From Candidatus Latescibacterota bacterium (lineage in GTDB: Bacteria; Latescibacterota; UBA2968; GCA-2709665), in assembly GCA_965219995.1 (NCBI GenBank), contig CBDCOX010000002.1, positions 5,024,001 through 5,088,000 of the forward strand: a stretch of DNA of 64,000 bases, read 5' to 3'. Below are positions 1 through 64,000 of the stretch, piece after piece; position 1 is the stretch's first letter; every line of letters starts with the position of its first letter. The position numbers and the translations under genes are program-made. The notes below the pieces were generated by a model that saw only the letters and a program-made list of their open reading frames with translations, was not told the origin of the DNA and searched no databases.

Positions 1-325
1 GGGCCGGCGCCCGGGGTTCCAGCCGGACGGCCTTGCGCGCGGCGTCACCCGCCTCGGCGATCCGGTTCAACGAGATCAGATTGCGGGCCAGCGAACTGTA
101 CAGGGTGGCCGCGGTGGAGTCGATGGCAATGGCCGCACGCAGTGCCTCCACGGCGTCTTCGAGTTGCCCCGCAAGTTCGAACCGTTTGGCGTCTATGAAG
201 TGACCCATCGCCTGCGGGTCGGCGCCGCGGGGTTTCGGCCGCGGCGGGTCGATAGCCCGCCGGGGCGCGGCGCAGCCCGCGATGGCCGTCAGAAGGACGA
301 GCGAGATGATTTTACGTGCATCCAT
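1..325 (-). CDS. TPR-repeat lipoprotein (partial, 3' end runs off the window)
   Basis: Manual translation from ATG at 325: MDARKIISLVLLTAIAGC (lipobox IAGC), then TPR-like helices (GQLEDAVEALRAAIAIDS, LNRIAEAGDAARKAVRLEP); frame open to the window edge; not in the ORF track. Confidence 0.75.
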   Translation of the reverse strand, partial: MDARKIISLVLLTAIAGCAAPRRAIDPPRPKPRGADPQAMGHFIDAKRFELAGQLEDAVEALRAAIAIDSTAATLYSSLARNLISLNRIAEAGDAARKAVRLEPRAPA

Positions 326-398
326 GAATAGACGTTGAAGAATTTGGAAGAATGGGTAACGGGCCAGAAATGAACTGCAATTTTTTTTACGTTCCGGA

Positions 399-1811
399 TT
401 AAAAAAGGTTGCCCGCTCGTTTTTCAAGGAGCAGCTTGCCGGCCTCGTTCTCGATAGGGATCGGATAGTCCTGCGTAAAGCAGGCGGTGCAATACTGAAG
501 AGAAGAATTGGGTGCCACGCCGAGCATGCCGTCGAGGGAGAGATAACCCAGGCTGTCCACGCCAAGGTGCTCGCGGATCTGTTCCACGGTCTTGGCGCTG
601 GCGATCAGCTCCTTCTCGGTCTGGAAGTCGATGCCGTAAAAGCAGGGACCGATAATCGGAGGGCAGCTCACGCGGACGTGAACCTGGCGGGCGCCGGCTT
701 CGCGCAACATTCGAATCAGGTGTTTGAGTGTCGTGCCACGGACAATCGAATCTTCCACGACGACCACGCGCTTTCCATTCAGCACGCCCCTGACGGGGTT
801 GTATTTCAGGCGGACCTTGGACGATCGGCTGTCCTGTCCCGGCGTAATAAAGGTGCGTCCCACGTAGTGGTTCCGTATGAGGCCGATCTCGTGTTTGATG
901 CCGGATTGATTGGCGTAACCCAGCGCCGCCGTATTGCTGGAGTCCGGCACGGATATCACGATGTCCGCGGCGGCAGGCTGCTCGATGGCCAGTTGTCTGC
1001 CCAGCCGGCGCCGGGTCTTGTCCACGTTGTCGCCGAAGATGATGCTGTCGGGCCTTGAGAAGTAGATGTATTCGAAAATGCAGAACGCGTGCCGGTCGGC
1101 CTCCGCGGTCGTGAAAGCGCGGAGACCGTGCGTGTCTATCATGACGAGTTCGCCGGGTTCGATGTCGCGAATATAACGCGCCGAGATGATGTCGAGTGCG
1201 CATGACTCGGACGCGACGATCCAGGCATCGCCGAGCTGACCCAGACACAACGGACGGAAACCAAAAGGATCGCGGGCCGCGAACAGCTGGTTTTCCGTGG
1301 CCAGGACCAGAGAATACGCGCCGTCGATCTGCCTCAGCGCGCCCATGATACGATCGACCATCTTCTCTTCCCGGGATCTGGCGACGAGATGGAGGATCAG
1401 TTCGCTGTCGGTCGTGGTCTGAAAAATGGCGCCGTCGGCCTGCATCCCATTGCGGAGTTCGGCTGTATTGGTGAGGTTGCCGTTGTGCGCGACGGCGACA
1501 AAGGCGTCCCGGCACTCCGCCAGAAAAGGCTGGGCGTTGGAAAGGGTGTCCGATCCGGTCGTCGAATACCGATTGTGTCCGATGGCCAGGTGGCCGGGGA
1601 GCCGCTTCAGTACATCGGTGTCGCCGAACACATCGGCCACCTGCCCCATTTCGGTGTGGCGAAACAGGTACTCGCCGTTGCCGGAAACGATGCCGCTGCT
1701 CTCCTCACCCCTGTGCTGCAGCGCGTGCAGGCCCAGCGTGGTGAGCTTCGCCGCATCGCTATTCCCGTAAATGCCGAAGATGCCGCAAAAGTGTTTGACG
1801 CTGTTGTCCAT
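399..1811 (-). CDS. purF: amidophosphoribosyltransferase
   Basis: Short propeptide then CGIFG, QHRGEES, GHNRYST, HNGNL, PRPP motif VVEDSIVRGTT, Fe-S Cys (CIFE, CFYG, CTAC). Confidence 0.97.
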   Translation of the reverse strand: MDNSVKHFCGIFGIYGNSDAAKLTTLGLHALQHRGEESSGIVSGNGEYLFRHTEMGQVADVFGDTDVLKRLPGHLAIGHNRYSTTGSDTLSNAQPFLAECRDAFVAVAHNGNLTNTAELRNGMQADGAIFQTTTDSELILHLVARSREEKMVDRIMGALRQIDGAYSLVLATENQLFAARDPFGFRPLCLGQLGDAWIVASESCALDIISARYIRDIEPGELVMIDTHGLRAFTTAEADRHAFCIFEYIYFSRPDSIIFGDNVDKTRRRLGRQLAIEQPAAADIVISVPDSSNTAALGYANQSGIKHEIGLIRNHYVGRTFITPGQDSRSSKVRLKYNPVRGVLNGKRVVVVEDSIVRGTTLKHLIRMLREAGARQVHVRVSCPPIIGPCFYGIDFQTEKELIASAKTVEQIREHLGVDSLGYLSLDGMLGVAPNSSLQYCTACFTQDYPIPIENEAGKLLLEKRAGNLF

Positions 1812-1895
1812 CGACCCTCCTGTCGGCGGTATGCAGGACTGTCGTGCAGGGAACTCGCGAATGGGTTGGATTGTTCGCGGCGACCACGGGAAACG

Positions 1896-4061
1896 TCAGC
1901 GCCGGCGTCGTCGCCGTCTGCCCGCATTCCCTCTGCGGCGGCGGCCGCGTTCGGGCGCGGACCCACCTTCTCTCAGCGAAAGATCGAGCCGTCGGAATCT
2001 CCGGTCGGCGCGTACAACCTGAACCACCACCGGGTCGCCCAACCTGAATCGCCTGCCGCGGCGTTCTCCAATCAGGGCGCCTTCGCTCTGGTGATACACA
2101 TAATAATCGTCTGCCAGCGTACTGACCCTGACGAGTCCGTCGATCAGGAATTCTTCAAGTTGTGCGAAGAATCCCATGGGCCGTACGCCAACGATTACGG
2201 CGTCGAAGACATCGCCGACGCGATCTTCCAGATAGCGGATCTGTTTGACCTTGATGGACGCTCTCTCCGCCTCCTGAGCCACGGTTTCACGGCCGGTGGT
2301 GATCCTGCCCAGAGCCGGCAGTCTCTCCCGTAGCCCGTTCTTTCTTTCTTCGGTCAATCCGCTGGCTTCTCTCAGCAGGCGATGGACCATCAGGTCCGGG
2401 TACCGTCGAATGGGGGAGGTGAAGTGGGTGTAGTTTTCGCAGGCAAGGCCGAAATGGCCGATGTTGTCCGGAGAGTAAACGGCTTTCTTCATGGACTGCA
2501 GCAACCATGCATTCAGGACCTGGCCGACGGGTTTCCCGTTGACATCCGCCAGAAACTTCTGAATGTCGGCGGAAGTAATCCGGTCCCGACGTGGAAACCC
2601 GAATCCAAAGGCTGCCACGTTGTCCGCGAATTCCGAAAGTTTGGTCGCATCCGGCCTTTCGTGAACCCGGTAAAGCCCGGGCAGATTCCGGTCGCGGAGA
2701 TGGCAGGCCACGGTTTCGTTGGCCAGCAGCATGAACTCTTCGATCATGCGGTGGCTGTCGAGGCGTTCGCTCCTGCGAATCGAAGTGACATTGCCCTCCC
2801 GGTCCACGTCAAGACGGGGTTCGGCAATATTGAAATCGATCGCGCCTCGTCTCAATCGCCGGCGGGTGATGCGCCTCCGAAGGTCGTCCATCTTCCGCAT
2901 CAGGCTGCGGTGGGGCGCTGAACCGCACTGTCCACCGCCATTGAGACACTTCTGGGCTTGCATGTAGGACAGCTTTGCCCGGCTTCGGACCACGGACGGG
3001 ACGATCTCCGCTTTCATCGATCTCCCGTTTCGGTCGAGATCGATGAGGACGCTGATTGCGAGCCGGTCCTCGTCCGGCAGGAGCGAGCACAGGTTTCCGG
3101 ACAGCCGTTCCGGCAGCATGGGAATCACCCGGCCGGCGAGGTAGACGCTGGTTCCTCTCGTCAGTGCTTCATGGTCCAGCGGGCCGCCTTCTTTGACGTA
3201 GTGGCCGACGTCGGCAATGTGCACGCCCAGACGGTATCCGCCTCCGGGCCGGTCTTCGAGAGAGACGGCGTCGTCGTGGTCGCGGGCGTCTTCCGGATCG
3301 ATGGTAACGCAAATGAGATGACGGAGGTCCTGCCGGTTTTGGATTTCCGCGGCAGGAATCCGGTCTGAAAATTCCTCCGCGGCTTCGAGTACGTTCGGAG
3401 GGAACTCGATCGGCAGGTCGTACTCTTTCACGATGGAAAGGGTGTCGACGCCGGGGTCGTCGGGGTGTCCCAGGATTTCGACGATCTCGCCTTCGGGATC
3501 GGGGTTTTCCGGGAGCCAGGATCTGAGACGGACAACAACCAGCTGACCGTCCCGTGCCCCTCCGGCATCTTCCGGGGAGACGTAGACGTCCCTGGGAATC
3601 CGGGGATCGTCAGGTTCGACAAATCCGACGCGCGAACCGGCGCGATAGATTCCAATAATACATCTCGCACCGCGTTCCAGTACGCGGACGATCTCGCCTT
3701 CGGGCTTGCCGCCGCGCCTGCGGGAAACGCGTGCCACGACACGGTCGCCGTGCAACCCGCCGCGAAGGCCCCCGGGCGCCACGAATATATCGGGGGATCT
3801 TTCGTCGCGACAGACAAATCCGAATCCGTCGGGATTGACGCTCAGCAGACCCGTGGCGAGATTGAGCCTGTCGGGAGGGCCGAAGCGGCTGTTGCGCAGC
3901 CTGACGATAGCGCCTTCCCGTTCGAGTTGGACGAGCAGGCGCCGAAATTGCCGATAGTCGTGTTCGGGCACTCGCAACGCCCGGCTCAATTCGCGAGGCT
4001 TGAGCGGGCGGCCCGCTTCTTTACAGATGAAATTCAGAACCCGGTCGCGGGTTATGGGCAT
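1896..4061 (-). CDS. rnr: ribonuclease R
   Basis: N-terminal HTH, CSD domains (GFGFV), RNB motif TIDPEDARDHDDA, YTHFTSPIRRYPDL, S1 domain, Arg-rich tail. Confidence 0.95.
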   Translation of the reverse strand: MPITRDRVLNFICKEAGRPLKPRELSRALRVPEHDYRQFRRLLVQLEREGAIVRLRNSRFGPPDRLNLATGLLSVNPDGFGFVCRDERSPDIFVAPGGLRGGLHGDRVVARVSRRRGGKPEGEIVRVLERGARCIIGIYRAGSRVGFVEPDDPRIPRDVYVSPEDAGGARDGQLVVVRLRSWLPENPDPEGEIVEILGHPDDPGVDTLSIVKEYDLPIEFPPNVLEAAEEFSDRIPAAEIQNRQDLRHLICVTIDPEDARDHDDAVSLEDRPGGGYRLGVHIADVGHYVKEGGPLDHEALTRGTSVYLAGRVIPMLPERLSGNLCSLLPDEDRLAISVLIDLDRNGRSMKAEIVPSVVRSRAKLSYMQAQKCLNGGGQCGSAPHRSLMRKMDDLRRRITRRRLRRGAIDFNIAEPRLDVDREGNVTSIRRSERLDSHRMIEEFMLLANETVACHLRDRNLPGLYRVHERPDATKLSEFADNVAAFGFGFPRRDRITSADIQKFLADVNGKPVGQVLNAWLLQSMKKAVYSPDNIGHFGLACENYTHFTSPIRRYPDLMVHRLLREASGLTEERKNGLRERLPALGRITTGRETVAQEAERASIKVKQIRYLEDRVGDVFDAVIVGVRPMGFFAQLEEFLIDGLVRVSTLADDYYVYHQSEGALIGERRGRRFRLGDPVVVQVVRADRRFRRLDLSLREGGSAPERGRRRRGNAGRRRRRRR

Positions 4062-4334
4062 GGTGATATTTCATCCCGGTCACGCAGATCCTGAAACAAT
4101 TCCGAAGGGCAGGCGCCACCGCTATTCTCTTGATGCACGGGGGCGAAATCCTTACCTTTCGGCGACCGTTCGAGTTCTCATTGAATATATAAGGTACCGC
4201 CCGGAAAATCAAAAATAAATGGCCGGGAAGAATGGAAATTTCACTCAAATGAGAAGGAGGGTTTCGAGGAGTTCAGCCGGGTTCGCCGGGTAACGCGTAC
4301 CGCACGGGAGGTAGTTCACCAAAGGAGTTTGGAT

Positions 4335-4796
4335 ATGAGACGTCTGATTCCGATAATCTTCCTACCGCTCTTTCTGATCATTCTGCACGGGCCTGCAGTT
4401 TCGCACTGTGAGATCCCCTGCGGCATCTATGGCGACGACGCAAGATTCACGGCCATTGCGGAGAATCTGACGACGGTCGAGAAGTCGATGAAACTGATCG
4501 TGCAGCTTTCCGCCGAACCGGGCAAGAACGCGAATCAGCTGGTGCGATGGGTGAATAACAAGGAGGTTCATGCGGACCGCATTCGCGAGATTGTGACGCA
4601 GTACTTCCTGGCACAGCGAATCAAGGCGCCCGCGGACGACGATCCGGCCGCGCGTACGGCCTATACCGGGAAGCTGGCATTGCTCCATCAGATGATCGTC
4701 TCAGCGATGAAATGCAAGCAGACCACCGACGTCGCCCATGTGAAGAAATCACGGGAACTGTTGCAGGCGTTCCAGGCGTTGTACAATAAGAAATAG
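4335..4796 (+). CDS. sodN: nickel superoxide dismutase precursor with signal peptide
   Basis: Ni-hook HCEIPCGIY directly after a hydrophobic leader; NQLVRWVNNKEVHA; SD AAGGAG 7 nt before ATG 4335. Confidence 0.9.
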   Translation: MRRLIPIIFLPLFLIILHGPAVSHCEIPCGIYGDDARFTAIAENLTTVEKSMKLIVQLSAEPGKNANQLVRWVNNKEVHADRIREIVTQYFLAQRIKAPADDDPAARTAYTGKLALLHQMIVSAMKCKQTTDVAHVKKSRELLQAFQALYNKK

Positions 4797-4841
4797 GCGG
4801 CCGCGGGCCGTCCTGCGCATGCGAGCCGCAGGAAAAATCAC

Positions 4842-4873
4842 GCCGGGTCTTCCCAGGAAGGTCCGGTTTTTTT
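4842..4873 (+). terminator. probable intrinsic terminator of sodN
   Basis: CCGGGTCTTCC/GGAAGGTCCGG stem (with GU pairs) followed by a T-run. Confidence 0.6.
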
Positions 4874-4893
4874 ATACAATAGCCAGATTTTCC

Positions 4894-4922
4894 TTGCCAA
4901 CAATACGACGGTTTGATATATT
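4894..4922 (+). promoter_or_regulatory. sigma70-type promoter of groESL
   Basis: TTGCCA-N17-TATATT with extended TG, directly upstream of CIRCE. Confidence 0.65.
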
Positions 4923-4931
4923 TGTCGATCG

Positions 4932-4958
4932 TTGGCACTCAACGATTCAGAGTGCTAA
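4932..4958 (+). promoter_or_regulatory. CIRCE element (HrcA operator)
   Basis: TTGGCACTC-N9-GAGTGCTAA, one mismatch to TTAGCACTC-N9-GAGTGCTAA, upstream of groES. Confidence 0.93.
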
Positions 4959-5030
4959 TATCGACGTAACGTTTTAAAATCAATAGATTTAACGCCGATC
5001 CCGTCTCATTTCTTCAAGGAGGTAAGAGAC

Positions 5031-5327
5031 ATGGCAGTCAAGGTGAAGCCGCTGGGAGATCGAGTGCTGGTCAGGCCCCAGGAAGAAGAAGAACAGGTGA
5101 AGGGGGGCATAATTATACCGGACACGGCAAAAGAGAAGCCTCAGCGCGGTGAAATCGTTGCCGTCGGCGACGGCAAACTGGATGATTCCGGAAACAGAAT
5201 CGCCCCGTCCGTGTCGTCCGGCGACGTCGTGCTTTACGGCAAATATTCCGGCACGGAGGTGCGGCTGGACGACGAGGACCATCTCATCATGTCCGAGAGC
5301 GATATCCTGGCGATCATTGAAGACTGA
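5031..5327 (+). CDS. groES: co-chaperonin GroES
   Basis: [31 protein letters not shown]. Confidence 0.98.
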
Positions 5328-5341
5328 GGCAGTTCCTGTAA

Positions 5342-6985
<1,644 letters not shown>

Positions 6986-7024
6986 AGAAGTGATGCCTCC
7001 GTTCGCTGTGAAGGAGGCTGAAGA

Positions 7025-7064
7025 AAAAAGAAACGCGCCTTTGAAAAAAGGCGCGTTTCTTTTT
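7025..7064. terminator. bidirectional intrinsic terminator between groEL and moeB
   Basis: AAAAAGAAACGCGCCTTT-GAAA-AAAGGCGCGTTTCTTTTT perfect hairpin. Confidence 0.85.
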
Positions 7065-7159
7065 GTGGATCAACCAGGTGTGTTAACCTTGACTTTCAAT
7101 CATTCTGGGACCCAATTGTCGAATTGAACGACCTCGATACCCCGCTCTCGCATTGAGCC

Positions 7160-7186
7160 CTTTTGTGCCTTTTGTGCTTTTTGTGG
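7160..7186. repeat. 9-mer tandem repeat (CTTTTGTGC-type); related copies at 10998-11025 and, inverted, at 61803-61832
   Basis: cttttgtgc cttttgtgc tttttgtgg here; ccacaaaaa gcacaaagg gcacaaaag at 61.8 kb. Confidence 0.7.
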
Positions 7187-7219
7187 TAAATTTAACTGTT
7201 GTCCTTTTTCGAATTGAGG

Positions 7220-8398
7220 TTAATCGTCCGCGGCTTCCTGGTGCGTCACGCCGTTGCAGAAAGCGACGTAGTCGATCAGTTCGGTAATCTCCGGATTGTC
7301 ACCGCAGACCGGGCAGCCGGGGTCGCGCCGGATCTTGAACGTGCGGAAGCTCATGGCAAGCGCATCGTACATGAGCAATCTGCCGATCAGGGGTTCGCCC
7401 TGTCCGAGAATCAGCTTGACCACTTCGGTGGCTTGAATCAGGCCCACGGTTCCCGGCAGTACGCCCAGCACCCCCGCATCGGCGCACGACGGCGCCAGTT
7501 CGGCGGGCGGCGGTTCGGGGTAGAGGCATCGGTAGCAGGGCCCCTCGAGGTCGCAGGGATAGATGGTCACCTGGCCCTCGAAACGGAAAATGCTCCCGTC
7601 TACGATGGGTTTGCGCGCGAAGACGCAGGCGTCGTTCACCATATAACGCGTGGGGAAGTTGTCGCAGCCGTTCACGACGAGGTCGTAGTCCGCGATTATG
7701 TCCATCACGTTATCGGAATTGAGAAACTCGACATAGGGCACCACCTTGCAGCCGGGATTCAGGTCTTGCAGGGTCTCGCGCGCGGAGATGGCTTTCGGCC
7801 TGCCCACGTCGGAAGTGCCGTGCAGGATCTGGCGCTGTAGATTGGTCACGTCCACCACGTCCGCGTCCACGATCCCCAGGGTGCCAACGCCGGCTGCGGC
7901 GAGATAGTAGGCTGCCGGACAGCCCAGTCCACCGGCGCCGACCATCAGCACCTTCGCGTCAAGCAGCTTGCCCTGACCCTTTTCGCCCACTTCGGGGACC
8001 AGGAGATGCCTTGAGTAACGCTGGACCTCGGCTTTGCTGAGCGCTCTGTCGCGCTGAATCGGATAGCCCGCCTCCACCCACGCGTCGTAGCCGCCCTCCA
8101 GGTAAACAACGTTGTTATATCCCATGTTTTTCAGGTCACGCGCCGCGAGTGGTCCCTGGTTTTCGTCTCCGTAGACCAGGACGGCGGTTGAGCGGTCATT
8201 CGCCAGGGTTTCGATGCGCAACTCGAGAAATCCTCTGGAGAGGTTTTCCGCGCCATCGATATAGCCCCCGGCGTAGTCCTCCCGTTCCCGGACGTCCAGA
8301 AGCAGCACGCCGTCCATCCGCTCGCGGGCGTCTTCGGGTGAAATGCCCCGGACCTCGCTCCTCACGTTTTCCATCAGCGATTCAAATGCCGTGCTCAT
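7220..8398 (-). CDS. moeB: MoeB/ThiF-family sulfur-carrier adenylyltransferase with N-terminal rhodanese-like domain
   Basis: RYSRH, GAGGLG, NLQRQILH, CYRC and CPVC zinc sites; N-terminal LLDVRE...GGYDAW rhodanese fold; start reassigned to ATG 8398 (SD GGAGG). Confidence 0.9.
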   Translation of the reverse strand: MSTAFESLMENVRSEVRGISPEDARERMDGVLLLDVREREDYAGGYIDGAENLSRGFLELRIETLANDRSTAVLVYGDENQGPLAARDLKNMGYNNVVYLEGGYDAWVEAGYPIQRDRALSKAEVQRYSRHLLVPEVGEKGQGKLLDAKVLMVGAGGLGCPAAYYLAAAGVGTLGIVDADVVDVTNLQRQILHGTSDVGRPKAISARETLQDLNPGCKVVPYVEFLNSDNVMDIIADYDLVVNGCDNFPTRYMVNDACVFARKPIVDGSIFRFEGQVTIYPCDLEGPCYRCLYPEPPPAELAPSCADAGVLGVLPGTVGLIQATEVVKLILGQGEPLIGRLLMYDALAMSFRTFKIRRDPGCPVCGDNPEITELIDYVAFCNGVTHQEAADD

Positions 8399-8538
8399 GG
8401 TATCCCTCCGGTGCAAAAGATATCGTCATCAAGTACGCGTAATGTATCCAATTTCGGCCCTGAAGGCAAAATCAATCGGCCGTGTACCGGAATTACATTA
8501 CCTGAATATCGCCAGACATCCGGGTCCGACCTGGCGTT

Positions 8539-9357
8539 TCACGAAATGGTGATTTTGGGTCCCGGCTGCTCGAAGGCGTCGATCCGGTCCACGATCTTCC
8601 GCGCGATTTCGAGAAAGGTCCGTGTCACATCGGTTTCCTCTGCCGCGATCGGGTTGCCGGCGTCGCCGCCTTCGCGAATGGCCGGAAGGATGGGCAGTTG
8701 ACCGAGCAGCGGGATATTGAAGGCCTGGGCGATCCGATCGCCGCCGCCCGTGCCGAAGATGGCCGCGGTTTCGCCGCAGCAGGGACACGCGAATGCGCTC
8801 ATGTTCTCCACGGCGCCCAGAACGGGCACGTCCACTTTGCGGAACATCTCCACGCTTCGCGTTACGTCTTCCAGCGCAACGTCCTGCGGCGTGGTGACGA
8901 TCACCGCGCCGCTGAGCGGAACGGTCTGCGCGAGGGTGAGCTGGGCGTCGCCGGTTCCGGGCGGAAGATCGACAACGAGGAAATCCAGCGCGCCCCAGGC
9001 AACGTCGGTCATGAACTGCTGGATCATCTTTCCCACGATGGGGCCGCGCCAGATCACGGGGGTGTCCTCGCCCGCGATGAGTCCGAGAGACATCAGTTTG
9101 ACGCCGTGGTTTTCGAGAGGGATGATCTTGCCGTCCACTGCCCGCGGCTGTTCGGTAGCGCCCAGCATCATCGGGACATTGGGCCCATAGATGTCGGCGT
9201 CGAGCAGGCCGACGGTCTGCCCCTGGCGCGCCAGGGCGACCGACAGGTTCACGCTCACGGTGGTCTTGCCCACGCCTCCCTTGCCGCTGGAAACGGCCAC
9301 GATATGCTCGACGTCGGGAATGGGGCGCGGATTCGGCATGCCGGGTGGCCTTTGCAT
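8539..9357 (-). CDS. apbC: Mrp/ApbC (NBP35 family) Fe-S cluster carrier ATPase
   Basis: SGKGGVGKT, DADIYGP, WRGP, DLPPGTGD, ENMS..CPCC; start reassigned to ATG 9357. Confidence 0.92.
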   Translation of the reverse strand: MQRPPGMPNPRPIPDVEHIVAVSSGKGGVGKTTVSVNLSVALARQGQTVGLLDADIYGPNVPMMLGATEQPRAVDGKIIPLENHGVKLMSLGLIAGEDTPVIWRGPIVGKMIQQFMTDVAWGALDFLVVDLPPGTGDAQLTLAQTVPLSGAVIVTTPQDVALEDVTRSVEMFRKVDVPVLGAVENMSAFACPCCGETAAIFGTGGGDRIAQAFNIPLLGQLPILPAIREGGDAGNPIAAEETDVTRTFLEIARKIVDRIDAFEQPGPKITIS

Positions 9358-9412
9358 GGATTCGTTCCTTGGCGTGTATTGCGTGGGTTTGGTGTCTGTA
9401 CGTCCGAGCGCG

Positions 9413-10591
9413 CTACATGCGGCGCTGACTCGCGTTACCGTAGGGTGAGATCTCCCGCAGCCGTTCGACTTCGCCGATGACTCGCCCGGCCACAAAGTCG
9501 ATTTCGGCTTCGGTGTTGAATCTTCCGATGCCGAACCGGATGCTGCTTTCGGCCAGACGGTTCGAAACCCCCAACGCCCGCAGCACGTACGAGGGTTCCA
9601 GCGCCGCCGAGGTGCAGGCGGAGCCGGAAGAGAGCGCAATCTCGCTCAGGCCCACCATGAGGCTCTCGCCATCCACGCCTTCGAAGCTGACGTTCAGATT
9701 TCCATCCAGTCGTGTCTCCGGATGCCCATTGAGGAAGACGTCGTCGAGTCCGTCGAAAAGACGGGTTTTCAGACGCTCGCGCAATCCCCGGAGCCGGGCG
9801 CCTTCAGCGTCCATTTCCACGCCCGCAAGTTCGCAGGCCACCCCTAGCCCGACGATGCCCGGCACGTTCAACGTGCCGGAGCGCATGCCGCGTTCGTGGC
9901 CGCCGCCGTCGATTTCCGCCACGAGACGCACACGGGGCCGGCTGCGGACGTAGAGTGCGCCGACGCCCTTGGGGCCGTACAGCTTGTGGGCGGAAATCGA
10001 GAGCAGGTCGATGCCGAGGGCCTGTACGTCGATCGGCAGCTTTCCCACGGCCTGGGCGGCGTCGCAGTGGAAGAGGATGTTCCGTTCCCTGCAGATGGCG
10101 CCGATCTCGTCCAGCGGCTGCACGGTGCCGATCTCGTTGTTGGCCGCCATGATGGAGACAAGCAAGGTGTCATCGCGAATTGCGTCGGAGACGGCTGCCG
10201 GCGCGACCAGTCCGCAACGGTCTACCGGCAGGACGGAAACGTCGAAACCGCGCCGTTCCAGCGCTTTGCACGAATCCAGGACGGCGTGGTGTTCGGTGGC
10301 CTGGGTGATGATGTGTCCGCCCTTCTCACGTCGCACGGCAGCCACGCCCTTGATGGCCAGGTTGTCCGATTCCGTCGCGCCGCTGGTGAAGACAATGTCC
10401 CTCGCGTCGGCGCGGATCAGGTCTGCAATCTGCTCGCGGGCCCGGTCCACCGCTGTTTCCGCGGCCCACCCGAAGCTGTGGGTACGGCTGGCCGCGTTGC
10501 CGAAATCCGCCTTGAAATAGGGCATCATCGCGTCCAGCACCCTTGGGTCGACCGGCGTCGTGGCCTGGTTGTCCATGTATATGGGCGTCAT
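9413..10591 (-). CDS. iscS: cysteine desulfurase (IscS/NifS group I)
   Basis: [35 protein letters not shown]; start reassigned to ATG 10591. Confidence 0.95.
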
Positions 10592-10653
10592 AGCGGTATC
10601 GATCGGGATCGTACTTCGGTGAGACGTGAGCCGGCAGATGAAAAACCTGAAAG

Positions 10654-10782
10654 CGGTGAGACGGTAGACGCAAGACGGTAGATGACATCCTTGCCCGATT
10701 GAGTCTTCCTTAATGCCTTCGGCAAGAAATGAAACTGCATACGGCAGGCAATCTCTCACGTCTCCCGTCTGACGTCTACCCG
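10654..10782. repeat. nested-hairpin intergenic repeat, copy A
   Basis: AGACG-heptamer arms closing on CGTCT arms; core TGCCCGATTG...ATGCCTTCGGCA..AAATGAAA shared with 19103-19217 and 30909-31021. Confidence 0.8.
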
Positions 10783-10805
10783 CCGTTGGCTGATTGCTGC
10801 CTTTA

Positions 10806-10843
10806 CTCCCCTTTCCTTCAGGAGAGGGGCCGGGGGGAGAGGT
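10806..10843. repeat. purine/pyrimidine palindromic repeat (CTCCCCT..C..GGAGAGGGG..GGGGGGAGAGG)
   Basis: Similar copy at 21676-21716 and a half copy at 31021-31048. Confidence 0.7.
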
Positions 10844-10950
10844 CTGCGTCCCTTCCGGTGCTTCATCATCACGGCGCTTACGTCAACCGTCGTGGCTTTT
10901 GGTTCAAGCTGTTCGCTGAAAACTTACAGCTGATTGCTGAATTCTGGATT

Positions 10951-10976
10951 GTAGGGGCAATCCTTGTGGTTGCCCG
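10951..10976 (+). repeat. GTAG-type REP-like palindrome
   Basis: GTAG-GGGCAATC-CTTGT-GGTTGCCC; partial relative at 19076-19095. Confidence 0.6.
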
Positions 10977-11077
10977 CATTTCGGGTGTTTCAGGGTTCTC
11001 TTTGTGTCTTTGTGTCTCCGTGTGAGCTGATTTTCGCTTCAAGCTGACGGCTGAGAGCTGAAAGCTATTGGCTGCCT

Positions 11078-12010
11078 TTAGTCCCCTTCAAAAAGCGCTG
11101 TCACAAATGCGTCCGGTTCGAAGTCGCTCAGATCGTCCTGACCTTCGCCCAGGCCGACCATGCAGACGGGTAGACCGAGTTCGTCGGCAATCGCGATGAC
11201 AACGCCGCCTTTGGCCGTGCCGTCCAATTTGGCCAGAACCAGGCCGGTAATGCCGATGTCCGCGTGAAACTGCCGTGCCTGAGCCACGGCGTTCTGTCCC
11301 GTGGTCGCGTCCAGAACCAGCAGGGTCTCGTGCGGGGCGCCGGGGACGCATTTGCCCAGGACGCGGTGAATTTTCTTGAGTTCCTCCATCAGATTGACGC
11401 TGGTGTGGAGCCGCCCCGCGGTGTCGATGATGACGACGTCCATTTCGCGGGACCGGGCGGCGGAAAGGGCGTCGAACGCCACGGAGGCGGCGTCCGCTCC
11501 CGGCCGATGGCGAACGATATCGGCGCCGGAACGTTCGGCCCAGATCGTAAGCTGGTCGATTGCGGCAGCCCGAAACGTATCGCATGCGGCCAGAAGCACC
11601 CGCTGGCCACTCGCGCCGTACCGGCAGGCCAGCTTTCCGATCGTGGTCGTCTTTCCCGATCCGTTGACACCGGCCACGAGGATGACGTGCGGCCTGGTCC
11701 GGGGAGGTATCGGGGAAGCGGGTTGCGCGTTCCGCAGGATTTCCATCAGTTCGGCTTCGAGCCGGCCGCGGACCCAGTCTTCCGTCCCTTCCGGCGCTGC
11801 ACCTTCCCGCAGGCGCTCGCGAAGACGGTCGATGATCCGTAGCGTGGCATTCACACCCACGTCGGACCGGATGAGGATTTCTTCGATCTCCTCGAGGGTT
11901 TCTTCATCCAGTTTCGGGCTTCGGCGCAGAACCTCGGTGATTCTTCCGGACAGCCCCTCCCGGGTCTTTGCGAGACCCTGCTTGAATTTTTCCAGGAAAT
12001 TTCCGAGCAT
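11078..12010 (-). CDS. ftsY: signal recognition particle receptor FtsY
   Basis: GVNGSGKTTTIGKLA, DTFRAAA, DTAGR, KLDGTAKGG. Confidence 0.97.
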   Translation of the reverse strand: MLGNFLEKFKQGLAKTREGLSGRITEVLRRSPKLDEETLEEIEEILIRSDVGVNATLRIIDRLRERLREGAAPEGTEDWVRGRLEAELMEILRNAQPASPIPPRTRPHVILVAGVNGSGKTTTIGKLACRYGASGQRVLLAACDTFRAAAIDQLTIWAERSGADIVRHRPGADAASVAFDALSAARSREMDVVIIDTAGRLHTSVNLMEELKKIHRVLGKCVPGAPHETLLVLDATTGQNAVAQARQFHADIGITGLVLAKLDGTAKGGVVIAIADELGLPVCMVGLGEGQDDLSDFEPDAFVTALFEGD

Positions 12011-12110
12011 TGCTGCCGCGGGCTCCTCGTGTTCGCCATGGAGACGGGAGAATCAGACAGGGGCACGGCGCGCCGTGCCCCCGGGTGTACTCTTCGGTGG
12101 CGTTCGACCG

Positions 12111-13016
12111 TCAGTAAGTCGATTCCCGGAGGAGGTCCAGGATGCGTTCGAGATCGTCGTCGGTGTAGAACTCGATTTCGATTTTTCCCTTTTTTCCCCG
12201 GCGGTTGATGTTCACCCCCGTCCCGAGTCGACGCTGAAGGTCTTCTTCCAGCGAGAGAGTCTGGGGGTCCTTTGCCGCGGGACCGGCCCCGGTCGGTTTC
12301 CGGCGACCTGTTCTTCCGGCTTTGACAAGGCTTTCAACCTGTCTTACGGAAAGGCCGTCGGCGATGATTTTTCTGCTGAGATTCACCTGGAGACGATCGT
12401 CGGCCAGGCCCAGCAGCGCGCGGGCGTGGCCCATCGAAATCTGATTGTCCTTCAGGGCGTTTCTGACTTCCTCCGAGAGGTGCAGAAGACGCAGGGTGTT
12501 GGTCACGGTGGACCGGTTCTTGCCGACTTTCTGCGCCACCTCTTCCTGAGTCAGGAAGCAGGTCTCCATCAGCGCCCTGTAAGCGCGGGCTTCTTCAATC
12601 GGATTCAGATCCTCCCGTTGTACGTTCTCGATCAGGGAGATTTCCATCATTTCCTGATCGGACCCCACCTCCAGCAGGATGGCGGGGACGGTCGCCAGGC
12701 CGGCCTTCTTCGCGGCGCGGAGCCGGCGCTCGCCTGCAATGAGCTGGTATCTCGACCCGTAGCGCCGGGCGACGACGGGCTGGATGACCCCTTTCTCCCG
12801 GATCGAGTCCGCCAGTTCCTGTACGGCATCCGGATCGAACTCGGACCGGGGCTGGTGCGTGTTGGGCTCGAGATCTCCGATGTCAATCTCAAGCACCCGC
12901 GCGTGCGGATGGAGATCACCCGTATCCGTTGAACCCGCAGTCCGCTCCGGCGCGGATTCGTCGGCGCCGGGGATCAGCGCGCCCAGGCCTCTGCCCAGGA
13001 CGTTACGCTTTGCCAT
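12111..13016 (-). CDS. parB: chromosome partitioning protein ParB
   Basis: LGRGLGALI, QPR..F, IAGERRLRA, ENVQREDLNPIEEA, HTH. Confidence 0.96.
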   Translation of the reverse strand: MAKRNVLGRGLGALIPGADESAPERTAGSTDTGDLHPHARVLEIDIGDLEPNTHQPRSEFDPDAVQELADSIREKGVIQPVVARRYGSRYQLIAGERRLRAAKKAGLATVPAILLEVGSDQEMMEISLIENVQREDLNPIEEARAYRALMETCFLTQEEVAQKVGKNRSTVTNTLRLLHLSEEVRNALKDNQISMGHARALLGLADDRLQVNLSRKIIADGLSVRQVESLVKAGRTGRRKPTGAGPAAKDPQTLSLEEDLQRRLGTGVNINRRGKKGKIEIEFYTDDDLERILDLLRESTY

Positions 13017-13770
13017 GGTCGATGACCTCCCCGGCCAGGCTCATGTAATTCCGAGCCCCTTGAGACATAATATCATACAGGATGATGGGCTTGCCGAAAC
13101 TCGGCGCTTCGCCGAGTTTGACGTTTCGGCCGATGATGGTGTCGTATACCCGCGTTCCGAAGTGGTGACGGGCCTCATCCACAACCTGCCGGGAGAGATT
13201 CAGCCGGGAATCGAACATCGTGAGCAGCACGCCCTCGATACTGAGCGGGGGATTCAGTTGGCGCTGGACCAACCGCAGCGTATTCAACAGCTTGCCGACG
13301 CCCTCCAGCGCATAGTATTCGCACTGAATGGGAATGAGGACGGAGCCGGCAGCGGTAAGTGCATTGAGCGTCAGCAACCCCAGGGAGGGCGGACAATCGA
13401 TCAACAGGAAATCGTAACTCTCGCCGGCGCCTTCCAGCGCAACCCTGAGGCGGTGCTCACGGGCGCCGAGGTTGACCATTTCGACTTCGGCCCCGGTGAG
13501 GCGCACGTGCGACGGGGCCACGTTCAGAAAGGGAATCTCGGTTTCCCGGGTGATGTCGGAAAGCGGACACTCCTGGACGAGTACCTCGTAGATGCAGGGT
13601 TCTTCCCGCGCCACGGACACACCAAAACTGCTGGTGGCGTTGGATTGCGGATCCAGGTCGACGAGCAGTGTCTTCTTTTCCGCGGCCGCCAGACATGCGG
13701 ACAGGTTGACCGCGGTTGTGGTCTTTCCGACGCCGCCTTTCTGGTTTGCAATGGCAATGACTCTCGGCAT
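13003..13770 (-). CDS. parA: chromosome partitioning ATPase ParA/Soj
   Basis: NQKGGVGKTTT, DLDPQSNA, DCPPSLG, QCEYYALEG; start reassigned to ATG 13770. Confidence 0.96.
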   Translation of the reverse strand: MPRVIAIANQKGGVGKTTTAVNLSACLAAAEKKTLLVDLDPQSNATSSFGVSVAREEPCIYEVLVQECPLSDITRETEIPFLNVAPSHVRLTGAEVEMVNLGAREHRLRVALEGAGESYDFLLIDCPPSLGLLTLNALTAAGSVLIPIQCEYYALEGVGKLLNTLRLVQRQLNPPLSIEGVLLTMFDSRLNLSRQVVDEARHHFGTRVYDTIIGRNVKLGEAPSFGKPIILYDIMSQGARNYMSLAGEVIDHGKA

Positions 13771-13799
13771 AAATGGAAGACCCCGTGCGGCGGGCACGG

Positions 13800-16454
<2,655 letters not shown>

Positions 16455-16474
16455 GTTATTCCTCGTATTGGATA

Positions 16475-17710
16475 TCAGGGGTTCCGTCCGATTGCGGTTC
16501 CCCGGCCCTTATCGGCCGTGTTGGCGTTTCCGGATGCCGTGGTGATCACCGTGTCTGACGCAGTCTGGCCGGGCGAGCCGGGTTGTGCTCGGCCTCGTCT
16601 GTCTCGATCCCGGGATTCCTCGCGACTGGCCCGGACCACGTTGCGGTCTTCAATATTGAGGAGGGTCTTGAGGATGCTTCGCCGGCCCACAATGATGCGC
16701 AGGTCCGCCGTGGAGCCGTATTTGAGTGGTAGCGGGGTCTCCAGAATGCGGATTTCCAACTCGAATGTGCGGACGCCGGCGCCGTGAACCGCGTATCCGT
16801 AGAACCTGGAGATTTCGCCGGCGCCTATGAATTCTTCGCGGTCGTTGAAGAGATTGCTGAGGATTTCGACGGGGTGTCCGAGGCGGATTTTCCAGGCGTT
16901 GGTTTCCTGAACCCAGGCGTCGATTGTGTCGTCCCCGCCTTCGCCGGCGATGATGAGTACGATCTGCCCCTGTTCGGCCAGCATACCGGGATGCAGGTCC
17001 CGCCTGGCCACAACACCGTTTACGGGGGACCTCATGGTGGCCAGCTCAAGGCTCTCGCGGGCGCCCTTGAGGCTGCTGCGGGCTTTCGCGAGCGCCGCGC
17101 CGGCCTGACGGACTTCGGCCGCCGCCTGTCGAAGCTCGGAAGGCGACGCGCCGCGTCGGGTGAGGCTGAGGACCTCGGTGGCGACTTTCAGATTGGTTTC
17201 GGCGAGTTGATGGTTGGTTTTCGCGCGCTCGAGCTCCTCGACGCTCCAGAGGCGCTCGCCCAGGTAGAGGTGTTCGGCGCGGTGCAGTTCCTGCTTGCGG
17301 GCTTTCAGCGCAATCTGTGCCTGCTCGACCCGGGATTCCGCAATTTTCAGCGCTTCCGCCGTGGGCTTTTCTTCCAGAAGCGCCAGGTTCGCCCGGGCGT
17401 GCTCCAGATTGGCCTCACCGCGCTGGACCTCCTTCCCGGCCGCTTCGACCGCGGACTTGAGGTCGCCGTTGTAGAGCTGTACCACCGGCTGACCGGCCTT
17501 CACCAGCGACCCGGCTTCGCAATGGATGGCTTCGATCACCCGCTTGAGCGGAGAGTCCACAAAGATCTTCTTCCCGGGCTCCACGATACCCTGGGCCATG
17601 ACCACGTCGTCTATTTCAATGAGCGACAACGTAAGAATTACAGCCGCCAGCACGCCCCCGATCCACAGAATCCACTTCAGCACGCGGTGCTTGCGTCGCC
17701 TGCGCATCAT
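16475..17710 (-). CDS. HlyD-family membrane fusion protein
   Basis: N-terminal TM anchor, split lipoyl-like halves (VKAGQPV; RSPVNGVV) around a long coiled coil. Confidence 0.8.
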   Translation of the reverse strand: MMRRRRKHRVLKWILWIGGVLAAVILTLSLIEIDDVVMAQGIVEPGKKIFVDSPLKRVIEAIHCEAGSLVKAGQPVVQLYNGDLKSAVEAAGKEVQRGEANLEHARANLALLEEKPTAEALKIAESRVEQAQIALKARKQELHRAEHLYLGERLWSVEELERAKTNHQLAETNLKVATEVLSLTRRGASPSELRQAAAEVRQAGAALAKARSSLKGARESLELATMRSPVNGVVARRDLHPGMLAEQGQIVLIIAGEGGDDTIDAWVQETNAWKIRLGHPVEILSNLFNDREEFIGAGEISRFYGYAVHGAGVRTFELEIRILETPLPLKYGSTADLRIIVGRRSILKTLLNIEDRNVVRASREESRDRDRRGRAQPGSPGQTASDTVITTASGNANTADKGRGTAIGRNP

Positions 17711-17727
17711 TACCGAAACCCTTTTTC

Positions 17728-17756
17728 TTGACAGGGGAGAACGGCTTGTCTATATT
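17728..17756 (+). promoter_or_regulatory. sigma70 promoter of tRNA-Lys
   Basis: TTGACA-N17-TATATT. Confidence 0.75.
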
Positions 17757-17810
17757 CATCACTTTGCCCGATCGCGTAGCGGTTTTCAGGGCGTGGTCCG
17801 GGTGCGGAAT

Positions 17811-17882
17811 GGGCCCGTAGCTCAGGGGTAGAGCAGCGGCCTTTTAAGCCGTTGGTCGAAGGTTCAAATCCTTCCGGGCTCA
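17811..17882 (+). tRNA. tRNA-Lys (anticodon UUU), CCA not encoded
   Basis: Acceptor GGGCCCG/CGGGCTC, D-arm GCTC..GAGC, anticodon arm GCGGC-CTTTTAA-GCCGT, T-loop GGTTCAAATCC. Confidence 0.96.
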
Positions 17883-17916
17883 TTTAACTATCTTAAAATA
17901 AACGACTTGATATTAT

Positions 17917-17949
17917 AAAAGGCCCGGATCGCAACCGATCGGGCTTTTT
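17917..17949 (+). terminator. probable terminator after tRNA-Lys
   Basis: AAAAGGCCCG..GATC..GATC..GGGCTTTTT imperfect hairpin with T-tail. Confidence 0.6.
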
Positions 17950-18125
17950 GGTTTCCTGTTTCGGAAGGTCCCACGATTTCGCGAAACGCCAGCGATATTT
18001 AGTCTCACAAGTTATCATATCATTGCTCAAAAGTCAAGGCGATTCCAATCTCAGATCGCGCGGGTTCGGACCGTCTCCTTCCCGGAATCCGGCACTCCGG
18101 ACGATATCAATTTTAAATTTATGTC

Positions 18126-18154
18126 TTGACATTGCGAAATGATTTCATTATTCT
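18126..18154 (+). promoter_or_regulatory. sigma70 promoter of cysH
   Basis: TTGACA-N17-TATTCT. Confidence 0.6.
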
Positions 18155-18216
18155 TGACTAACTTGATTAACAATATTATAAATCAAGCCGCAGAGGACCT
18201 GCAGCAGAGGCTGTAC

Positions 18217-18966
18217 ATGAGTATCGAAGCGCAGGACATCGACGATTTCGCCGACGCATTGGATGGCGCGCGGCCGGAGGAAATCCTGGAGTGGGCCTGG
18301 AGGAACCTGGGTCCCGCCGTCGCGATGAGCACGGCATTCGGGCCCAGTGGCATGGTGCTTATCGATATGGCGCAAAGGGTGGTCCCGAAACTACCTGTTT
18401 TCACCATCGACACCGGATATCTGTTCGCTGAAACGCTGGCGCTGAAGGAGCGCATCGAGGCGCGTTACGATATTCAGATCGAGTCCCTGCACCCTCGCTT
18501 GAGCGTGCCCGAACAGGACCGCGCCTGTGGCCCCGATCTTTACAAAAAGGATCCGGACCGTTGTTGCGCGATGCGCAAGGTGGAACCGCTGCAGCGGAAA
18601 CTGGCAGGCCTGAACGGCTGGATCGCAGGTCTCAGGAGAGATCAATCCGGAACCCGCGCGGGCGTACGCGTCGTGGAAGCCTACCGGACCAGCGGGGGAC
18701 GGGTCGTGGCCAAGGTAAACCCACTTGCCGCCTGGACCCGGAAGCAGGTCTGGGATTACGTCATTGAAAACGGTCTGCCGTACAATTCGCTCATGGACCG
18801 GGGCTATTCCAGCATCGGCTGTTGGCCGTGTACCCGGCCGGCGGCGCCCGGCGCCGACGAACGCGCGGGACGCTGGGCGGGTACGTCCAAGACGGAATGC
18901 GGGATGCACGCGCCGTTGATGGAGGTCGAGATTCCTGAAGTGGAGGGACAACTGGCGGCGGGATAA
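18217..18966 (+). CDS. cysH: adenosine 5'-phosphosulfate (APS)/PAPS reductase, Fe-S type
   Basis: IDTGYLF, CCAMRKVEP, GLRRDQ, SIGCWPCT, ERAGRW, ECGMH; CC plus CxxC ligands indicate the APS-reductase type; start ATG 18217. Confidence 0.93.
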   Translation: MSIEAQDIDDFADALDGARPEEILEWAWRNLGPAVAMSTAFGPSGMVLIDMAQRVVPKLPVFTIDTGYLFAETLALKERIEARYDIQIESLHPRLSVPEQDRACGPDLYKKDPDRCCAMRKVEPLQRKLAGLNGWIAGLRRDQSGTRAGVRVVEAYRTSGGRVVAKVNPLAAWTRKQVWDYVIENGLPYNSLMDRGYSSIGCWPCTRPAAPGADERAGRWAGTSKTECGMHAPLMEVEIPEVEGQLAAG

Positions 18967-19002
18967 TCGGGGTCGGACAGTCTGCGGTCAGGGATCGGAC
19001 GC

Positions 19003-19047
19003 AAAAAACATCGGCGGAAGCGAACACGGCTTCCGCCGATGTTTTTT
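19003..19047. terminator. intrinsic terminator after cysH
   Basis: AAAAAACATCGGCGGAAGC-loop-GCTTCCGCCGATGTTTTTT. Confidence 0.85.
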
Positions 19048-19102
19048 GCTGACCTGCTCCGCCGCCGAATTTATACGGGCAACCCTTGTGGTTGTAAAAA
19101 AT

Positions 19103-19217
19103 GGTAAGACGGGAGACGTTAGACGGGAGATGATATCCTCGCCCGATTGGTTATACCTCTATGCCTCCGGCAAAAAATGAATACGCACCGGGCAATCACA
19201 TCCTCTACCCTCTCACC
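19103..19217. repeat. nested-hairpin intergenic repeat, copy B
   Basis: AGACGGG heptamers, core GCCCGATTGG...ATGCCTCCGGCA..AAATGAA..GCACCGGGCA..CATCCTCT. Confidence 0.8.
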
Positions 19218-19263
19218 GCCTTTATGGCAATTATAACAACTCACGTTTTACGTCTGCTCACTC

Positions 19264-19287
19264 GGGAGCGAGGGCATCCTGCCCTCG
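19264..19287. repeat. REP-like palindrome
   Basis: GGGAG-CGAGGGCA-TCC-TGCCCTCG perfect 8-bp stem. Confidence 0.5.
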
Positions 19288-19500
19288 ACGCGCCCATTCG
19301 ACGCCTGTCGCTTCAGGGCGCAGACGTCAACGGATAGGGTTGTGATTCAAGCCGACGGCCGATAGCTGTTTCCCGACGGCTGATGGTGAGCGGCGCGATT
19401 CCAGCCACGAAAAGACTCCCGCTCCGCGACGAGGCGGGCGGGAGGTGGAAAATCGGAGGCGAGTTCAGCGACGTCTCCACGCCACGGGACGACGGTGAAT

Positions 19501-21531
19501 CTAACTGCCAACCTGCGATCCGAAGGCCTTCGAAAAAATCAGAAAATCTGAAAAGCCAATCTCACCGTCCTCGTCCAAGTCGAACGTGGGATCGAAGTCT
19601 TCGTCGGATGACGTCGCGCCAAACGCGCTCGCGAATGCGATGAAATCAGGGAACACAACCGCCCCGTCGCGGTCAAAATCCGGAGAAGGCGGATCCCCTT
19701 CGACGACGGTTATTCGGCGGAAATATTCAGAAATATAAGTCACCCCATTCTGCCTTACGCCCAAATTAAGGAAAACTTCGCCGGTTTCTCTTGACGTAAA
19801 AGAGATGTTTTTGCTGAATCGACCGTTTGTGACCGTCGCGAGAATGACTTTCTCCCATTCGTCGTGCTCAAAATGCAATTTGACCGCGTTGGAAATAGAC
19901 GAATCGGACACCGTGCCGCTGATCCGTATGCCCTCTCCCGTTCTGAATTGGACAGGTAGTGGCGGTTCAAAGCGAGCTTTGGGCGTGTAACCTCTCGGTA
20001 CATCCAAACGTGGCCGCCAATTCTTCGGGATTGGGATGAATTGTGCGCGAGTCTCGCCTTTCGGATCGACTGTAATGGTCAGCGGAATTCTGCCTCCATC
20101 TCCAACAATGCGTACGTAGGCTGAGGAGAGCTGGTAAACGAACCCGTTGATGGTGAGCCCTCCGGATGAATCGGGCTTGACGGCATCATTATAGCCGTCG
20201 TGCTGGTACCCTCCTTCAGGCCAGACGATGTGTTCTTCGGGGAGGGGGAAAGCCCGTCCCTGGGAAATGTTGTCTGCGAGAGGTGGCGTCGTATAGTTAA
20301 ACCTGGCGTTTAGGCCCAATCCACTCAAAAACAGCCTTAAAACGTGCCTTTCGAAAATGTCTGCGATCGGTTGTCCAATCACGTTTTCGACGTTTGAAAT
20401 TCCAGTCCTTTGTGTCTGTACGAGCCTTGTCAGAACACCCGATCCAAACTCCTCGACGGCGCTGCGCAGAAACATATAGGCGGCGCCCCGTCGGTACGAG
20501 TTTGGAGAAGACAATGCTCCTAGAGCGCCGCTATGTGTATTATCGAGGAAGTTGCCGATCCACCTGTGGTTTGTCTTGTCATTCTCGCCGATCAGGTCTT
20601 CAGCAACATGCGACAACCCTTCATTGAGCCAGATATGCTCTGAGTTTCCCTTTCGGACGAGCACACGCTGGTTGAAGTTGATGAGGTGCTGGAATTCGTG
20701 AGCGATCACCGCATCGAACTTGCGAGGTTCGAGACCTGGATTGACGTAGAACATATCGGACCGATTGCCGTTGCCTCCCTGGCTTGCCGGAAGCAATGCC
20801 AAGGCATCGAACATTCCGGCCTTGGAGGCAAAGATAACGTCTGGGTCAGGATCCATGAGGTGGGTGTAAAGGAAATGGATTTTGCCGTCGTTGTCGACGT
20901 CTGATCCGTCTCCGAACGTCGAGGTGAGGATGGGATAGGTCTTTCTGCTGAAGCGGTCTATATGCGCCTGGATCTGCACCTTGCTGACGCGGCTGATGTC
21001 GGCAATATCCACGTATGCGATTGCACGCTGGCTCGTTGCGACGAGAACGGCGGTAATCGTGGTATCTTCATCTATAATCTGGCACGCATAGCCTGGAAAG
21101 ACGAACTTCCTGTTGCTGCCGATCTCTTGAGGAACGGCCTTGGCCGCGTATGGACGAAAGCCGCCGGACGCCTGTAGTCGGCGTGCGAGTTCCTGTTCCT
21201 GCTCGCGAAGCTTGCTCTTAAGGCTCATGCCGTTAGGGAGAGATGCTGACGGTATTTCAACAGGATGACGGGCGACTGCCGGTTGAGAATCCCCGTAGGC
21301 TGCGGTTACGGAGAAGCCAAACGGACTGCGTAATCCCCACGGACCCGGTTCGGCGTCAGTTCGTGTCGAATAGAGGATCAACTGATAGTCGCGGTCTGAA
21401 AAGTCAAGGGCTACTGTCGTTGACCCTTCAGCAAGATCGACCCTAAAGGGTTCGCCGATTTCCTGGGAGTGGGTGGCGTGAGAGCAAAATAACAGCAAGA
21501 GCAAACCACAGGCAGAGTGCCACATATCCAC
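19501..21531 (-). CDS. secreted gluzincin metallopeptidase (M30/hyicolysin-like) with C-terminal paired EF-hand/dockerin-like motif
   Basis: Signal peptide; DVDNDGKI; HEFQH...WLNEGLS zinc site; DFDRDGAVVFPDF...DLDEDGEIGFSDF; start may be ATG 21525. Confidence 0.8.
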   Translation of the reverse strand: MDMWHSACGLLLLLFCSHATHSQEIGEPFRVDLAEGSTTVALDFSDRDYQLILYSTRTDAEPGPWGLRSPFGFSVTAAYGDSQPAVARHPVEIPSASLPNGMSLKSKLREQEQELARRLQASGGFRPYAAKAVPQEIGSNRKFVFPGYACQIIDEDTTITAVLVATSQRAIAYVDIADISRVSKVQIQAHIDRFSRKTYPILTSTFGDGSDVDNDGKIHFLYTHLMDPDPDVIFASKAGMFDALALLPASQGGNGNRSDMFYVNPGLEPRKFDAVIAHEFQHLINFNQRVLVRKGNSEHIWLNEGLSHVAEDLIGENDKTNHRWIGNFLDNTHSGALGALSSPNSYRRGAAYMFLRSAVEEFGSGVLTRLVQTQRTGISNVENVIGQPIADIFERHVLRLFLSGLGLNARFNYTTPPLADNISQGRAFPLPEEHIVWPEGGYQHDGYNDAVKPDSSGGLTINGFVYQLSSAYVRIVGDGGRIPLTITVDPKGETRAQFIPIPKNWRPRLDVPRGYTPKARFEPPLPVQFRTGEGIRISGTVSDSSISNAVKLHFEHDEWEKVILATVTNGRFSKNISFTSRETGEVFLNLGVRQNGVTYISEYFRRITVVEGDPPSPDFDRDGAVVFPDFIAFASAFGATSSDEDFDPTFDLDEDGEIGFSDFLIFSKAFGSQVGS

Positions 21532-21675
21532 TCCATTTCACGATGTCGTCCAATTCTTGTGTACTTCTCACGAGGATTTCATTGTGTACAGTTAATTTAA
21601 CGTGTCCTTATGAGTGATGTCAAGAATTCTTGGGTAAGGAGCGAACTGCCATCGCTTGATATACGCCTCGTTTTG

Positions 21676-21876
21676 CTCCCCCTCTCCCTCCGGGAGAGGG
21701 GGTCGGGGGGAGAGGTCGCCCAAGACCGGTGAGACGTGAGCCGGTAGACGGTAGAGGAAGACAATTACAGCAGTGTTTCCACGTAAACCGTGCCTGTTGA
21801 TTTACCGTTATCGTAACGACAAGAAAAACCGAAGGGCACTCATATAATCTCCCGTCTACCCTCTCCCGTCTACCCG
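21676..21876. repeat. composite repeat: purine palindrome (21676-21716) plus heptamer-armed hairpin (21726-21876) with a different core
   Basis: GGTGAGACGTGAGCCGGTAGACG resembles 10618-10640; closing arms CCCGTCTACCCTCTCCCGTCTACCC. Confidence 0.7.
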
Positions 21877-21893
21877 CCTTTTGCCGTTTGCCC

Positions 21894-21921
21894 TTGACAA
21901 AGCCGGTCGCCGACGTATATT
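21894..21921 (+). promoter_or_regulatory. sigma70 promoter of the cysM operon
   Basis: TTGACA-N16-TATATT. Confidence 0.6.
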
Positions 21922-22018
21922 GTTTTTGCTGCTTGGTCCCGGGCACCACGGGGCCATTTTTGTACGTGATCGAAGCGTGAGTCTTTCTCCCGCCCGAACG
22001 GCCTCGAAGGGGTTTTCT

Positions 22019-22957
22019 TTGGAACACCAGGTCTTGAGTACGGACGTCGGTTCCCGGATTCAGCCGACCATCGTCGAGCACGTCGGCAGGACGCCGTTGT
22101 TGCGCATCCGGAAGTTCGCGGACCACCTGGACGGCGTTGAGATTTACGCGAAAATGGAGATGTTCAATCCGGGCGGATCGGTCAAGGACCGGCCGGCGCT
22201 GCAGATGATCCGGGACGCCGTCGCATCCGGTGAGCTGACTCCGGACAAGGTGATTATCGACTCCACGTCCGGGAATACGGGCATCGCCTACGCAATGATC
22301 GGCGCGGCGCTGGGGTACCGGGTGGAACTGGTGATGCCCGGCAGCGTGAGCGTGGAACGCAGGCACGTGATCCAGGCGTACGGGGCCAGCCTCGTTCTGA
22401 GCGATCCGCTGGAAGGCTCCGACGGCGCCATTCTCAAGTGCAGGGAGATTCTCGCGGCGAATCCGGATCGGTATTACAAGCCGGACCAGTACAATAACCC
22501 CTCGAATCCCAGGGCGCACTATCTGCAGACCGCGCCCGAAATCTGGCGGCAGACGCGCGGCCGCGTGACCCATTTCGTGACGACCCTCGGCACCAGCGGC
22601 ACGTTGATCGGCACCGGCCGGCGGCTGAAGGAATACAACCCCGAAATCCAGATTATCGCCGTGGAGCCGCCCGAGTTTCACGGAATCGAAGGACTCAAGA
22701 ATATGGACGTGTCCATCGTGCCGGGCATTTACGACCCTTCGGTGTGGGATCACAAGATCCGCGTGGAGACCGAAGACGCCTATGCGGCCGCCAGGCGGCT
22801 GACGCGCGAGCTGGGCGTTCCCGCCGGACAGTCGTGCGGCGCGGCCTTCGCCGGGGCGTTGCACGTGGCCGAGGATGCGGGAGAAGGGGTGGTGGTTACT
22901 CTGTTCCCGGACAGCGGCGAGAAATACATGAGCACGCCGCTCTGGCGCCTGGACTGA
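22019..22957 (+). CDS. cysM: PLP-dependent cysteine synthase, CysM-like (probably sulfur-carrier dependent)
   Basis: NPGGSVKDR, STSGNTG, DQYNNPSN, GTSGT, HGIEGLK; adjacent to mec and cysO; start uncertain (TTG 22019 with GAAGGGG SD). Confidence 0.85.
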   Translation: MEHQVLSTDVGSRIQPTIVEHVGRTPLLRIRKFADHLDGVEIYAKMEMFNPGGSVKDRPALQMIRDAVASGELTPDKVIIDSTSGNTGIAYAMIGAALGYRVELVMPGSVSVERRHVIQAYGASLVLSDPLEGSDGAILKCREILAANPDRYYKPDQYNNPSNPRAHYLQTAPEIWRQTRGRVTHFVTTLGTSGTLIGTGRRLKEYNPEIQIIAVEPPEFHGIEGLKNMDVSIVPGIYDPSVWDHKIRVETEDAYAAARRLTRELGVPAGQSCGAAFAGALHVAEDAGEGVVVTLFPDSGEKYMSTPLWRLD

Positions 22958-22969
22958 AGGAGAGCGGAT

Positions 22970-23437
22970 TTGGATCGGGCGGTCTGGAAAGAGATTCACG
23001 ATCACGCACGAAGGGATTACCCTGCCGAATGCTGCGGGATTGTCGCGGAAGGGACGGACGGCGGTTTTCAGGTGCATCCTTGCGAGAACATTCAGGACCG
23101 GCTGCACGCGCGAAACCCGGAGGAACATCCTCGGACCTCGAAAAACGCCTATCGGATGGACGATCTGGAAGTCCACTGGATTTTTACGGAGACGGAGAAG
23201 GCGGGCGGACGCGTGGTCGCGTTCTATCATTCGCACATCGACTGCGGCGCGTATTTTTCCGAGGAGGACCGCCAGGCCGCCATGTTCCTGGATCAGCCGG
23301 CCTTTCCCGACGTGGTGTACCTGGTGGTCTCCGTGGTGGACGGCGCCGTACGTGGCGCGGCGGGGTTCGCGTGGGACGAGAAGGCGAAGACATTTGCGGA
23401 ATCGGCGCTGGAGGGCTACGATCCGGCAATCCGATAG
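22970..23437 (+). CDS. mec: JAMM/MPN+ (M67) metallopeptidase, Mec-like
   Basis: YPAECCG and YHSHIDCGAYFSEED (E...HSH-x7-S-xx-D); TTG start with AAGGAG. Confidence 0.88.
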   Translation: MDRAVWKEIHDHARRDYPAECCGIVAEGTDGGFQVHPCENIQDRLHARNPEEHPRTSKNAYRMDDLEVHWIFTETEKAGGRVVAFYHSHIDCGAYFSEEDRQAAMFLDQPAFPDVVYLVVSVVDGAVRGAAGFAWDEKAKTFAESALEGYDPAIR

Positions 23438-23564
23438 AGTCCGGATCGCGGGTGCGTGTGGCGAGGAACAAATAGCGTTCGGGCGCGAGGAAAAACGGAC
23501 AATCCGACGCGTTCATACGACAAATGCGGCTACTCAATTCAACCACAATCAGGAGGCTTGTACG

Positions 23565-23849
23565 ATGGGCTTGACCGTACGAATTCCGACGCCGCTGCGA
23601 AAATTCACGGGCGACCGCGCGGACGTTGAAGCCGATGGCTCGACGCTGGGAGAATTGCTCGACGACCTGGAAGCCAGACATCCGGGCATCAAGGAGAATC
23701 TGGTCGATGCGGACACCGGGGGCCTGCGCCGGTTTGTGAACGTATACGTCAACGACGAGGACGTCCGTTTTCTCGAGGGTACGGAGACGCCGCTCAAAGA
23801 CGGCGATAGCATAACCATTGTTCCGGCCATCGCCGGAGGGCGATGTTAG
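23565..23849 (+). CDS. cysO: ubiquitin-like sulfur carrier (CysO/MoaD family) ending GG-RC
   Basis: VRIPTPLRK, RRFVNVYVNDEDVRFL, IVPAIAGG then RC-stop; SD AGGAGG. Confidence 0.88.
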   Translation: MGLTVRIPTPLRKFTGDRADVEADGSTLGELLDDLEARHPGIKENLVDADTGGLRRFVNVYVNDEDVRFLEGTETPLKDGDSITIVPAIAGGRC

Positions 23850-23895
23850 CTTTACTGCCGTAGCCCATCTCCGCCATGCTGTTCGGAGGCCGCCG

Positions 23896-24324
23896 ATGCA
23901 GATCTCCTCGAAGGGAAACTACGGATTGCGTGCCGTTCTGGATCTGGCGCTGCACTACGGCGAGGGGGTCGTGCAGAGTGCGGACATCGCGACCCGACAG
24001 GACATTCCGGAGTCCTATCTTGCACAGTTGCTGAACCTGCTCCGCAATGCCGGGCTGGTGCGGAGCGTCAGGGGTCCTCGGGGCGGCCACGAGCTGGTCC
24101 GCCGGCCTGAAGACGTTACCGTGGGGGCGGTCCTGCAGGTCCTCGAGGGGCCGGTCCGGTTGTCCGGAGAAACGCCGGAAGGCGAGCACGGGACAAAGGA
24201 CGTTCTGCGGGAAGTCTATGAACGGCTGGAGGCGGCTGTGGAGGAAGTCCTGGATTCGGTCACGTTCGGCGATCTCTGCGCGAAATATCGAACCAAGAGC
24301 GGGCGAATTGTCTTTCGGATCTAG
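23896..24324 (+). CDS. Rrf2-family transcriptional regulator, CymR-like (no Fe-S Cys triad)
   Basis: ISSKGNYGLRA, IPESYLAQLL, SVRGPRGG; C-terminus IVFRI. Confidence 0.88.
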   Translation: MQISSKGNYGLRAVLDLALHYGEGVVQSADIATRQDIPESYLAQLLNLLRNAGLVRSVRGPRGGHELVRRPEDVTVGAVLQVLEGPVRLSGETPEGEHGTKDVLREVYERLEAAVEEVLDSVTFGDLCAKYRTKSGRIVFRI

Positions 24325-24329
24325 ATATT

Positions 24330-25280
24330 ATGCCCACCGCCGGAGCGTACCCATTGGATTCCCTCAGGAAGGGCGAGAGCATTCTGGATCTCATCGGCGC
24401 GACGCCCATGGTCCGCCTGAACCGGGTGGCGCGCGCTGAGGGCGCCGACGTGTGGGCCAAACTGGAGGCATTCAATCCGGCGGGCAGCGTGAAAGACCGC
24501 ACGGCGCTGGCCATGATCGAGGCGGCCGAAGCGCGCGGGGCACTGAAGCCCGGAATGAGAATCATCGAGCCCACCAGCGGGAACACGGGCATCGGGCTGG
24601 CGATGGTGGCCGCCGTGAAGGGGTACCGGCTGACGATTACCATGCCGGAGGGCGTCAGCGACGAACGCCAGAAGCTGCTCAGGGCGCTCGGCGCCGAGGT
24701 CGTGTTGACGTCGGCCTATGACGGGATGCAGGGTACCATTCAGAAAGCGCTGGAACTGGTCGAGGACGGTACGGAGTGTTATCTGCCTCAACAGTTCGAA
24801 AATCCGGCCAATCCGGACGTGCACCGTCGAACGACGGCGCGGGAGATCCTGCGGCAGATGGATGGAGCGCCCGACGTCTTCGTCGCGGGCGTGGGCACAG
24901 GCGGGACGGTCACCGGCGTGGGAGAGGTCCTGAAGGCGGAATTTCCGGAAACCTGCATTGTCGGCGTCGAACCCCAGGATTCCGCGGTGTTGTCCGGCGG
25001 CCAAGCCGGACCCACGGAAATCGACGGGCTTGGCGCCGGGATGGTCCCCGACGTGCTCAATGTGGATATCCTCGACCGCGTCGTTCCGGTGACCAATGTT
25101 CAGGCGCGACGGATGTCGCGCAGACTGGCGAGAGAAGAGGGCATCCTGGCCGGCATTTCATCCGGCGCCGCGGCCCATGCCGCCACAGCGATTGCCCGCC
25201 CGATGTCGCCGGATAAACGTGTGGTCGTGATCCTGCCGGATACGGGTGAACGTTATATGGACGCTTATCTCTTTGCGTAA
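24330..25280 (+). CDS. cysK: cysteine synthase A-like protein
   Basis: NPAGSVKDR, EPTSGNTG, QQFENPAN, GVGTGGT, GISSGA, DTGERY. Confidence 0.9.
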   Translation: MPTAGAYPLDSLRKGESILDLIGATPMVRLNRVARAEGADVWAKLEAFNPAGSVKDRTALAMIEAAEARGALKPGMRIIEPTSGNTGIGLAMVAAVKGYRLTITMPEGVSDERQKLLRALGAEVVLTSAYDGMQGTIQKALELVEDGTECYLPQQFENPANPDVHRRTTAREILRQMDGAPDVFVAGVGTGGTVTGVGEVLKAEFPETCIVGVEPQDSAVLSGGQAGPTEIDGLGAGMVPDVLNVDILDRVVPVTNVQARRMSRRLAREEGILAGISSGAAAHAATAIARPMSPDKRVVVILPDTGERYMDAYLFA

Positions 25281-25293
25281 GCGGGTCCGAAAA

Positions 25294-25332
25294 AAAACGC
25301 GCCCGGTGTCTACTGAGACACCGGGCGCGTTT
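25294..25332. terminator. bidirectional terminator between cysK and rpsT
   Basis: AAACGCGCCCGGTGTCT-loop-AGACACCGGGCGCGTTT. Confidence 0.85.
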
Positions 25333-25350
25333 CTGTCTACGAGAGGTCGT

Positions 25351-25602
25351 CTACATGGCATTTGCCCGTCGCGCGAGGTCGGATTTGTACCTGGCAGCGG
25401 TGTTTCGATGCAGGACACCCTTCCGTACGCTTTTGTCAATGACCGATACAGCCTGCGGCATCAACGCTTCCATTTCCCCTCTGTCACTGGTATTCGCCGC
25501 CTTTTTGAGGACGGTTCTCAGAGCGGAACGCGCGCTTCGATTGCGCAGCCGGGCTCTCCGGTTCTGCCGGAGCCTCTTGTGGGAAGACTTGAGCGTGGGC
25601 AA
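25351..25602 (-). CDS. rpsT: 30S ribosomal protein S20
   Basis: KSSHKRLRQN, KGVLHRNTAARYKS; TTG start with GGAGG. Confidence 0.93.
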   Translation of the reverse strand: MPTLKSSHKRLRQNRRARLRNRSARSALRTVLKKAANTSDRGEMEALMPQAVSVIDKSVRKGVLHRNTAARYKSDLARRANAM

Positions 25603-25809
25603 TTCGTACCTCCTTCGCGCCCCCGCGGGCGGGAGCGAACAATTCAGATTTCATCAGATATCGAAGCGAAAAATGTAATAAAAAACGTCACCTTCCACAA
25701 CAGAATTATTGAAAGTTCCTGAATACCATTTCGTTTCCCTTGCGCCGCAACCGCTTTATTTCCCGACAGATCGTAAAATTTCCCGCCGTGCGGACTGCCG
25801 CGCCGGTTC

Positions 25810-26730
25810 TCAATTGACCTTCAGTAAATCCACCTCGAAGACGAGCGTCGAGCCGGGCGGGATTGTGGCAATGCTGCGGTCGCCGTAGGCAAGATGGGAA
25901 GGTATGTAGAACACATATTTGGCGCCTTCCTTCATCAGCTGCAATCCCTCCGTCCAGCCTCTGATGACGCCGTTGAGCGGGAATGTTGCCGGTTTTCCGC
26001 GTTTGATGGAGCTGTCGAATTCGGTGCCGTCGAGAAGGGTGCCCCGGTAGTGCACCGTCACCTTGTCGGTGGCGGAGGGCGACTTCCCGGTACCCTCTCT
26101 GGTCACCTTATACTGCAGTCCGCTCGGGAGCTCAACGACGCCGTCCCTTGTCTTGTTTTCCGCCAGGAACTGCCTGCCCTCCTCTTTGTTCTTCATCGCC
26201 ATTTCTCCAATGTTGGGTCTCGCGCCGCGCGCCTTCATCTGCGCCCGCTGCTTTTCGATCATCGTTTCCCGCAGCGAAGCCATTGTGGCTTCGATCTCCT
26301 CTTTGGTCATCCGCGATTCTGTTTTTAATACGCGGTCCTTTACACCGAGCGAGAACGCATCGGGGTCAACTTCAATTCCACTATTCTGGCGCAGGCCGTT
26401 TACGATGTCTCTGCCCACGGCGTAACCGAGCGAATAGTTGAGTTTCTGCGTGTCCGGTATGTCTTTCTCCTGGCGAAAGGCCAGCAGCGTCTGCTCCATT
26501 TCCTCACGGGTGTAGAGGGTCCCGCCGCCCGCCGCCGCTTCTCTGACGCCCTTTCCGTACGCATCGGCATCGAGCGGGATCTGCGTTTTTTGCAGCCCTT
26601 TCGCGACTTCCTGGCCGATCGTGAATCCCAGGCTGTAGCTGGTTCGCTCGTTTTCGGTTGCCAGTTCCTTTTTTTCTGCTTCACATGCGATGAGTAGAAG
26701 CGATACAAGCAATATACATCCTTTTCTCAT
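25810..26730 (-). CDS. FKBP-type peptidyl-prolyl isomerase lipoprotein with tandem N-terminal domains
   Basis: Lipobox LIAC; two SYSLG/NYSLG modules; SGLQYKV, VHYRGTL, FDSS, VIRGWTEG, LAYG. Confidence 0.92.
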   Translation of the reverse strand: MRKGCILLVSLLLIACEAEKKELATENERTSYSLGFTIGQEVAKGLQKTQIPLDADAYGKGVREAAAGGGTLYTREEMEQTLLAFRQEKDIPDTQKLNYSLGYAVGRDIVNGLRQNSGIEVDPDAFSLGVKDRVLKTESRMTKEEIEATMASLRETMIEKQRAQMKARGARPNIGEMAMKNKEEGRQFLAENKTRDGVVELPSGLQYKVTREGTGKSPSATDKVTVHYRGTLLDGTEFDSSIKRGKPATFPLNGVIRGWTEGLQLMKEGAKYVFYIPSHLAYGDRSIATIPPGSTLVFEVDLLKVN

Positions 26731-26859
26731 TGAACTCTCCTGTCTGATTGGGTGAATTCTCCGCTTGCCGCGGCACATCAGGAACGGGAGTCGTGTCGAA
26801 CGGGCAAAAGAGGCTGACACTTCCGTTCATGGCCCGCCGTCGAACGGCGCCGTTCGTGG

Positions 26860-27627
26860 TCAGCGTATGTAGATCCCTCCGTTGGCGTCGATGATTTCGC
26901 CTGTGATGAAGCTGCCCTGGTCCGATGCGAGGAGCAGCACGGCGCCGACCATTTCCTCGGGTCGGCCTACGCGCTTCAGCGGTGTGGCTTCTCCAAAGGA
27001 CTCGAGTTGCTCCGGTGTGGAGTGCCGGTGCTGCATCGGGGTGTCGATCACGCCCGGCGCAAGGGCATTGACCCGGATGCCGAACGGCGCAAGCTCTCTG
27101 GCGAGTCCCCGTGTGAAGGTATTGACGCCGCCCTTTGCCGTGCCGTAGGGCAGGGTGCCGCCGCCCCCCCCGGTATGACCCGCCACCGACGAGATATTTA
27201 CAATGACGCCGGCGCCGGTTTCTTTCATGGCGGGAATGGCCGCGCGACAGCAAAGGAAAACACTCTTCAGGTTGACGCTGATGATGTGGTCCCACACGTC
27301 GTCCGGGCACTCCGCAATGGACACCTTGTCCATCCACTGACCGGCGTTGTTGATCAGTACATCCAGTCGTCCGCCGTAGACTTCGAGGGTATGGTCCACC
27401 AGGCGCTGGACGTCTCGGGCGCTGCAGACGTCGGTCCTTACGGTCTCGACGCGGCCCTCCGACGTCGCGGCGTCTGCTTTGAGCGCGTCCGCGCCGGCCT
27501 TGTTGCTATTGTAGGTGGCCATGACCGATGCGCCCTCGTTCGCCAGGGCGAGTGCGACCGCCCGGCCGATTCCGCTGCTGGCGCCGGTTACGACAGCAAC
27601 TCTGCCGGTGAATTGCCGGTTACTCAT
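26860..27627 (-). CDS. short-chain dehydrogenase/reductase
   Basis: TGASSGIG, NNAG, YGTAK, VNALAPG. Confidence 0.9.
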   Translation of the reverse strand: MSNRQFTGRVAVVTGASSGIGRAVALALANEGASVMATYNSNKAGADALKADAATSEGRVETVRTDVCSARDVQRLVDHTLEVYGGRLDVLINNAGQWMDKVSIAECPDDVWDHIISVNLKSVFLCCRAAIPAMKETGAGVIVNISSVAGHTGGGGGTLPYGTAKGGVNTFTRGLARELAPFGIRVNALAPGVIDTPMQHRHSTPEQLESFGEATPLKRVGRPEEMVGAVLLLASDQGSFITGEIIDANGGIYIR

Positions 27628-27669
27628 ATCTGTCCTCTCTCGGTGCAAGTTGCTGTTCGGCGTCATTAA

Positions 27670-28437
27670 TCATGGCTTGTCGAAGAGCCTCTTCCAGTCC
27701 GAGAATGCCATCTGTCCACCGTCCGCGACAAGCGTCTGTCCGGTAATGAACCGGGCGTCTTCAGTGGTGAGAAAGTATGCAATACCCGCGATTTCTTCCG
27801 GTTCGCCGTAGCGGCCCTGAGGAATGAGCTTGAGGTAATTTCCCAGGGTCTCGGCGTCGTCCAGCAGGTCGTCGTTCGCCGGCGTGTTGATCACGCCGGG
27901 GCAGATCGCGTTGACGCGTACGTTGTGCGACGCGAATTCTCCCGCGGCGGTCCGGGTAAAGGCGACAAGCGCCGCTTTGGAGGAGTCGTACGCCGCGGAG
28001 CCCTTGCTGGATACCATTGCATTTCGGGACGCGATATTGACGATTGCGCCGTCGCCTCGTTCGATCATCCCGGGTGCGGTTTCCCGGGTCAGGATGAACG
28101 GGGCAGTGGCGTTGATCCTGTATATTTCCTCCCACCGGTCGAGGGCGATGTCGACCAGGGGTTCATAGCACCAGGCCCCGGCATTGTTCACAAGTACGTC
28201 AATGGTGCCGTTCTCTCTTGCGAGGCCCGCCACCAGTTCCGGTATGGACTCCAGATCGTTCAGGTCGAAGACGCACGGAATGACGCCGCAAACCCGCCCG
28301 GCCAGTTTTTCGAGGGCGCGCTCCGAACGGTCCAGGGCGACAATCCGATCGCCTTCGTTTGAGAACCGTTCCGCAATCGCTCTCCCGATGCCGCTGGCGG
28401 CGCCGGTGACCAGCGCCAGCCTTCCGGACCTGTTCAT
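27670..28437 (-). CDS. short-chain dehydrogenase/reductase
   Basis: TGAASGIG, NNAG, YDSSK, VNAICPG. Confidence 0.9.
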   Translation of the reverse strand: MNRSGRLALVTGAASGIGRAIAERFSNEGDRIVALDRSERALEKLAGRVCGVIPCVFDLNDLESIPELVAGLARENGTIDVLVNNAGAWCYEPLVDIALDRWEEIYRINATAPFILTRETAPGMIERGDGAIVNIASRNAMVSSKGSAAYDSSKAALVAFTRTAAGEFASHNVRVNAICPGVINTPANDDLLDDAETLGNYLKLIPQGRYGEPEEIAGIAYFLTTEDARFITGQTLVADGGQMAFSDWKRLFDKP

Positions 28438-28528
28438 GGACGAACGCCTCCGGATCGACGGACGACCCCGCAACGCGGGAAGAGAAACGACATGAATCCG
28501 CCGACCTTTCGCCGCGTGATCGTGTCCA

Positions 28529-29731
28529 CTACAGCCATCCCGCGACGGTCCACATGGCGCTCAGCCGCCCGAAGGGTGCGTTGACGAGTCTCCGGGCATC
28601 CGCCACGGGGTCGCCCCCGTAGGTGCGAATGAACTCGGCACGGATCCGTTCTTCCAGGCCCGTGGTTGCTTTCAGCGGGATGTCGACCCAGCCGCCCCCC
28701 GTGTCCGCGCTTTCCCGCACCGCCACCCACATTTCAAAGTCCAGCCGGCCACCGGCGGCGCCGTATTGCGGTTTTGTATTGCGGGTGACGGCCGTATGCA
28801 GACTCTCGAGGATGGCGGCTTTGGCCACGTCGTCCTGGCTGGAGACCCTGTACGGCTTGTACGGATTGTCCCAGGCGACGGGAGGGTCCGTGTCCACCTG
28901 AACCCTCGCCAGGACCCGTTCTCCATTGACTTCTTCATAGATTTCGCGAATGGGATAGGTCTCGCGCCCGGCGGGGTTGTAAAGCGTCAATTCGCCGCCC
29001 GAGAGGTAACCGTTCAGACCTTCGATGTCCCAGTTCATGCCGGAAGCGGCGCCGGGGGCGGTGGGCATCTCGTAGATGCACGCCACGTCGTTTTCGAATT
29101 CGATCACGCCGGATTCCCACCATCGGGCCGTTTCGTCACCCCCGCCGTAGTTCTTGTAGGGCGGTACCTCTACGGCCTGGGCGTAGCCCATCGCGCGCCG
29201 GGGTCTGCTGTCCAGAATGGCACGAACGGCGTTCAGGCCGTGGTAACTGCCCGCGGGATACCGGAGACGGGCATGGGTGAGCCTGCCCAGGACGCCTTCT
29301 CGCGCGATTTTCTGTTTGAGCCGTTCGTTGGGCCAGAGCCAGACGTTTTCAGCGACCTCCCACTTCAGTCCCTTTGCCCCTGCCGCGCGGTCGATCGCGT
29401 CTCCCATGTCCAGCGTGAGCGCATAGGGGATTTCGGTGACGATATGGCAACCGTGCGCAACGCCCGCGAGGGCCGCCACCGTCTGACCGTCGGTGGGGAG
29501 CAGGACAAAAAAGACATCCGGCTTCTGTTCTTCAAGCAGCGTTTCGATACCCGTATAGCGCGCCGGAACGTCGAACAATTCCCCCGCCGCGTGCAGGGCG
29601 TCTTCACCGGCGTCGCAGATTGCGCAAAGGTCGTAGAGATGCGCCAGCTTACGGATCGTGGCCAGGTAGCCTCTGGCGCGCGATCCCGGCTGGGCGCCGA
29701 CACCGGCAACGGCCATGCGCAGCCTGGGCAT
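28529..29731 (-). CDS. Gfo/Idh/MocA-family oxidoreductase
   Basis: N-terminal Rossmann fold, EIP in place of the EKP motif, VAENV, SYHGL. Confidence 0.75.
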   Translation of the reverse strand: MPRLRMAVAGVGAQPGSRARGYLATIRKLAHLYDLCAICDAGEDALHAAGELFDVPARYTGIETLLEEQKPDVFFVLLPTDGQTVAALAGVAHGCHIVTEIPYALTLDMGDAIDRAAGAKGLKWEVAENVWLWPNERLKQKIAREGVLGRLTHARLRYPAGSYHGLNAVRAILDSRPRRAMGYAQAVEVPPYKNYGGGDETARWWESGVIEFENDVACIYEMPTAPGAASGMNWDIEGLNGYLSGGELTLYNPAGRETYPIREIYEEVNGERVLARVQVDTDPPVAWDNPYKPYRVSSQDDVAKAAILESLHTAVTRNTKPQYGAAGGRLDFEMWVAVRESADTGGGWVDIPLKATTGLEERIRAEFIRTYGGDPVADARRLVNAPFGRLSAMWTVAGWL

Positions 29732-29871
29732 GCGAAGGGTTCCTCGAGTTTATACGCGGCGACCGCCCGGTCCCACGCAATGACGCTGAGATCGGGACGA
29801 ACGGTGTGTGATCGCGCCGCGCGGGACTTCCATCGTGTCGGGGTAGGGTGGCTGAAACGCCGTAGATGCGG

Positions 29872-30681
29872 TCACGGGATGTAGTCTTCAGCGCTGTCCT
29901 GGGGGACAAAGCCCAGAACGTCCCGCGCATGGCCCATGTCCACCCAGCAGTACCTGTTGTTGGAGATGCTGTAGAAGATATCGAAGCGGAGATCGTCCGG
30001 CGCGTTGATACAGTCTTCGGTAATCTTCACGACGTCGCGCTGGCTGCACCAGACCGCGGAGAGTTCAGGGCTGGCCGGCCGGTCTTCGGCGTTGACCGCC
30101 CCGATCCGCAGGGAAATACTCGAGAGCCCGTGGACGTCGGCGTAGAATCGAGCCAGGGCTTCGCCCCAGACCTTGCTCGCGGAATAGGGTTCCGTGGGCC
30201 GCGTGGGGTCTTTGTGCGTCACAATGGGGATGGGATCGGGAACCTCGTCGAACCGGCACTCTCTAATGGCCTTGTAGGGTTCGTCGTCCTGATACCCCCA
30301 GTTGGTCATGATGGAACTGGCGTAGATGATCCGACCGACCCCTGCGATGCGGCACGCTTCGAAGACGTTGTAGGCGCCGATCACATTGCTTTTCAGGATG
30401 TCGTCCCAACTCGCTTCGGGCCGGGGATCCGCGGCCATCTGGACAACTGTGTCCATGCCGCTGACGGCGTTCTGCACCGCCTCCGCATCGGAGAGGTCCG
30501 CGAGGTGAAATCTGTCGTCCGGGATGGTGAGTACCCGTCCGTCGGGCGCCCGGTCGGAAGGATAGCGCCTGCGCGCGAGGGCGTAGGTGTCGTATGCGTC
30601 GGGCGACTGGATCAGATGCTCGTAGATGGCGCCGGGAATGAGGCCGTATACGCCGGTGACGAGGACTTTTCGGGGGGGCAT
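29872..30681 (-). CDS. NAD-dependent epimerase/dehydratase (uronate-dehydrogenase-like extended SDR)
   Basis: VLVTGVYGLI, YNVFEA, ASS, YSASKVWGE, LRIG. Confidence 0.82.
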   Translation of the reverse strand: MPPRKVLVTGVYGLIPGAIYEHLIQSPDAYDTYALARRRYPSDRAPDGRVLTIPDDRFHLADLSDAEAVQNAVSGMDTVVQMAADPRPEASWDDILKSNVIGAYNVFEACRIAGVGRIIYASSIMTNWGYQDDEPYKAIRECRFDEVPDPIPIVTHKDPTRPTEPYSASKVWGEALARFYADVHGLSSISLRIGAVNAEDRPASPELSAVWCSQRDVVKITEDCINAPDDLRFDIFYSISNNRYCWVDMGHARDVLGFVPQDSAEDYIP

Positions 30682-30908
30682 GTCACCTCCATAGACGGAT
30701 AGGTTCGAGTGAGAGCAAGGTCCGGTTGAACGTTGGGGCTCTTGAGGTAAATCGAAAGTTTCCAGTTAATTGCAGCGGTCGAGCTGAGATTCTGAACCGA
30801 TGCCGATGCCCGAACGGCACCTGTTCGGCCGGCGGATCAAGGTAACGAAAATGCGTGAATGGCGAAAGAGAAAACGCAAGCGCCCGCCTCATGCGGCAAG
30901 CGCAAAAC

Positions 30909-31021
30909 CGGTGAGACGGTAGATGACCTTGCCCGACTGGCTATTCATCGATGCCTCCGGCACGAAATGAAACCGCACCGGGCAGTGACATCCTCTCCCG
31001 TCTCACGTCTTGCGTCTCACC
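30909..31021. repeat. nested-hairpin intergenic repeat, copy C
   Basis: GGTGAGACGGTAGATGA CCTTGCCCG...TTCATCGATGCCTCCGGCACGAAATGAA..CGGGCA..CCGTCTCACGTCTTGCGTCTCACC. Confidence 0.8.
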
Positions 31022-31078
31022 AGGGGAAGGGGGCTGGGGCGTGAGGGACTCCGGCCAATGGGGAGGAATTGAATTTCG

Positions 31079-31106
31079 TTGACACGCGCCGTGACGATTC
31101 TATATT
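31079..31106 (+). promoter_or_regulatory. sigma70 promoter upstream of pyrH
   Basis: TTGACA-N16-TATATT. Confidence 0.6.
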
Positions 31107-31282
31107 GAATCTGTATAGAATCCAGGGCAGCGTTCCGGATCAGGCACTCGCGATATCCCCATCGGCCCGCCTCGCGACACCGCCATGGCCGGGATCCTCC
31201 CTCTATCCCCGGACCGGACCATTCTCTCCCGTTGATCATCCCTCATTTTCCTCCCATCCGCACCCCGGAGTATACCAGAATA

Positions 31283-32017
31283 ATGAGATACAGGCGAATT
31301 GTACTTAAATTGAGCGGCGCGGCCGTCGCGGGCGATCGGGAATTCGGATTCGATCCGGTTGCACTGGAGTACATTGCGGATGAGATCCTGGCCGTGCACA
31401 GCATGGGCGTCGGCGTGGGTGTCGTTATCGGCGGCGGAAACATTTTCAGGGGGATGCTCGGCGCACAATGGGGAATCGAAGAGTCTGAAGCCCACAACAT
31501 CGGCATGCTGGGTACGATCGTCAACAGCCTGATGTTGCGCGGCGTGATGACCGCCAGGAGCAACGCCGAAGTACGCGTGATGACGGCAATTCCGATCAAC
31601 GCGGTCGCGGAACCCTTTATCCGGCTGCGCGCCATTCACCATATCGAAAAGGGATATATCGTGATCTTCGCCGGGGGCATTGGCAATCCGTACGTGACAA
31701 CGGACTATCCCGGCGTGCAGCGCGCCCTCGAAATTCGAGCCGATGCGATTCTCTTTGCGAAGCACAAGACCGCCGGCGTCTACACCGACGACCCGAACAG
31801 GAGCCCCGAGGCGCGCCTGTATCGCAGCGTCGACTACGATACCGTCGTGCGGGAAAATCTGGGCGCGCTGGACCAGTCCGCGGTGATCCTCGCCCGTGAC
31901 AACCGGCTCCCCATCCATGTTTTCGATTTTGACACGCGCGGGACGATGCGCCGGATTCTCGAGGGCGAGGACCTGGGTACCGTGATCGCGCACGGTTCCG
32001 GAGACGAGTTGGCATAA
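31283..32017 (+). CDS. pyrH: uridylate kinase family protein (atypical paralog)
   Basis: LKLSG, GGGNIFRG, GNPYVTTD, GVYTDDP; start ATG 31283. Confidence 0.85.
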   Translation: MRYRRIVLKLSGAAVAGDREFGFDPVALEYIADEILAVHSMGVGVGVVIGGGNIFRGMLGAQWGIEESEAHNIGMLGTIVNSLMLRGVMTARSNAEVRVMTAIPINAVAEPFIRLRAIHHIEKGYIVIFAGGIGNPYVTTDYPGVQRALEIRADAILFAKHKTAGVYTDDPNRSPEARLYRSVDYDTVVRENLGALDQSAVILARDNRLPIHVFDFDTRGTMRRILEGEDLGTVIAHGSGDELA

Positions 32018-32075
32018 TGGCAGCCGCGAGGGAACGCGCATGTATAGATGAATTCGAATTCGGGGGTCCGTACCA

Positions 32076-33356
32076 ATGAAAGTCTTGATTGTGGGAAAGG
32101 GAGGCCGCGAGCACGCGTTCGCCTGGAAGATTTCCCGGAGTCCGAAGGTAAGCGGCATCTATGCAGCCCCGGGCAACCCCGGTATGGCGAGACATGCCAC
32201 CTGCGTGGATATCGGCGTCGACGATCTGGACGGTCTGGTGGGATTTGCACAGCGGGAGCGTATCGACCTGACGGTGGTGGGTCCGGAGGACCCGCTTGCG
32301 GACGGGCTTGCAGACCGGTTCGAAGCGGTCGGGCTCCGGGTGTTCGGTCCCTCGCGACAGGCGGCGCAGATTGAGGCCGATAAGGATTTCGCGCTCCGCC
32401 TGATGCACAGATACGACATTCCAACCGGTCAATATCGGACGTTTACGGACCCGGACGCCGCGCGCGGGTTCGTCCGGGACTGGGGGGCGCCGGTCGTGTT
32501 GAAAGCCTCGGGTCTGGCCGCGGGAAAGGGCGCGCTCGTGTGCCGCTCGGTCGACGAGGCGCTACACGCCGTAAACAGAGTGCTGGTGGACCGGGAGTTC
32601 GGCGCCGCGGGTGACAGGCTGGTCGTCATGGAATACCTGGAGGGCGAGGAAGCCTCGATTACGGGGTTTACCGACGGGGAACACGTGGTGTGCATCGTAC
32701 CGTCGCAGGACCACAAGACCATCGGCGAGGGCGATACGGGCCCCAATACGGGCGGGATGGGCGCGTACGCGCCGGCCCCGGTGGTGACGCGGGAGATGCA
32801 GCAATCCATTCTCGAACGCGTGATGATTCCCACCGTGAAGGCGCTGGCCGCGGAAGGGCGGCCCTACAAGGGGATCCTCTATGGCGGCCTGATCATTACC
32901 GAGCGCGGCCCCCGGGTCATTGAATTCAACTGCCGCCTGGGCGACCCCGAGGCGCAGGTCGTGCTGCCGCTGCTCAAGACCGATCTTGTCGACATTATGG
33001 TGGCGGTGTGCGACGGCACGCTCAAAGACCTGGAGATTGAACTGGACAGCCGGGCCGCGACCTGCGTCGTTCTGGCCTCCGGAGGGTATCCCGGCGAAGT
33101 TGAAACGGGAGTTGCCATTTCGGGCATGGACGAGGCGGAGGCGCTGGACGACGTGATGGTGTTCCACGCGGGCACCGCGCGGAATGAAGGCGCAACGGTG
33201 ACCGGCGGCGGCCGGGTTCTGGGCGTTACGGCCATCGGCGAGGACATTCGGGCTTCGATCCATCGCGCTTATGAGGCAGTCGGGAAGATACAGTTCGATC
33301 ACGCAACCTACCGGAGGGACATCGGACACCGTGCACTGGCGCGACAGGAGGTGTGA
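32076..33356 (+). CDS. purD: phosphoribosylamine-glycine ligase
   Basis: GGREHA, APGNPG, GLAAGKG, GPNTGGMGAY, EFNCRLGDPE. Confidence 0.98.
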   Translation: MKVLIVGKGGREHAFAWKISRSPKVSGIYAAPGNPGMARHATCVDIGVDDLDGLVGFAQRERIDLTVVGPEDPLADGLADRFEAVGLRVFGPSRQAAQIEADKDFALRLMHRYDIPTGQYRTFTDPDAARGFVRDWGAPVVLKASGLAAGKGALVCRSVDEALHAVNRVLVDREFGAAGDRLVVMEYLEGEEASITGFTDGEHVVCIVPSQDHKTIGEGDTGPNTGGMGAYAPAPVVTREMQQSILERVMIPTVKALAAEGRPYKGILYGGLIITERGPRVIEFNCRLGDPEAQVVLPLLKTDLVDIMVAVCDGTLKDLEIELDSRAATCVVLASGGYPGEVETGVAISGMDEAEALDDVMVFHAGTARNEGATVTGGGRVLGVTAIGEDIRASIHRAYEAVGKIQFDHATYRRDIGHRALARQEV

Positions 33357-33391
33357 TGTCTCCGGTCCGATGTTTCGGCGGGTGACGGAAG

Positions 33392-34600
33392 ATGGATACG
33401 GGCGCTGACGAACAGAACAGGAGGGTTCGGACGGCGGTGTTGGAAGCCGTTCTGGACCAGGGATCGTTTCTGCGGCTTACGATGAGCGGGAACGTCCGCG
33501 GTCAGCCGGCGCCATGGGTCAAGGTCGTGGCGAGGCCGGTGGCGGCGAAGCGCCAGCGGGGAATTCAGGTTTCGTATTTCGGCGAAAGGAAGAGCCTGCA
33601 GAAGAATTTTACGGAGGAAAACGTCGGCCCCGCGATCGAGGCATTGCTGGATCTTCCCTTCGGCAGGGTCCACGTGCAGTGCACGTCGATGGACCTGCAC
33701 GTCCGCCGCACGAAGAAAAATCGCGTGCTGATAAAGCACGGCAGACCGTCGCTTCCGGACGAAACGCCAGATTTCGAACACAATCGAAAAAAGCGGCGCG
33801 TCCTCGAAGAAGACGGGGCCGGCGAACTGTTGCGGGCGATCGGGATTGCGGACAAACGCGGCGGCGTGCGGCCTTCGATGCAGGGCAAGTTCAGGCAGGT
33901 CAACGAGTTCCTCAGACATCTTCAACAGATGATCGGATCGACCCGGCCGCCCATGCGACGGATTCACATGGTGGATTGCGGCTGCGGCCGGGCCTATCTG
34001 ACGTTTGCCGCGTACGACTTTCTGTCCCGGAAAAAGGTCGTATCTCTGACAGGGGTCGATCATGACCCCGAAATTGTGGAGACCTGCCGCGCGCTCAGGG
34101 ACGAACTGCAACTGGATGGCGTGGATTTCCGGATCTGCGAAATCTCCGAGTACGATCCGGAAACGGCGCCGGATGTCGTCTTGAGCCTGCACGCGTGCGA
34201 TACGGCCACGGACGAGGCGATCGCGCTGGGCGTCCGGTGCGAAAGCCGGATCATCCTGGCGGCGCCCTGTTGCCAGCATGAACTCCGCTCGCAGCTGGAT
34301 GCGCCCGTTTTCGGCCCGGTGCTCCGCCACGGCCTCCTCAAGCAGCGCACCGCGGACATTCTGACGGATGCGTTCCGGGCGCAGGCGTTGCGGATCATGG
34401 GATACCGGACGGACGTCGTGGAGTTTGTGGATCCGGATCACACCGCGAAAAACCTCATGATTCGCGCGGTGAAGACGTCGCCCCCCGGCAACGCGGAGGC
34501 TGTGGATTCCTATCGGAAACTGAAAGCATTCTGGAACGTCTCGCCGAGCATCGAACGGCTGCTCGGCAGGCCGTTCACGCACATGATGGAGGCTGTCTGA
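33392..34600 (+). CDS. class I SAM-dependent methyltransferase
   Basis: [40 protein letters not shown]. Confidence 0.85.
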
Positions 34601-34661
34601 AGCGCCGGCGCCGAGGGACCGGCAACGAGTCGTTCAAACGTCACAGAGGAGGAAGAGGATC

Positions 34662-35108
34662 GTGGTAGGCATAATTATGGGCAGCAAGTCCGACGAACCA
34701 ACGATGCGGAAGGCAATACCCATGCTGGAAGAATTCGGAATTCCGTACGAGATGACGGTGTCGTCCGCGCATCGGAACCCCGAACGGACGGGCGAGTATG
34801 CGCGCACGGCCGAGGCGCGCGGTCTCAAAGTCATTATCGCCGGAGCGGGCCTCGCCGCGGCGCTGCCCGGCGTGATGGCGGCGCATTCCACGTTGCCCGT
34901 GATCGGAGTGCCGGTCGCCTCCGGGGCGCTGAACGGGGTCGATTCGCTGTATGCGATCGTACAGATGCCGCCCGGAGTGCCCGTGGCCTGCGTGGGGATC
35001 GACAACGCGAGAAACGCCGCCGTGCTCGCCGCGCAGATCATCGCGCAGACGGACGCGGGCGTCAAGGAGAAGCTGGAGGCCTACAAGAAGGCCCTCGCGG
35101 AGGGGTAG
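34662..35108 (+). CDS. purE: PurE (N5-CAIR mutase / AIR carboxylase)
   Basis: [27 protein letters not shown]. Confidence 0.96.
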
Positions 35109-35193
35109 GTTCGGAAATCGGCTGGATGGAGATTCAGGGCGCATGCCGTGAGGAATGCGCCCTTTCTCTATGGTAGCGATCGGGTGACTGGCG

Positions 35194-36321
35194 TCAGGAT
35201 GGCGGCGTGAGGCGGGAGGCGGCGGTCATTTCCCGCACCACCGACCGGGCATCGCCGGTCCTGTTCAGGATCTCCACCTGCCGCTGGGCCCAGGTCGGCC
35301 TGGCCGCCAGGTCCAGATTTCTCTCCAGGTATGAAGCGCAATCCAGGGCATCGGCGGTCGACTTCAGCTGATCCACAAGGCGCCGGACCATTTCGCGCGC
35401 CGGCTGCAACTGGTAGGTATCGGAGTCAACCAGTTGGGCATCGAGTCCGTAACGGGCGGCGCGCCACTTGTTCTGCCGGATGAGCATCGGGTGGCAGTCG
35501 TGCTGATAGGCGCCGTGGTCGATGTGGTCGGAGAGGTATTTTACAAGGGACTGGATCAGGGCGACCAGGCCCAGGGTATCGTGGAAGTTGCCTGGAATGT
35601 CGCAGATGCGGATTTCGACCGTACCGAATTTGTTGTGGGGTCGAACGTCCCACCAGATTTCCCGGATGGTCTCGATATAGCCGGTTTCCACGAGGTGGTT
35701 CACCAGCCAGACGTATTCACTCCAGTTGCGCATCAGCGGCGGCAGCCCGGCGGTGGGCAGGCCGTCCATGATCTTGGACCGCCAGGAGCAGACCCCGGTA
35801 TTCCGGCCCTCCCAGAAGGGGCTGTTGCAGCTCGACGCCAGCAGGAGCGGCATGTAACGCAGGATGAATTCGCAGATCATGACCGCCTTGTCGCCGCTGT
35901 CCACGCCCACGTGCACGTGCAGGCCGAACGTGACCAGCTGGCGCGCCGTGTCCTGCAGCAGATCCACCAGGCCGGCGTATCGCTTGTTGGGCGTGATCTC
36001 CTGATCGCGCCACGTCGAGAACGGATGGGTTGCGGACCAGAAGAGTCTCACGTTCTCTCGATCGGCAACTGCCTCGAGGGCGCACAGCTTCTCTCTGAGA
36101 TCCGCTTCGACCTCCTTGAGGTTCATGCAGACGTCGGAGTTGATTTCCACGTAACACTGCATCAACTCCGGCTTGATCGTTCCCTCGAGTTGCGGTGGGA
36201 CCCGCGCGATGAGCCCCTGGCTGGCGCTTCGCAGGGCCATCGTGCGACAGTCAACGAGCGCAAGCTCGATCTCCACGCCGACCGTGGGTTGCAGGCTGGG
36301 GTTGAACTCCATTCGGCTCAT
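35194..36321 (-). CDS. YbdK-family carboxylate-amine ligase (glutamate-cysteine ligase type 2)
   Basis: TVGVEIE, FGLHVHVG, WWDVRP, GTVEIRICD, NKWRAARYG; ATGA overlap with upstream gene. Confidence 0.92.
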   Translation of the reverse strand: MSRMEFNPSLQPTVGVEIELALVDCRTMALRSASQGLIARVPPQLEGTIKPELMQCYVEINSDVCMNLKEVEADLREKLCALEAVADRENVRLFWSATHPFSTWRDQEITPNKRYAGLVDLLQDTARQLVTFGLHVHVGVDSGDKAVMICEFILRYMPLLLASSCNSPFWEGRNTGVCSWRSKIMDGLPTAGLPPLMRNWSEYVWLVNHLVETGYIETIREIWWDVRPHNKFGTVEIRICDIPGNFHDTLGLVALIQSLVKYLSDHIDHGAYQHDCHPMLIRQNKWRAARYGLDAQLVDSDTYQLQPAREMVRRLVDQLKSTADALDCASYLERNLDLAARPTWAQRQVEILNRTGDARSVVREMTAASRLTPPS

Positions 36322-37556
36322 TGATCTGCCTCTTTGTCGTGAGTTTTCGGTTCCGACCAGTACACGATCGCGCGCGCCAGAATCTTCGCGCCGATGCCCA
36401 GCGCGCGTTCGTCGATGTCGAAATCCGGTGAATGCAGGCCCGTCACCGGCGTTCCGGGAGCCGAGCATCCGAGGCGAAACAGGCTGCCTGGAACGTGGTT
36501 GAGATAGTGGGCGAAATCATCGCCTCCCATACTGGGCTGTGCGATATACTGGACCCGATCGGGTCCGAGCAGATCGACCGCGCAGTCCCGGATCAGATCG
36601 GTCAGGTCCGGATCGTTCAGGACCGATGGAGGCCCCGATCTGAACGTGATGTCGATTTCCGTGCCGGACGTCCGCGACACCCCCTCCCCGACCTCCCGCA
36701 CCCGTTCCAGGGCCCGGCGGCGCGCATCTGTATCGAGGCTGCGTACGGTGCCCCTGAGCACCGCGCGATCGGGAATCGCATTGTAACGGCTTCCGGCTGT
36801 CACGGAACCGACCGTAAGGACCACGGTATGGCGCGGATCGAGCGACCTCGGCACCGCCACGTAAAACGCATTGATCAACTGGGCTGCCGCGGCAATGGGA
36901 TCCCTGGACTCATAGGGTCGTGCGGCGTGGCCGCCGCTGCCCCGGACGAGCACGTGCATCTCATCGCAATGCGCGGTCAGGACCCCCGATCGATGCCCGA
37001 TGGTTCCGGCGGGGCGCGACGGGTCCACGTGGAGCGCCAGCATCGCGTTGACGCCGTGGAGCGCACCGGCTTCGATCATTTCCAGCGCGCCCTGGTTGGT
37101 CTCTTCGGCCGGCTGAAAGACGGCCCGCCACGAAGCGGGCCAGGGCAAACTTCCGGATTTTCCGGCGGCGTCGAGCGCCAGAGCGGCCCCCAGCACCGCT
37201 GCGGCATGGGCGTCGTGGCCGCAGGCGTGCATCGCCCCGCGCACGCTGCTGCGATAGTCGACGGCTTTGGCGTCCTGGATGGGCAGTGCGTCCAGGTCGG
37301 CCCTCATGGCGATTCTCGGCCCGGACCCGTTCCCGGCAGACTCGGCGATCACCCCGCGTCCCGCGGGGCCCGTGCGGGCGTGGAAGCCGTCGGACGCCAA
37401 CTGCTCTTCCAGATACCGGGTGGTCTCCGTTTCCTCGCCGCTTACCTCGGGATGGGTATGAAGATGCCTCCTGGTCTGCACCATGCGGTCGTGCAACGCA
37501 TCGACGGTACGGTCGAGTTGTGTGATCCAGGACGCCTGATTTGTTGTCGTATTCAT
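36318..37556 (-). CDS. M20D-family amidohydrolase
   Basis: HPEVSGEE, RADLDAL, MHACGHD, FQPAEE, GGHAARP, LHSP. Confidence 0.92.
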   Translation of the reverse strand: MNTTTNQASWITQLDRTVDALHDRMVQTRRHLHTHPEVSGEETETTRYLEEQLASDGFHARTGPAGRGVIAESAGNGSGPRIAMRADLDALPIQDAKAVDYRSSVRGAMHACGHDAHAAAVLGAALALDAAGKSGSLPWPASWRAVFQPAEETNQGALEMIEAGALHGVNAMLALHVDPSRPAGTIGHRSGVLTAHCDEMHVLVRGSGGHAARPYESRDPIAAAAQLINAFYVAVPRSLDPRHTVVLTVGSVTAGSRYNAIPDRAVLRGTVRSLDTDARRRALERVREVGEGVSRTSGTEIDITFRSGPPSVLNDPDLTDLIRDCAVDLLGPDRVQYIAQPSMGGDDFAHYLNHVPGSLFRLGCSAPGTPVTGLHSPDFDIDERALGIGAKILARAIVYWSEPKTHDKEADQ

Positions 37557-37644
37557 AAGGAAAGCAGGACCGTTATGCCTGCATCGGCGGCGGTATCGTA
37601 AGGAATCCCAGGTCGGCACAAAAAAGCCGGATTGAACAAATGAC

Positions 37645-37673
37645 GACGGGACAGGCTTTGCGCCTGCCCCGTT
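37645..37673. terminator. hairpin ending the dap-pck-transaldolase unit
   Basis: ACGGGACAGGC/GCCTGCCCCGT stem downstream of the 37730 stop. Confidence 0.5.
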
Positions 37674-37729
37674 TTCAATAATCCCCGGATTCCGGGAGGT
37701 GGCGGTACCGGCGCGCCAATATCAGAATG

Positions 37730-39670
37730 CTAACCCGCGACCTCTCTGGCGATGGCGACGCATTTGGCGGCGAAGGTGTCGTAGGCGGCCCGGAACTCGG
37801 CGCTGGTTTTCTGCACCGAACCGAATTCAGGCCAGTCGTCGGGTTCCAGGCCTTTGATCTGCCAGCCGGTGACGTCGATGCCGACGACGTTCTGCAGGAA
37901 GTCCTTGAGGGACGGCGTCAGGTCGTACCCGCGGCAGAAATCGGGAAGTTCGCGCAGGCGCTGGTCCACGCCGGGTTCGTAGGAATCCAGCACCGCGTCA
38001 CGAAAGTCCTCGAGGCGGAAGCCGTCGGCTTCGGATGCCTCCTGGACAGCGCGCGCGTGGTTCGGAAATTCGGTGTTGCACATGTTGGACGCGCCCAATG
38101 TGTGGAAGGAGTCTTCGGGAATGCGTTTGGAAGCAGGAAGGACGTCCATGGAATCCACGATCCACTTTGCCTGGTCGTCCGTGACGCCGTAGGTCTTGCA
38201 AAGGTGTGCGACCCATTTCGGCCGGTTTTCCGGGCTGAAGAAAACCCAGTAGACGCGGCGGGCCACGAGGGTGCCCGCTTTTTTCAGATCTTCTTCCAGC
38301 AGCAGGATCGCGTCCGCGGACTGTCCGGCGGCTTCGGCGGCCTCCAGGACGATGGGGTGATCGAGGGTCTTGAGGTTCGCGTACGCGCAGACTGCCCGGG
38401 CTCTGTCGGCCAGAGATCCATCGTCTTCTTGCCCGACGTCCAGGTCGGCGGCCAGGGCATCCAGGAGGTCGGTCGCCCTGCCGTCACCCGCCCGCGCCGC
38501 CGCCGCGAGGAAGATCTTCTCGGCTTCGACTTCCCGCAGGTGACTCACGAACCTGCCGCCCATATTGGTTTCGTACGTGCGCACGACCTGGCCGTCCCCC
38601 TTTGCGGCGCGCGCCTTGCCCTCGAACGCATCCAGGATCAGCTGGACTTCCTGGGCCACGGTGTAGACCACGGTATTGTTGGAACCGACGGAATTGCCGT
38701 TGAGTGTCGTTGTTATTTTTCGGGCGGCCTCGTGGCTGGCGGCGACCTTGAAGACGATGTTCGGATTCACCCGGCCGGAGCCCTCGCCCAGGCCCAGCAG
38801 GCGGTCGTATCCTTCGAGGAAGTCGGCGGCCAGCCCGTACGCGTTTCGCGCGTCCTCGATACTCGCGTCGGCCTGATCCGCGATGTTGGGATTGAGCTGG
38901 AAGCTGACCATATAGTCCTTGAGGTCCGTATGCACCGCGAGCGGCCTGAAGATGGACAGGTTGGGCCAGAGGGCGATGAGGGTGGCCGCCATGGCGATTT
39001 CGTCGGCGTGGGCCTCGGGGTCCTGCTTCCAGTTGTCGTGCCTCGCGATTTCACATTTGAGTTGTTCGGCAAGGGAACCGTCTTCATCGAATGCCTTTGC
39101 CGCCAGTACAGGGTTGGTGGAGACCTGGCAAAATCCGTAGTGACGAAGATATTCCAGTCCTCGCGCGAAATCGTTGCCGAATTTGCAGAAGTCGTCGCCG
39201 ATCATTTCCCAGTAGACGCCACTGCGCATGTGGCGTTTGAGCAGCGTCAGAAAAGAACCGCCCGGACTTGCCGGCTTCAGGTCCGCTTCGATGCGTTCAG
39301 CGAGGAGGCCGGAGAGGCTGTCGCTCCCGTTGACGGACTTCATGTCGGCGAGGAATTCAGCCACGACGTCCGCCATGACGACCCCTTCGAGATCGTCGAC
39401 GGCGGAACAAACCTGCTTGAGCGCCTCGTCGGCCTCGTCCGCGCCGTACCCCACGATCTCGGCGTCGCGCCCCACAAAGTTCATGCCGAGCCGGATCAGG
39501 GTTCGGCACACCCCGGCGGCCGGGCAATCGTTATTCTGAATCGCCGACAGGAGTTCGTCCACGCGGGTGTTCAGCGTGCCGGGCTGCGGATCGATGAGAA
39601 TCCGGTCGGCGGCGGCGAGTGTCTGCCCGTTTCCGATGGCTTCCGCCACAGCTGAAACGTCGATTGCCAT
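37730..39670 (-). CDS. large transaldolase/class I aldolase-fold protein with N-terminal extension
   Basis: VSTNPVL, VSFQLNP, PNIVFKV (Schiff-base Lys), NNTVVYTVAQ, MGGR, ASKR; SD GGGAGG. Confidence 0.75.
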   Translation of the reverse strand: MAIDVSAVAEAIGNGQTLAAADRILIDPQPGTLNTRVDELLSAIQNNDCPAAGVCRTLIRLGMNFVGRDAEIVGYGADEADEALKQVCSAVDDLEGVVMADVVAEFLADMKSVNGSDSLSGLLAERIEADLKPASPGGSFLTLLKRHMRSGVYWEMIGDDFCKFGNDFARGLEYLRHYGFCQVSTNPVLAAKAFDEDGSLAEQLKCEIARHDNWKQDPEAHADEIAMAATLIALWPNLSIFRPLAVHTDLKDYMVSFQLNPNIADQADASIEDARNAYGLAADFLEGYDRLLGLGEGSGRVNPNIVFKVAASHEAARKITTTLNGNSVGSNNTVVYTVAQEVQLILDAFEGKARAAKGDGQVVRTYETNMGGRFVSHLREVEAEKIFLAAAARAGDGRATDLLDALAADLDVGQEDDGSLADRARAVCAYANLKTLDHPIVLEAAEAAGQSADAILLLEEDLKKAGTLVARRVYWVFFSPENRPKWVAHLCKTYGVTDDQAKWIVDSMDVLPASKRIPEDSFHTLGASNMCNTEFPNHARAVQEASEADGFRLEDFRDAVLDSYEPGVDQRLRELPDFCRGYDLTPSLKDFLQNVVGIDVTGWQIKGLEPDDWPEFGSVQKTSAEFRAAYDTFAAKCVAIAREVAG

Positions 39671-39784
39671 TCTGGGCCTCCCTTCACGTCACATAATGTT
39701 TCCGTTGCGTCCCATATCTCGCGTATTGCGCATCTGCGTTAACGCCGGGGAGCCGTCTGGTACCTGCTTGCTTCGGGAGAACCG

Positions 39785-40591
39785 TTACTCAATGCCCAGC
39801 ACGTCCCGCATGGTGAACATTCCCGGGGGCGCGTTCGCGACAAACCGGATGGCCTCGAGGACGCCCACGCCGTAGGAATCCCGGCTCTGCGCGCGGTGGA
39901 CCAGCTGGAAGATCTCGCCCGTGCCGCCGAAGATGACGGTATGTTCTCCGGCCAGGTCCCCGGCGCGGATGGCGTGGATGCCGATTTCGTCACCGGTGCG
40001 TGCGCCGACTTCCCCGTGGCGTCCATAGAGAGCCACGTCCTCCAGGTTCCGGCCCAGGCCCGCTGCCGCTGCCTTCGCCAGCGCGAGGGCGGTACCGCTG
40101 GGCGCATCCGTCTTGAAATGGTGATGCGCCTCGACGATTTCCACGTCGTACCCCCGGCCCATCATGCGCGCGGCGTCTTCGACGAGCTTCGTGAGTACGG
40201 TAACGCCGATGCTGAAGCTTGGCGCAAAGACACAGGCGACGTCCTTCAGGGCCATTTCGAATTCGGCAAGTTGCTCTGAGGACATGCCCGTGGTGCCCAC
40301 CACCATGGGCCTGCCCGCTTTCCCGGCGGTCCGTGCGGCGTCCAGCGTGCCGTCCGGTGGCGCGGTAAAGGCGACGACCACGTCGGCATTTTCGACGACG
40401 GAATCCAGGCTGTCGACAACGTGGTGACCGGTGCGCGCGGTACCCAGGATCTCCCCGATTTCTCGTCCGATGGCCGGGTTGCCCGGAGCCTCCACGCCGC
40501 CGACGATTTCGAGGTCGTCGGATTCCATGGCAAGATGGGCGATGCGTCCGCACATGCGTCCCGCGATGCCACAGATAACCAGGTTTGTCAT
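39785..40591 (-). CDS. dapB: 4-hydroxy-tetrahydrodipicolinate reductase
   Basis: GIAGRMC, VGTTG, EAHHHFKTDAPSGTA, RAGDLAGEH. Confidence 0.95.
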   Translation of the reverse strand: MTNLVICGIAGRMCGRIAHLAMESDDLEIVGGVEAPGNPAIGREIGEILGTARTGHHVVDSLDSVVENADVVVAFTAPPDGTLDAARTAGKAGRPMVVGTTGMSSEQLAEFEMALKDVACVFAPSFSIGVTVLTKLVEDAARMMGRGYDVEIVEAHHHFKTDAPSGTALALAKAAAAGLGRNLEDVALYGRHGEVGARTGDEIGIHAIRAGDLAGEHTVIFGGTGEIFQLVHRAQSRDSYGVGVLEAIRFVANAPPGMFTMRDVLGIE

Positions 40592-40629
40592 TTGGATTCT
40601 CCGGGTGGTTTGCCTGCGCTACCGGATTT

Positions 40630-42423
40630 CTATGTTCTCAGCCGTTCCTCGAGAGCATCGAGTTCCGTCTGAAGTTCCGACGGCAGTCGATTGCCGAATC
40701 CCGCGTAGAACTCGCGGATATCCGGAAGTTCGGCGCGCCAGTGGTCCGGGTTCACGGAGAGCAGTTCCTCGACGTCGGCATCAGGGATGTCCAGGCCGTC
40801 CAGATCCAGGGCTTCGGGCGTGGGCACGAAGCCGATCGGGGTCTCGACCGCGTCGGCGGTTCCGTCGATCCGCTCGCAGATCCACTTGAGTACCCGACTG
40901 TTCTCGCCGAATCCGGGCCACAGCCAGCCGCCCTCGGCGTCTTTGCGGAACCAGTTCACGTAGAAAATCCTGGGCGCGTTGTCGCCCAGCCTGGCGCCGA
41001 TTTTGAACCAGTGGCTGAAATAGTCGCCCATATTATAGCCGCAGAATGGAAGCATCGCAAAGGGATCTCTCCGCAGCTTGCCCACCGCGCCGGCAGCGGC
41101 GGCCGTGGTTTCGGACGCCATGATGGAGCCCAGAAAGACGCCGTGCCTCCAGTTCAACGCCTCGAATACGAGAGGGACGACCGTGGAGCGCCGTCCGCCG
41201 AAGATAAAGGCGGACATGGGGACCCCATCCGGATTCTCCCATTCCGGGTCGATAACGGGGCACTGCGCGGCGGGGGCGGTGTATCTCGCATTGGGATTCG
41301 ATGCCTTGTCGTCCGACGCCGGGGTCCAGGCACGGCCGAGCCAGTCTTCCAGTTGGGGCGGCGGGTCGTCCGTCATCTCTTCCCACCAGACGTCGCCTTC
41401 CGGAGTGAGCGCCGTGTTCGTGAAGAGGCTGTTCTGTTCAAGGGCGGCCATGGCGTGCCCGTTGGACTTCATGCTGGTACCCGGAGCGACGCCGAAGAAT
41501 CCGGCTTCGGGGTTGATCGCCCGCAGCCTGCCGTCTGGGTCCTGGCGCATCCACGCGATGTCGTCGCCGACACAGCTGGCCTTCCAGCCCGGGACCGTGG
41601 GCTGCAGCATGGCCAGGTTCGTCTTTCCGCACGCGGACGGAAAGGCCGCCCCGATGTAATGTTTCCTGTTCGCGGGCGACGTGAGGCCCAGGATGAGCAT
41701 GTGCTCGGCCATCCAGCCCTCGTCCCGCGCCATGGTTGAAGCAATGCGAAGGGCGAAACACTTTTTGCCAAGGAGCGCGTTTCCGCCGTAGCCCGAGCCA
41801 TAGGACCAGATGGACGGCTCGTCCGGAAAGTGGACGATATATTTCTGTTCCGCGTCGCACGGCCACGAAACGTCGGCCTGACCGGGCTCGAGCGGGGCCC
41901 CAACCGAATGCAAGCAAGGCAGGAAGTCGCCGTCGCCGAGCGCATCCAGCACCGCATCGCCCGTTCGGGTCATGATGAACATGCTGCAAACGACGTACGG
42001 CGAGTCAGAGATTTCGACGCCGATCTTGGAGGTGGGAGAACCGATAGGGCCCATGGAAAACGGGATGACGTACATCGTCCGTCCGCGCATGGAACCGGCG
42101 AACAGTCCATTCAGCGTGCGTTTCATCCCAACGGGCTCGCGCCAGTTGTTCGTGGGGCCCACGTCTTCTTCGTTCGGGGTGCAGATATACGTGCGGTCCT
42201 CCACTCGCGCGACGTCGCCGGCGTCCGAGCGGGCGAGAAAGCTGTTGGGCCGCCGGTCCGGATTCAGCCGGATAAAGGTTCCCGCACGGCACAGCACGTC
42301 GGCAAGCCGATCGTACTCTTCCCGGGATCCGTTGCACCAGCAGACGTCATCAGGTTCGCAGAGTTTCGCGGCTTCGTCGACCCAGTTCAGCAGTTTACGA
42401 TTCGTGGTACGTGCGTTTCTCAT
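40630..42423 (-). CDS. pckG: GTP-dependent phosphoenolpyruvate carboxykinase
   Basis: [49 protein letters not shown]. Confidence 0.97.
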
Positions 42424-42447
42424 TCTACTCCTTCCAGGCTTTACGGT

Positions 42448-43485
42448 TTAGTCTGCGTACGCCAGGTCTTGGAGAACAGAGGCGTCCGAGACGCGGTTTG
42501 AAATGTCCACATTGAAGAACTGTTCGATGGGCGCAAAGAGTTCAGGATTCCTGTCCTGCACGGTTCGCGCGATTTCGAGCACCTGAATCAGACCGTCCCG
42601 GTTCATCAGGCCCAGCGGCCGCCGGCACGGTCCGGCGGGCATGCCGAGGATATTCATCAACGTCTTTATGGGCACGGGGTTGCGGGCTTTGACCTGCGTC
42701 GTTCCGAAGGGTGTCTCTTCGTCCGAAAGGACGGTGACCATTCCGAAGAGGGGCCTGAGCGCATCCGCGAGGAGGTCCGCTTCATCCATATCGCCGTTGA
42801 GAATGGCCTGCGTGAAACGCTGTATGGGTCCGGGGACCACGTTGGACATCACGGAAATGACGCCGGCCGCACGGATTCGGGCGTCGGTCATCATGGCATA
42901 GGTGATGTCGTCGTCCCCTGAGAGAATGTAGAAATCGTCCCCGCAGACAACACGCGTCCGGGCCATGTTTTCCAGGTCGCCCGTGGCTTCTTTGACGGCA
43001 TTGACGTTATCGCAACCGCGGTGCAGGATGGCCAGGTCTTCCGGGAGCAGTTTCGTTCCCGAACGGCCCGGAATGACGTAGGAGACCATCTGAATTTCGG
43101 GAAATGCTTCGGCGACTGGCGCGACGTATTCCCGGCGGATTTCAAGCGAACTGGGACCGTTGTAATAGGGATCCACCAGCAGCGCGGTATCGGCGCCGGC
43201 GTGCGCGGCGTGCTCCGTGGCGCGCAGCGTTTCCTCCGTGGAATTCCCTCCGGTGCCGGCGATGGCGCGGCACTTCCCCCGGGCCAGCGCGCAGACCCGA
43301 TCCGTGACGCTGTTGTGTTCTCTACTGTCCAGGGTTGGGCTTTCGCCGGTGGTACCCACCGCCAGAACGCCGCTGACACCCTGCGATATCTGGAAATCGA
43401 CCAGCCTTTCCAGCCCCGGTTCGTCCACGCCTTTGTCGGCGTCCAGGGGAGTGATGAGAGCCGTATAACACCCGCTGAATAACAT
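42448..43485 (-). CDS. dapA: 4-hydroxy-tetrahydrodipicolinate synthase (long form)
   Basis: GTTGES, PYYN, YVIPGRS, VKEATG, SGDD, GVISV; start ATG 43485 with GGAGG. Confidence 0.9.
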   Translation of the reverse strand: MLFSGCYTALITPLDADKGVDEPGLERLVDFQISQGVSGVLAVGTTGESPTLDSREHNSVTDRVCALARGKCRAIAGTGGNSTEETLRATEHAAHAGADTALLVDPYYNGPSSLEIRREYVAPVAEAFPEIQMVSYVIPGRSGTKLLPEDLAILHRGCDNVNAVKEATGDLENMARTRVVCGDDFYILSGDDDITYAMMTDARIRAAGVISVMSNVVPGPIQRFTQAILNGDMDEADLLADALRPLFGMVTVLSDEETPFGTTQVKARNPVPIKTLMNILGMPAGPCRRPLGLMNRDGLIQVLEIARTVQDRNPELFAPIEQFFNVDISNRVSDASVLQDLAYAD

Positions 43486-43529
43486 GGGGTCACCTCCAGG
43501 TGAAATTTGGGGGAACCGGATTGTCATTC

Positions 43530-43582
43530 AGGGCAAAAAAAACAGCCGGTTCCCGAGGAGAATGGAGGCAAGGCCGGCCGTG
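43530..43582 (-). terminator. riboswitch expression-platform terminator
   Basis: Minus strand CGGCCGG...CCGGCTG followed by a T-run, between the aptamer and dapA. Confidence 0.55.
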
Positions 43583-43602
43583 CAAGGTCCAGCATGGATG
43601 GC

Positions 43603-43779
43603 GCAAGAGAGCACTCCACGGAGGATTCCGTGACAGTCCAGCGGATCTTATCCGAGTGGACCAGTCCCTATCTGCGGCGGAGCGGATTCGGGACTTCGGC
43701 AGGCTTCCCCTTTTGCCGATGCGATGGTTACGCCTCGTTGTCACCGGGTACTATTGAAAACCTGCGCCTCTACCCTTGC
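43603..43779 (-). ncRNA. lysine riboswitch (L-box)
   Basis: Minus strand: GTAGAGGCGC...AATAGTA...AAAGGGGAAGCCTGCCGAAG...GACTGG...GGACTGTCAC..GTGGAGTGCT; P1 GCAAGGG/CTCTTGC; upstream of dapA. Confidence 0.9.
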
Positions 43780-43794
43780 CTGTCGGAAAGCAAC

Positions 43795-43823
43795 AAATTA
43801 GCCAATGGCCCGGCCTGTGTCAA
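43795..43823 (-). promoter_or_regulatory. sigma70 promoter of the lysine riboswitch leader
   Basis: TTGACA-N17-TAATTT on the minus strand, just 5' of the aptamer. Confidence 0.7.
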
Positions 43824-44027
43824 GTGGAAAGATGGAACGCGGAACCCCATGTCGGGTGATCGGGGAGGGCCGGGAAGGCCTTCCAGTCGCGAAATGTGCG
43901 ATCTGTCGACCTGTTTTCGCTTTTCTTTATTCACTCCGTAGCCTATATTCCGTCTTTCGGTTTCCGGCGGTCTTCCGGCCTTGAACGGGCTGCCCGCCGG
44001 CAATGGCTATCCCACGGAAGGACGGTT

Positions 44028-45275
44028 ATGCATCCCGGTGAACCGCAGCGACATACGTTGAACAATGGAACTGAGGTCGTCGCAGAGTCCATGCCCGGCG
44101 CCCAATCCGTCGTAGTTGCGTTCCGTTTCGGCTTCGGGGCGAAAGACGATCCTGACGACCGGCTGGGCCTGGCCTGGGTCGCCGAGGAAACGCTTCTGAA
44201 GGGCACGCCGACGCGCGACGCGCGCTCGATCTACGACGCCTTCGATTCCCTTGGCGTGCGACGGGGGTCCGCGACGGCCGTTGAATTCATGGAGTTCCAG
44301 GCACAGCTGCTGCCCAGACATTTTCTGGAAGGCCTCATGCTTTACGCCGAAGTGTTCCGCAACGCATCGTTTTCCGATGAACAGGTTGAGGTGACGAAAG
44401 CGCTTGCGCTGGAGGAACTGAAGCGACTGGAAGACAATCCGACGCACCAGGTCATGTATATGACCTATCAGGCCGGCCTGGGGGATCCGATGGGGCGGAA
44501 TCCGCTGGGAGAAGCCCCGACGATTGCCGCTATCGACCCGTCTGACGTCCGCGATTTCTGGCGGCGACTGTGCGGCCCGCAGCATCTTCTGGTTTCTGTG
44601 GCCGGCGGGCTGAAGGCGGAAGAGATGTTCAGCGCGGTGGACGAGGCTTTCGGCGACTGGGGCCGGTCCGGGCCGCCGTCCGGCAGTCCGCAACCGGTAT
44701 CCGTGGCGGACAGGGCGGTACACCATCCCAAGGAATCCGAGCAGGCCCACATCGGCATTCTCTTCGAGGCCGCGCCACGGGGCCACGAGTTCTACTTTCC
44801 GGCCCAGCTGGCGGTGTCCGTACTCTCGGGCAGCGGGTCCAGCCGGCTGTTCACCGAGGTCAGGGAGAAGCGGGGACTGGCCTACAGTGTCTCGGCCTCC
44901 TATCGGGCGCGTCGGGGCGGCGGTCTGATTGCGCTGTATGCCGGCACCACGGCCGAACGCGCGGATGAAACCCTTGCCGTGTGCCGGCGTGAGGTCGGGC
45001 GGCTCGCGGAGGACGTGACGCAGGCCGAACTCGACCGGGCGAAGACCGTCCTGAAGGGTCAGTTGTTCACGACCGGCGATTTGCCGGAAGGCCGCGTGGG
45101 CAGTATGATGGACGGCCTGTTTCTGGATGGGCGGCCGCGTTCCATTCACCGGATTGCGGAAGGGATCGACGGCGTGACGCTGGATCGTGTGCCGGCCTGT
45201 CTCGATGCGTTTCCGCCGTCGCCGGCCACGATCGTTACACTGGGGCCGCGAGCCCTGGACGTACAGAGTACCTGA
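44028..45275 (+). CDS. M16B peptidase, non-catalytic subunit
   Basis: HxxEH replaced by WVAEE; retains SSRLFTEVREKRGLAY. Confidence 0.85.
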   Translation: MHPGEPQRHTLNNGTEVVAESMPGAQSVVVAFRFGFGAKDDPDDRLGLAWVAEETLLKGTPTRDARSIYDAFDSLGVRRGSATAVEFMEFQAQLLPRHFLEGLMLYAEVFRNASFSDEQVEVTKALALEELKRLEDNPTHQVMYMTYQAGLGDPMGRNPLGEAPTIAAIDPSDVRDFWRRLCGPQHLLVSVAGGLKAEEMFSAVDEAFGDWGRSGPPSGSPQPVSVADRAVHHPKESEQAHIGILFEAAPRGHEFYFPAQLAVSVLSGSGSSRLFTEVREKRGLAYSVSASYRARRGGGLIALYAGTTAERADETLAVCRREVGRLAEDVTQAELDRAKTVLKGQLFTTGDLPEGRVGSMMDGLFLDGRPRSIHRIAEGIDGVTLDRVPACLDAFPPSPATIVTLGPRALDVQST

Positions 45276-45296
45276 GCAGAATCACGGGAGATTTCC

Positions 45297-46529
45297 ATGC
45301 AGTCAACGTTTTCCACCCACACGCTCGACAACGGTCTTCAGCTGGTATTTGAGGCGATTCCCAGGATAAACTCCGCAGCACTGGGATTCTACGTCCATAC
45401 CGGCTCGCGCGACGAGCCCGCAAACCTGGCCGGCGTGTCGCATTTTCTGGAACATATGTGCTTCAAGGGAACGGCAAGCCGGGACTGGCGCCAGCTGAGT
45501 CTCGACGTCGACGATCTGGGTGCGATGTGGAATGCGTATACCTGGTGGGAGGGCACGGCCTATTTTCACTGGGTTCAGAGCGAACGGGCCGCGAATTCGG
45601 CGGAAATCCTGGCCGACATGATGCGGTCCACGCTGCCGGAAGACCAGTTCGACATGGAGAAGAAGGTCATCCTCGAAGAGATCGCGATGTACCGCGATCG
45701 GCCCGACGCGCTGATTATCGACGAACTGATTCAGGAAGCGTTCGCGGGCCACCCGCTCGGACAGAGCGTGCTTGGCACCGAGCACACCGTCGGGTCAATC
45801 TCCCGGGAGCAGATGTCGGGATACTTCGGGGATCGATACGCGCCGGACAACATGTCGTTCGTCGTGACCGGCAGATTCGACCGTGACGAGATGATTCGCG
45901 TGGCCGACGCGCAATGCGGCGCCTGGAAGCCGCGGGAGGCGGCTCGGGAGCAGGTGGCGCCGGAATTCCGGCCCTGCAGGAGCGTTCTGGAGCGCCCGAA
46001 CGTGATCCGGGAGCATATCGCCATGGCCTGGCCCGCGCCGTGCGAATCCGATGAATGGGCTGCGACCGCCGATCTGCTTTCCCACTACCTCGGCGCGGCC
46101 ACCAACAGCCGTCTGTTCTGGTCGGTTGTCCAGCAGGGGCTTGCTGACGAGGCGTCGGCTGACTTTTGCGGGTTCAGCGACACCGGTCTGTTCTATGTGT
46201 ACGTCTCGGTGGATCCGAAAAACGTCTCGCAGGTGCTGGAAATCGTGCGGCGGGAAATCGACGCGCTCAAGCGGGGTGTGGACGGGGAAGCCCTTGCGAG
46301 GTCCAGGACCAGGCAGGCGACCGCCCTCGTAATCGGGGGCGAGCACGGCCTCCGGCGGTTCTCGCAGATCGTTGGAAGCCTGAGTACCGGTACACCGCTG
46401 AAAACGCTGGAGGAGGAACTGGCCGAGATCGACGCCGTGACGCCGAAACGGGTCGCCGAGTACCTGGAGCGTCACCCGCTCAACGGTGAAGCGGCGATGG
46501 TCGCGCTCGGGCCGTTGACGTCGATATGA
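45297..46529 (+). CDS. M16B zinc peptidase, catalytic subunit
   Basis: GSRDE, HFLEHMCFKG, NAYT, EKKVILEEI. Confidence 0.9.
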   Translation: MQSTFSTHTLDNGLQLVFEAIPRINSAALGFYVHTGSRDEPANLAGVSHFLEHMCFKGTASRDWRQLSLDVDDLGAMWNAYTWWEGTAYFHWVQSERAANSAEILADMMRSTLPEDQFDMEKKVILEEIAMYRDRPDALIIDELIQEAFAGHPLGQSVLGTEHTVGSISREQMSGYFGDRYAPDNMSFVVTGRFDRDEMIRVADAQCGAWKPREAAREQVAPEFRPCRSVLERPNVIREHIAMAWPAPCESDEWAATADLLSHYLGAATNSRLFWSVVQQGLADEASADFCGFSDTGLFYVYVSVDPKNVSQVLEIVRREIDALKRGVDGEALARSRTRQATALVIGGEHGLRRFSQIVGSLSTGTPLKTLEEELAEIDAVTPKRVAEYLERHPLNGEAAMVALGPLTSI

Positions 46530-46544
46530 GCGGCGATGGGGGGT

Positions 46545-47768
46545 TCAGGCGTAGCGGGCGAGGACGTCGTCGAGGGAGCGGGCGGGCTTGAAAAAGGAGA
46601 GGACGCGCAGCAGTACCGCGTCGACGATAGCGTCCGGGCAGGAAGCGCCGGATGTCAGCGCCATGGTCAAGGGTCGATTTTCCGGAATCCAGTCCGTCGT
46701 CAAGGCGGTTTTTTTTGTTTCAAGGTTGAAGTGGCGGATCATGGATTCCGAACGGATCTCATCGGCGTCTTTGATAAAATAGGTGGGCATCCGTTCAAGG
46801 CAGAGCTCCACGATATGCGACGTGTTGGACGAGTTGTAACCACCGACGACGAGCGCCAGGTCGGCGTCCTGGTCGACCAGGGCATAGGTCGCGTTCTGGT
46901 TTTCATTGGTCGCGTAGCAGAGCGTATCCGACGTGTCGGCGTAATGATTCTGCAGGTTTTCCTCACCGTGACGGTCCACGAGGGCTTCCCGGATGACCTC
47001 TGCGATTTGCCTCGTCTCGGCAGCCAGCATGGTGGTCTGATTGACGATTCCGATGCGCTTGAGGTGCAGATCCGGGTCGAAGCCTTCGGAGCACTTGTGG
47101 CCGAATCGTTCGAAGAAAGCCTCGCGGTCTGAGGCGCCCCGGATGAAGTCGGCGAGTATGTGCGTCTCCTCCACGTCCATGACCACAACCGTAGGCGCGT
47201 TTCGGACGCTGTGGGAGAAGGTGGCGCGGGTCTCCTGGTGGGCGTCGTTACCGTGCACGACCACGGAGAATCCCGAATCGCCCAGTTTGACGCTGCGGTT
47301 CCAGACCCGCTCCACAAAGGGACACGTCGTGTTGTACGTGTAGGCGTCGATACCGCGGGCGGCAAGGGCTTCCTGTATTTCCAATGTGGTACCGAACGCG
47401 GGCACCACAACGATGTCTTCCTGAGAAAGATGTTCCCACGGGATGAGTTGCATGCCGTACGGGTCGAAGATAAACTCCACGCCCCGGTCCTTCAGGTCGT
47501 TGTTGACGTTCGAATTGTGAATCATCTCGTTGAGGAAGTAGATGCGCTGATCCGGGTGTTCGTCCAGGGTCTTGTATGCGATTTCGATTGCGTTTTCCAC
47601 CCCGAAGCAGAACCCGAAATGCCGGGCCAGCAGAAACCGGACCGGGCCGAAGTCGAGCACTGAAGGCGAGAGATCCCGTTTGCGCATGTCCTGCATCTGC
47701 CTGAACGCCTTCACGCGTGAGATAACAGGACTCTTGTAGAAATCAGGAATGTCGAACTGGCGTGCCAT
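46545..47768 (-). CDS. ispH: 4-hydroxy-3-methylbut-2-enyl diphosphate reductase (long form)
   Basis: FGFCFGV, EMIHN, TTCPFV, NQTTM, TLCYATNENQ, SSNT, TSGASCPD. Confidence 0.95.
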   Translation of the reverse strand: MARQFDIPDFYKSPVISRVKAFRQMQDMRKRDLSPSVLDFGPVRFLLARHFGFCFGVENAIEIAYKTLDEHPDQRIYFLNEMIHNSNVNNDLKDRGVEFIFDPYGMQLIPWEHLSQEDIVVVPAFGTTLEIQEALAARGIDAYTYNTTCPFVERVWNRSVKLGDSGFSVVVHGNDAHQETRATFSHSVRNAPTVVVMDVEETHILADFIRGASDREAFFERFGHKCSEGFDPDLHLKRIGIVNQTTMLAAETRQIAEVIREALVDRHGEENLQNHYADTSDTLCYATNENQNATYALVDQDADLALVVGGYNSSNTSHIVELCLERMPTYFIKDADEIRSESMIRHFNLETKKTALTTDWIPENRPLTMALTSGASCPDAIVDAVLLRVLSFFKPARSLDDVLARYA

Positions 47769-47843
47769 GATTCGGCTCCGGCCTGTGAATCGGACCCGTC
47801 CGGCAAGCAATGAGCCGGGGGCCCGCATTATCCACCCGCACCT

Positions 47844-48290
47844 CTATCGTCCGGTACTCCCGAATCCGCCGCGATCCGGTGCGCCGAGGGTTTCGGTCTC
47901 TGTCCAGTCGGCCTGGACGATACGGACGAAAATCCCCTGTGCGAGCCGTTCGCGGCGCTGAACGTTCACCGGACGACCTGTAAAGTTGTAGACCTGGACG
48001 TGGATCTCGTCGTTTGGACCCCGGTAATCCTGATCGACAATGCCCACGCCGTTCGGTACCATCAGGCCCTTTCTGCGCGGGAGGCTGCTGCGGGCCGCAA
48101 GCAGGAGCATGTAACCGGGAGGTACCGCAACGATGAGATTGGCCGGAACAAGACGGATTTCGCCCGGCGGGACGACCATGTCCTTCCGGCAAAGCAGATC
48201 GAATCCGACCGAACCCGGTGTCTGGTGGCGCGGCAGAGGCAGCGTCGGGTCCACTCGTCTGACCTGGATTTTCTTGACTGGCTCGCTCAG
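47844..48290 (-). CDS. dut: dUTP diphosphatase
   Basis: GSVGFDL, RSSL, GIVDQDYRG, RLAQ, RGGFGSTG; start probably CTG 48290 (ORF track uses GTG 48254). Confidence 0.92.
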   Translation of the reverse strand: MSEPVKKIQVRRVDPTLPLPRHQTPGSVGFDLLCRKDMVVPPGEIRLVPANLIVAVPPGYMLLLAARSSLPRRKGLMVPNGVGIVDQDYRGPNDEIHVQVYNFTGRPVNVQRRERLAQGIFVRIVQADWTETETLGAPDRGGFGSTGR

Positions 48291-48329
48291 TATCCCGCTT
48301 CCTTTCGGTGCTGGACTGTCGATGTGACA

Positions 48330-48358
48330 ATGTTAACCATCGGGTCGCGGGCTGTCAA
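48330..48358 (-). promoter_or_regulatory. sigma70 promoter of dut-ispH
   Basis: TTGACA-N17-TAACAT on the minus strand. Confidence 0.65.
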
Positions 48359-48445
48359 TAGTTTTCCTGAAATCAGCGCCGGATTCCGTCGATTCTTCCT
48401 GCCGTTATGGCTTGACATTCCGGGTTCCCGTTGCAATCATATACC

Positions 48446-48571
48446 GCATCCGCGTTTGGTGCGAAAGAGGTTACCCGAGGGGCGACGCCGGTGCCCGGAA
48501 GGCGCCTCGCGGCCGCGCGCAGGTGGGCGGTCCGGGCGGGTCCCCGGACGATCCTCAATCGCCGCGGGTGC
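48446..48571 (+). ncRNA. candidate structured 5' leader RNA, family not recognised
   Basis: Closing stem GCATCCGCG/CGCGGGTGC, then GCGA/TCGC, GAGG/CCTC, inner arms CGAGG/CCTCG and GTCCGG/CCGGAC; downstream of TTGACA at 48412. Confidence 0.35.
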
Positions 48572-48605
48572 TGGGTTGAAGTACGATCCACGAGGTGAAT
48601 TACGG

Positions 48606-50561
48606 ATGGAAAGTCGATACGAGCGGTGGACGCGTCATCTGCTGCCGCTGCCTCACGAGATCGCGTTCGAAGGCGATATTGAATGCCGACCCGAACAGGT
48701 TTCGATTGTGGTCAGGCCCGGAGCGGGCGCGGTCGAGACACATGCGGCAGCGATGCTGGAACGCCTGTGCGCCACCGGCGAGGGTCCGATGCCCGCGGGA
48801 GGGGTTTTCGAAGTCTCGATCGGGCTGGTGGAACGCGGTCCGGACGCGGATTTGCTGCGGGGGTTGCCGAATTGCAATCAGGCATATACCATCCGGCCGG
48901 AGGGGCGGCGGCGCCTCGTGCTTGCCGCGTTGGCCGATCCCGGAATTTCGTACGCGGCCCGGACACTCTGCCAGTTGCTGGAACCGATGCTGACGCCCGG
49001 AGGCATCCGCATTCCGCTCGTTTCGGTGACCGATTGGCCGGATCTGGACGAACGCGGGATGTGGAACTTTCCACCGCCGGAGGAATGGATTCCGTGGATG
49101 GCGTCAATGAAATTGAACTACGGAAAAATGGCCACCACGGAACTGTCCAGGGTGGTGCGAGGGAAGGCCAACCGCGCCAGGATCGACACAGCGCTGATGG
49201 AAAAGGCTCGCCTGCTGGGATTTCACTATGTGCCGATGATCACCCATCTGAATTTCCTGCATGAACGCGGCCTGTACCGGGCCTATCCCGAGTTGGCGGG
49301 CAAGGGCGACGGGGCGCTGGCCGGGCGGTATTTCGCTCACAAGCAGGGCAAACAGCATCGGGCGCCCTGCGCATCCAATCCCCTGCTCGTGGATATCCTG
49401 GCCGAGTGGATGTCGGACATCGCATCCCAGGGCGCGCTGGAGGTGGGCTGCTGGCTGACCGAGCGGCCCGCCCAGTGTGAATGCGGCGACTGCACGTCAC
49501 GCGGGCAGTTTGTGCTCGAAGCCAGGGCGTTCGTACACGCCTGGAAGCGGATTCGTCCCCGGTATCCCGGGTTCAACATTCGCGTGTTTCTGTCGACCAC
49601 GACGTCTGAGCGGGACTACCGGGTCGTGGCGGAGTTGCCGCCAGAGGTCAAGATCGAACGTGCATGCGCAACCGAAATGGAGCGCGTGCCGCACCTGCCC
49701 CGGGATCTGGCGGCCAATCCCCTTCTGGATCACCTTGCATCGCAGGGTCGCTGGATCGCCAGCTACGACGTGCCGATCAACGCGAACGGACGGGTGGATA
49801 CCCCCGAATTCAAGGTTCCGCAGTCGTCACCGCATCGGATCCGGGACTACGTGGGTCAGCTGATTCGCAGGCAATACAGCGGGGCCTACGGAATGATGGC
49901 GTGGGTCGGCAGGGGAAAGGAGACGTGCGGGTACAACGTCGCGGCCCTGGCGGAATATTCGTGGAACCTGAACGGACGCAGCGAACGGGAGTTCGCCGTG
50001 GCGTGGGCCACGCGGGAAGGGTATCGGGACGCCGACGCGTTCGGAGAATGGTCGGAACGGACAGGACCCGTGGCGTTCGACGTCTACGATTCCGATTTCC
50101 CGATCTGTTATTCCTGGGGCAAAGCGGCTGAGATGATTCGGCAAAAGGAGCGGCCGTATCTCGGCGAGGGCATGTTCCGTTATTTTGAAGATGAACAGGC
50201 CTTCGAGCAAAAGGCTGACGGGTGCCGCCAGGCGATCCGGATCGCTTCTGAATTCGAGCGTCCGCATTGCGCCAATGAGACACGTGTGGTGATGACCTAC
50301 GTGGAACTGGCCCGGTGCGTCTATCGCGTCGCGGAACAGGTGGCGACGTGCGACCTGGCCGACTTCGACGTTCAGACCCGGCTTCATGCCGCCCTCGAAT
50401 CGCTCGAAAAAGCAGGCCGGGACAACGTTGCGGCGATCCGAAACTGGCGGGCGGCACTGGGACCGGAACCGTGGCACGCTCGGGTCCACGATGCGATTCG
50501 AGGTACGGAGACAACCGTTGGCGAGATTGCAGGGTTCCTGCGGGATCGATATTTGTATTAG
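48606..50561 (+). CDS. cytoplasmic protein with GH20-like N-terminal domain and probable TIM barrel
   Basis: LLPLPHEI, QAYTI, YAARTLCQL, DWPDLDERG (typical GH20 domain-2 junction); CECGDC; start ATG 48606 (GAGGTG SD). Confidence 0.65.
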   Translation: MESRYERWTRHLLPLPHEIAFEGDIECRPEQVSIVVRPGAGAVETHAAAMLERLCATGEGPMPAGGVFEVSIGLVERGPDADLLRGLPNCNQAYTIRPEGRRRLVLAALADPGISYAARTLCQLLEPMLTPGGIRIPLVSVTDWPDLDERGMWNFPPPEEWIPWMASMKLNYGKMATTELSRVVRGKANRARIDTALMEKARLLGFHYVPMITHLNFLHERGLYRAYPELAGKGDGALAGRYFAHKQGKQHRAPCASNPLLVDILAEWMSDIASQGALEVGCWLTERPAQCECGDCTSRGQFVLEARAFVHAWKRIRPRYPGFNIRVFLSTTTSERDYRVVAELPPEVKIERACATEMERVPHLPRDLAANPLLDHLASQGRWIASYDVPINANGRVDTPEFKVPQSSPHRIRDYVGQLIRRQYSGAYGMMAWVGRGKETCGYNVAALAEYSWNLNGRSEREFAVAWATREGYRDADAFGEWSERTGPVAFDVYDSDFPICYSWGKAAEMIRQKERPYLGEGMFRYFEDEQAFEQKADGCRQAIRIASEFERPHCANETRVVMTYVELARCVYRVAEQVATCDLADFDVQTRLHAALESLEKAGRDNVAAIRNWRAALGPEPWHARVHDAIRGTETTVGEIAGFLRDRYLY

Positions 50562-50593
50562 CCGGAGGCGAACCGCGCCTTCAAGGAACTAAG

Positions 50594-51649
50594 ATGCCGA
50601 TTTTGTCGCATGAAACCTTAAGAAAATGCGGGTACGCGGTATTTGTTGCCGCCGGGCTGCCGGAAGACCAGGCGCGGATCGTAACCGATCATCTCGTGGA
50701 TGCGAATCTGATGGGGCACGACTCCCACGGCATCCACCGGATGCCTGGCTATGCGCGCGGCGTGAAGGCGGGGACGATCAAGCCCGCCGGAAACCATGAA
50801 GTGGTACGGGAGACGCCGGCTTCCCTGACCATCGACGCCGGCGCAGGAATCGGCATCGTGGTGGCCAATATCGCCATGCGCATGGCAGTAGACCGCGCCC
50901 TTGAGCACACGCTCGGTGCGGTTGCGGTCCATCGGTCCGGACACATCGGCAGGCTGGGAGACTTTCCGTCCATTGCGGCAGCGCGCGATTGTATCGGAAT
51001 CCTGATATTGAACGGAGGAGGACGGTTCGCGGCGCCCTTCGGCGGCACAGCCCAGCGGCTGCCCCCCAACCCGATCGCGATCGGCGTCCCCACCGGAGAC
51101 GGTCCGCCCATGACGCTGGATATCACGACCAGCATGGTGGCAGGCGGCAAGGTGGACATCTGCCGCTTGCGGAAACAACGATTGCCCGAAGGCTGGATGG
51201 TCGACCTGGATGGAAACACCGTCACCGATCCTGAGGAATTCTACGCCGGAAACGCGGCCATGCTGCCCCTGGGAGGCCCGGTGGGCCATAAGGGGTACGG
51301 TCTGGCGATGATGATCGACGCCATCGCGGGCGGACTATCCTGGGCCGGATGCAGTACGGAGGCGCCCACGCGGGGCGCGAGCGGGTTTCTTGCATTGGCA
51401 ATAAAGATCGAGAGCTTCGTGGACGTTGACGATTTCAAGTCGGAGGTGGGGAAACTGATCGATTGGGTGAAATCGTCGCCGAAGATGCCAGGGGTAGAGA
51501 CGATCTACGTGCCGGGAGAGATTGAAGCGGAGACGCGAAGGGAACGGGAGTCCGAAGGGGTGTACCTGGAGGACGCGACGTGGTCGGAGATCCGTTCCGT
51601 GGCCGAAGAAATGGGCGTGTCGGTGTCGGACACGGGCGCCGTGGCGTAA
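50594..51649 (+). CDS. Ldh_2-family NAD(P)H oxidoreductase (ComC/AllD/YbiC-like)
   Basis: GHDSHG, GHIGRL, NPIAIG, LDITTS, GHKGYGL, YVPGE. Confidence 0.92.
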   Translation: MPILSHETLRKCGYAVFVAAGLPEDQARIVTDHLVDANLMGHDSHGIHRMPGYARGVKAGTIKPAGNHEVVRETPASLTIDAGAGIGIVVANIAMRMAVDRALEHTLGAVAVHRSGHIGRLGDFPSIAAARDCIGILILNGGGRFAAPFGGTAQRLPPNPIAIGVPTGDGPPMTLDITTSMVAGGKVDICRLRKQRLPEGWMVDLDGNTVTDPEEFYAGNAAMLPLGGPVGHKGYGLAMMIDAIAGGLSWAGCSTEAPTRGASGFLALAIKIESFVDVDDFKSEVGKLIDWVKSSPKMPGVETIYVPGEIEAETRRERESEGVYLEDATWSEIRSVAEEMGVSVSDTGAVA

Positions 51650-51670
51650 ATCTAACAATGGAGAACAGGC

Positions 51671-54316
51671 ATGACCGCTCGTCCCGGATCGGTTGTCAAC
51701 TTCTGCAAGACGGTGTTGCCGCTTCTGCACGGGAAGACGGACGGACGACGGATTCTGCAGGACGTGCGCGAGGTTGTGGCTACCGACCGGTGGAATTCAT
51801 TCGACAGGTTCGCGGAGACCACGGCGTTTCTGGTGCGTCGTTTCGAGGAATCCGGCGCGAAGGCGGAAGTGCACACCATGCGGACCGGCGGAGCCATCGG
51901 ATCGGGGCGGTGGATCATCCATAAGGCCGCAGACGTGCGTTCCGCGACGATGGACGTGATTCGACCGGTAAGAACACGTGTCCTGGACTACAGGGAGAAT
52001 CCCTGGCACGTCATTCAGTGGAGCGACGCCACGCCGCCGGGAGGGATGGAAAACGAGCTGGCCGTCGTGGATTCAAAGGAGGCCCTGACCCGGATTCCCA
52101 GAGGCGGACTGGCCGGGAAGGTGGTGCTGACCGGTATGGATCCGCGCGGCATGTTGCGGTCCTTCTCGGAGGCCGGCGCGGCGGGGGTGGTCGCCGATCA
52201 TCCCGTACCGAATCTGCCCGACGCGACCGCGTGGACGAAATTCGGGTGGGGCGGCGTCCCCATCCAGGATGCGGCGGTCCAGATGGTTGGCCTGGTTCTA
52301 TCGGAGAACCAGGGTAAGCGACTGCGCCGTCTGCTGCGCAAGCACGGCTCATTGACGGTCCGGACAGACGTGGACATTCGTCACTACCAGGGCACGCATG
52401 ATCAGGTGAGCGGGGTGGTGCACGGTGACGCGGATCCTCAGGATGAAGTATGGGCGCTCGCGCACAGCGCGGAACCCGGCGCAATCGACAACGCGTCGGG
52501 GGTGGCGCTGGGCCTGGAAATCGCACGCGTGCTCGAGGAACTGATTGCAGCCGGTAAGCTGGCGCGGCCCAGGCGCACGATACGTCTGATGAGCGCCTAC
52601 GAGTGTCATGGGTTTTTCAAGTACCTGGAGGACACGCAGCGCCTTCAGAACCCTCTCGCCGGCGTTGTGATCGATTCGGTGGGAAGCAAACCCTCGGTTT
52701 GCGGCGGCCGGATCGAGTGGCATGCCTCGATTCCAATGTCGGCCGGCTTCGTGGACCGGTTGGGCGAGACGATCCTGACGGAAACGCTGCGGCGGCGAAA
52801 CCCCGGGTATCGCCTGTCCATGGAGCCGTTCGTGCCCACCTCAGACACGCTGATCGGGGATCCGAAGTATGGATTTCCATGTCCCTGGCTCACCACGCAC
52901 CACCATAAACCAGGCCGGGGATTCGACGCATACCACTCGTCCGCGGATACGCCGGCTCTGTTGAGCACCACGGGGCTTGCGGCGTGCGCGACAGCGATGG
53001 CGGGATATCTTTACTGGCTGGCGGACGCGGGCACGGAGGACATCGTCGACGTGGCCGCCGCGGAGACCGCTCGGACGATGGAGCGGTTAGGGGCGGGGAG
53101 CCTGTCGGTTGCACAGGTCGAATACGAACGCGAGCAGCATCGCGTGAACCTGGAGAAGCTTCATCGCTGGATGTGGGGCGGACGCCGTCGAGACGTCCTG
53201 GAGCAGTTCGCCGGGCACGAGCGCGACGTGCGGGCGTCCGCGGCGGATGCCGTCCGGGGAAAGACGCGACCGCGCAGACGGCGTGTCGAGGGCGCGGACC
53301 GGATTCCGAGGCGCACCCGTGTGTTGTCTCCTATCGGAGAAAACACGGTGCCGGAGATCGCCGGACGTATCAGCAAAACAGGACTCTCTCCCTGGGCGCT
53401 GTTCTGGGCGGATGGCAACCGGACGATTCAGGAGATTTCGCAGGCCGTGGCGTGCGAGACCGGCAATGAAGTGAAGCTGGCGAGCGTCGTCGCCTATTTC
53501 GAAGCGCACGCTGAACTGGGTTATGTGGAGCTTATCGAGAAATCGGAACGGGTGACGCGCGCGGGCCTTGCGGCGGACCTCCGTTCACTGGGTCTGGCCC
53601 GGGGCATGGACGTGATGGTGCACAGCTCCCTGTCGTCCATCGGACACGTGGCGGGCGGCGCGGATACGGTGATCGAGGCGCTGCTGGACGTGATCGGCAC
53701 GCGAGGTACACTCATGATGCCCTCGTTTCACCACCGGGCCGCACAGGTGTACAATCCGATGACGACGCCCACGACCAACGGCGCGATCCCCGATGCGTTC
53801 TGGCGGCGTCCGGACGCGGTCAGGAGCGACCATTCCACGCACGCGGTGGCGGCGGTGGGTCCCAAAGCCGAGGCCTTCTGCAGGGATCACGGCAGGAAAG
53901 GACTGTGGACGCCGGACAGCCCCATCGGCCAACTCGTACACGGCAACGGGCACGTACTGCTGCTTGGCGTCGACCACAATGCCACGACAGCCTACCACGT
54001 GGCCGAGTTATCGGTGCCCTGCGGATGCATCGACCCGTTCGGCAATTTCTACCGCGTCGTGGCGCCGGACGGGGGCGTGCGGCAGGTCAGGGGGCTGGCG
54101 TTCAGATCGGCGCTGTGTCCGGTGCCGCCGGACAAGCTGAACAGGGCGCTGGACCGCAGGGGCAAACAGCGCCGCGGAAGAGTGGGCCGGGCGGACTCGT
54201 TCTTCGTGCCGGCAATAGAGGTCTGGAAGGCTCGGCGGGACCATCTGCGGCGCGTCTGTCCGACGTGTGATATCAAACCTCGAGTCGACGCGCCGGGATC
54301 GGATAGAACACGATGA
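51671..54316 (+). CDS. fusion: M28/DUF4910-like aminopeptidase plus AAC(3)/YokD-family N-acetyltransferase
   Basis: AHSAEPGAIDNASG, AYECHG, YHSSADT; C-terminal LRSLGL, VHSSLSSIG, GTLMMPSF, SDHSTH, LLGV..TAYHVAE. Confidence 0.82.
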   Translation: MTARPGSVVNFCKTVLPLLHGKTDGRRILQDVREVVATDRWNSFDRFAETTAFLVRRFEESGAKAEVHTMRTGGAIGSGRWIIHKAADVRSATMDVIRPVRTRVLDYRENPWHVIQWSDATPPGGMENELAVVDSKEALTRIPRGGLAGKVVLTGMDPRGMLRSFSEAGAAGVVADHPVPNLPDATAWTKFGWGGVPIQDAAVQMVGLVLSENQGKRLRRLLRKHGSLTVRTDVDIRHYQGTHDQVSGVVHGDADPQDEVWALAHSAEPGAIDNASGVALGLEIARVLEELIAAGKLARPRRTIRLMSAYECHGFFKYLEDTQRLQNPLAGVVIDSVGSKPSVCGGRIEWHASIPMSAGFVDRLGETILTETLRRRNPGYRLSMEPFVPTSDTLIGDPKYGFPCPWLTTHHHKPGRGFDAYHSSADTPALLSTTGLAACATAMAGYLYWLADAGTEDIVDVAAAETARTMERLGAGSLSVAQVEYEREQHRVNLEKLHRWMWGGRRRDVLEQFAGHERDVRASAADAVRGKTRPRRRRVEGADRIPRRTRVLSPIGENTVPEIAGRISKTGLSPWALFWADGNRTIQEISQAVACETGNEVKLASVVAYFEAHAELGYVELIEKSERVTRAGLAADLRSLGLARGMDVMVHSSLSSIGHVAGGADTVIEALLDVIGTRGTLMMPSFHHRAAQVYNPMTTPTTNGAIPDAFWRRPDAVRSDHSTHAVAAVGPKAEAFCRDHGRKGLWTPDSPIGQLVHGNGHVLLLGVDHNATTAYHVAELSVPCGCIDPFGNFYRVVAPDGGVRQVRGLAFRSALCPVPPDKLNRALDRRGKQRRGRVGRADSFFVPAIEVWKARRDHLRRVCPTCDIKPRVDAPGSDRTR

Positions 54317-55608
54317 ATACGCGTCGATCCACAGCGCTTTTCGAGGCGAGTTCCCGTTACCTCGCGATGGGTGTGTCTTCCGGTATGAGGCGCGCGGTGA
54401 CATCGCCGCCGCTCTTCTTCGATCGGGCGGAGGGGCCGTACTATTACGACGTGGACGGAAACAGACTGCTGGATTACACCCTGGCGTGGGGGCCGCTGAT
54501 TCTCGGTTCGAATCACCCGGAACTGAACGCGGCCGTGACGGCGGCGGTACGGAATTCATACACCCTCGGGGCCCAGCATCCAGGTGAGGTTGCGTTCGCA
54601 AAACTGCTGGTGGAGACACTTCCGGGCGTTGACCAGGTGATTTTTTCCAATACGGGCTCCGAGGCCGTCCAGGTGGCCCTGAGGCTTGCGCGCGCCGCAA
54701 CCGGTCGTAACAGGTTCGTCAAATTCGAGGGACACTACCACGGATGGTTGAACAACATTCTTGTGAGTTACCACGAATCCGACGAAGCACTCGGGAATCC
54801 GGACGCACCCAGGGTCGTTCCCGCCTGCGGCGGACAGCCGGCGGCCGAATACGCGGAGACTGTCACGTTGCCATGGAACCGGCTGGATCTGCTGGAAAAC
54901 CTGTTCGCCGAACGGGGATCGGAGATTGCAGCGGTGATCACCGAGCCGGTCCTGGCCAACTCCGGATCCATCATGCCCTCGGAGGGGTTCCTTAAGGGGA
55001 TGGTCGATCTGTGTCGAAGCAACGGCGCGGTTTCGATATTTGACGAGGTCATTACCGGGTTTCGTCTCGCTCTTGGGGGCGCCAGGGAATATTTCGACGC
55101 GATCCCCGATCTCTCGGTCTACGCGAAGGCGATGGCGGGCGGGTTCACGCTTTCCGCGGTGGCGGGTTCTCGCAAGATGTTTGACGTGCTCAGGAATGGC
55201 GCGACAATTCACGCGGGGACGTACAACGGCAGCACGGTCAATCTTGCCGCAGGGCTTGCGACCGTCACGATCCTGAGCGCGGATCCCGGGGTCTTCCACC
55301 GTATGCATGAGCACGGATACGCGATTCGGCGGACAATCGAGGCTGCTGCGGCTCGCGGGGGAATCCCCGTCTGCACCTCGGGAGCGGGCACGGTCTTCAA
55401 CGTTCACTTCGGTGTACAGTCTCCCCCCGTACACTATCGGGAACTGAAGGCGACGGATATGGCGCTTTATACCCGGTTCAGGACCGGCATGCTGGAGGCG
55501 GGCATTCAACTGTTGCCGGATGGCCGATGGTACGTGGGCATGACCCATGGAGACGAGGAACTCAGTCACGTGCGCGCGGCGGTAGGGTCGGCGGTCGCCG
55601 CGCTGTAG
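54313..55608 (+). CDS. class III PLP aminotransferase (glutamate-1-semialdehyde aminomutase-like)
   Basis: DVDGN..LDY, NTGSEA, FEGHYHG, FDEVITGFR, YAKAMAGG, HAGTYNG; ATGA overlap. Confidence 0.9.
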   Translation: MNTRRSTALFEASSRYLAMGVSSGMRRAVTSPPLFFDRAEGPYYYDVDGNRLLDYTLAWGPLILGSNHPELNAAVTAAVRNSYTLGAQHPGEVAFAKLLVETLPGVDQVIFSNTGSEAVQVALRLARAATGRNRFVKFEGHYHGWLNNILVSYHESDEALGNPDAPRVVPACGGQPAAEYAETVTLPWNRLDLLENLFAERGSEIAAVITEPVLANSGSIMPSEGFLKGMVDLCRSNGAVSIFDEVITGFRLALGGAREYFDAIPDLSVYAKAMAGGFTLSAVAGSRKMFDVLRNGATIHAGTYNGSTVNLAAGLATVTILSADPGVFHRMHEHGYAIRRTIEAAAARGGIPVCTSGAGTVFNVHFGVQSPPVHYRELKATDMALYTRFRTGMLEAGIQLLPDGRWYVGMTHGDEELSHVRAAVGSAVAAL

Positions 55609-55656
55609 CGTCCCGCTCGCGAGATCTGCCGGCATTTATTCACAGGGTCAAATACC

Positions 55657-55685
55657 TTGACAATGGGGAGGCGTTATGGTAAAAT
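55657..55685 (+). promoter_or_regulatory. sigma70 promoter
   Basis: TTGACA-N17-TAAAAT. Confidence 0.7.
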
Positions 55686-55759
55686 CACAGAGAGTTCCGG
55701 GATAATGGTTGCAGTTCGAAGGGCCGTTCGCACCAGTGGGAAGCTGGAGGAAAACGTAT

Positions 55760-56524
55760 ATGGGGATGGATGACATTCAGCCTCTTCTGGAAAGCTGGCC
55801 ATACGAGCCGGACAAACTCTGTGTGAGACGCATCAAGGGGACGGATGGCGAGGAAAAAATCCAGCTCCGCGTGGAGATGGGGATACTGCAGATGGAGGTC
55901 GCGGGACGCCCGGACGGACAGCGCCCACACGGATATGAGTCGCTGCTTCACTACTACAAGGCGAAAGTGCGGGCGTCGCCGGAAGACTCGAAGACGTACA
56001 GGCTCGACCCGGACGTCTGCCTGTCACTTCAGGTCGAAGGGCTTCAGTATTACCATCGACGGATCAGCTTTCTTGAACTGGGAGAATATCGACTTGCCCA
56101 GGATGACGCTCAGCGAAACCTCGATATGTTCGACTTCGTCAAGGAACACGCGCGTGAAGAAGAAGATAGCATGGTCCTCGAGCAATACAGGCCCTTCGTG
56201 ATCGGACATCGCATACGTGCGGTGGTCCTGCAGGAACTGGAGGACGAGAATTTCGATCGGGCGCTCCTGGAAATCCACAACGGGATCGAAGAGATCCAGG
56301 GGTTCTTCAAGGAGTACGACAGGCCCGACCTCGTGGAAGACAGCGAAGAGGTGGTATTTTTGAAGGAATGGGCGGAAGAAATCCGAAAAGATCGACCCAG
56401 GCCCCTGTTTCAGGACCTCAAGGAGCAACTCAGTGAGGCGGTTGCCATTGAAGATTTCGAGCGCGCCGCCCAGCTTCGGGATCAGCTCCAGGCACTCTCG
56501 CCCGGCGCAGACCGAAAATCCTGA
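55760..56524 (+). CDS. UvrB/UvrC-motif-containing protein of unknown function
   Basis: C-terminal AVAIEDFERAAQLRDQL UVR coiled coil; N-terminal IQLRVEMGILQMEVAGRPDG; SD GGAGG. Confidence 0.8.
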   Translation: MGMDDIQPLLESWPYEPDKLCVRRIKGTDGEEKIQLRVEMGILQMEVAGRPDGQRPHGYESLLHYYKAKVRASPEDSKTYRLDPDVCLSLQVEGLQYYHRRISFLELGEYRLAQDDAQRNLDMFDFVKEHAREEEDSMVLEQYRPFVIGHRIRAVVLQELEDENFDRALLEIHNGIEEIQGFFKEYDRPDLVEDSEEVVFLKEWAEEIRKDRPRPLFQDLKEQLSEAVAIEDFERAAQLRDQLQALSPGADRKS

Positions 56525-56578
56525 TCCTGCAAGCAACGTCCGGCGCACGCCGCGCCGGCCCGGAAAGGGAATGATCTA

Positions 56579-57880
56579 TTGGCGGTGCATGAAATCATCA
56601 CCTCACGGGAGCCGGAACGCGCAATTCTGGTGGGCATGGCGCTTCCGGGCAATACATCCTGGGATACGGACGACACGCTGAATGAACTTGCGTTACTCGC
56701 GGACACTGCGGGTGCACAGGTTGTGGACCGGATGGTGCAGGAGCGGGAAAGCATCGATCCGGCTTTTTTTATCGGTCGGGGCAAGGCTGAGGAACTTGCG
56801 CGCCGCGTGAAACGACTCCAGGCGAACGTGGTGATCTTCGACGACGACCTGTCGCCCGCCCAGTTCAAGAACCTCGAGGAAGTCGCGGGCGCCAACGTCA
56901 TCGATCGGAGCCGTCTGATTCTGGACATCTTCGCGGGACGGGCCAAGACACGCGAGGCTCAGACCCAGGTTGAACTGGCGCAGCTCAACTACCTGTTGCC
57001 GCGGCTGACGCGCCGATGGACGCATCTGTCACGCCAGGCCGGCCACGGCGGGACCACAGGCGGAATCGGCACCCGGGGTCCGGGAGAAACGCAGCTGGAG
57101 GTGGACCGACGCGCGCTGCGGAGCCGTATCGGGGTCTTGACCAGAGCGTTGAACAGGATCGCCCGGCGGCGTGTGACGGGGCGCAAACAGCGAACGGATG
57201 CGTTCCGTATCTCCCTGGTGGGCTACACGAATGCGGGAAAATCGACGTTGATGCGCGCACTTTCCGGCGCGGACGTACTCGTGGAAGACCGCTTGTTCGC
57301 AACGCTGGACTCCACGACCCGCAGGGTCTATCTGGGGTACAATCGGGAAGTCCTGCTCACCGACACGGTCGGGTTTATCCGAAAGCTGCCGCATCACCTT
57401 GTCGCTTCGTTCAGAAGCACCCTTGAGGAGGCGGTGGATGCGGACCTGTTGTTGCACGTTGTCGACGTGAGCCATCCCATGTGCGAGGAGCAGATCGAGG
57501 CGGTGCGTGAAACGCTCCAGGGACTGGGCATCGCGGAGTACCCCACGTTGATGGCATTCAACAAGATCGATCAGTTTCACGATCCGTCCATGCAGAGGCG
57601 GCTTAGGGCCGGGTATCCGGACGGCATCTGGATCTCGGCTCAGGAAGCCCGGGGGCTGGACGATCTGCGGTGGGCGATTTACGACCGGCTCGAGGGCGAA
57701 CGCAAGGTGGAGCAACTGCGGGTTCCGCAGGCGGAAGGAAAGCTCCTCTCGGAACTGTATCGGGTAGGCGAGATATTGAATACGACGTATAAGGGAAACG
57801 ACGTGTTTCTGGAGATCAAACTGAGCCGCCAGAATGCGAGGCGGCTCCTGCCCGACGGAAGGTTTCGCATCAAACGGTGA
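56579..57880 (+). CDS. hflX: ribosome-splitting GTPase HflX
   Basis: GTRGPGETQLEVDRR, GYTNAGKST, LFATLD, DTVGFI, NKID. Confidence 0.97.
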   Translation: MAVHEIITSREPERAILVGMALPGNTSWDTDDTLNELALLADTAGAQVVDRMVQERESIDPAFFIGRGKAEELARRVKRLQANVVIFDDDLSPAQFKNLEEVAGANVIDRSRLILDIFAGRAKTREAQTQVELAQLNYLLPRLTRRWTHLSRQAGHGGTTGGIGTRGPGETQLEVDRRALRSRIGVLTRALNRIARRRVTGRKQRTDAFRISLVGYTNAGKSTLMRALSGADVLVEDRLFATLDSTTRRVYLGYNREVLLTDTVGFIRKLPHHLVASFRSTLEEAVDADLLLHVVDVSHPMCEEQIEAVRETLQGLGIAEYPTLMAFNKIDQFHDPSMQRRLRAGYPDGIWISAQEARGLDDLRWAIYDRLEGERKVEQLRVPQAEGKLLSELYRVGEILNTTYKGNDVFLEIKLSRQNARRLLPDGRFRIKR

Positions 57881-57913
57881 CTTGAAGCTCGATCTTTGCA
57901 GGATAATGAAACG

Positions 57914-57954
57914 AAACAGGCGTTTGCGGACGGGAACCGCGAACGCCTGTTTTT
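57914..57954. terminator. bidirectional terminator between hflX and bactofilin
   Basis: AAACAGGCGTTTGCGG/CCGCGAACGCCTGTTTTT. Confidence 0.75.
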
Positions 57955-57988
57955 CTGAATAGCGGGTTTATTCGGACACGCCTGCGTG

Positions 57989-58411
57989 TCAGGTCGAGGG
58001 CTCATCCTCTGTTTCGGCAGGCGAAGACTCCCGGTCTGCTAGCGCCGCAGGCGACGTAACTTCGTCTCCGGCGGCGCACTTCCCCCTGATAATGGCGCCT
58101 TCTTCCACGACGATGGAACGTGCGGCGATGTCGCCCGTAAAGACGGCGCTGGCTTCCAGCTTGACGTTCCCCTCGGCTTCCAGTTTTCCGGTAACTTCCC
58201 CGCCGATCACCGCGTCACGCACCCGTACGACCTCTGCATCCACTTTTCCGGACGGACCGATGACAAGCGTGCCCGATGCATGCAGTTCGCCCTTGAGCGT
58301 CCCATCCAGGCGGATGCTTTCGTCCGTCTTTACCGATCCTTCCATCACCGTGTCTTTGCCGATCACCGTTTTAATGGCTTCTTTTTCCAGCTTTTGTTTA
58401 AACGCCAACAT
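57989..58411 (-). CDS. bactofilin (polymer-forming cytoskeletal protein)
   Basis: TVIGKDTVMEG, IRLDG, LVIGPSGKV, VVEEGAIIRG beta-helix repeats. Confidence 0.9.
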   Translation of the reverse strand: MLAFKQKLEKEAIKTVIGKDTVMEGSVKTDESIRLDGTLKGELHASGTLVIGPSGKVDAEVVRVRDAVIGGEVTGKLEAEGNVKLEASAVFTGDIAARSIVVEEGAIIRGKCAAGDEVTSPAALADRESSPAETEDEPST

Positions 58412-58529
58412 TCGGATGTCCGCTCACGTGTTTTCTGTTATGGAAGATTGGCCAATTGGGTTTCCCGCGCGTTGGGGAATCTCAACTTCCTGCGGATGGG
58501 CCGGGAACAGGGTTCCGGACCTCCTGAAT

Positions 58530-58976
58530 TCATCTGGAATTCACGGAATCGCGGGGTGACCCGGCAGCGCCCTTGATCGCGCTGGCGACGGGCGCGCCCG
58601 TCTTTCGGTTCTCCTCCGGGCGTACGGTAGAAACCGCATTCGTGAAGGAAGCCTGCGTCGGCCCCGCGTCGGGCAACAGCATCTGACGCAGTTTCTGATC
58701 GGTTCCCTGGATTCGCTTCAGGGTGAGCGCGAGTTCCTCCACGCGTGCAACTTCCTCATTCAGCCGGCTGTTCTCTGCCTTCAGGGAGCGCGCCGACTGT
58801 CTCCACTCCTGAATCTTCCAGATGAACGCGAACTCCAGGATCAGCATGATGAGCAACAGGAGAATCGCGCCGGCCGCCGCCCTCAGCGGCCAGTAACCGA
58901 GCTTGAACACCACGGTGCGCGATCCGTCGTCGGGGATAAACAGTACCGACATCTGTCTACGCCGTTGTCTGGCCAC
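58530..58976 (-). CDS. TM plus coiled-coil protein resembling the N-terminal half of bactofilin-associated M23 peptidases
   Basis: Basic N-terminus, VLFIP motif, single TM, coiled coil; no HxxxD/HxH M23 motifs. Confidence 0.6.
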   Translation of the reverse strand: MARQRRRQMSVLFIPDDGSRTVVFKLGYWPLRAAAGAILLLLIMLILEFAFIWKIQEWRQSARSLKAENSRLNEEVARVEELALTLKRIQGTDQKLRQMLLPDAGPTQASFTNAVSTVRPEENRKTGAPVASAIKGAAGSPRDSVNSR

Positions 58977-59120
58977 GCAACCGGTCTCCTCTTGGGGTGA
59001 CTACAACTCCAGGGCCAGGCGCCAACCCGTTCCGCCGGACGCGGCATGGCGCCGGATGCGACGCCGAATGCGATTTTCGCCTTCGATTCGGTATAGAATA
59101 CTGAGATCGCATCCGCGTTC

Positions 59121-59149
59121 AGGTTAGCAGGCGGCGGCGGCTTTGTCAA
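59121..59149 (-). promoter_or_regulatory. sigma70 promoter
   Basis: TTGACA-N17-TAACCT on the minus strand. Confidence 0.55.
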
Positions 59150-59231
59150 GCAATTTAGGACGGGACCGCTGCCCGATGGCGGCGCACGGTGCTCGGGCAG
59201 CCGACGGTTGTCGGGGACAGCACTCTCACGT

Positions 59232-59393
59232 TCACACGCGTTTCTGCAGCAGCCAGCCGGCCGTAAAAATAAGACCGCCGATGATCGCAAAGCGCACCTC
59301 CCGGCCGATGTCCTCTTCGTAGAGGCCGACAAACAGGCCGAAACCCATATAGATCAGCCCGGCAAGTTGAAGGATGCGAGCAAGCAGACGCAT
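59232..59393 (-). CDS. small two-TM membrane protein (53 aa)
   Basis: MRLLARILQLAGLIYMGFGLFVGL-EEDIGRE-VRFAIIGGLIFTAGWLLQK: two hydrophobic helices with an acidic loop. Confidence 0.6.
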   Translation of the reverse strand: MRLLARILQLAGLIYMGFGLFVGLYEEDIGREVRFAIIGGLIFTAGWLLQKRV

Positions 59394-59578
59394 TGAAAAC
59401 CCTGTTTCCGCCTCATCCCGTCCCGTCCGCATTCTAAGGTTGTGGATTGGGGCGAAGCCTTGCGACGACTCTCGGAATGTTTGGAATTTGCAGGCTTACA
59501 GTCGATAGTCCAAAGTCAACAGTACGGCGAAATCCGGCGGCAGCGTGGTCGGCAAGGTAATCCGGATACGGCAAACGC

Positions 59579-59607
59579 AAAAGCCGACATCCAGGGATAT
59601 CGGCTTT
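59579..59607 (-). terminator. probable intrinsic terminator
   Basis: Minus strand AAAGCCGATATCC..GGATGTCGGCTTTT. Confidence 0.6.
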
Positions 59608-59632
59608 CAATCGCGCGAACCGGGACAGGACA

Positions 59633-60103
59633 CTAAAATGCCTTGTTGAGATTCAAACGGACGCCCCTGGCTTTCAGGTCTCCGTTGACAGCCAGGCCGA
59701 CGCCATTCATTTCGACCAGGTTGTTTCGCTTTTCCGGGGGCGGAAGTTCCTCGCCCTCATCCGATAGAAAGAAATGGACCGAGTACGCCAGGGTTCCGAC
59801 GCCGAGCCCGAACATGATGGCGGCCTTGGTGTCGCCGGATTTGCTCTCGCTGTAATGGTCTCCCGCCGTCTGGGAGGACCTGGCGGTCCGGTACTGCTCG
59901 TACGCGTCGTTTGCGTCCTTTCTTGCAGCGTGCGCCTCGGTGAAGAACCAGATGCTCGCCCCCAGCGACAGCGCTCCGTATAATTTTTTGGAGTACAGGA
60001 AGTCTTTGGATTTCTCTTGCGCGAGGGCCGTGTCCGCTGAAACGAATAACGCGGTGACGGCGATCACGACGGCGACCGCGCAGGTCCGATAACGGATGTA
60101 CAT
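59633..60103 (-). CDS. exported hypothetical protein
   Basis: Signal peptide ending ALA-Q; two hydrophobic helices; C-terminal alternating strand ending in F; start ATG 60103. Confidence 0.65.
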   Translation of the reverse strand: MYIRYRTCAVAVVIAVTALFVSADTALAQEKSKDFLYSKKLYGALSLGASIWFFTEAHAARKDANDAYEQYRTARSSQTAGDHYSESKSGDTKAAIMFGLGVGTLAYSVHFFLSDEGEELPPPEKRNNLVEMNGVGLAVNGDLKARGVRLNLNKAF

Positions 60104-60146
60104 TACGTCCTCCGGGGGTCGATGGAGTTCCTGTTGCAGCTTCGGT

Positions 60147-61520
60147 TCACTCGTCGTTCCGGACAAGCGGCCCGCCGACGTGCTGTTCCAGTTGAGCCAG
60201 TTCGATCTGGTATTGGAATCTGTCCTGAACAAGCTGATTTCGGGCCCCGAAGAGTTGGAGTTGCGCCTGCTGGCGATCCAGAAAAGTGCCGCCTCCGAGG
60301 TTGTAGCGCTGGTCCTGAAGCCTGAAGTTTTCTTCGGCGGCCTTCACCGCCGCTTCGTTGGCGGTTACGCTCCGTCGAAGCCTCTCGAGGTTCAGAAAAG
60401 ACAGCCTGATATCCATGGCCTTCTGACGTTTTGCCTGGTCGAGTTGCTCCCGGCTCCTGAGGTACTCCAGCTTCTGGATCTTGATGGAGTTTACGGTATT
60501 CAGGCTGTTGAATAAAGGGAGCCTGATACTGATGCTCGTGCTGTATGAATAGTTCTTGATGAAGAGGTCTTCCACGCCCGCGAAACTCTCACCCCGGTTC
60601 AATCGCCAGCCGTACCCCGCACTGCCCGTGATGGACGGGAAGCGTACGCCGTATTTTGTAGCTCTCAACTCATCCCTGCTGGCCAGCATTCTGTGTTTCT
60701 GCGCCAGAATTTCAGGGCTCCCCCCGAGCGCCCTCTCCAGAGACTTCTCGTAAGTTATGGGCGGCGGTGCGACTGTAAACGTCTTTTCGGTCGGAAAAAT
60801 GTCCACGTCGGGACTGAGTCCGAGCGAAAATGCAAGCTCCGCGCGAGCCGTGGCAACGTCGTTTTCCCTGGCGATGAGCGCGACGCGATCGCCTGCCAGC
60901 TGAGATTCCGTGCTCAGGACCTCGGCGATGGTGGTCGAGCCGATCTCATACATCGTTTTTTCGCGACGCAGGTCTTCTTCCGAAAAACTGACCTGCTCTT
61001 TCGCCAGTTCCAGTTGTTCGATACGCTGGAGAAGAATAAAGTACCGCTGCTTTACGAGAAATGTCGTCTGCTGCCGGGTTTCCGAAAAGTCCATCTCCGC
61101 CGCCCGCGCATTCTTCTTGCTGGCAGACAGATTCGCAAGATTGGCGGCGTTGAAAATCGTAATGCTCAGGCTGGATCCGACGTTCTGGGATCCGCCCACC
61201 TGGTCTTCACCCACGGTGGTGACGATCGTCTGGGTTGCGGCGTCGAAGATTGCCCCTTCCCTGGGGCCGGTCACGCTCCTGGACATGCCGTAGTTGCCGC
61301 TCAGGCTGGGCAGAAACACGTTTCGCCTCTGGTCGATCTGCGCATCGGAAATCTCACGCGCGAATCGGGATTGAGTGATCGCCGTGTTGTTGCCCAGGGC
61401 GATTTCGATGCATTCGGAGAGGCTGAGATGCATGTCTCCGGGCGCCGTTTCCTCCGCGGCCAGCGGCCATGAAAGAGCCGTAGCAGCGGTGAAAAGCGCA
61501 GTTCTCAGAACTCGTAACAT
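60147..61520 (-). CDS. TolC-family outer membrane efflux protein
   Basis: Signal peptide, LSECIEIALGNN, FLPSL, duplicated OEP halves, RYNLG. Confidence 0.9.
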   Translation of the reverse strand: MLRVLRTALFTAATALSWPLAAEETAPGDMHLSLSECIEIALGNNTAITQSRFAREISDAQIDQRRNVFLPSLSGNYGMSRSVTGPREGAIFDAATQTIVTTVGEDQVGGSQNVGSSLSITIFNAANLANLSASKKNARAAEMDFSETRQQTTFLVKQRYFILLQRIEQLELAKEQVSFSEEDLRREKTMYEIGSTTIAEVLSTESQLAGDRVALIARENDVATARAELAFSLGLSPDVDIFPTEKTFTVAPPPITYEKSLERALGGSPEILAQKHRMLASRDELRATKYGVRFPSITGSAGYGWRLNRGESFAGVEDLFIKNYSYSTSISIRLPLFNSLNTVNSIKIQKLEYLRSREQLDQAKRQKAMDIRLSFLNLERLRRSVTANEAAVKAAEENFRLQDQRYNLGGGTFLDRQQAQLQLFGARNQLVQDRFQYQIELAQLEQHVGGPLVRNDE

Positions 61521-61621
61521 ACCTGGTACTCCTACTCTCGTCCCGTCAGAGGATTTCTCGACGTCATAGATGGGGATAGCAACCGGTTCGTTTCAAAACC
61601 GCGGGATGCCGAACATGATTA

Positions 61622-61649
61622 TTAGACAGCACAAACCAGGAAAAGTTAC
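61622..61649 (-). promoter_or_regulatory. candidate ECF (sigmaE-like) promoter of the tolC gene
   Basis: Minus strand TAACTT-N16-TCTAA, close to GAACTT-N16-TCTAA. Confidence 0.45.
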
Positions 61650-62032
61650 CGGTTTATTGCTTCCCCGCTTTCGATGACAAATCACAAAGAAAGCAGAAAT
61701 CACAGGAAAAGGAAAGTGAAAACTTCCGTGTGTGCAAACCTTGATTGGTCGTTGCGGTTTCCGATTTTAGCCTCAATTCGAAAAAAGAAAACCGAAAAAT
61801 TGGCCACAAAAAGCACAAAGGGCACAAAAGGCATCCGTACAAAGCGGCGTGTCGTAACGCGGTGACCCTGCAGTTATTTCCTCACCGGGCCGAAAAGGTC
61901 GTCCGGAAGCACATTTCTTTCTTTCACGTCCAGGGACCTGAAGGTTCCTGGAAATCCGACGTCAAATCGCCTCCACCAACACGCGGATATTCGAATGAAC
62001 GTCCCCGAATAATGACGAATCAAAGTTAGACT

Positions 62033-64000
62033 TCAGTCCCCCCGATCCAGCAGGGAATAGACGGTCGGGATGACAATGAGCGTGAGAGCGGTCGAACTGA
62101 TCAGGCCGGCGACGACGGTGATGGCCATGGGCGTGCGGATCTCCGAACCTTCACCCAGACCCAGAGCCATGGGCAGGAGTCCCAGAACGGTGGTTGCCGT
62201 GGTCATCAGAATGGGGCGCAGCCGCACCGAGCCGGCCTGTACGATCGCATCGGTCCTGGACCGTCCGCCGGCGCGCAGATGGTTGATGTAGTCCACAAAG
62301 ACAATGGCGTTGTTGACCACAATCCCGGCCAGCATGATCAGACCCAGGAAGACCACCACGCTGAATGAGATTCCGGTCGCGAAAAGGATGACGAGAACGC
62401 CGATCAGCGCCAGTGGAATCGTGAAAATGATGACAAAGGGATGGACGAAGGACTCGAACTGGGAGGCCATGACGATGTAGACCAGAAAGACGGCCAGGCA
62501 AAGCGCGAAAATCAGGCTCTGGAGCGAGGTCTGCATCTCCCGGTTCTGACCGCCGATGACGAAGGAAACGTCCCCGGGAATGTCGATTTTCTCCAGGGCC
62601 TGCTGGATGAGCCCCGTTGCCGTCCCCAGATCGATACCGGACACGTTGGCCGATATCAGTACCGCCCGCTGCTGGTCGATGCGCCGGATCTCGCTGGGTC
62701 CCTCCCGTACCTGAATGTCGGCGACGGCGGAAAGGTAGATGGGGGTCTCGCCCTCCGGGTTGACCACCAGCCGTTTCAAATCGGATACGCCGGACCGATC
62801 GCCTTCGTCCACTCGGACCAGAACGTCGATGCGCCGGTCGGCCTCCCGGAAACGGGTGACCACGTCGCCCTGTACTTTTTCACGAACCAGCGTGGCAACG
62901 CTGCGCAGATTGAGGCCGTACGAAGCCAGCAGTTCCCTGCGGTAGACGATCTGTACCTCCGGATTCCCGCGCTGGAGGCTGGATTTCACGTCGTAAAGCC
63001 CCGTGATACCGGCAAGGGCGCGTTCCACGCTACGTCCCAGGCTGGCGAGGCTGGCAAGGTCGTAGCCCCGAATCTCCAGCTCTACCGGCGTCTTGAACGT
63101 AAAAAGCGCCGGGCGCGAAAAATCAACCGTGACCTGCGGGAGATCGCCCAGACTGCCGCGCAACCGGGACATGAGGTCCGACTCCCGTTTCGCCAGCAGC
63201 GTGTTGCCGGAAATGCCCGCCCAGACTCGTTTTGGAAAGGTTCGGACGTCCTGCCAGAGCCGGCCCCCGTCGTTTGCTCCGTTTGCCGTCTCGTCGGCTA
63301 CGACGATGGTGACCCTCGAGGTATGTTCTCCCTGGTCGGAGGTGGATACGGAGGTCTTGTCCACCCCCACGACGGTGGCAATGCGCGAAACGCCCCGTTC
63401 ATTCAGAACCCGCGACTCCACGTCGGCAACGGTCCTCTCCGTGCGTTCCAGGGGCGTACCCACAGGCATGGAGAGTTCGAGGTCGAATTCGCCATGGTGA
63501 ACGGCCGGGATGAGCTCGCGGCCGATATGAGGCACCAGGAAGTACCAGCACAGAATGAACGGCAGCAGGGCCATACCGACGATTGTGAGCCGGTTCTGAA
63601 GCGCCCAGCGGAGAACCGGAGGATACGCGCGGCTGATGGCGCCGAAGCCGACTTCGAAGGCGTGTATTGCGGGCGCGAGCAGCGGAAGGGCGATGGCGGC
63701 CAGCAGGGCCGCGACCGTAACTCCGACCGGAAACGTGATCATCAGCAGCAGGATCAGAATCTTCCCGAACAGCGAGACCGTCTGGAAGATCAGGAAACGC
63801 AGGATGAAATAGACAGGTCCGAGTACGAAGAGCAGGACCAGTAGAAGTACGCCGGCCACGGCTGCCGGAACACGCGGGACCATGCCGAGCCGCCTGCCGC
63901 GTAACGGCCACCGGCATGTACGTCCGGCGGCCCGCCACGTCCATCTTACGCAGTCGGCGAGCCCTTCGCCGAACGGGACCGGGGCATTGAAAACCAGCAG
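62033..64000 (-). CDS. AcrB/RND-family efflux permease (partial, 5' end outside window)
   Basis: MASQFESF, GIVVNNAIV, RLRPILMTT, PMAITV; frame stays open from 63883 to the window edge. Confidence 0.93.
   Translation of the reverse strand: MLVFNAPVPFGEGLADCVRWTWRAAGRTCRWPLRGRRLGMVPRVPAAVAGVLLLVLLFVLGPVYFILRFLIFQTVSLFGKILILLLMITFPVGVTVAALLAAIALPLLAPAIHAFEVGFGAISRAYPPVLRWALQNRLTIVGMALLPFILCWYFLVPHIGRELIPAVHHGEFDLELSMPVGTPLERTERTVADVESRVLNERGVSRIATVVGVDKTSVSTSDQGEHTSRVTIVVADETANGANDGGRLWQDVRTFPKRVWAGISGNTLLAKRESDLMSRLRGSLGDLPQVTVDFSRPALFTFKTPVELEIRGYDLASLASLGRSVERALAGITGLYDVKSSLQRGNPEVQIVYRRELLASYGLNLRSVATLVREKVQGDVVTRFREADRRIDVLVRVDEGDRSGVSDLKRLVVNPEGETPIYLSAVADIQVREGPSEIRRIDQQRAVLISANVSGIDLGTATGLIQQALEKIDIPGDVSFVIGGQNREMQTSLQSLIFALCLAVFLVYIVMASQFESFVHPFVIIFTIPLALIGVLVILFATGISFSVVVFLGLIMLAGIVVNNAIVFVDYINHLRAGGRSRTDAIVQAGSVRLRPILMTTATTVLGLLPMALGLGEGSEIRTPMAITVVAGLISSTALTLIVIPTVYSLLDRGD

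Follow-up and report, generated by a model that had tools for sequence, protein, structure and literature searches.

We analysed a 64,000-nucleotide stretch (the window) of contig CBDCOX010000002.1 from the Candidatus Latescibacterota bacterium assembly GCA_965219995.1 (positions 5,024,001 to 5,088,000), in which a minus-strand gene encodes a 646-aa transaldolase-like protein. Its local neighbours in the window are dapA, GTP-PEPCK, dapB, an M20 amidohydrolase, and a YbdK-type ligase. The gene, its parts, and the features closest to it are as follows.

36318..37619, minus strand: M20 amidohydrolase of the TIGR01891 subfamily, downstream neighbour (Pfam, NCBIfam)
37646..37672, minus strand: terminator-like hairpin of 11 pairs, 8 of them G-C, with a weak T tail, 58 nt past the stop codon (consensus scan)
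37730..39670, minus strand: coding sequence of the 646-aa transaldolase-like protein, an open reading frame with an ATG start and its stop codon at 37730-37732
37733..39220, minus strand: predicted transaldolase-type (beta/alpha)8 barrel with insertions, residues 151-646 (VIA-align and Foldseek on the predicted model)
39221..39670, minus strand: predicted all-helical N-terminal domain, residues 1-150 (predicted structure; DSSP helices 5-158, pLDDT ~90)
39671..39690, minus strand: ribosome-binding site region, with GGGAGG ending ~7 nt before the ATG (read from the sequence)
39785..40591, minus strand: dapB, upstream neighbour (Pfam; NCBIfam TIGR00036 at 250.7 bits, cut-off 122)

The coding sequence is a real, well-conserved gene. 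The 646-aa protein has full-length homologues at 59-99% identity in the sequence database, where the family has 770 matches, and no Pfam family matched the overlapping plus-strand open reading frame at 37727..39655. Of 151 variant places in aligned contigs, 40 were listed, and 29 of these 40 fall at the third codon position of the minus-strand frame, an excess that indicates coding on that strand. Contigs from three RNA libraries (two studies) span 12-17 of the 30 bins of the stretch at 90-99% likeness, and such libraries may contain DNA. The downstream hairpin is only suggestive as a terminator, the region having eight such sites compared with 7.2 expected.

By its profile match and predicted structure, the protein is a member of the transaldolase/FSA superfamily, as a sequence-only reading of this stretch had proposed from the same open reading frame and motifs. 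Pfam TAL_FSA (PF00923), the profile with which that reading was to be checked, matched residues 173-344 at 37.9 bits against a cut-off of 27, covering only profile positions 13-148 of 285. None of the NCBIfam transaldolase models reached its cut-off (best scores 26.6 bits vs 367, 21.8 vs 233.75, and 14.9 vs 344), and no NCBIfam FSA model (TIGR00875 and relatives) was listed at E ≤ 1. Searched as a single sequence, the protein matched no PDB entry at E ≤ 10, and a search with the family profile gave marginal transaldolase matches only (E 0.04-0.1). When the predicted whole-protein model (pLDDT 84.5, with low confidence at residues 511-534) was compared with known structures by VIA-align, transaldolases scored Z 18.4-20.5 across 279-331 residues and unrelated TIM barrels Z ≤ 8.7. 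The N. gonorrhoeae transaldolase 7oey_A superposed at Z 20.5 (rmsd 3.0, 321 of 350 residues, model range 151-638) and E. coli TalB (1onr) at Z 19.2, and all five Foldseek matches of the model at E ≤ 0.001 were transaldolases. ESM Atlas returned uncharacterised TAL_FSA clusters only.

The structural match to transaldolases begins at residue 147-151, in agreement with the N-terminal helical extension of about 150 aa that had been noticed from the translation. Folded alone, this domain is predicted at pLDDT 89.4; it had no Foldseek match at E ≤ 0.001, and the best score of a wide VIA-align comparison (Z 6.9, to designed or generic helical repeats) lies below the meaningful level for helical domains. 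Some distant relatives of 570-590 aa carry the domain as well, with profile matches that start at position 2-8. No fused form of the family turned up in a search at 1132-3230 aa, a negative that carries little weight. Within the barrel, the model places a helical insertion of ~130 residues between R373 and S514.

The motifs of the translation are FGND (164-167), TNP (185-187), VSFQLNP (255-261), PNIVFKV (303-309), NNT (331-333), and TNMGGR (368-373), and we checked the codon coordinates of each against the letters of the window. Residue equivalences were taken from two chained hhalign comparisons, of the 646-aa family alignment (A1) with an alignment of ~350-aa Gln/Met relatives (A3; probability 99.3%, E 1.2e-20, 321 columns) and of A3 with E. 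coli TalB (probability 98.8%, E 4.7e-17, 223 columns), and from a MAFFT alignment of 35 sequences, TalB and FsaA included, as a third line. Direct hhalign of A1 with TalB gave the same pairs from N35 to T156, but at a probability of only 9.8%, and that with FsaA covered 47 columns at a probability of 5%, too weak to stand alone. The resulting sites are given below, with counts for 133 family members; all are on the minus strand.

39170..39172, minus strand: Asp167, aligned with TalB Asp17 and FSA Asp6 (A1-A3 hhalign and the columns of the short relatives; 132/133)
39113..39115, minus strand: Asn186, aligned with TalB Asn35 (hhalign, MAFFT; 133/133)
38897..38899, minus strand: Gln258, at the position of TalB Glu96 and FSA Gln59 (hhalign, MAFFT; 133/133)
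38747..38749, minus strand: Lys308, the predicted Schiff-base lysine, aligned with TalB Lys132 (profile search, hhalign, MAFFT; 133/133)
38672..38680, minus strand: Asn331-Asn332-Thr333, with Asn331 and Thr333 aligned with TalB Asn154 and Thr156 (hhalign, MAFFT; Asn331 132/133, Thr333 133/133)
38552..38569, minus strand: Thr368-Asn-Met370-Gly-Gly-Arg373, aligned with TalB Ser176, Phe178 (FSA Tyr131), and the phosphate-binding Arg181 (Met370 131/133, Arg373 133/133)
38123..38131, minus strand: Ser514-Lys515-Arg516, probable counterparts of TalB Ser226 and Arg228 (MAFFT, motif spacing; each 133/133)

The pairs with TalB from Asn186 to Arg373 come from the hhalign comparisons and MAFFT taken together, and those with FSA (Gln258 with Gln59, Met370 with Tyr131) come from the FsaA column of the MAFFT alignment. 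The protein thus has the signature of neither enzyme: the E. coli sequences themselves read Glu and Phe at the two sites in TalB and Gln and Tyr in FsaA, in line with the sequence-only reading, and the Gln of VSFQLNP and the Met of TNMGGR, first placed there by eye, hold up in the alignments, which put neither Glu nor Tyr at these sites. The same alignments bear out the retention of the Schiff-base lysine and of the TNP, NNT, and GGR residues. The first-strand Asp, which had been called ambiguous within FGND, is present and resolves to Asp167. This residue is paired with an Asp that is invariant in the short relatives, and in 117 of 120 such relatives that Asp shares its column with TalB D17. 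Ser514-Lys515-Arg516 are probably the equivalents of TalB Ser226/Arg228 and would form the second half of the anion site, a placement that comes from MAFFT and motif spacing only, as hhalign of A1 with A3 aligns the stretch otherwise and the model is unconfident at 511-534.

With its active-site residues conserved in 131-133 of 133 members, the Gln/Met active site is not a chance pattern. Further polar residues near the catalytic strands are also invariant or nearly so (Tyr366, Lys515, and Glu534 in all 133 members, His377 in 132, and Glu367 in 127), and in the same distant loci the 646-aa protein retains 68% identity compared with 61-65% for DapB and DHDPS, making it as conserved as the neighbouring housekeeping genes. 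The family occurs in both bacteria and archaea. The sequence-only reading had regarded the pair as a third catalytic configuration; the pair itself stands, but not as something special to this protein, for Gln and Met occur together in all 22 more distant TAL-like representatives examined (MAFFT), and among 120 relatives of ~350 aa Gln is found in 118 and Met in 120. As judged from these alignments, the pair is the mark of a much larger unnamed PF00923 clade that includes the ~350-aa forms. Members of this branch (335-590 aa, e.g., P0238, P0217, and the P0235 fusion) are homologous to the 646-aa protein over the barrel and C-terminal helices (hhalign 99.3%) and in some cases share its N-terminal helical domain, but they are shorter, lack the large insertion, and mostly have Ala for Ser226 in the 350-aa forms. 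They carry generic names only ("transaldolase family proteins"), and the six that we scanned (P0238, P0254, P0195, P0217, P0253, and P0235) were all under the NCBIfam cut-offs. A broader set of shorter relatives comprises 3078 database matches, canonical transaldolases possibly among them. Our literature search found no paper on the 646-aa family, nor on a fructuronate aldolase or transaldolase.

The closest structural matches are the long bacterial transaldolases of N. gonorrhoeae and C. glutamicum (PDB 3clm, 7oey, and 3r5e; ~350-360 aa), at Z 20.5 and 19.6 with rmsd 3.0-3.1 over 321-331 aligned residues. They share with the 646-aa protein the barrel, the PN[IV].[FI]K lysine strand, and the TNP, N.T, and GR motifs, but carry Glu and Phe in place of Gln258 and Met370; the same exchange is visible when 3r5e (siEvdp, sfFvsR) is set against the relative P0238 (svQvdp, vlMvgR). 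They also lack the 150-residue N-terminal domain and the ~130-residue insertion, and the likeness in sequence is marginal (profile E 0.041). TalB (EC 2.2.1.2), half as long as the 646-aa protein, is identical to it at D17, N35, K132, N154, T156, and R181 and has probable counterparts for S226/R228, whereas S176 is replaced by Thr, E96 by Gln, and F178 by Met. FsaA (220 aa) resembles it in the Gln at the Glu96 position and, by MAFFT, in the same Asp, Asn, Lys, Thr, and Arg residues, but differs in having Tyr131 where the 646-aa protein has Met. One study describes Tyr131 as the proton shuttle of FSA (PMC13259622), and another reports that FSA and TalB F178Y yield 3S,4R products and that phosphate in TalB is bound by two Arg and one Ser (PMC3962226).

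A separate, canonical transaldolase of 222 aa with the Glu/Phe pair is encoded in the same genome. Such an enzyme is also present in 38 of the 39 sampled Latescibacterota genomes that bear the long form, which is itself patchy, occurring in 39 of the 121 genomes sampled from the phylum. Given the separate canonical enzyme and this patchiness, the 646-aa protein is probably not the housekeeping transaldolase, and we consider it likely that its role is a distinct one. We found no convincing transketolase in this genome (weak Transketolase_N matches of 20-35 bits; no tblastn match to E. coli TktA) and no phosphoketolase. In the phylum sample, Transketolase_N at E ≤ 1e-20 was found in 5 of 39 long-form genomes compared with 57 of 82 without the long form. 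This contrast follows clades, and transketolase was strongly matched in five of five long-form genomes taken from five other phyla, which led us to reject the long form as a family-wide stand-in for a missing transketolase-linked pathway. Replacement of FBP aldolase was likewise rejected, as the genome encodes a class-I FBP aldolase (440.7 bits), though none of class II.

The gene neighbourhood differs between this phylum and others. Here dapB, the only DapB of the genome, lies upstream of the family gene in 44 of 46 Latescibacterota-type loci (the window counted), and PEPCK is a neighbour of the family gene in 20 Latescibacterota loci; in Bathyarchaeia the flanks hold class-1 FBPase (six loci) and an F420-type oxidoreductase, and class-1 FBPase recurs at locus L052. 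Both settings, housekeeping here and FBPase-flanked in Bathyarchaeia, are also compatible with a role in sugar-phosphate metabolism. At the distant locus L061, a TIGR01891-subfamily amidohydrolase lies directly upstream of the family gene. Outside Latescibacterota, 14 of 33 loci have a UxaE-family gene in the same orientation as the family gene and -3 to 243 nt from it, on the upstream or the downstream side depending on the lineage. Three further loci have one at 0.9-6.2 kb; locus L062, where no intact family ORF was called, was left out of the adjacency count. Two of the coupled loci (L045 and L051) encode proteins 60-61% identical to the 646-aa protein, and TAL-like and UxaE parts are fused in the 1084-aa P0235, a Gln/Met relative at greater distance. 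At another locus (L065), a bona fide glucuronate isomerase gene overlaps the 3' end of the family gene (498.6 bits, cut-off 387), and other neighbours outside the phylum include IolO-like, IolB-like, 2-hydroxyacid dehydrogenase, KDPG aldolase, and mannitol-dehydrogenase-family genes. UxaE is tagaturonate 3-epimerase in the UxaC-UxaE-UxuB route, as described in PMC6978723. Gene context in other phyla thus points to keto-uronate metabolism. In this genome (98.6% complete) there was no match to UxaE (PF16257) and UxaC was not found, and none of 45 other Latescibacterota-type loci had a UxaE gene within 8 kb, so the keto-uronate link is borrowed from relatives. A 400-aa Gln/Met relative from the same phylum likewise had UxaE in none of nine loci, scanned with an HMM built from the UxaE cluster; its neighbours are carbohydrate-uptake and carbohydrate-processing genes.

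The conserved residues make it very likely, by analogy with TalB and FSA, that the 646-aa protein is an active class-I Schiff-base enzyme. The swapped residue pair probably means that it handles a different keto-sugar, possibly in a new reaction, as the sequence-only reading had suggested; every other catalytic and binding residue is kept, however, so that ordinary transaldolase-type chemistry, on another substrate or on F6P, is also possible. The explanation we favour overall, at somewhat short of an even chance, is that the Gln+Met enzyme moves or cleaves the dihydroxyacetone unit of a fructo-configured anionic ketose, possibly D-fructuronate. Lys308 would form an imine with C2 of the 2-ketose; Asp167, Asn186, Asn331, and Thr333 would hold the C1-C4 hydroxyls, with Gln258 and Thr333 holding the catalytic water, and Arg373 with Ser514/Lys515/Arg516 would bind the anionic tail, phosphate or carboxylate. 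From work on TalB, an Asp at the D17 position is thought to deprotonate the C4 hydroxyl for cleavage; by analogy, Asp167 would take the C4-OH proton and the C3-C4 bond would break. Since Met370 should be unable to protonate the enamine as FSA Tyr131 does, transfer of the dihydroxyacetone unit to an acceptor aldehyde would be likelier than its release. The substrate is probably not the F6P/S7P of the pentose-phosphate pathway and is more likely another fructo-configured (3S,4R) ketose. D-fructuronate, yielding tartronate semialdehyde plus F6P or dihydroxyacetone, would be the leading candidate because UxaE, with which relatives are coupled, is an epimerase that sets precisely this configuration at C4. 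A keto-uronate as the substrate of the 646-aa protein is nonetheless possible but doubtful. The phosphate site of TalB seems to be kept in full, S514/R516 being insecurely assigned, which argues for a phosphorylated substrate.

Could the protein instead be just another, divergent transaldolase (EC 2.2.1.2) with F6P/S7P/E4P as its substrates, with Gln/Met tolerated and the extra domains serving assembly or regulation? We think this unlikely, given the canonical Glu/Phe enzyme here and in nearly all sampled long-form carriers, the lack of a detectable transketolase in this genome to supply S7P or E4P, and the replacement of the acid/base Glu in every one of the 133 members. The TAL_FSA score above the Pfam cut-off speaks for such an enzyme, while NCBIfam transaldolase scores of ≤ 26.6 bits against cut-offs of ≥ 233 speak against it; likewise, the gluconeogenic neighbours PEPCK and class-1 FBPase would suit it, but it leaves the coupling to and fusion with UxaE unexplained. 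It would explain why all TalB substrate contacts other than Glu96 and Phe178 are kept, Arg373 and probably Ser514/Arg516 included, and Met is hydrophobic, as Phe is.

Alternatively, the Schiff-base lysine might be used for other chemistry on keto-sugars or keto-sugar acids (isomerisation, epimerisation, dehydration/beta-elimination, or decarboxylation), with family-specific invariant residues as acid/base. Both proton-transfer residues of the known enzymes are gone, the additional invariant Tyr366, Glu367, His377, Lys515, and Glu534 are predicted to lie beside the catalytic strands, and outside this phylum the adjacent genes encode isomerases and epimerases that act on keto-sugar acids; yet Asp167 and the whole hydroxyl-binding set are conserved, and we know of no case of such chemistry in the transaldolase fold. 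We regard this option as improbable too. That the protein is a non-catalytic descendant of transaldolases (a pseudoenzyme, scaffold, or regulatory protein) is very improbable. Loss of the canonical acid/base pair, the large added helical domain without an assigned role, and an uninformative local genomic context speak for it. Against it, 131-133 of the 133 bacterial and archaeal members keep the lysine and the binding residues around it, the protein is as strongly conserved as DapB and DHDPS, and an enzyme of the same type of pathway is translationally coupled to relatives and, in one that is more distant, fused.

The preferred reading, of an active enzyme that moves or cleaves a dihydroxyacetone unit, can be made more specific. 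BmSF-TAL is a case in which the transaldolase fold was recruited to a 6-substituted anionic fructose analogue in place of F6P and is, by analogy, the functional precedent for the proposed keto-uronate transaldolase. This enzyme (PDB 8c4i/8bc3, sulfofructose transaldolase by PDB title) is likened by fold, at Z 11.9 across 191 residues, and is short (~220 aa) and decameric compared with the 646-aa protein. Enzymes of the Gln/Met branch, the 646-aa protein among them, may be "uronate transaldolases" that transfer the dihydroxyacetone unit from D-fructuronate to glyceraldehyde 3-phosphate, giving fructose 6-phosphate and tartronate semialdehyde, a proposal that we hold as distinctly doubtful. Fructuronate would then be made directly, or via UxaE/IolO-type epimerases from tagaturonate or inositol-derived 5-keto-L-gluconate. 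If so, the branch would represent an undescribed kinase-free branch of hexuronate/inositol catabolism, akin to the sulfofructose-transaldolase pathway, and a third acid/base arrangement in the transaldolase fold.

Transaldolase and FSA are a textbook case of how one residue pair (Glu/Phe vs Gln/Tyr) decides between transferase and lyase chemistry, and both are workhorses of biocatalytic C-C bond formation. A third natural pair, Gln/Met, in a large clade would, if active, widen this mechanistic picture and add donor and acceptor scope. Coupling to UxaE recurs, which suggests that a step is still missing from our picture of how widespread uncultured lineages break down uronic acids or inositol. 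The lineages concerned are sponge-associated Latescibacterota and Poribacteria, Acidobacteriota, Desulfobacterota-type bacteria, and Bathyarchaeia.

The 646-aa ORF is a real gene under purifying selection. Its immediate features are as follows.

37730–39670 (−): ORF of 646 aa with an ATG start (ORF list)
37727–39655 (+): shadow ORF overlapping the 646-aa gene (ORF list)
Ending ~7 nt upstream of the ATG (−): GGGAGG motif (read from the sequence)
37672–37646 (−): hairpin 3′ of the stop codon (consensus scan)

The minus-strand product alone has a Pfam family, a TAL_FSA match of 37.9 bits (cut-off 27) in which residues 173–344 cover profile positions 13–148 of 285; no Pfam family was found in the plus-strand shadow ORF. 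There are full-length homologues with 59–99% identity. Of 8000 candidates that were scored, 770 proteins reached E ≤ 0.001; the top 120 of these 770 are nearly all 635–655 aa long and bear the database names "hypothetical protein", "transaldolase" or "transaldolase family protein". Where contigs from public runs differ from the window, most differences hit the third codon position of the minus frame (29 among the first 40 places, 111 more lying beyond that list). In distant loci the protein is conserved to the same degree as the adjacent housekeeping proteins (68% identity, compared with 61–65% for DapB and DHDPS). Matches to the window DNA came from metagenome runs on sponge, coral and marine samples, 11 studies in all.

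We mapped active-site residues by aligning the family, together with distant relatives collected by exhaustive profile search, to transaldolase B (TalB) and fructose-6-phosphate aldolase (FSA; FsaA) of E. coli K-12. Profile alignment with hhalign connected the family to ~350-aa relatives (probability 99.3%, E 1.2e-20) and these relatives to TalB (probability 98.8%, E 4.7e-17), and a 35-sequence MAFFT alignment agreed with both on the residue pairs.

Residues of the 646-aa protein and their equivalents
D167: TalB D17
N186: TalB N35
Q258: TalB E96, FSA Q59
K308: TalB K132
N331: TalB N154
T333: TalB T156
T368: TalB S176
M370: TalB F178, FSA Y131
R373: TalB R181

MAFFT also placed Ser514/Arg516 opposite TalB Ser226/Arg228, and their distances to the following conserved Gly and to the T.P strand are consistent with this; because hhalign disagrees on this stretch and model confidence is low there too, this assignment is provisional. 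Among 133 family members, Q258, K308, R373, S514, K515 and R516 are invariant, as are Tyr366 and Glu534, while D167 is present in 132 and M370 in 131. Conservation of the lysine and of the hydroxyl-binding set argues for an active Schiff-base enzyme.

The structure was modelled with AlphaFold2 from an alignment of 27 sequences (pLDDT 84.5, pTM 0.82; low-confidence segments 511–534 and 558–563), and the model gave five Foldseek matches at E ≤ 0.001, all of them transaldolases. The best VIA-align superposition, over model residues 151–638, was with the Neisseria gonorrhoeae transaldolase (Z 20.5, rmsd 3.0, 321/350 residues); TalB followed at Z 19.2, the short transaldolases and sulfofructose transaldolase scored ~12, and unrelated barrels 8.7 or below. 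Residues 1–150 are predicted to form a separate all-helical domain (pLDDT 89.4 when folded alone); nothing specifically related to it in structure emerged from VIA-align (Z at most 6.9) or from Foldseek (no match). In the model a helical insertion of ~130 residues interrupts the barrel between Arg373 and Ser514.

The sequence-only reading had proposed a third catalytic configuration for this gene, beside the Glu+Phe of transaldolases and the Gln+Tyr of FSA. The Gln+Met pair is real, but it is clade-wide and thus much broader than the 646-aa gene: both residues occur in 22/22 distant transaldolase-like representatives (335–590 aa, plus one 1084-aa fusion); one divergent long-family representative (P0141) has Leu. 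Among 120 relatives of P0238, a 349-aa protein, Gln is found in 118 and a Met three residues before the Arg in all 120; P0238 itself has Gln opposite the Glu, and Met opposite the Phe, of the Corynebacterium glutamicum transaldolase. None of six Gln/Met relatives scanned reached an NCBIfam cut-off, and PDB sequence searches with the family and P0238 returned canonical transaldolases only.

The 646-aa protein is probably not the housekeeping transaldolase. Its genome (98.6% complete, 7.6% contamination) encodes a separate 222-aa transaldolase with Glu and Phe, and in the phylum sample the long form occurs in 39/121 genomes, limited to three families; 38 of these 39 genomes also carry a canonical transaldolase. 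We found no convincing transketolase in the window's genome (weak Transketolase_N matches of 20–35 bits and no tblastn match with E. coli TktA) and no phosphoketolase; a Transketolase_N match at E ≤ 1e-20 was absent from 10/10 sampled genomes of the genus.

The locus reads dapA, GTP-PEPCK, dapB, the 646-aa gene, an M20 amidohydrolase (TIGR01891) and a YbdK-type ligase. This dapB is the genome's sole copy, and dapB is the upstream neighbour in 44/46 Latescibacterota-type loci; the arrangement is conserved among kin only and says little about function. An M20 gene of this subfamily directly adjoins the family gene both in the window (36318–39670) and in a distant Methylomirabilales locus (L061, 1264–5162) whose family protein is 41% identical, and a further M20 gene lies 3 kb from the family gene in a Bathyarchaeia locus (L056).

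Of the 33 loci of other than Latescibacterota type, 14 have a UxaE-family gene (PF16257; matches of up to 576 bits) in the same orientation, separated from the family gene by −3 to 243 nt. It is upstream in deltaproteobacterial-type loci and one Bathyarchaeia locus and downstream in Acidobacteriota and Armatimonadota; three additional loci have one within 0.9–6.2 kb. P0235, one of the distant Gln/Met relatives and not a member of the 646-aa family, is a transaldolase-like–UxaE fusion, and in L065 a bona fide glucuronate isomerase gene overlaps the 3′ end of the family gene. Further neighbours outside Latescibacterota include IolO-like, IolB-like, 2-hydroxyacid dehydrogenase, KDPG aldolase and mannitol-dehydrogenase-family genes, and in Bathyarchaeia the family gene is flanked by class-1 FBPase and an F420-type oxidoreductase. 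Neither UxaE nor UxaC was found in the window's genome. It does have many paralogous genes for sugar-acid enzymes, with ten DHDPS-family matches and some seven UxuA-like genes of the mannonate dehydratase family.

In FSA, Tyr131 is described as the dominant proton shuttle, with the catalytic water held by Gln59/Thr109 (PMC13259622), and F178Y in TalB gave a 70-fold gain of aldolase activity (PMC3962226). Since the family has the Gln without Tyr or Glu, transferase-like retention of the three-carbon intermediate would be expected by analogy; proton transfers would then fall to Asp167 and water, perhaps with a family-specific residue as well. UxaE is described as the tagaturonate 3-epimerase of the UxaC–UxaE–UxuB route (PMC6978723). 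In ketose numbering the carbon inverted by UxaE is C4, at the bond cut by a transaldolase-type enzyme; products of such enzymes are 3S,4R (PMC3962226). A fructo-configured ketose whose tail is anionic is the most plausible substrate. D-fructuronate would be in keeping with the UxaE coupling, and a sugar phosphate with the apparently retained phosphate site and with FBPase and PEPCK as neighbours.

In a Thermodesulfobacteriota MAG (L068, 7408–9558) the family gene is split into ORFs of 187 and 507 aa by a frameshift, stop or assembly error, and L062 has no intact family ORF. Two giant predicted proteins, P0208 (4369 aa) and P0211 (2953 aa), contain a piece matching family profile positions 136–272, P0208 alongside domains of a 2-hydroxyacid dehydrogenase and a PfkB sugar kinase, P0211 alongside a phosphoglucomutase domain. 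These could be genuine multi-enzyme proteins, or gene models that were merged.

Elsewhere in the window, two long ORFs, 19501–21531 (−, 676 aa) and 48000–50561 (+, 853 aa), are putative genes with no Pfam family at E ≤ 1e-6. An 881-aa ORF at 51671–54316 (+) has as its sole Pfam match a C-terminal aminoglycoside 3-N-acetyltransferase-type domain (residues 649–857), its ~650 N-terminal residues being without a match. At 21881–25280 (+) and 7220–8416 (−), two PALP-family enzymes and an ORF ending in a ThiS-like domain (23040–23849) are close to a ThiF–rhodanese fusion, a set that resembles a thio-amino-acid or cofactor module dependent on a sulfur-carrier protein.

Follow-up and report, generated by a model that had tools for sequence, protein, structure and literature searches.

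Why a gene for PEP carboxykinase (PEPCK) should lie between dapA and dapB behind a lysine riboswitch, and what the transaldolase-fold gene that follows them does there, are the questions raised by a locus in the 64,000-nucleotide stretch of DNA analysed here (the window). The carbon of diaminopimelate is drawn from aspartate semialdehyde, which is derived from oxaloacetate, and from pyruvate, which is derived from PEP. The features of the locus, all on the minus strand and given in the order of the unit, are the following:

43795..43823, minus strand: promoter-like site (TTGACA, 17 nt, TAATTT), read from the sequence
43601..43780, minus strand: lysine riboswitch aptamer RF00168, identified with the Rfam covariance model
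43535..43581, minus strand: intrinsic terminator of the putative expression platform (hairpin and U8), identified by folding
42448..43527, minus strand: dapA, long-form 4-hydroxy-tetrahydrodipicolinate synthase (TIGR00674); likely true start 43485
40630..42423, minus strand: pckG, GTP-dependent PEP carboxykinase (NF003253)
39785..40591, minus strand: dapB, 4-hydroxy-tetrahydrodipicolinate reductase (TIGR00036)
37730..39670, minus strand: TALL, divergent transaldolase-fold protein of 646 aa (PF00923 and predicted structure)
37646..37672, minus strand: terminator-like hairpin closing the unit (11 pairs, 8 of them G-C, with a T-rich tail)

The leader was matched by RF00168 over the full five-helix model (positions 1–182 of 182) with 76.9 bits (gathering score 30, E 2.4e-18), and the same aptamer (43780..43601) was recovered again when the whole genome was searched with this model; the riboswitch class is a lysine sensor. 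The promoter-like site combines a perfect −35 element (TTGACA, 43823–43818) with a −10 element that agrees at three of six positions (TAATTT, 43800–43795). It was not listed by a consensus promoter scan; TTGACA, 17 nt, and TAAATT are found at the equivalent place ahead of the aptamer in a distant relative (G065). Between the aptamer and dapA, a G+C-rich hairpin of 8 pairs (43581–43542) is followed by U8 ending at 43535, and a G+C-rich hairpin with a run of 5–8 U was present at this place in all 14 leaders compared (the window and 13 relatives). Hairpin and U8 constitute the putative platform that would turn ligand binding into gene control. Of the elements that the initial annotation had placed ahead of dapA, the L-box and the terminator are borne out, and the promoter as a promoter-like site. 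The L-box was found 5′ of dapA in 24 of the 29 scanned relatives' loci that hold dapA. At the level of whole genomes, 51 of 53 in the window's order carry an L-box, mostly two copies each; a genome scan located none anywhere in two genomes of another family (f2; the window's own family is f1, and f3 and f4 are further families).

The four genes are separated by 24 nt (dapA–pckG), 38 nt (pckG–dapB), and 114 nt (dapB–TALL), and no terminator-like site was found within any of these gaps, in agreement with the arrangement first described, in which PEPCK is wedged between dapA and dapB and the transaldolase-fold gene follows without a terminator. The assignment of pckG is firm (NF003253, 972.4 bits vs. 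a cut-off of 504; PF00821 and PF17297 domains matched end to end), as is that of dapB (TIGR00036, 250.7 bits vs. a cut-off of 122, both domains), which is present as a single copy in the genome. In one study, four metatranscriptome runs gave contigs that bridge leader and dapA, dapA and pckG, pckG and dapB, and dapB and TALL; they stem from a relative 90–95 % alike, were assembled, and are not strand-resolved. DNA may be present in such RNA libraries, and a contig that spans two genes does not show a single transcript; co-transcription of dapA, pckG, dapB, and TALL is what we infer. A joint of 40310 to 42629 also occurred in two of the RNA runs, its shorter side measuring just 24 letters. A candidate promoter inside pckG (TTGCGA, 17 nt, TATAAT) was rejected: its TATAAT is a conserved coding stretch for which other genera use different codons.

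The dapA product passed TIGR00674 narrowly (213.4 bits vs. a cut-off of 206.15), and the score of the exception model “HpaI-NOT-DapA” lay far below its own threshold (161.5 vs. 396.7). The insertion and the C-terminal extension ascribed to this protein were both confirmed: relative to a solved DHDPS 14 residues are inserted, the TIGR00674 match stops at residue 315 of the 359 in the open reading frame, relative to the genome's canonical paralogue the insert amounts to about 18 and the extension to about 25 residues, and both elements are conserved in relatives (alignment of 16 sequences). No ribosome-binding site precedes the ATG at 43527. GGAGG stands before Met15 (ATG at 43485), which is also where the proteins of relatives begin, so that DapA probably has 345 aa. 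In the same 16 sequences K179, Y150, R155, Y121, and T59 are invariant and T60 is nearly so; these residues align with solved DHDPS enzymes, and we take them to correspond to the Schiff-base lysine and the catalytic Tyr, Thr, and Arg residues in E. coli numbering. A predicted complex of DapA with PckG scored 0.00, which gives no answer in either direction.

A second, canonical DapA-class gene (312 aa) lies elsewhere in the genome between rlmD-like and adenylate-kinase-like genes. It outscores the long form on TIGR00674 (230.2 vs. 213.4 bits, both above the cut-off), and it might accordingly be taken for the housekeeping DHDPS, with the long-form DapA, PEPCK, and DapB serving a lysine-responsive side branch, a reading to which the conserved insert and extension would also lend themselves. 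We consider it very unlikely. The only dapB sits in the L-box operon, and the riboswitch there belongs to a lysine-sensing class. The long form retains every catalytic residue checked, and its best 60 relatives of solved structure are all DHDPS (top E 1.8e-50). Moreover, long-form dapA adjoins dapB in all lineages checked within the class, three f4 genomes that have no riboswitch among them.

The remainder of the pathway is accounted for in the window's genome. LysC (236.6 vs. a cut-off of 208.7), dapL (550 vs. 364.7), and dapF (218.9 vs. 114.65) exceeded their cut-offs; lysA remained below its curated cut-off (258 vs. 297.9) and is the only candidate, matched over model positions 10–417 of 417; and an asd-like ORF, judged by eye with no family scan, is preceded by the genome's second L-box. 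With dapA and dapB these make up a complete DapL-type pathway, which leaves no missing step for the aldolase to fill, as had been proposed for it.

Whether PEPCK belongs to this operon was judged from its relatives. The order dapA–pckG–dapB holds in 14 of 17 genome loci, recurs in 4 of another 20 loci (genera g3–g5 covered), and is seen, together with the L-box, in both genomes of genus g2; in all 18 other f1 genomes in which both genes are whole, pckG and TALL share a contig at a distance of 0.9–1.2 kb. In one f2 genome (G065) and two f3 genomes (G038 and G039) the slot between dapA and dapB behind the L-box is filled by pckA, the ATP-type enzyme, so that it is occupied by PEPCK in three families and by two enzyme classes. 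The operon-type pckA genes group in a clade of their own (100/100) and are 48–53 % identical to the stand-alone pckA that other f2 genomes carry; f2 genomes with an empty slot have this different, stand-alone gene. The same dapA–pckG–dapB triad is present in a genome of another order (G037) with no detectable L-box, which makes the linkage independent of the riboswitch. In the PEPCK tree this genome groups with g3 and g5 (85/86) within an f1 clade that is not resolved, its DapB forms a long branch that falls outside f1 and f2, and its DapA has no resolved position; the triad may be ancient or may have been acquired by later transfer, the trees fitting both. The linkage is conserved across relatives of the class and, judged from these neighbourhoods, PEPCK is a conserved, integral member of its dap operon.

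These data also bear on the alternative that PEPCK and TALL arrived by chance rearrangement and were kept by inertia, lysine control of PEPCK being non-adaptive and useful expression of both genes coming from internal promoters or read-through. Several observations are in keeping with it: pckG has been reduced to a remnant of residues 168–244 in three loci (L063, L075, and L076), is split into two overlapping pieces in another (L078), and contains an in-frame TGA in one genome (G045); one triad lacks the L-box, as described above; and the pckG–dapB spacer varies in relatives from about 20 to 270 nt, which, with the 114-nt gap between dapB and TALL, may leave room for an internal promoter. Unrelated genes inserted into L-box operons are, moreover, reported in the main text of a lysine-riboswitch survey (PMC5584792); the inserted genes are described there as splitting the operon, whereas the window's unit has gaps of 24 and 38 nt, and that between dapA and pckA in G065 is about 10 nt. 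Chance retention is also at odds with one slot being taken by two PEPCK classes in different lineages, with an operon-type pckA clade distinct from the stand-alone genes, with a slot that is filled where the pyruvate-carboxylase domain is missing, and with the only promoter flagged inside pckG being a coding motif that is not preserved in other genera. We therefore regard this alternative as unlikely.

An audit of the oxaloacetate/PEP node provides the context for a retained PEPCK. The pckG product is the genome's only PEPCK (single PF00821 match). No match to PF01293, PF00311, PF02436, or PF00390 was obtained in the window's genome, in which ATP-PEPCK, PEP carboxylase, the pyruvate-carboxylase transferase domain, and malic enzyme were accordingly not found. 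Related genomes carry either ATP- or GTP-dependent PEPCK. PF02436 was detected in none of 25 genomes whose slot holds PEPCK, as against 29 of the 30 f2 genomes whose slot does not. This distribution supports a link in which slot PEPCK tracks the missing pyruvate-carboxylase domain, although few independent events would stand behind it because the genomes are kin. The only f1 genome with a mere pckG remnant (G044) is also the only f1 genome with a PEP carboxylase, on a contig that may or may not be its own; the enzyme is 55–61 % identical to one from f2, and nothing in the window's genome closely matches its flanks. Lysine-coupled control of the oxaloacetate/PEP node is supported by the conserved slot and by the other enzymes present in genomes that leave it empty. 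Of the proposal that PEPCK is repressed by lysine for the sake of oxaloacetate/PEP supply, the part that gains from the conserved slot, its two enzyme classes, and the missing pyruvate-carboxylase domain is the coupling itself; the direction of flux, like the regulatory logic and the substrate class of TALL, is something we infer.

A stronger form of the proposal holds that, in this class of Latescibacterota-like bacteria, PEPCK is obligatory in the L-box dap operon as the cell's only anaplerotic enzyme, converting PEP and CO2 into oxaloacetate. We rate it as possible but doubtful. Were it true, the lysine riboswitch would directly govern how much oxaloacetate reaches the entire aspartate family, the need would have been strong enough for a swap between ATP- and GTP-type enzymes at exactly one position, and the insert and tail of DapA could be adaptations to the module.

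TALL was matched by PF00923 with 37.9 bits against a gathering score of 27, over residues 173–344 and only positions 13–148 of the 285 in the profile. In profile comparisons with solved chains and with the genome's short transaldolase, only the segment of the lysine-bearing strand aligned (E 0.039 and 0.064). Membership at the sequence level is thus marginal, and the argument for the transaldolase family is carried by the fold. The predicted model (AF2, pLDDT 88.4) has a helical domain (about 150 aa) at its N terminus, followed by a transaldolase barrel with insertions; residues 151–638 superimpose on 7oey with Z 31.4 and an rmsd of 2.7 (330 of 350 residues), on 3r5e with Z 30.4, and on E. coli TalB and human transaldolase with Z 25–26. 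The segment around K308, a residue invariant in 26 sequences, matches the fourth barrel strand, which bears the Schiff-base lysine, in 3r5e and in the short transaldolase. The general acid/base residue is Glu in transaldolases and Gln in fructose-6-phosphate aldolase; by the order of predicted strands alone, the invariant Q258 of TALL would occupy this place. TALL shares the barrel fold with the classical transaldolases (E. coli TalB and those of N. gonorrhoeae and C. glutamicum) and with fructose-6-phosphate aldolase, and aligns with them in sequence in the lysine-bearing strand and the next one. It differs from them in length (646 vs. 220–360 aa), in its low identity (17–20 %), and in its extra parts, namely the helical domain and about 160 residues of insertions. 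Because it stays far below the curated NCBIfam cut-offs (TIGR00876, 21.8 vs. 233.75; NF002881, 26.6 vs. 367), the name transaldolase (EC 2.2.1.2) is not warranted. Relatives are 59–91 % identical over the full length, and the nearest ESM Atlas clusters are uncharacterised TAL_FSA proteins of 582–696 aa. Two housekeeping roles were considered and rejected: TALL is not the cell's sole transaldolase, an ordinary gene of that family (222 aa, 203.7 bits) being present elsewhere, and it does not replace a missing FBP aldolase, as a class I enzyme is present (440.7 bits); no class II FBP aldolase was found in the window's genome.

It was as a neighbour of dapB that TALL had been taken for part of a possible undescribed lysine/DAP module. 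In such a module it might, for instance, use aspartate semialdehyde or supply a precursor. The adjacency with dapB does extend across f1 and f2 (15 of 17 loci, 17 of 20 loci, and 14 of 80 metagenome loci), the 114-nt gap holds no terminator-like site, RNA-library contigs span both genes, and the protein is highly conserved together with its Schiff-base lysine. On the other hand, the standard DapL pathway is already complete; genus g2 lacks TALL and keeps L-box–dapA–pckG–dapB; and TALL has no dap genes near it in f3 or in a MAG that bears the label Poribacteria. Of the metagenome loci, 66 have no dapB adjoining TALL; neither dapA nor dapB is seen in the flanks of any of them, many of these contigs being short. 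At 70 loci TALL stands apart from dap genes, and 15 of these have inositol-1-phosphate synthase immediately upstream on its strand; a HAD phosphatase (9), a MalK-type ATPase (9), and FBPase (7) occur nearby. Given the complete pathway, the absence of TALL from g2, and the sugar and inositol-phosphate contexts, nothing in the data points to an undescribed lysine/DAP step, and a role of TALL in such a step is highly improbable. We would instead place TALL, from its fold and its neighbours, as a divergent Schiff-base enzyme of the transaldolase family that acts in sugar-phosphate metabolism.

The reading that we favour, and hold to be probable, is that of one lysine-repressed unit in which PEPCK is the selected member and TALL a sugar-phosphate passenger. 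The riboswitch would stop transcription ahead of dapA–pckG–dapB–TALL when lysine is bound, and the strong terminator would end the unit. PEPCK synthesis would be tied to lysine demand by its position behind the L-box, so that the precursor node would rise together with DapA and DapB under lysine scarcity; basal PEPCK for other needs would presumably come from read-through. Against this reading, it seems hazardous for gluconeogenesis and anaplerosis to leave the cell's only PEPCK to a lysine signal. PEPCK, the only enzyme found to link oxaloacetate with PEP/pyruvate in these genomes, would be no stray insertion, and TALL would have joined downstream of dapB in the common ancestor of f1 and f2, riding since then as a co-transcribed passenger.

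An engineered lysine riboswitch has reportedly been applied to citrate synthase in C. glutamicum. Such constructs likewise place a lysine-responsive RNA before genes of precursor flux, but they are man-made, whereas the present arrangement is natural and conserved and has PEPCK as its target. Non-orthologous displacement between ATP- and GTP-PEPCK is known in bacteria; here the swap has occurred at one fixed position of a riboswitch operon. The L-box operons of Firmicutes and Thermotogae (such as lysC–asd–dapA–dapB) share the aptamer family, the terminator-type platform, and the control of dapA and dapB, but in the present unit a central-carbon enzyme stands between the latter two and is kept across three families. 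No description of an L-box dap operon with PEPCK was found in the open-access literature. Outside Firmicutes and Gammaproteobacteria, according to its abstract, the survey cited above found L-boxes mainly ahead of biosynthetic operons (PMC5584792); the words carboxykinase, pck, and transaldolase do not occur in its main text. Control of lysC and hom by engineered lysine riboswitches in lysine-producing Corynebacterium glutamicum is described in the review PMC13577120.

The larger meaning lies in what this class of bacteria has placed under lysine control. Riboswitch regulons are usually read as comprising biosynthesis and transport of the ligand. On the reading favoured here, a lysine riboswitch operon acquired the enzyme that stands where oxaloacetate and PEP branch and retained it even as one enzyme class was exchanged for the other, which would make the operon a natural counterpart to the constructs that metabolic engineers have built by hand. 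It would yield predictions about the direction in which PEPCK works in bacteria without pyruvate carboxylase, PEP carboxylase, and malic enzyme, and about how much of central metabolism may stand under the command of an amino-acid sensor. TALL, for its part, flags a large and well-conserved family of transaldolase-fold enzymes of about 640 aa, whose neighbours point to inositol-phosphate and sugar-phosphate chemistry.

The unit studied is a real, conserved operon fronted by a lysine riboswitch (L-box). What makes it unusual is the presence of PEPCK rather than that of the aldolase. The following elements were located:

43823-43795, minus strand: promoter-like TTGACA and TAATTT, 17 nt apart, upstream of the aptamer (the -10 element is weak; site unlisted by the consensus scan)
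43780..43601, minus strand: complete lysine riboswitch aptamer (Rfam 76.9 bits, gathering score 30, E 2.4e-18, model positions 1-182)
43581-43535, minus strand: 8-pair G+C-rich hairpin followed by eight U, between aptamer and dapA
First of four genes, minus strand: dapA (TIGR00674, 213.4 vs 206.15)
Second gene, minus strand: pckG, encoding GTP-PEPCK (NF003253, 972 bits)
Third gene, minus strand: dapB (TIGR00036, 250.7 bits)
Fourth gene, 37730..39670, minus strand: TALL, a 646-aa open reading frame that matches part of the transaldolase/FSA profile (PF00923, 37.9 bits, residues 173-344)
37672..37646, minus strand: 11-pair hairpin with a T-rich tail, ending the unit before an M20 amidohydrolase gene

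Each of the four genes is preceded by a purine-rich ribosome-binding site, and the gaps between them (24, 38 and 114 nt) were seen to contain no terminator-like sites. Because riboswitch, genes, gaps and closing terminator were all recovered, by the Rfam lysine model, family scans and folding, the initial annotation had described the unit accurately. The leader hairpin with its U-run was present in 14 of 14 leaders folded. The ATG at 43485 is the more likely start of dapA, rather than that at 43527, since relatives begin there and GGAGG precedes it. Downstream of the closing terminator, the M20 amidohydrolase gene (TIGR01891, 341.8 bits) forms a minus-strand pair (36318-37619 and 35194-36468) with a YbdK/GCS2 carboxylate-amine ligase gene; the longest open reading frames of the two overlap by about 150 nt, and the pair lies 3' of TALL in genus g1 only. 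The window also carries a tRNA gene (17811-17882, plus strand, Rfam 74.2 bits).

Evidence on transcription is indirect. It comes from contigs in four runs of a single marine metatranscriptome study; these contigs are 90-95% like the stretch and hence stem from a relative. Single RNA-library contigs bridge the leader and dapA (43136-43747), dapA and pckG (41814-42664), and pckG, dapB and TALL (39178-40802); assembled contigs of this kind reveal neither strand nor ends, cannot prove a single transcript, and may reflect carried-over DNA. Internal promoters had been named as what would uncouple pckG or the aldolase from the riboswitch. The lone promoter-like site flagged inside the unit is a coding motif that other genera do not share. 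In two of the runs, one contig each links 40310 directly to 42629, omitting 2318 nt, with only 24 letters on the shorter side; this joint probably derives from another organism or is an artefact.

The riboswitch-linked DapA is a long form, as had been proposed. Alignment to the solved structure 2yxg places a 14-residue insertion at the position named, and the C-terminal extension amounts to about 25 residues relative to a canonical 312-aa paralogue from the same genome, against which the insert measures about 18 residues. Both features are conserved in a set of 15 orthologues that spans three families. The invariant residues are the VKEATG lysine, Y150, R155, Y121 and T59, with T60 close to invariant; among the matches listed, the 60 best solved relatives are without exception dihydrodipicolinate synthases, with a best E of 1.8e-50. 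The paralogue (G000:C2:358486-359334 in the window's genome; locus L023, 1450-2388) is 32% identical to the long form, outscores it on TIGR00674 (230.2 bits vs 213.4), and is flanked by an rlmD-like and an adenylate-kinase-like gene, one on either side.

The genome (5.4 Mb, two contigs; its nearest public relatives are MAGs that carry the label Candidatus Latescibacterota or, in a few cases, Gemmatimonadota) was audited for the lysine pathway. It contains lysC (236.6 bits), an asd-like gene, the single dapB of the riboswitch operon, dapL for LL-diaminopimelate aminotransferase (550 vs a cut-off of 364.7), dapF (218.9 bits) and a single lysA candidate, which at 258 bits falls short of the 297.9 cut-off but matches positions 10-417 of a 417-position model. 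The asd-like gene, a 360-aa open reading frame resembling aspartate-semialdehyde dehydrogenase as judged by eye, sits behind a second lysine riboswitch outside the window (G000:C2:1081388-1081573, locus L001, 85.7 bits). By gene content the standard aminotransferase route is complete, and the idea that the aldolase fills a missing step finds no gap to occupy.

TALL itself is well conserved: the 120 relatives listed share 59-91% identity over the full length and many invariant residues, K308 among them. Its AlphaFold model (pLDDT 88.4) superposes through residues 151-638 on the classical transaldolases 7oey (Z 31.4, rmsd 2.7, 330 of 350 residues aligned) and 3r5e (Z 30.4); short transaldolases and sulfofructose transaldolase give Z about 16. 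Sequence alignment to solved or in-genome transaldolases is confined to the lysine-bearing strand and the next one. TALL should not be named a transaldolase, since it falls far below the curated cut-offs of the naming models; a short transaldolase and a class I FBP aldolase are encoded elsewhere in the genome. TALL has no adjoining dap genes at 70 loci; in 15 of these, myo-inositol-1-phosphate synthase lies directly upstream on the same strand, and further recurrent neighbours are a cyclophilin-like protein (11), a HAD phosphatase, a UxaE-like epimerase-family protein, a MalK-type ATPase and DUF4432 (9 each), an ABC permease (8), a Zn-dependent dehydrogenase and FBPase (7 each). These neighbours point to sugar-phosphate or cyclitol chemistry and against lysine synthesis. 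More distant relatives (45-50% identity; L122, L130, L111, L113 and other metagenome loci) cluster with myo-inositol-1-phosphate synthase, DUF498, the cyclophilin-like protein and DUF4432, and this recurrent cluster may represent an undescribed sugar or cyclitol pathway.

A profile search found TALL in 50 of 168 genomes of the phylum; by family, leaving out the window's own genome, the counts are 19/21 in the window's family (f1), 27/31 in f2, 3/3 in f3, 0/76 in f4 and 0 in other families. The order dapA-pckG-dapB is kept in relatives, as the linkage check showed: of 17 TALL-bearing genome loci, 14 read dapA-pckG-dapB-TALL, one dapA-dapB-TALL and two TALL alone. Among 20 loci fetched from other genera, the full order occurs in four, all f1; in one (G044) just a remnant of pckG separates dapA from dapB, 12 (f2) read dapA-dapB-TALL or dapB-TALL, and three (f3) have TALL alone. 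In metagenomes, dapB adjoins TALL at 14 of 80 loci, with TALL identity of at least 61% in all 14. Both TALL-less f1 genomes (genus g2) retain L-box-dapA-pckG-dapB. Taken with the off-dap neighbours and the complete pathway, this operon without TALL makes a role of the aldolase in the proposed lysine/DAP module unlikely.

The L-box occurs in 51 of 53 genomes of the order, most of which have two. It was found upstream of dapA at 24 of 29 relatives' loci, a scan that left out L018 and several f2 loci; none was detected there in G037, G084 and three f4 genomes. G084 and G091 (f2, genus g11; L060, L056) are closed genomes without a lysine riboswitch, and their kin have two; dapB and TALL are about 2.8 kb apart in G084, and dapA is not upstream of dapB-TALL in G091.

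The window's genome has pckG as its sole PF00821 match, and a search of it for ATP-PEPCK, PEP carboxylase, a pyruvate-carboxylase domain (PYC_OADA) and malic enzyme found none. PPDK-type genes are present, one inside the window (about 15342-16373, minus strand; G000:C2:5039342-5040373; about 900 aa, PF01326 141 bits) and a second at C2:1691936. The distribution across the order is given below.

Genomes with enzymes of the oxaloacetate/PEP node; the window's own genome is left out.
GTP-PEPCK: f1, 21/21 (G044 remnant only); f2, 0/31
ATP-PEPCK: f1, 1/21 (one weak match below cut-off); f2, 28/31
PYC_OADA domain: f1, 0/21; f2, 29/31
PEP carboxylase: f1, 1/21 (G044, the only such f1 genome); f2, 6/31

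The position between dapA and dapB (the slot) can hold either class of PEPCK. The ATP-PEPCK of G065 (f2, genus g8) lies shortly behind an L-box, in a locus that runs L-box, terminator, long-form dapA, pckA (TIGR00224, 725.7 bits; about 10 nt from dapA) and dapB; G038 and G039 (f3) likewise have L-box-dapA-pckA-dapB. G037 (f3) has dapA-pckG-dapB, and the three f4 genomes dapA-dapB without PEPCK. The three operon pckA genes form one clade (support 100/100) and share only 48-53% identity with stand-alone pckA genes from other f2 genomes. In G038 the operon pckA (L154, 3711-5311) is split over two frames, residues 3-455 matching in one and 455-536 in the other, owing to a frameshift or an assembly error. 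A search of G037, G038, G039 and G065 for the PYC_OADA domain found none; G154 has the domain, and its pckG lies elsewhere. Overall, the domain is present in 0 of the 25 genomes examined with a PEPCK of either class in the slot and in 29 of the 30 empty-slot f2 genomes, the remaining one having PEP carboxylase. The genomes are kin and independent events few, perhaps three or four; even so, two enzyme classes at one position are hard to explain by chance. The PEPCK, DapA and DapB trees fail to separate an ancestral triad with later loss from transfer between lineages. Remnants of pckG (residues 168-244) lie between dapA and dapB in L063 (G044), L075 and L076, the gene is in two overlapping pieces in L078, and that of G045 (C69:12179-13927) has one in-frame TGA; pckG can evidently decay in some lineages. 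Some GTP-PEPCK relatives occupy open frames of 1024-1044 aa (G092:C366, G093:C294; protein P0121), which may be fusions.

L-box control of dap genes is textbook knowledge. The open-access literature on lysine riboswitches and related terms yielded only engineering uses and unrelated genome papers, and the open-access text searched gave no account of PEPCK in a natural lysine riboswitch operon. The main text of a survey of 2785 genomes reports insertions of unrelated genes into L-box operons, in most cases accompanied by splitting of the operon, and makes no mention of carboxykinase, pck or transaldolase (PMC5584792). The initial annotation had placed PEPCK under lysine repression: the occupation of the slot by a PEPCK in 25 genomes lacking PYC_OADA favours the association, and repression by lysine is predicted from the L-box. 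Most likely, the oxaloacetate/PEP node would be co-regulated with diaminopimelate synthesis in lineages whose sole link at this node is PEPCK.
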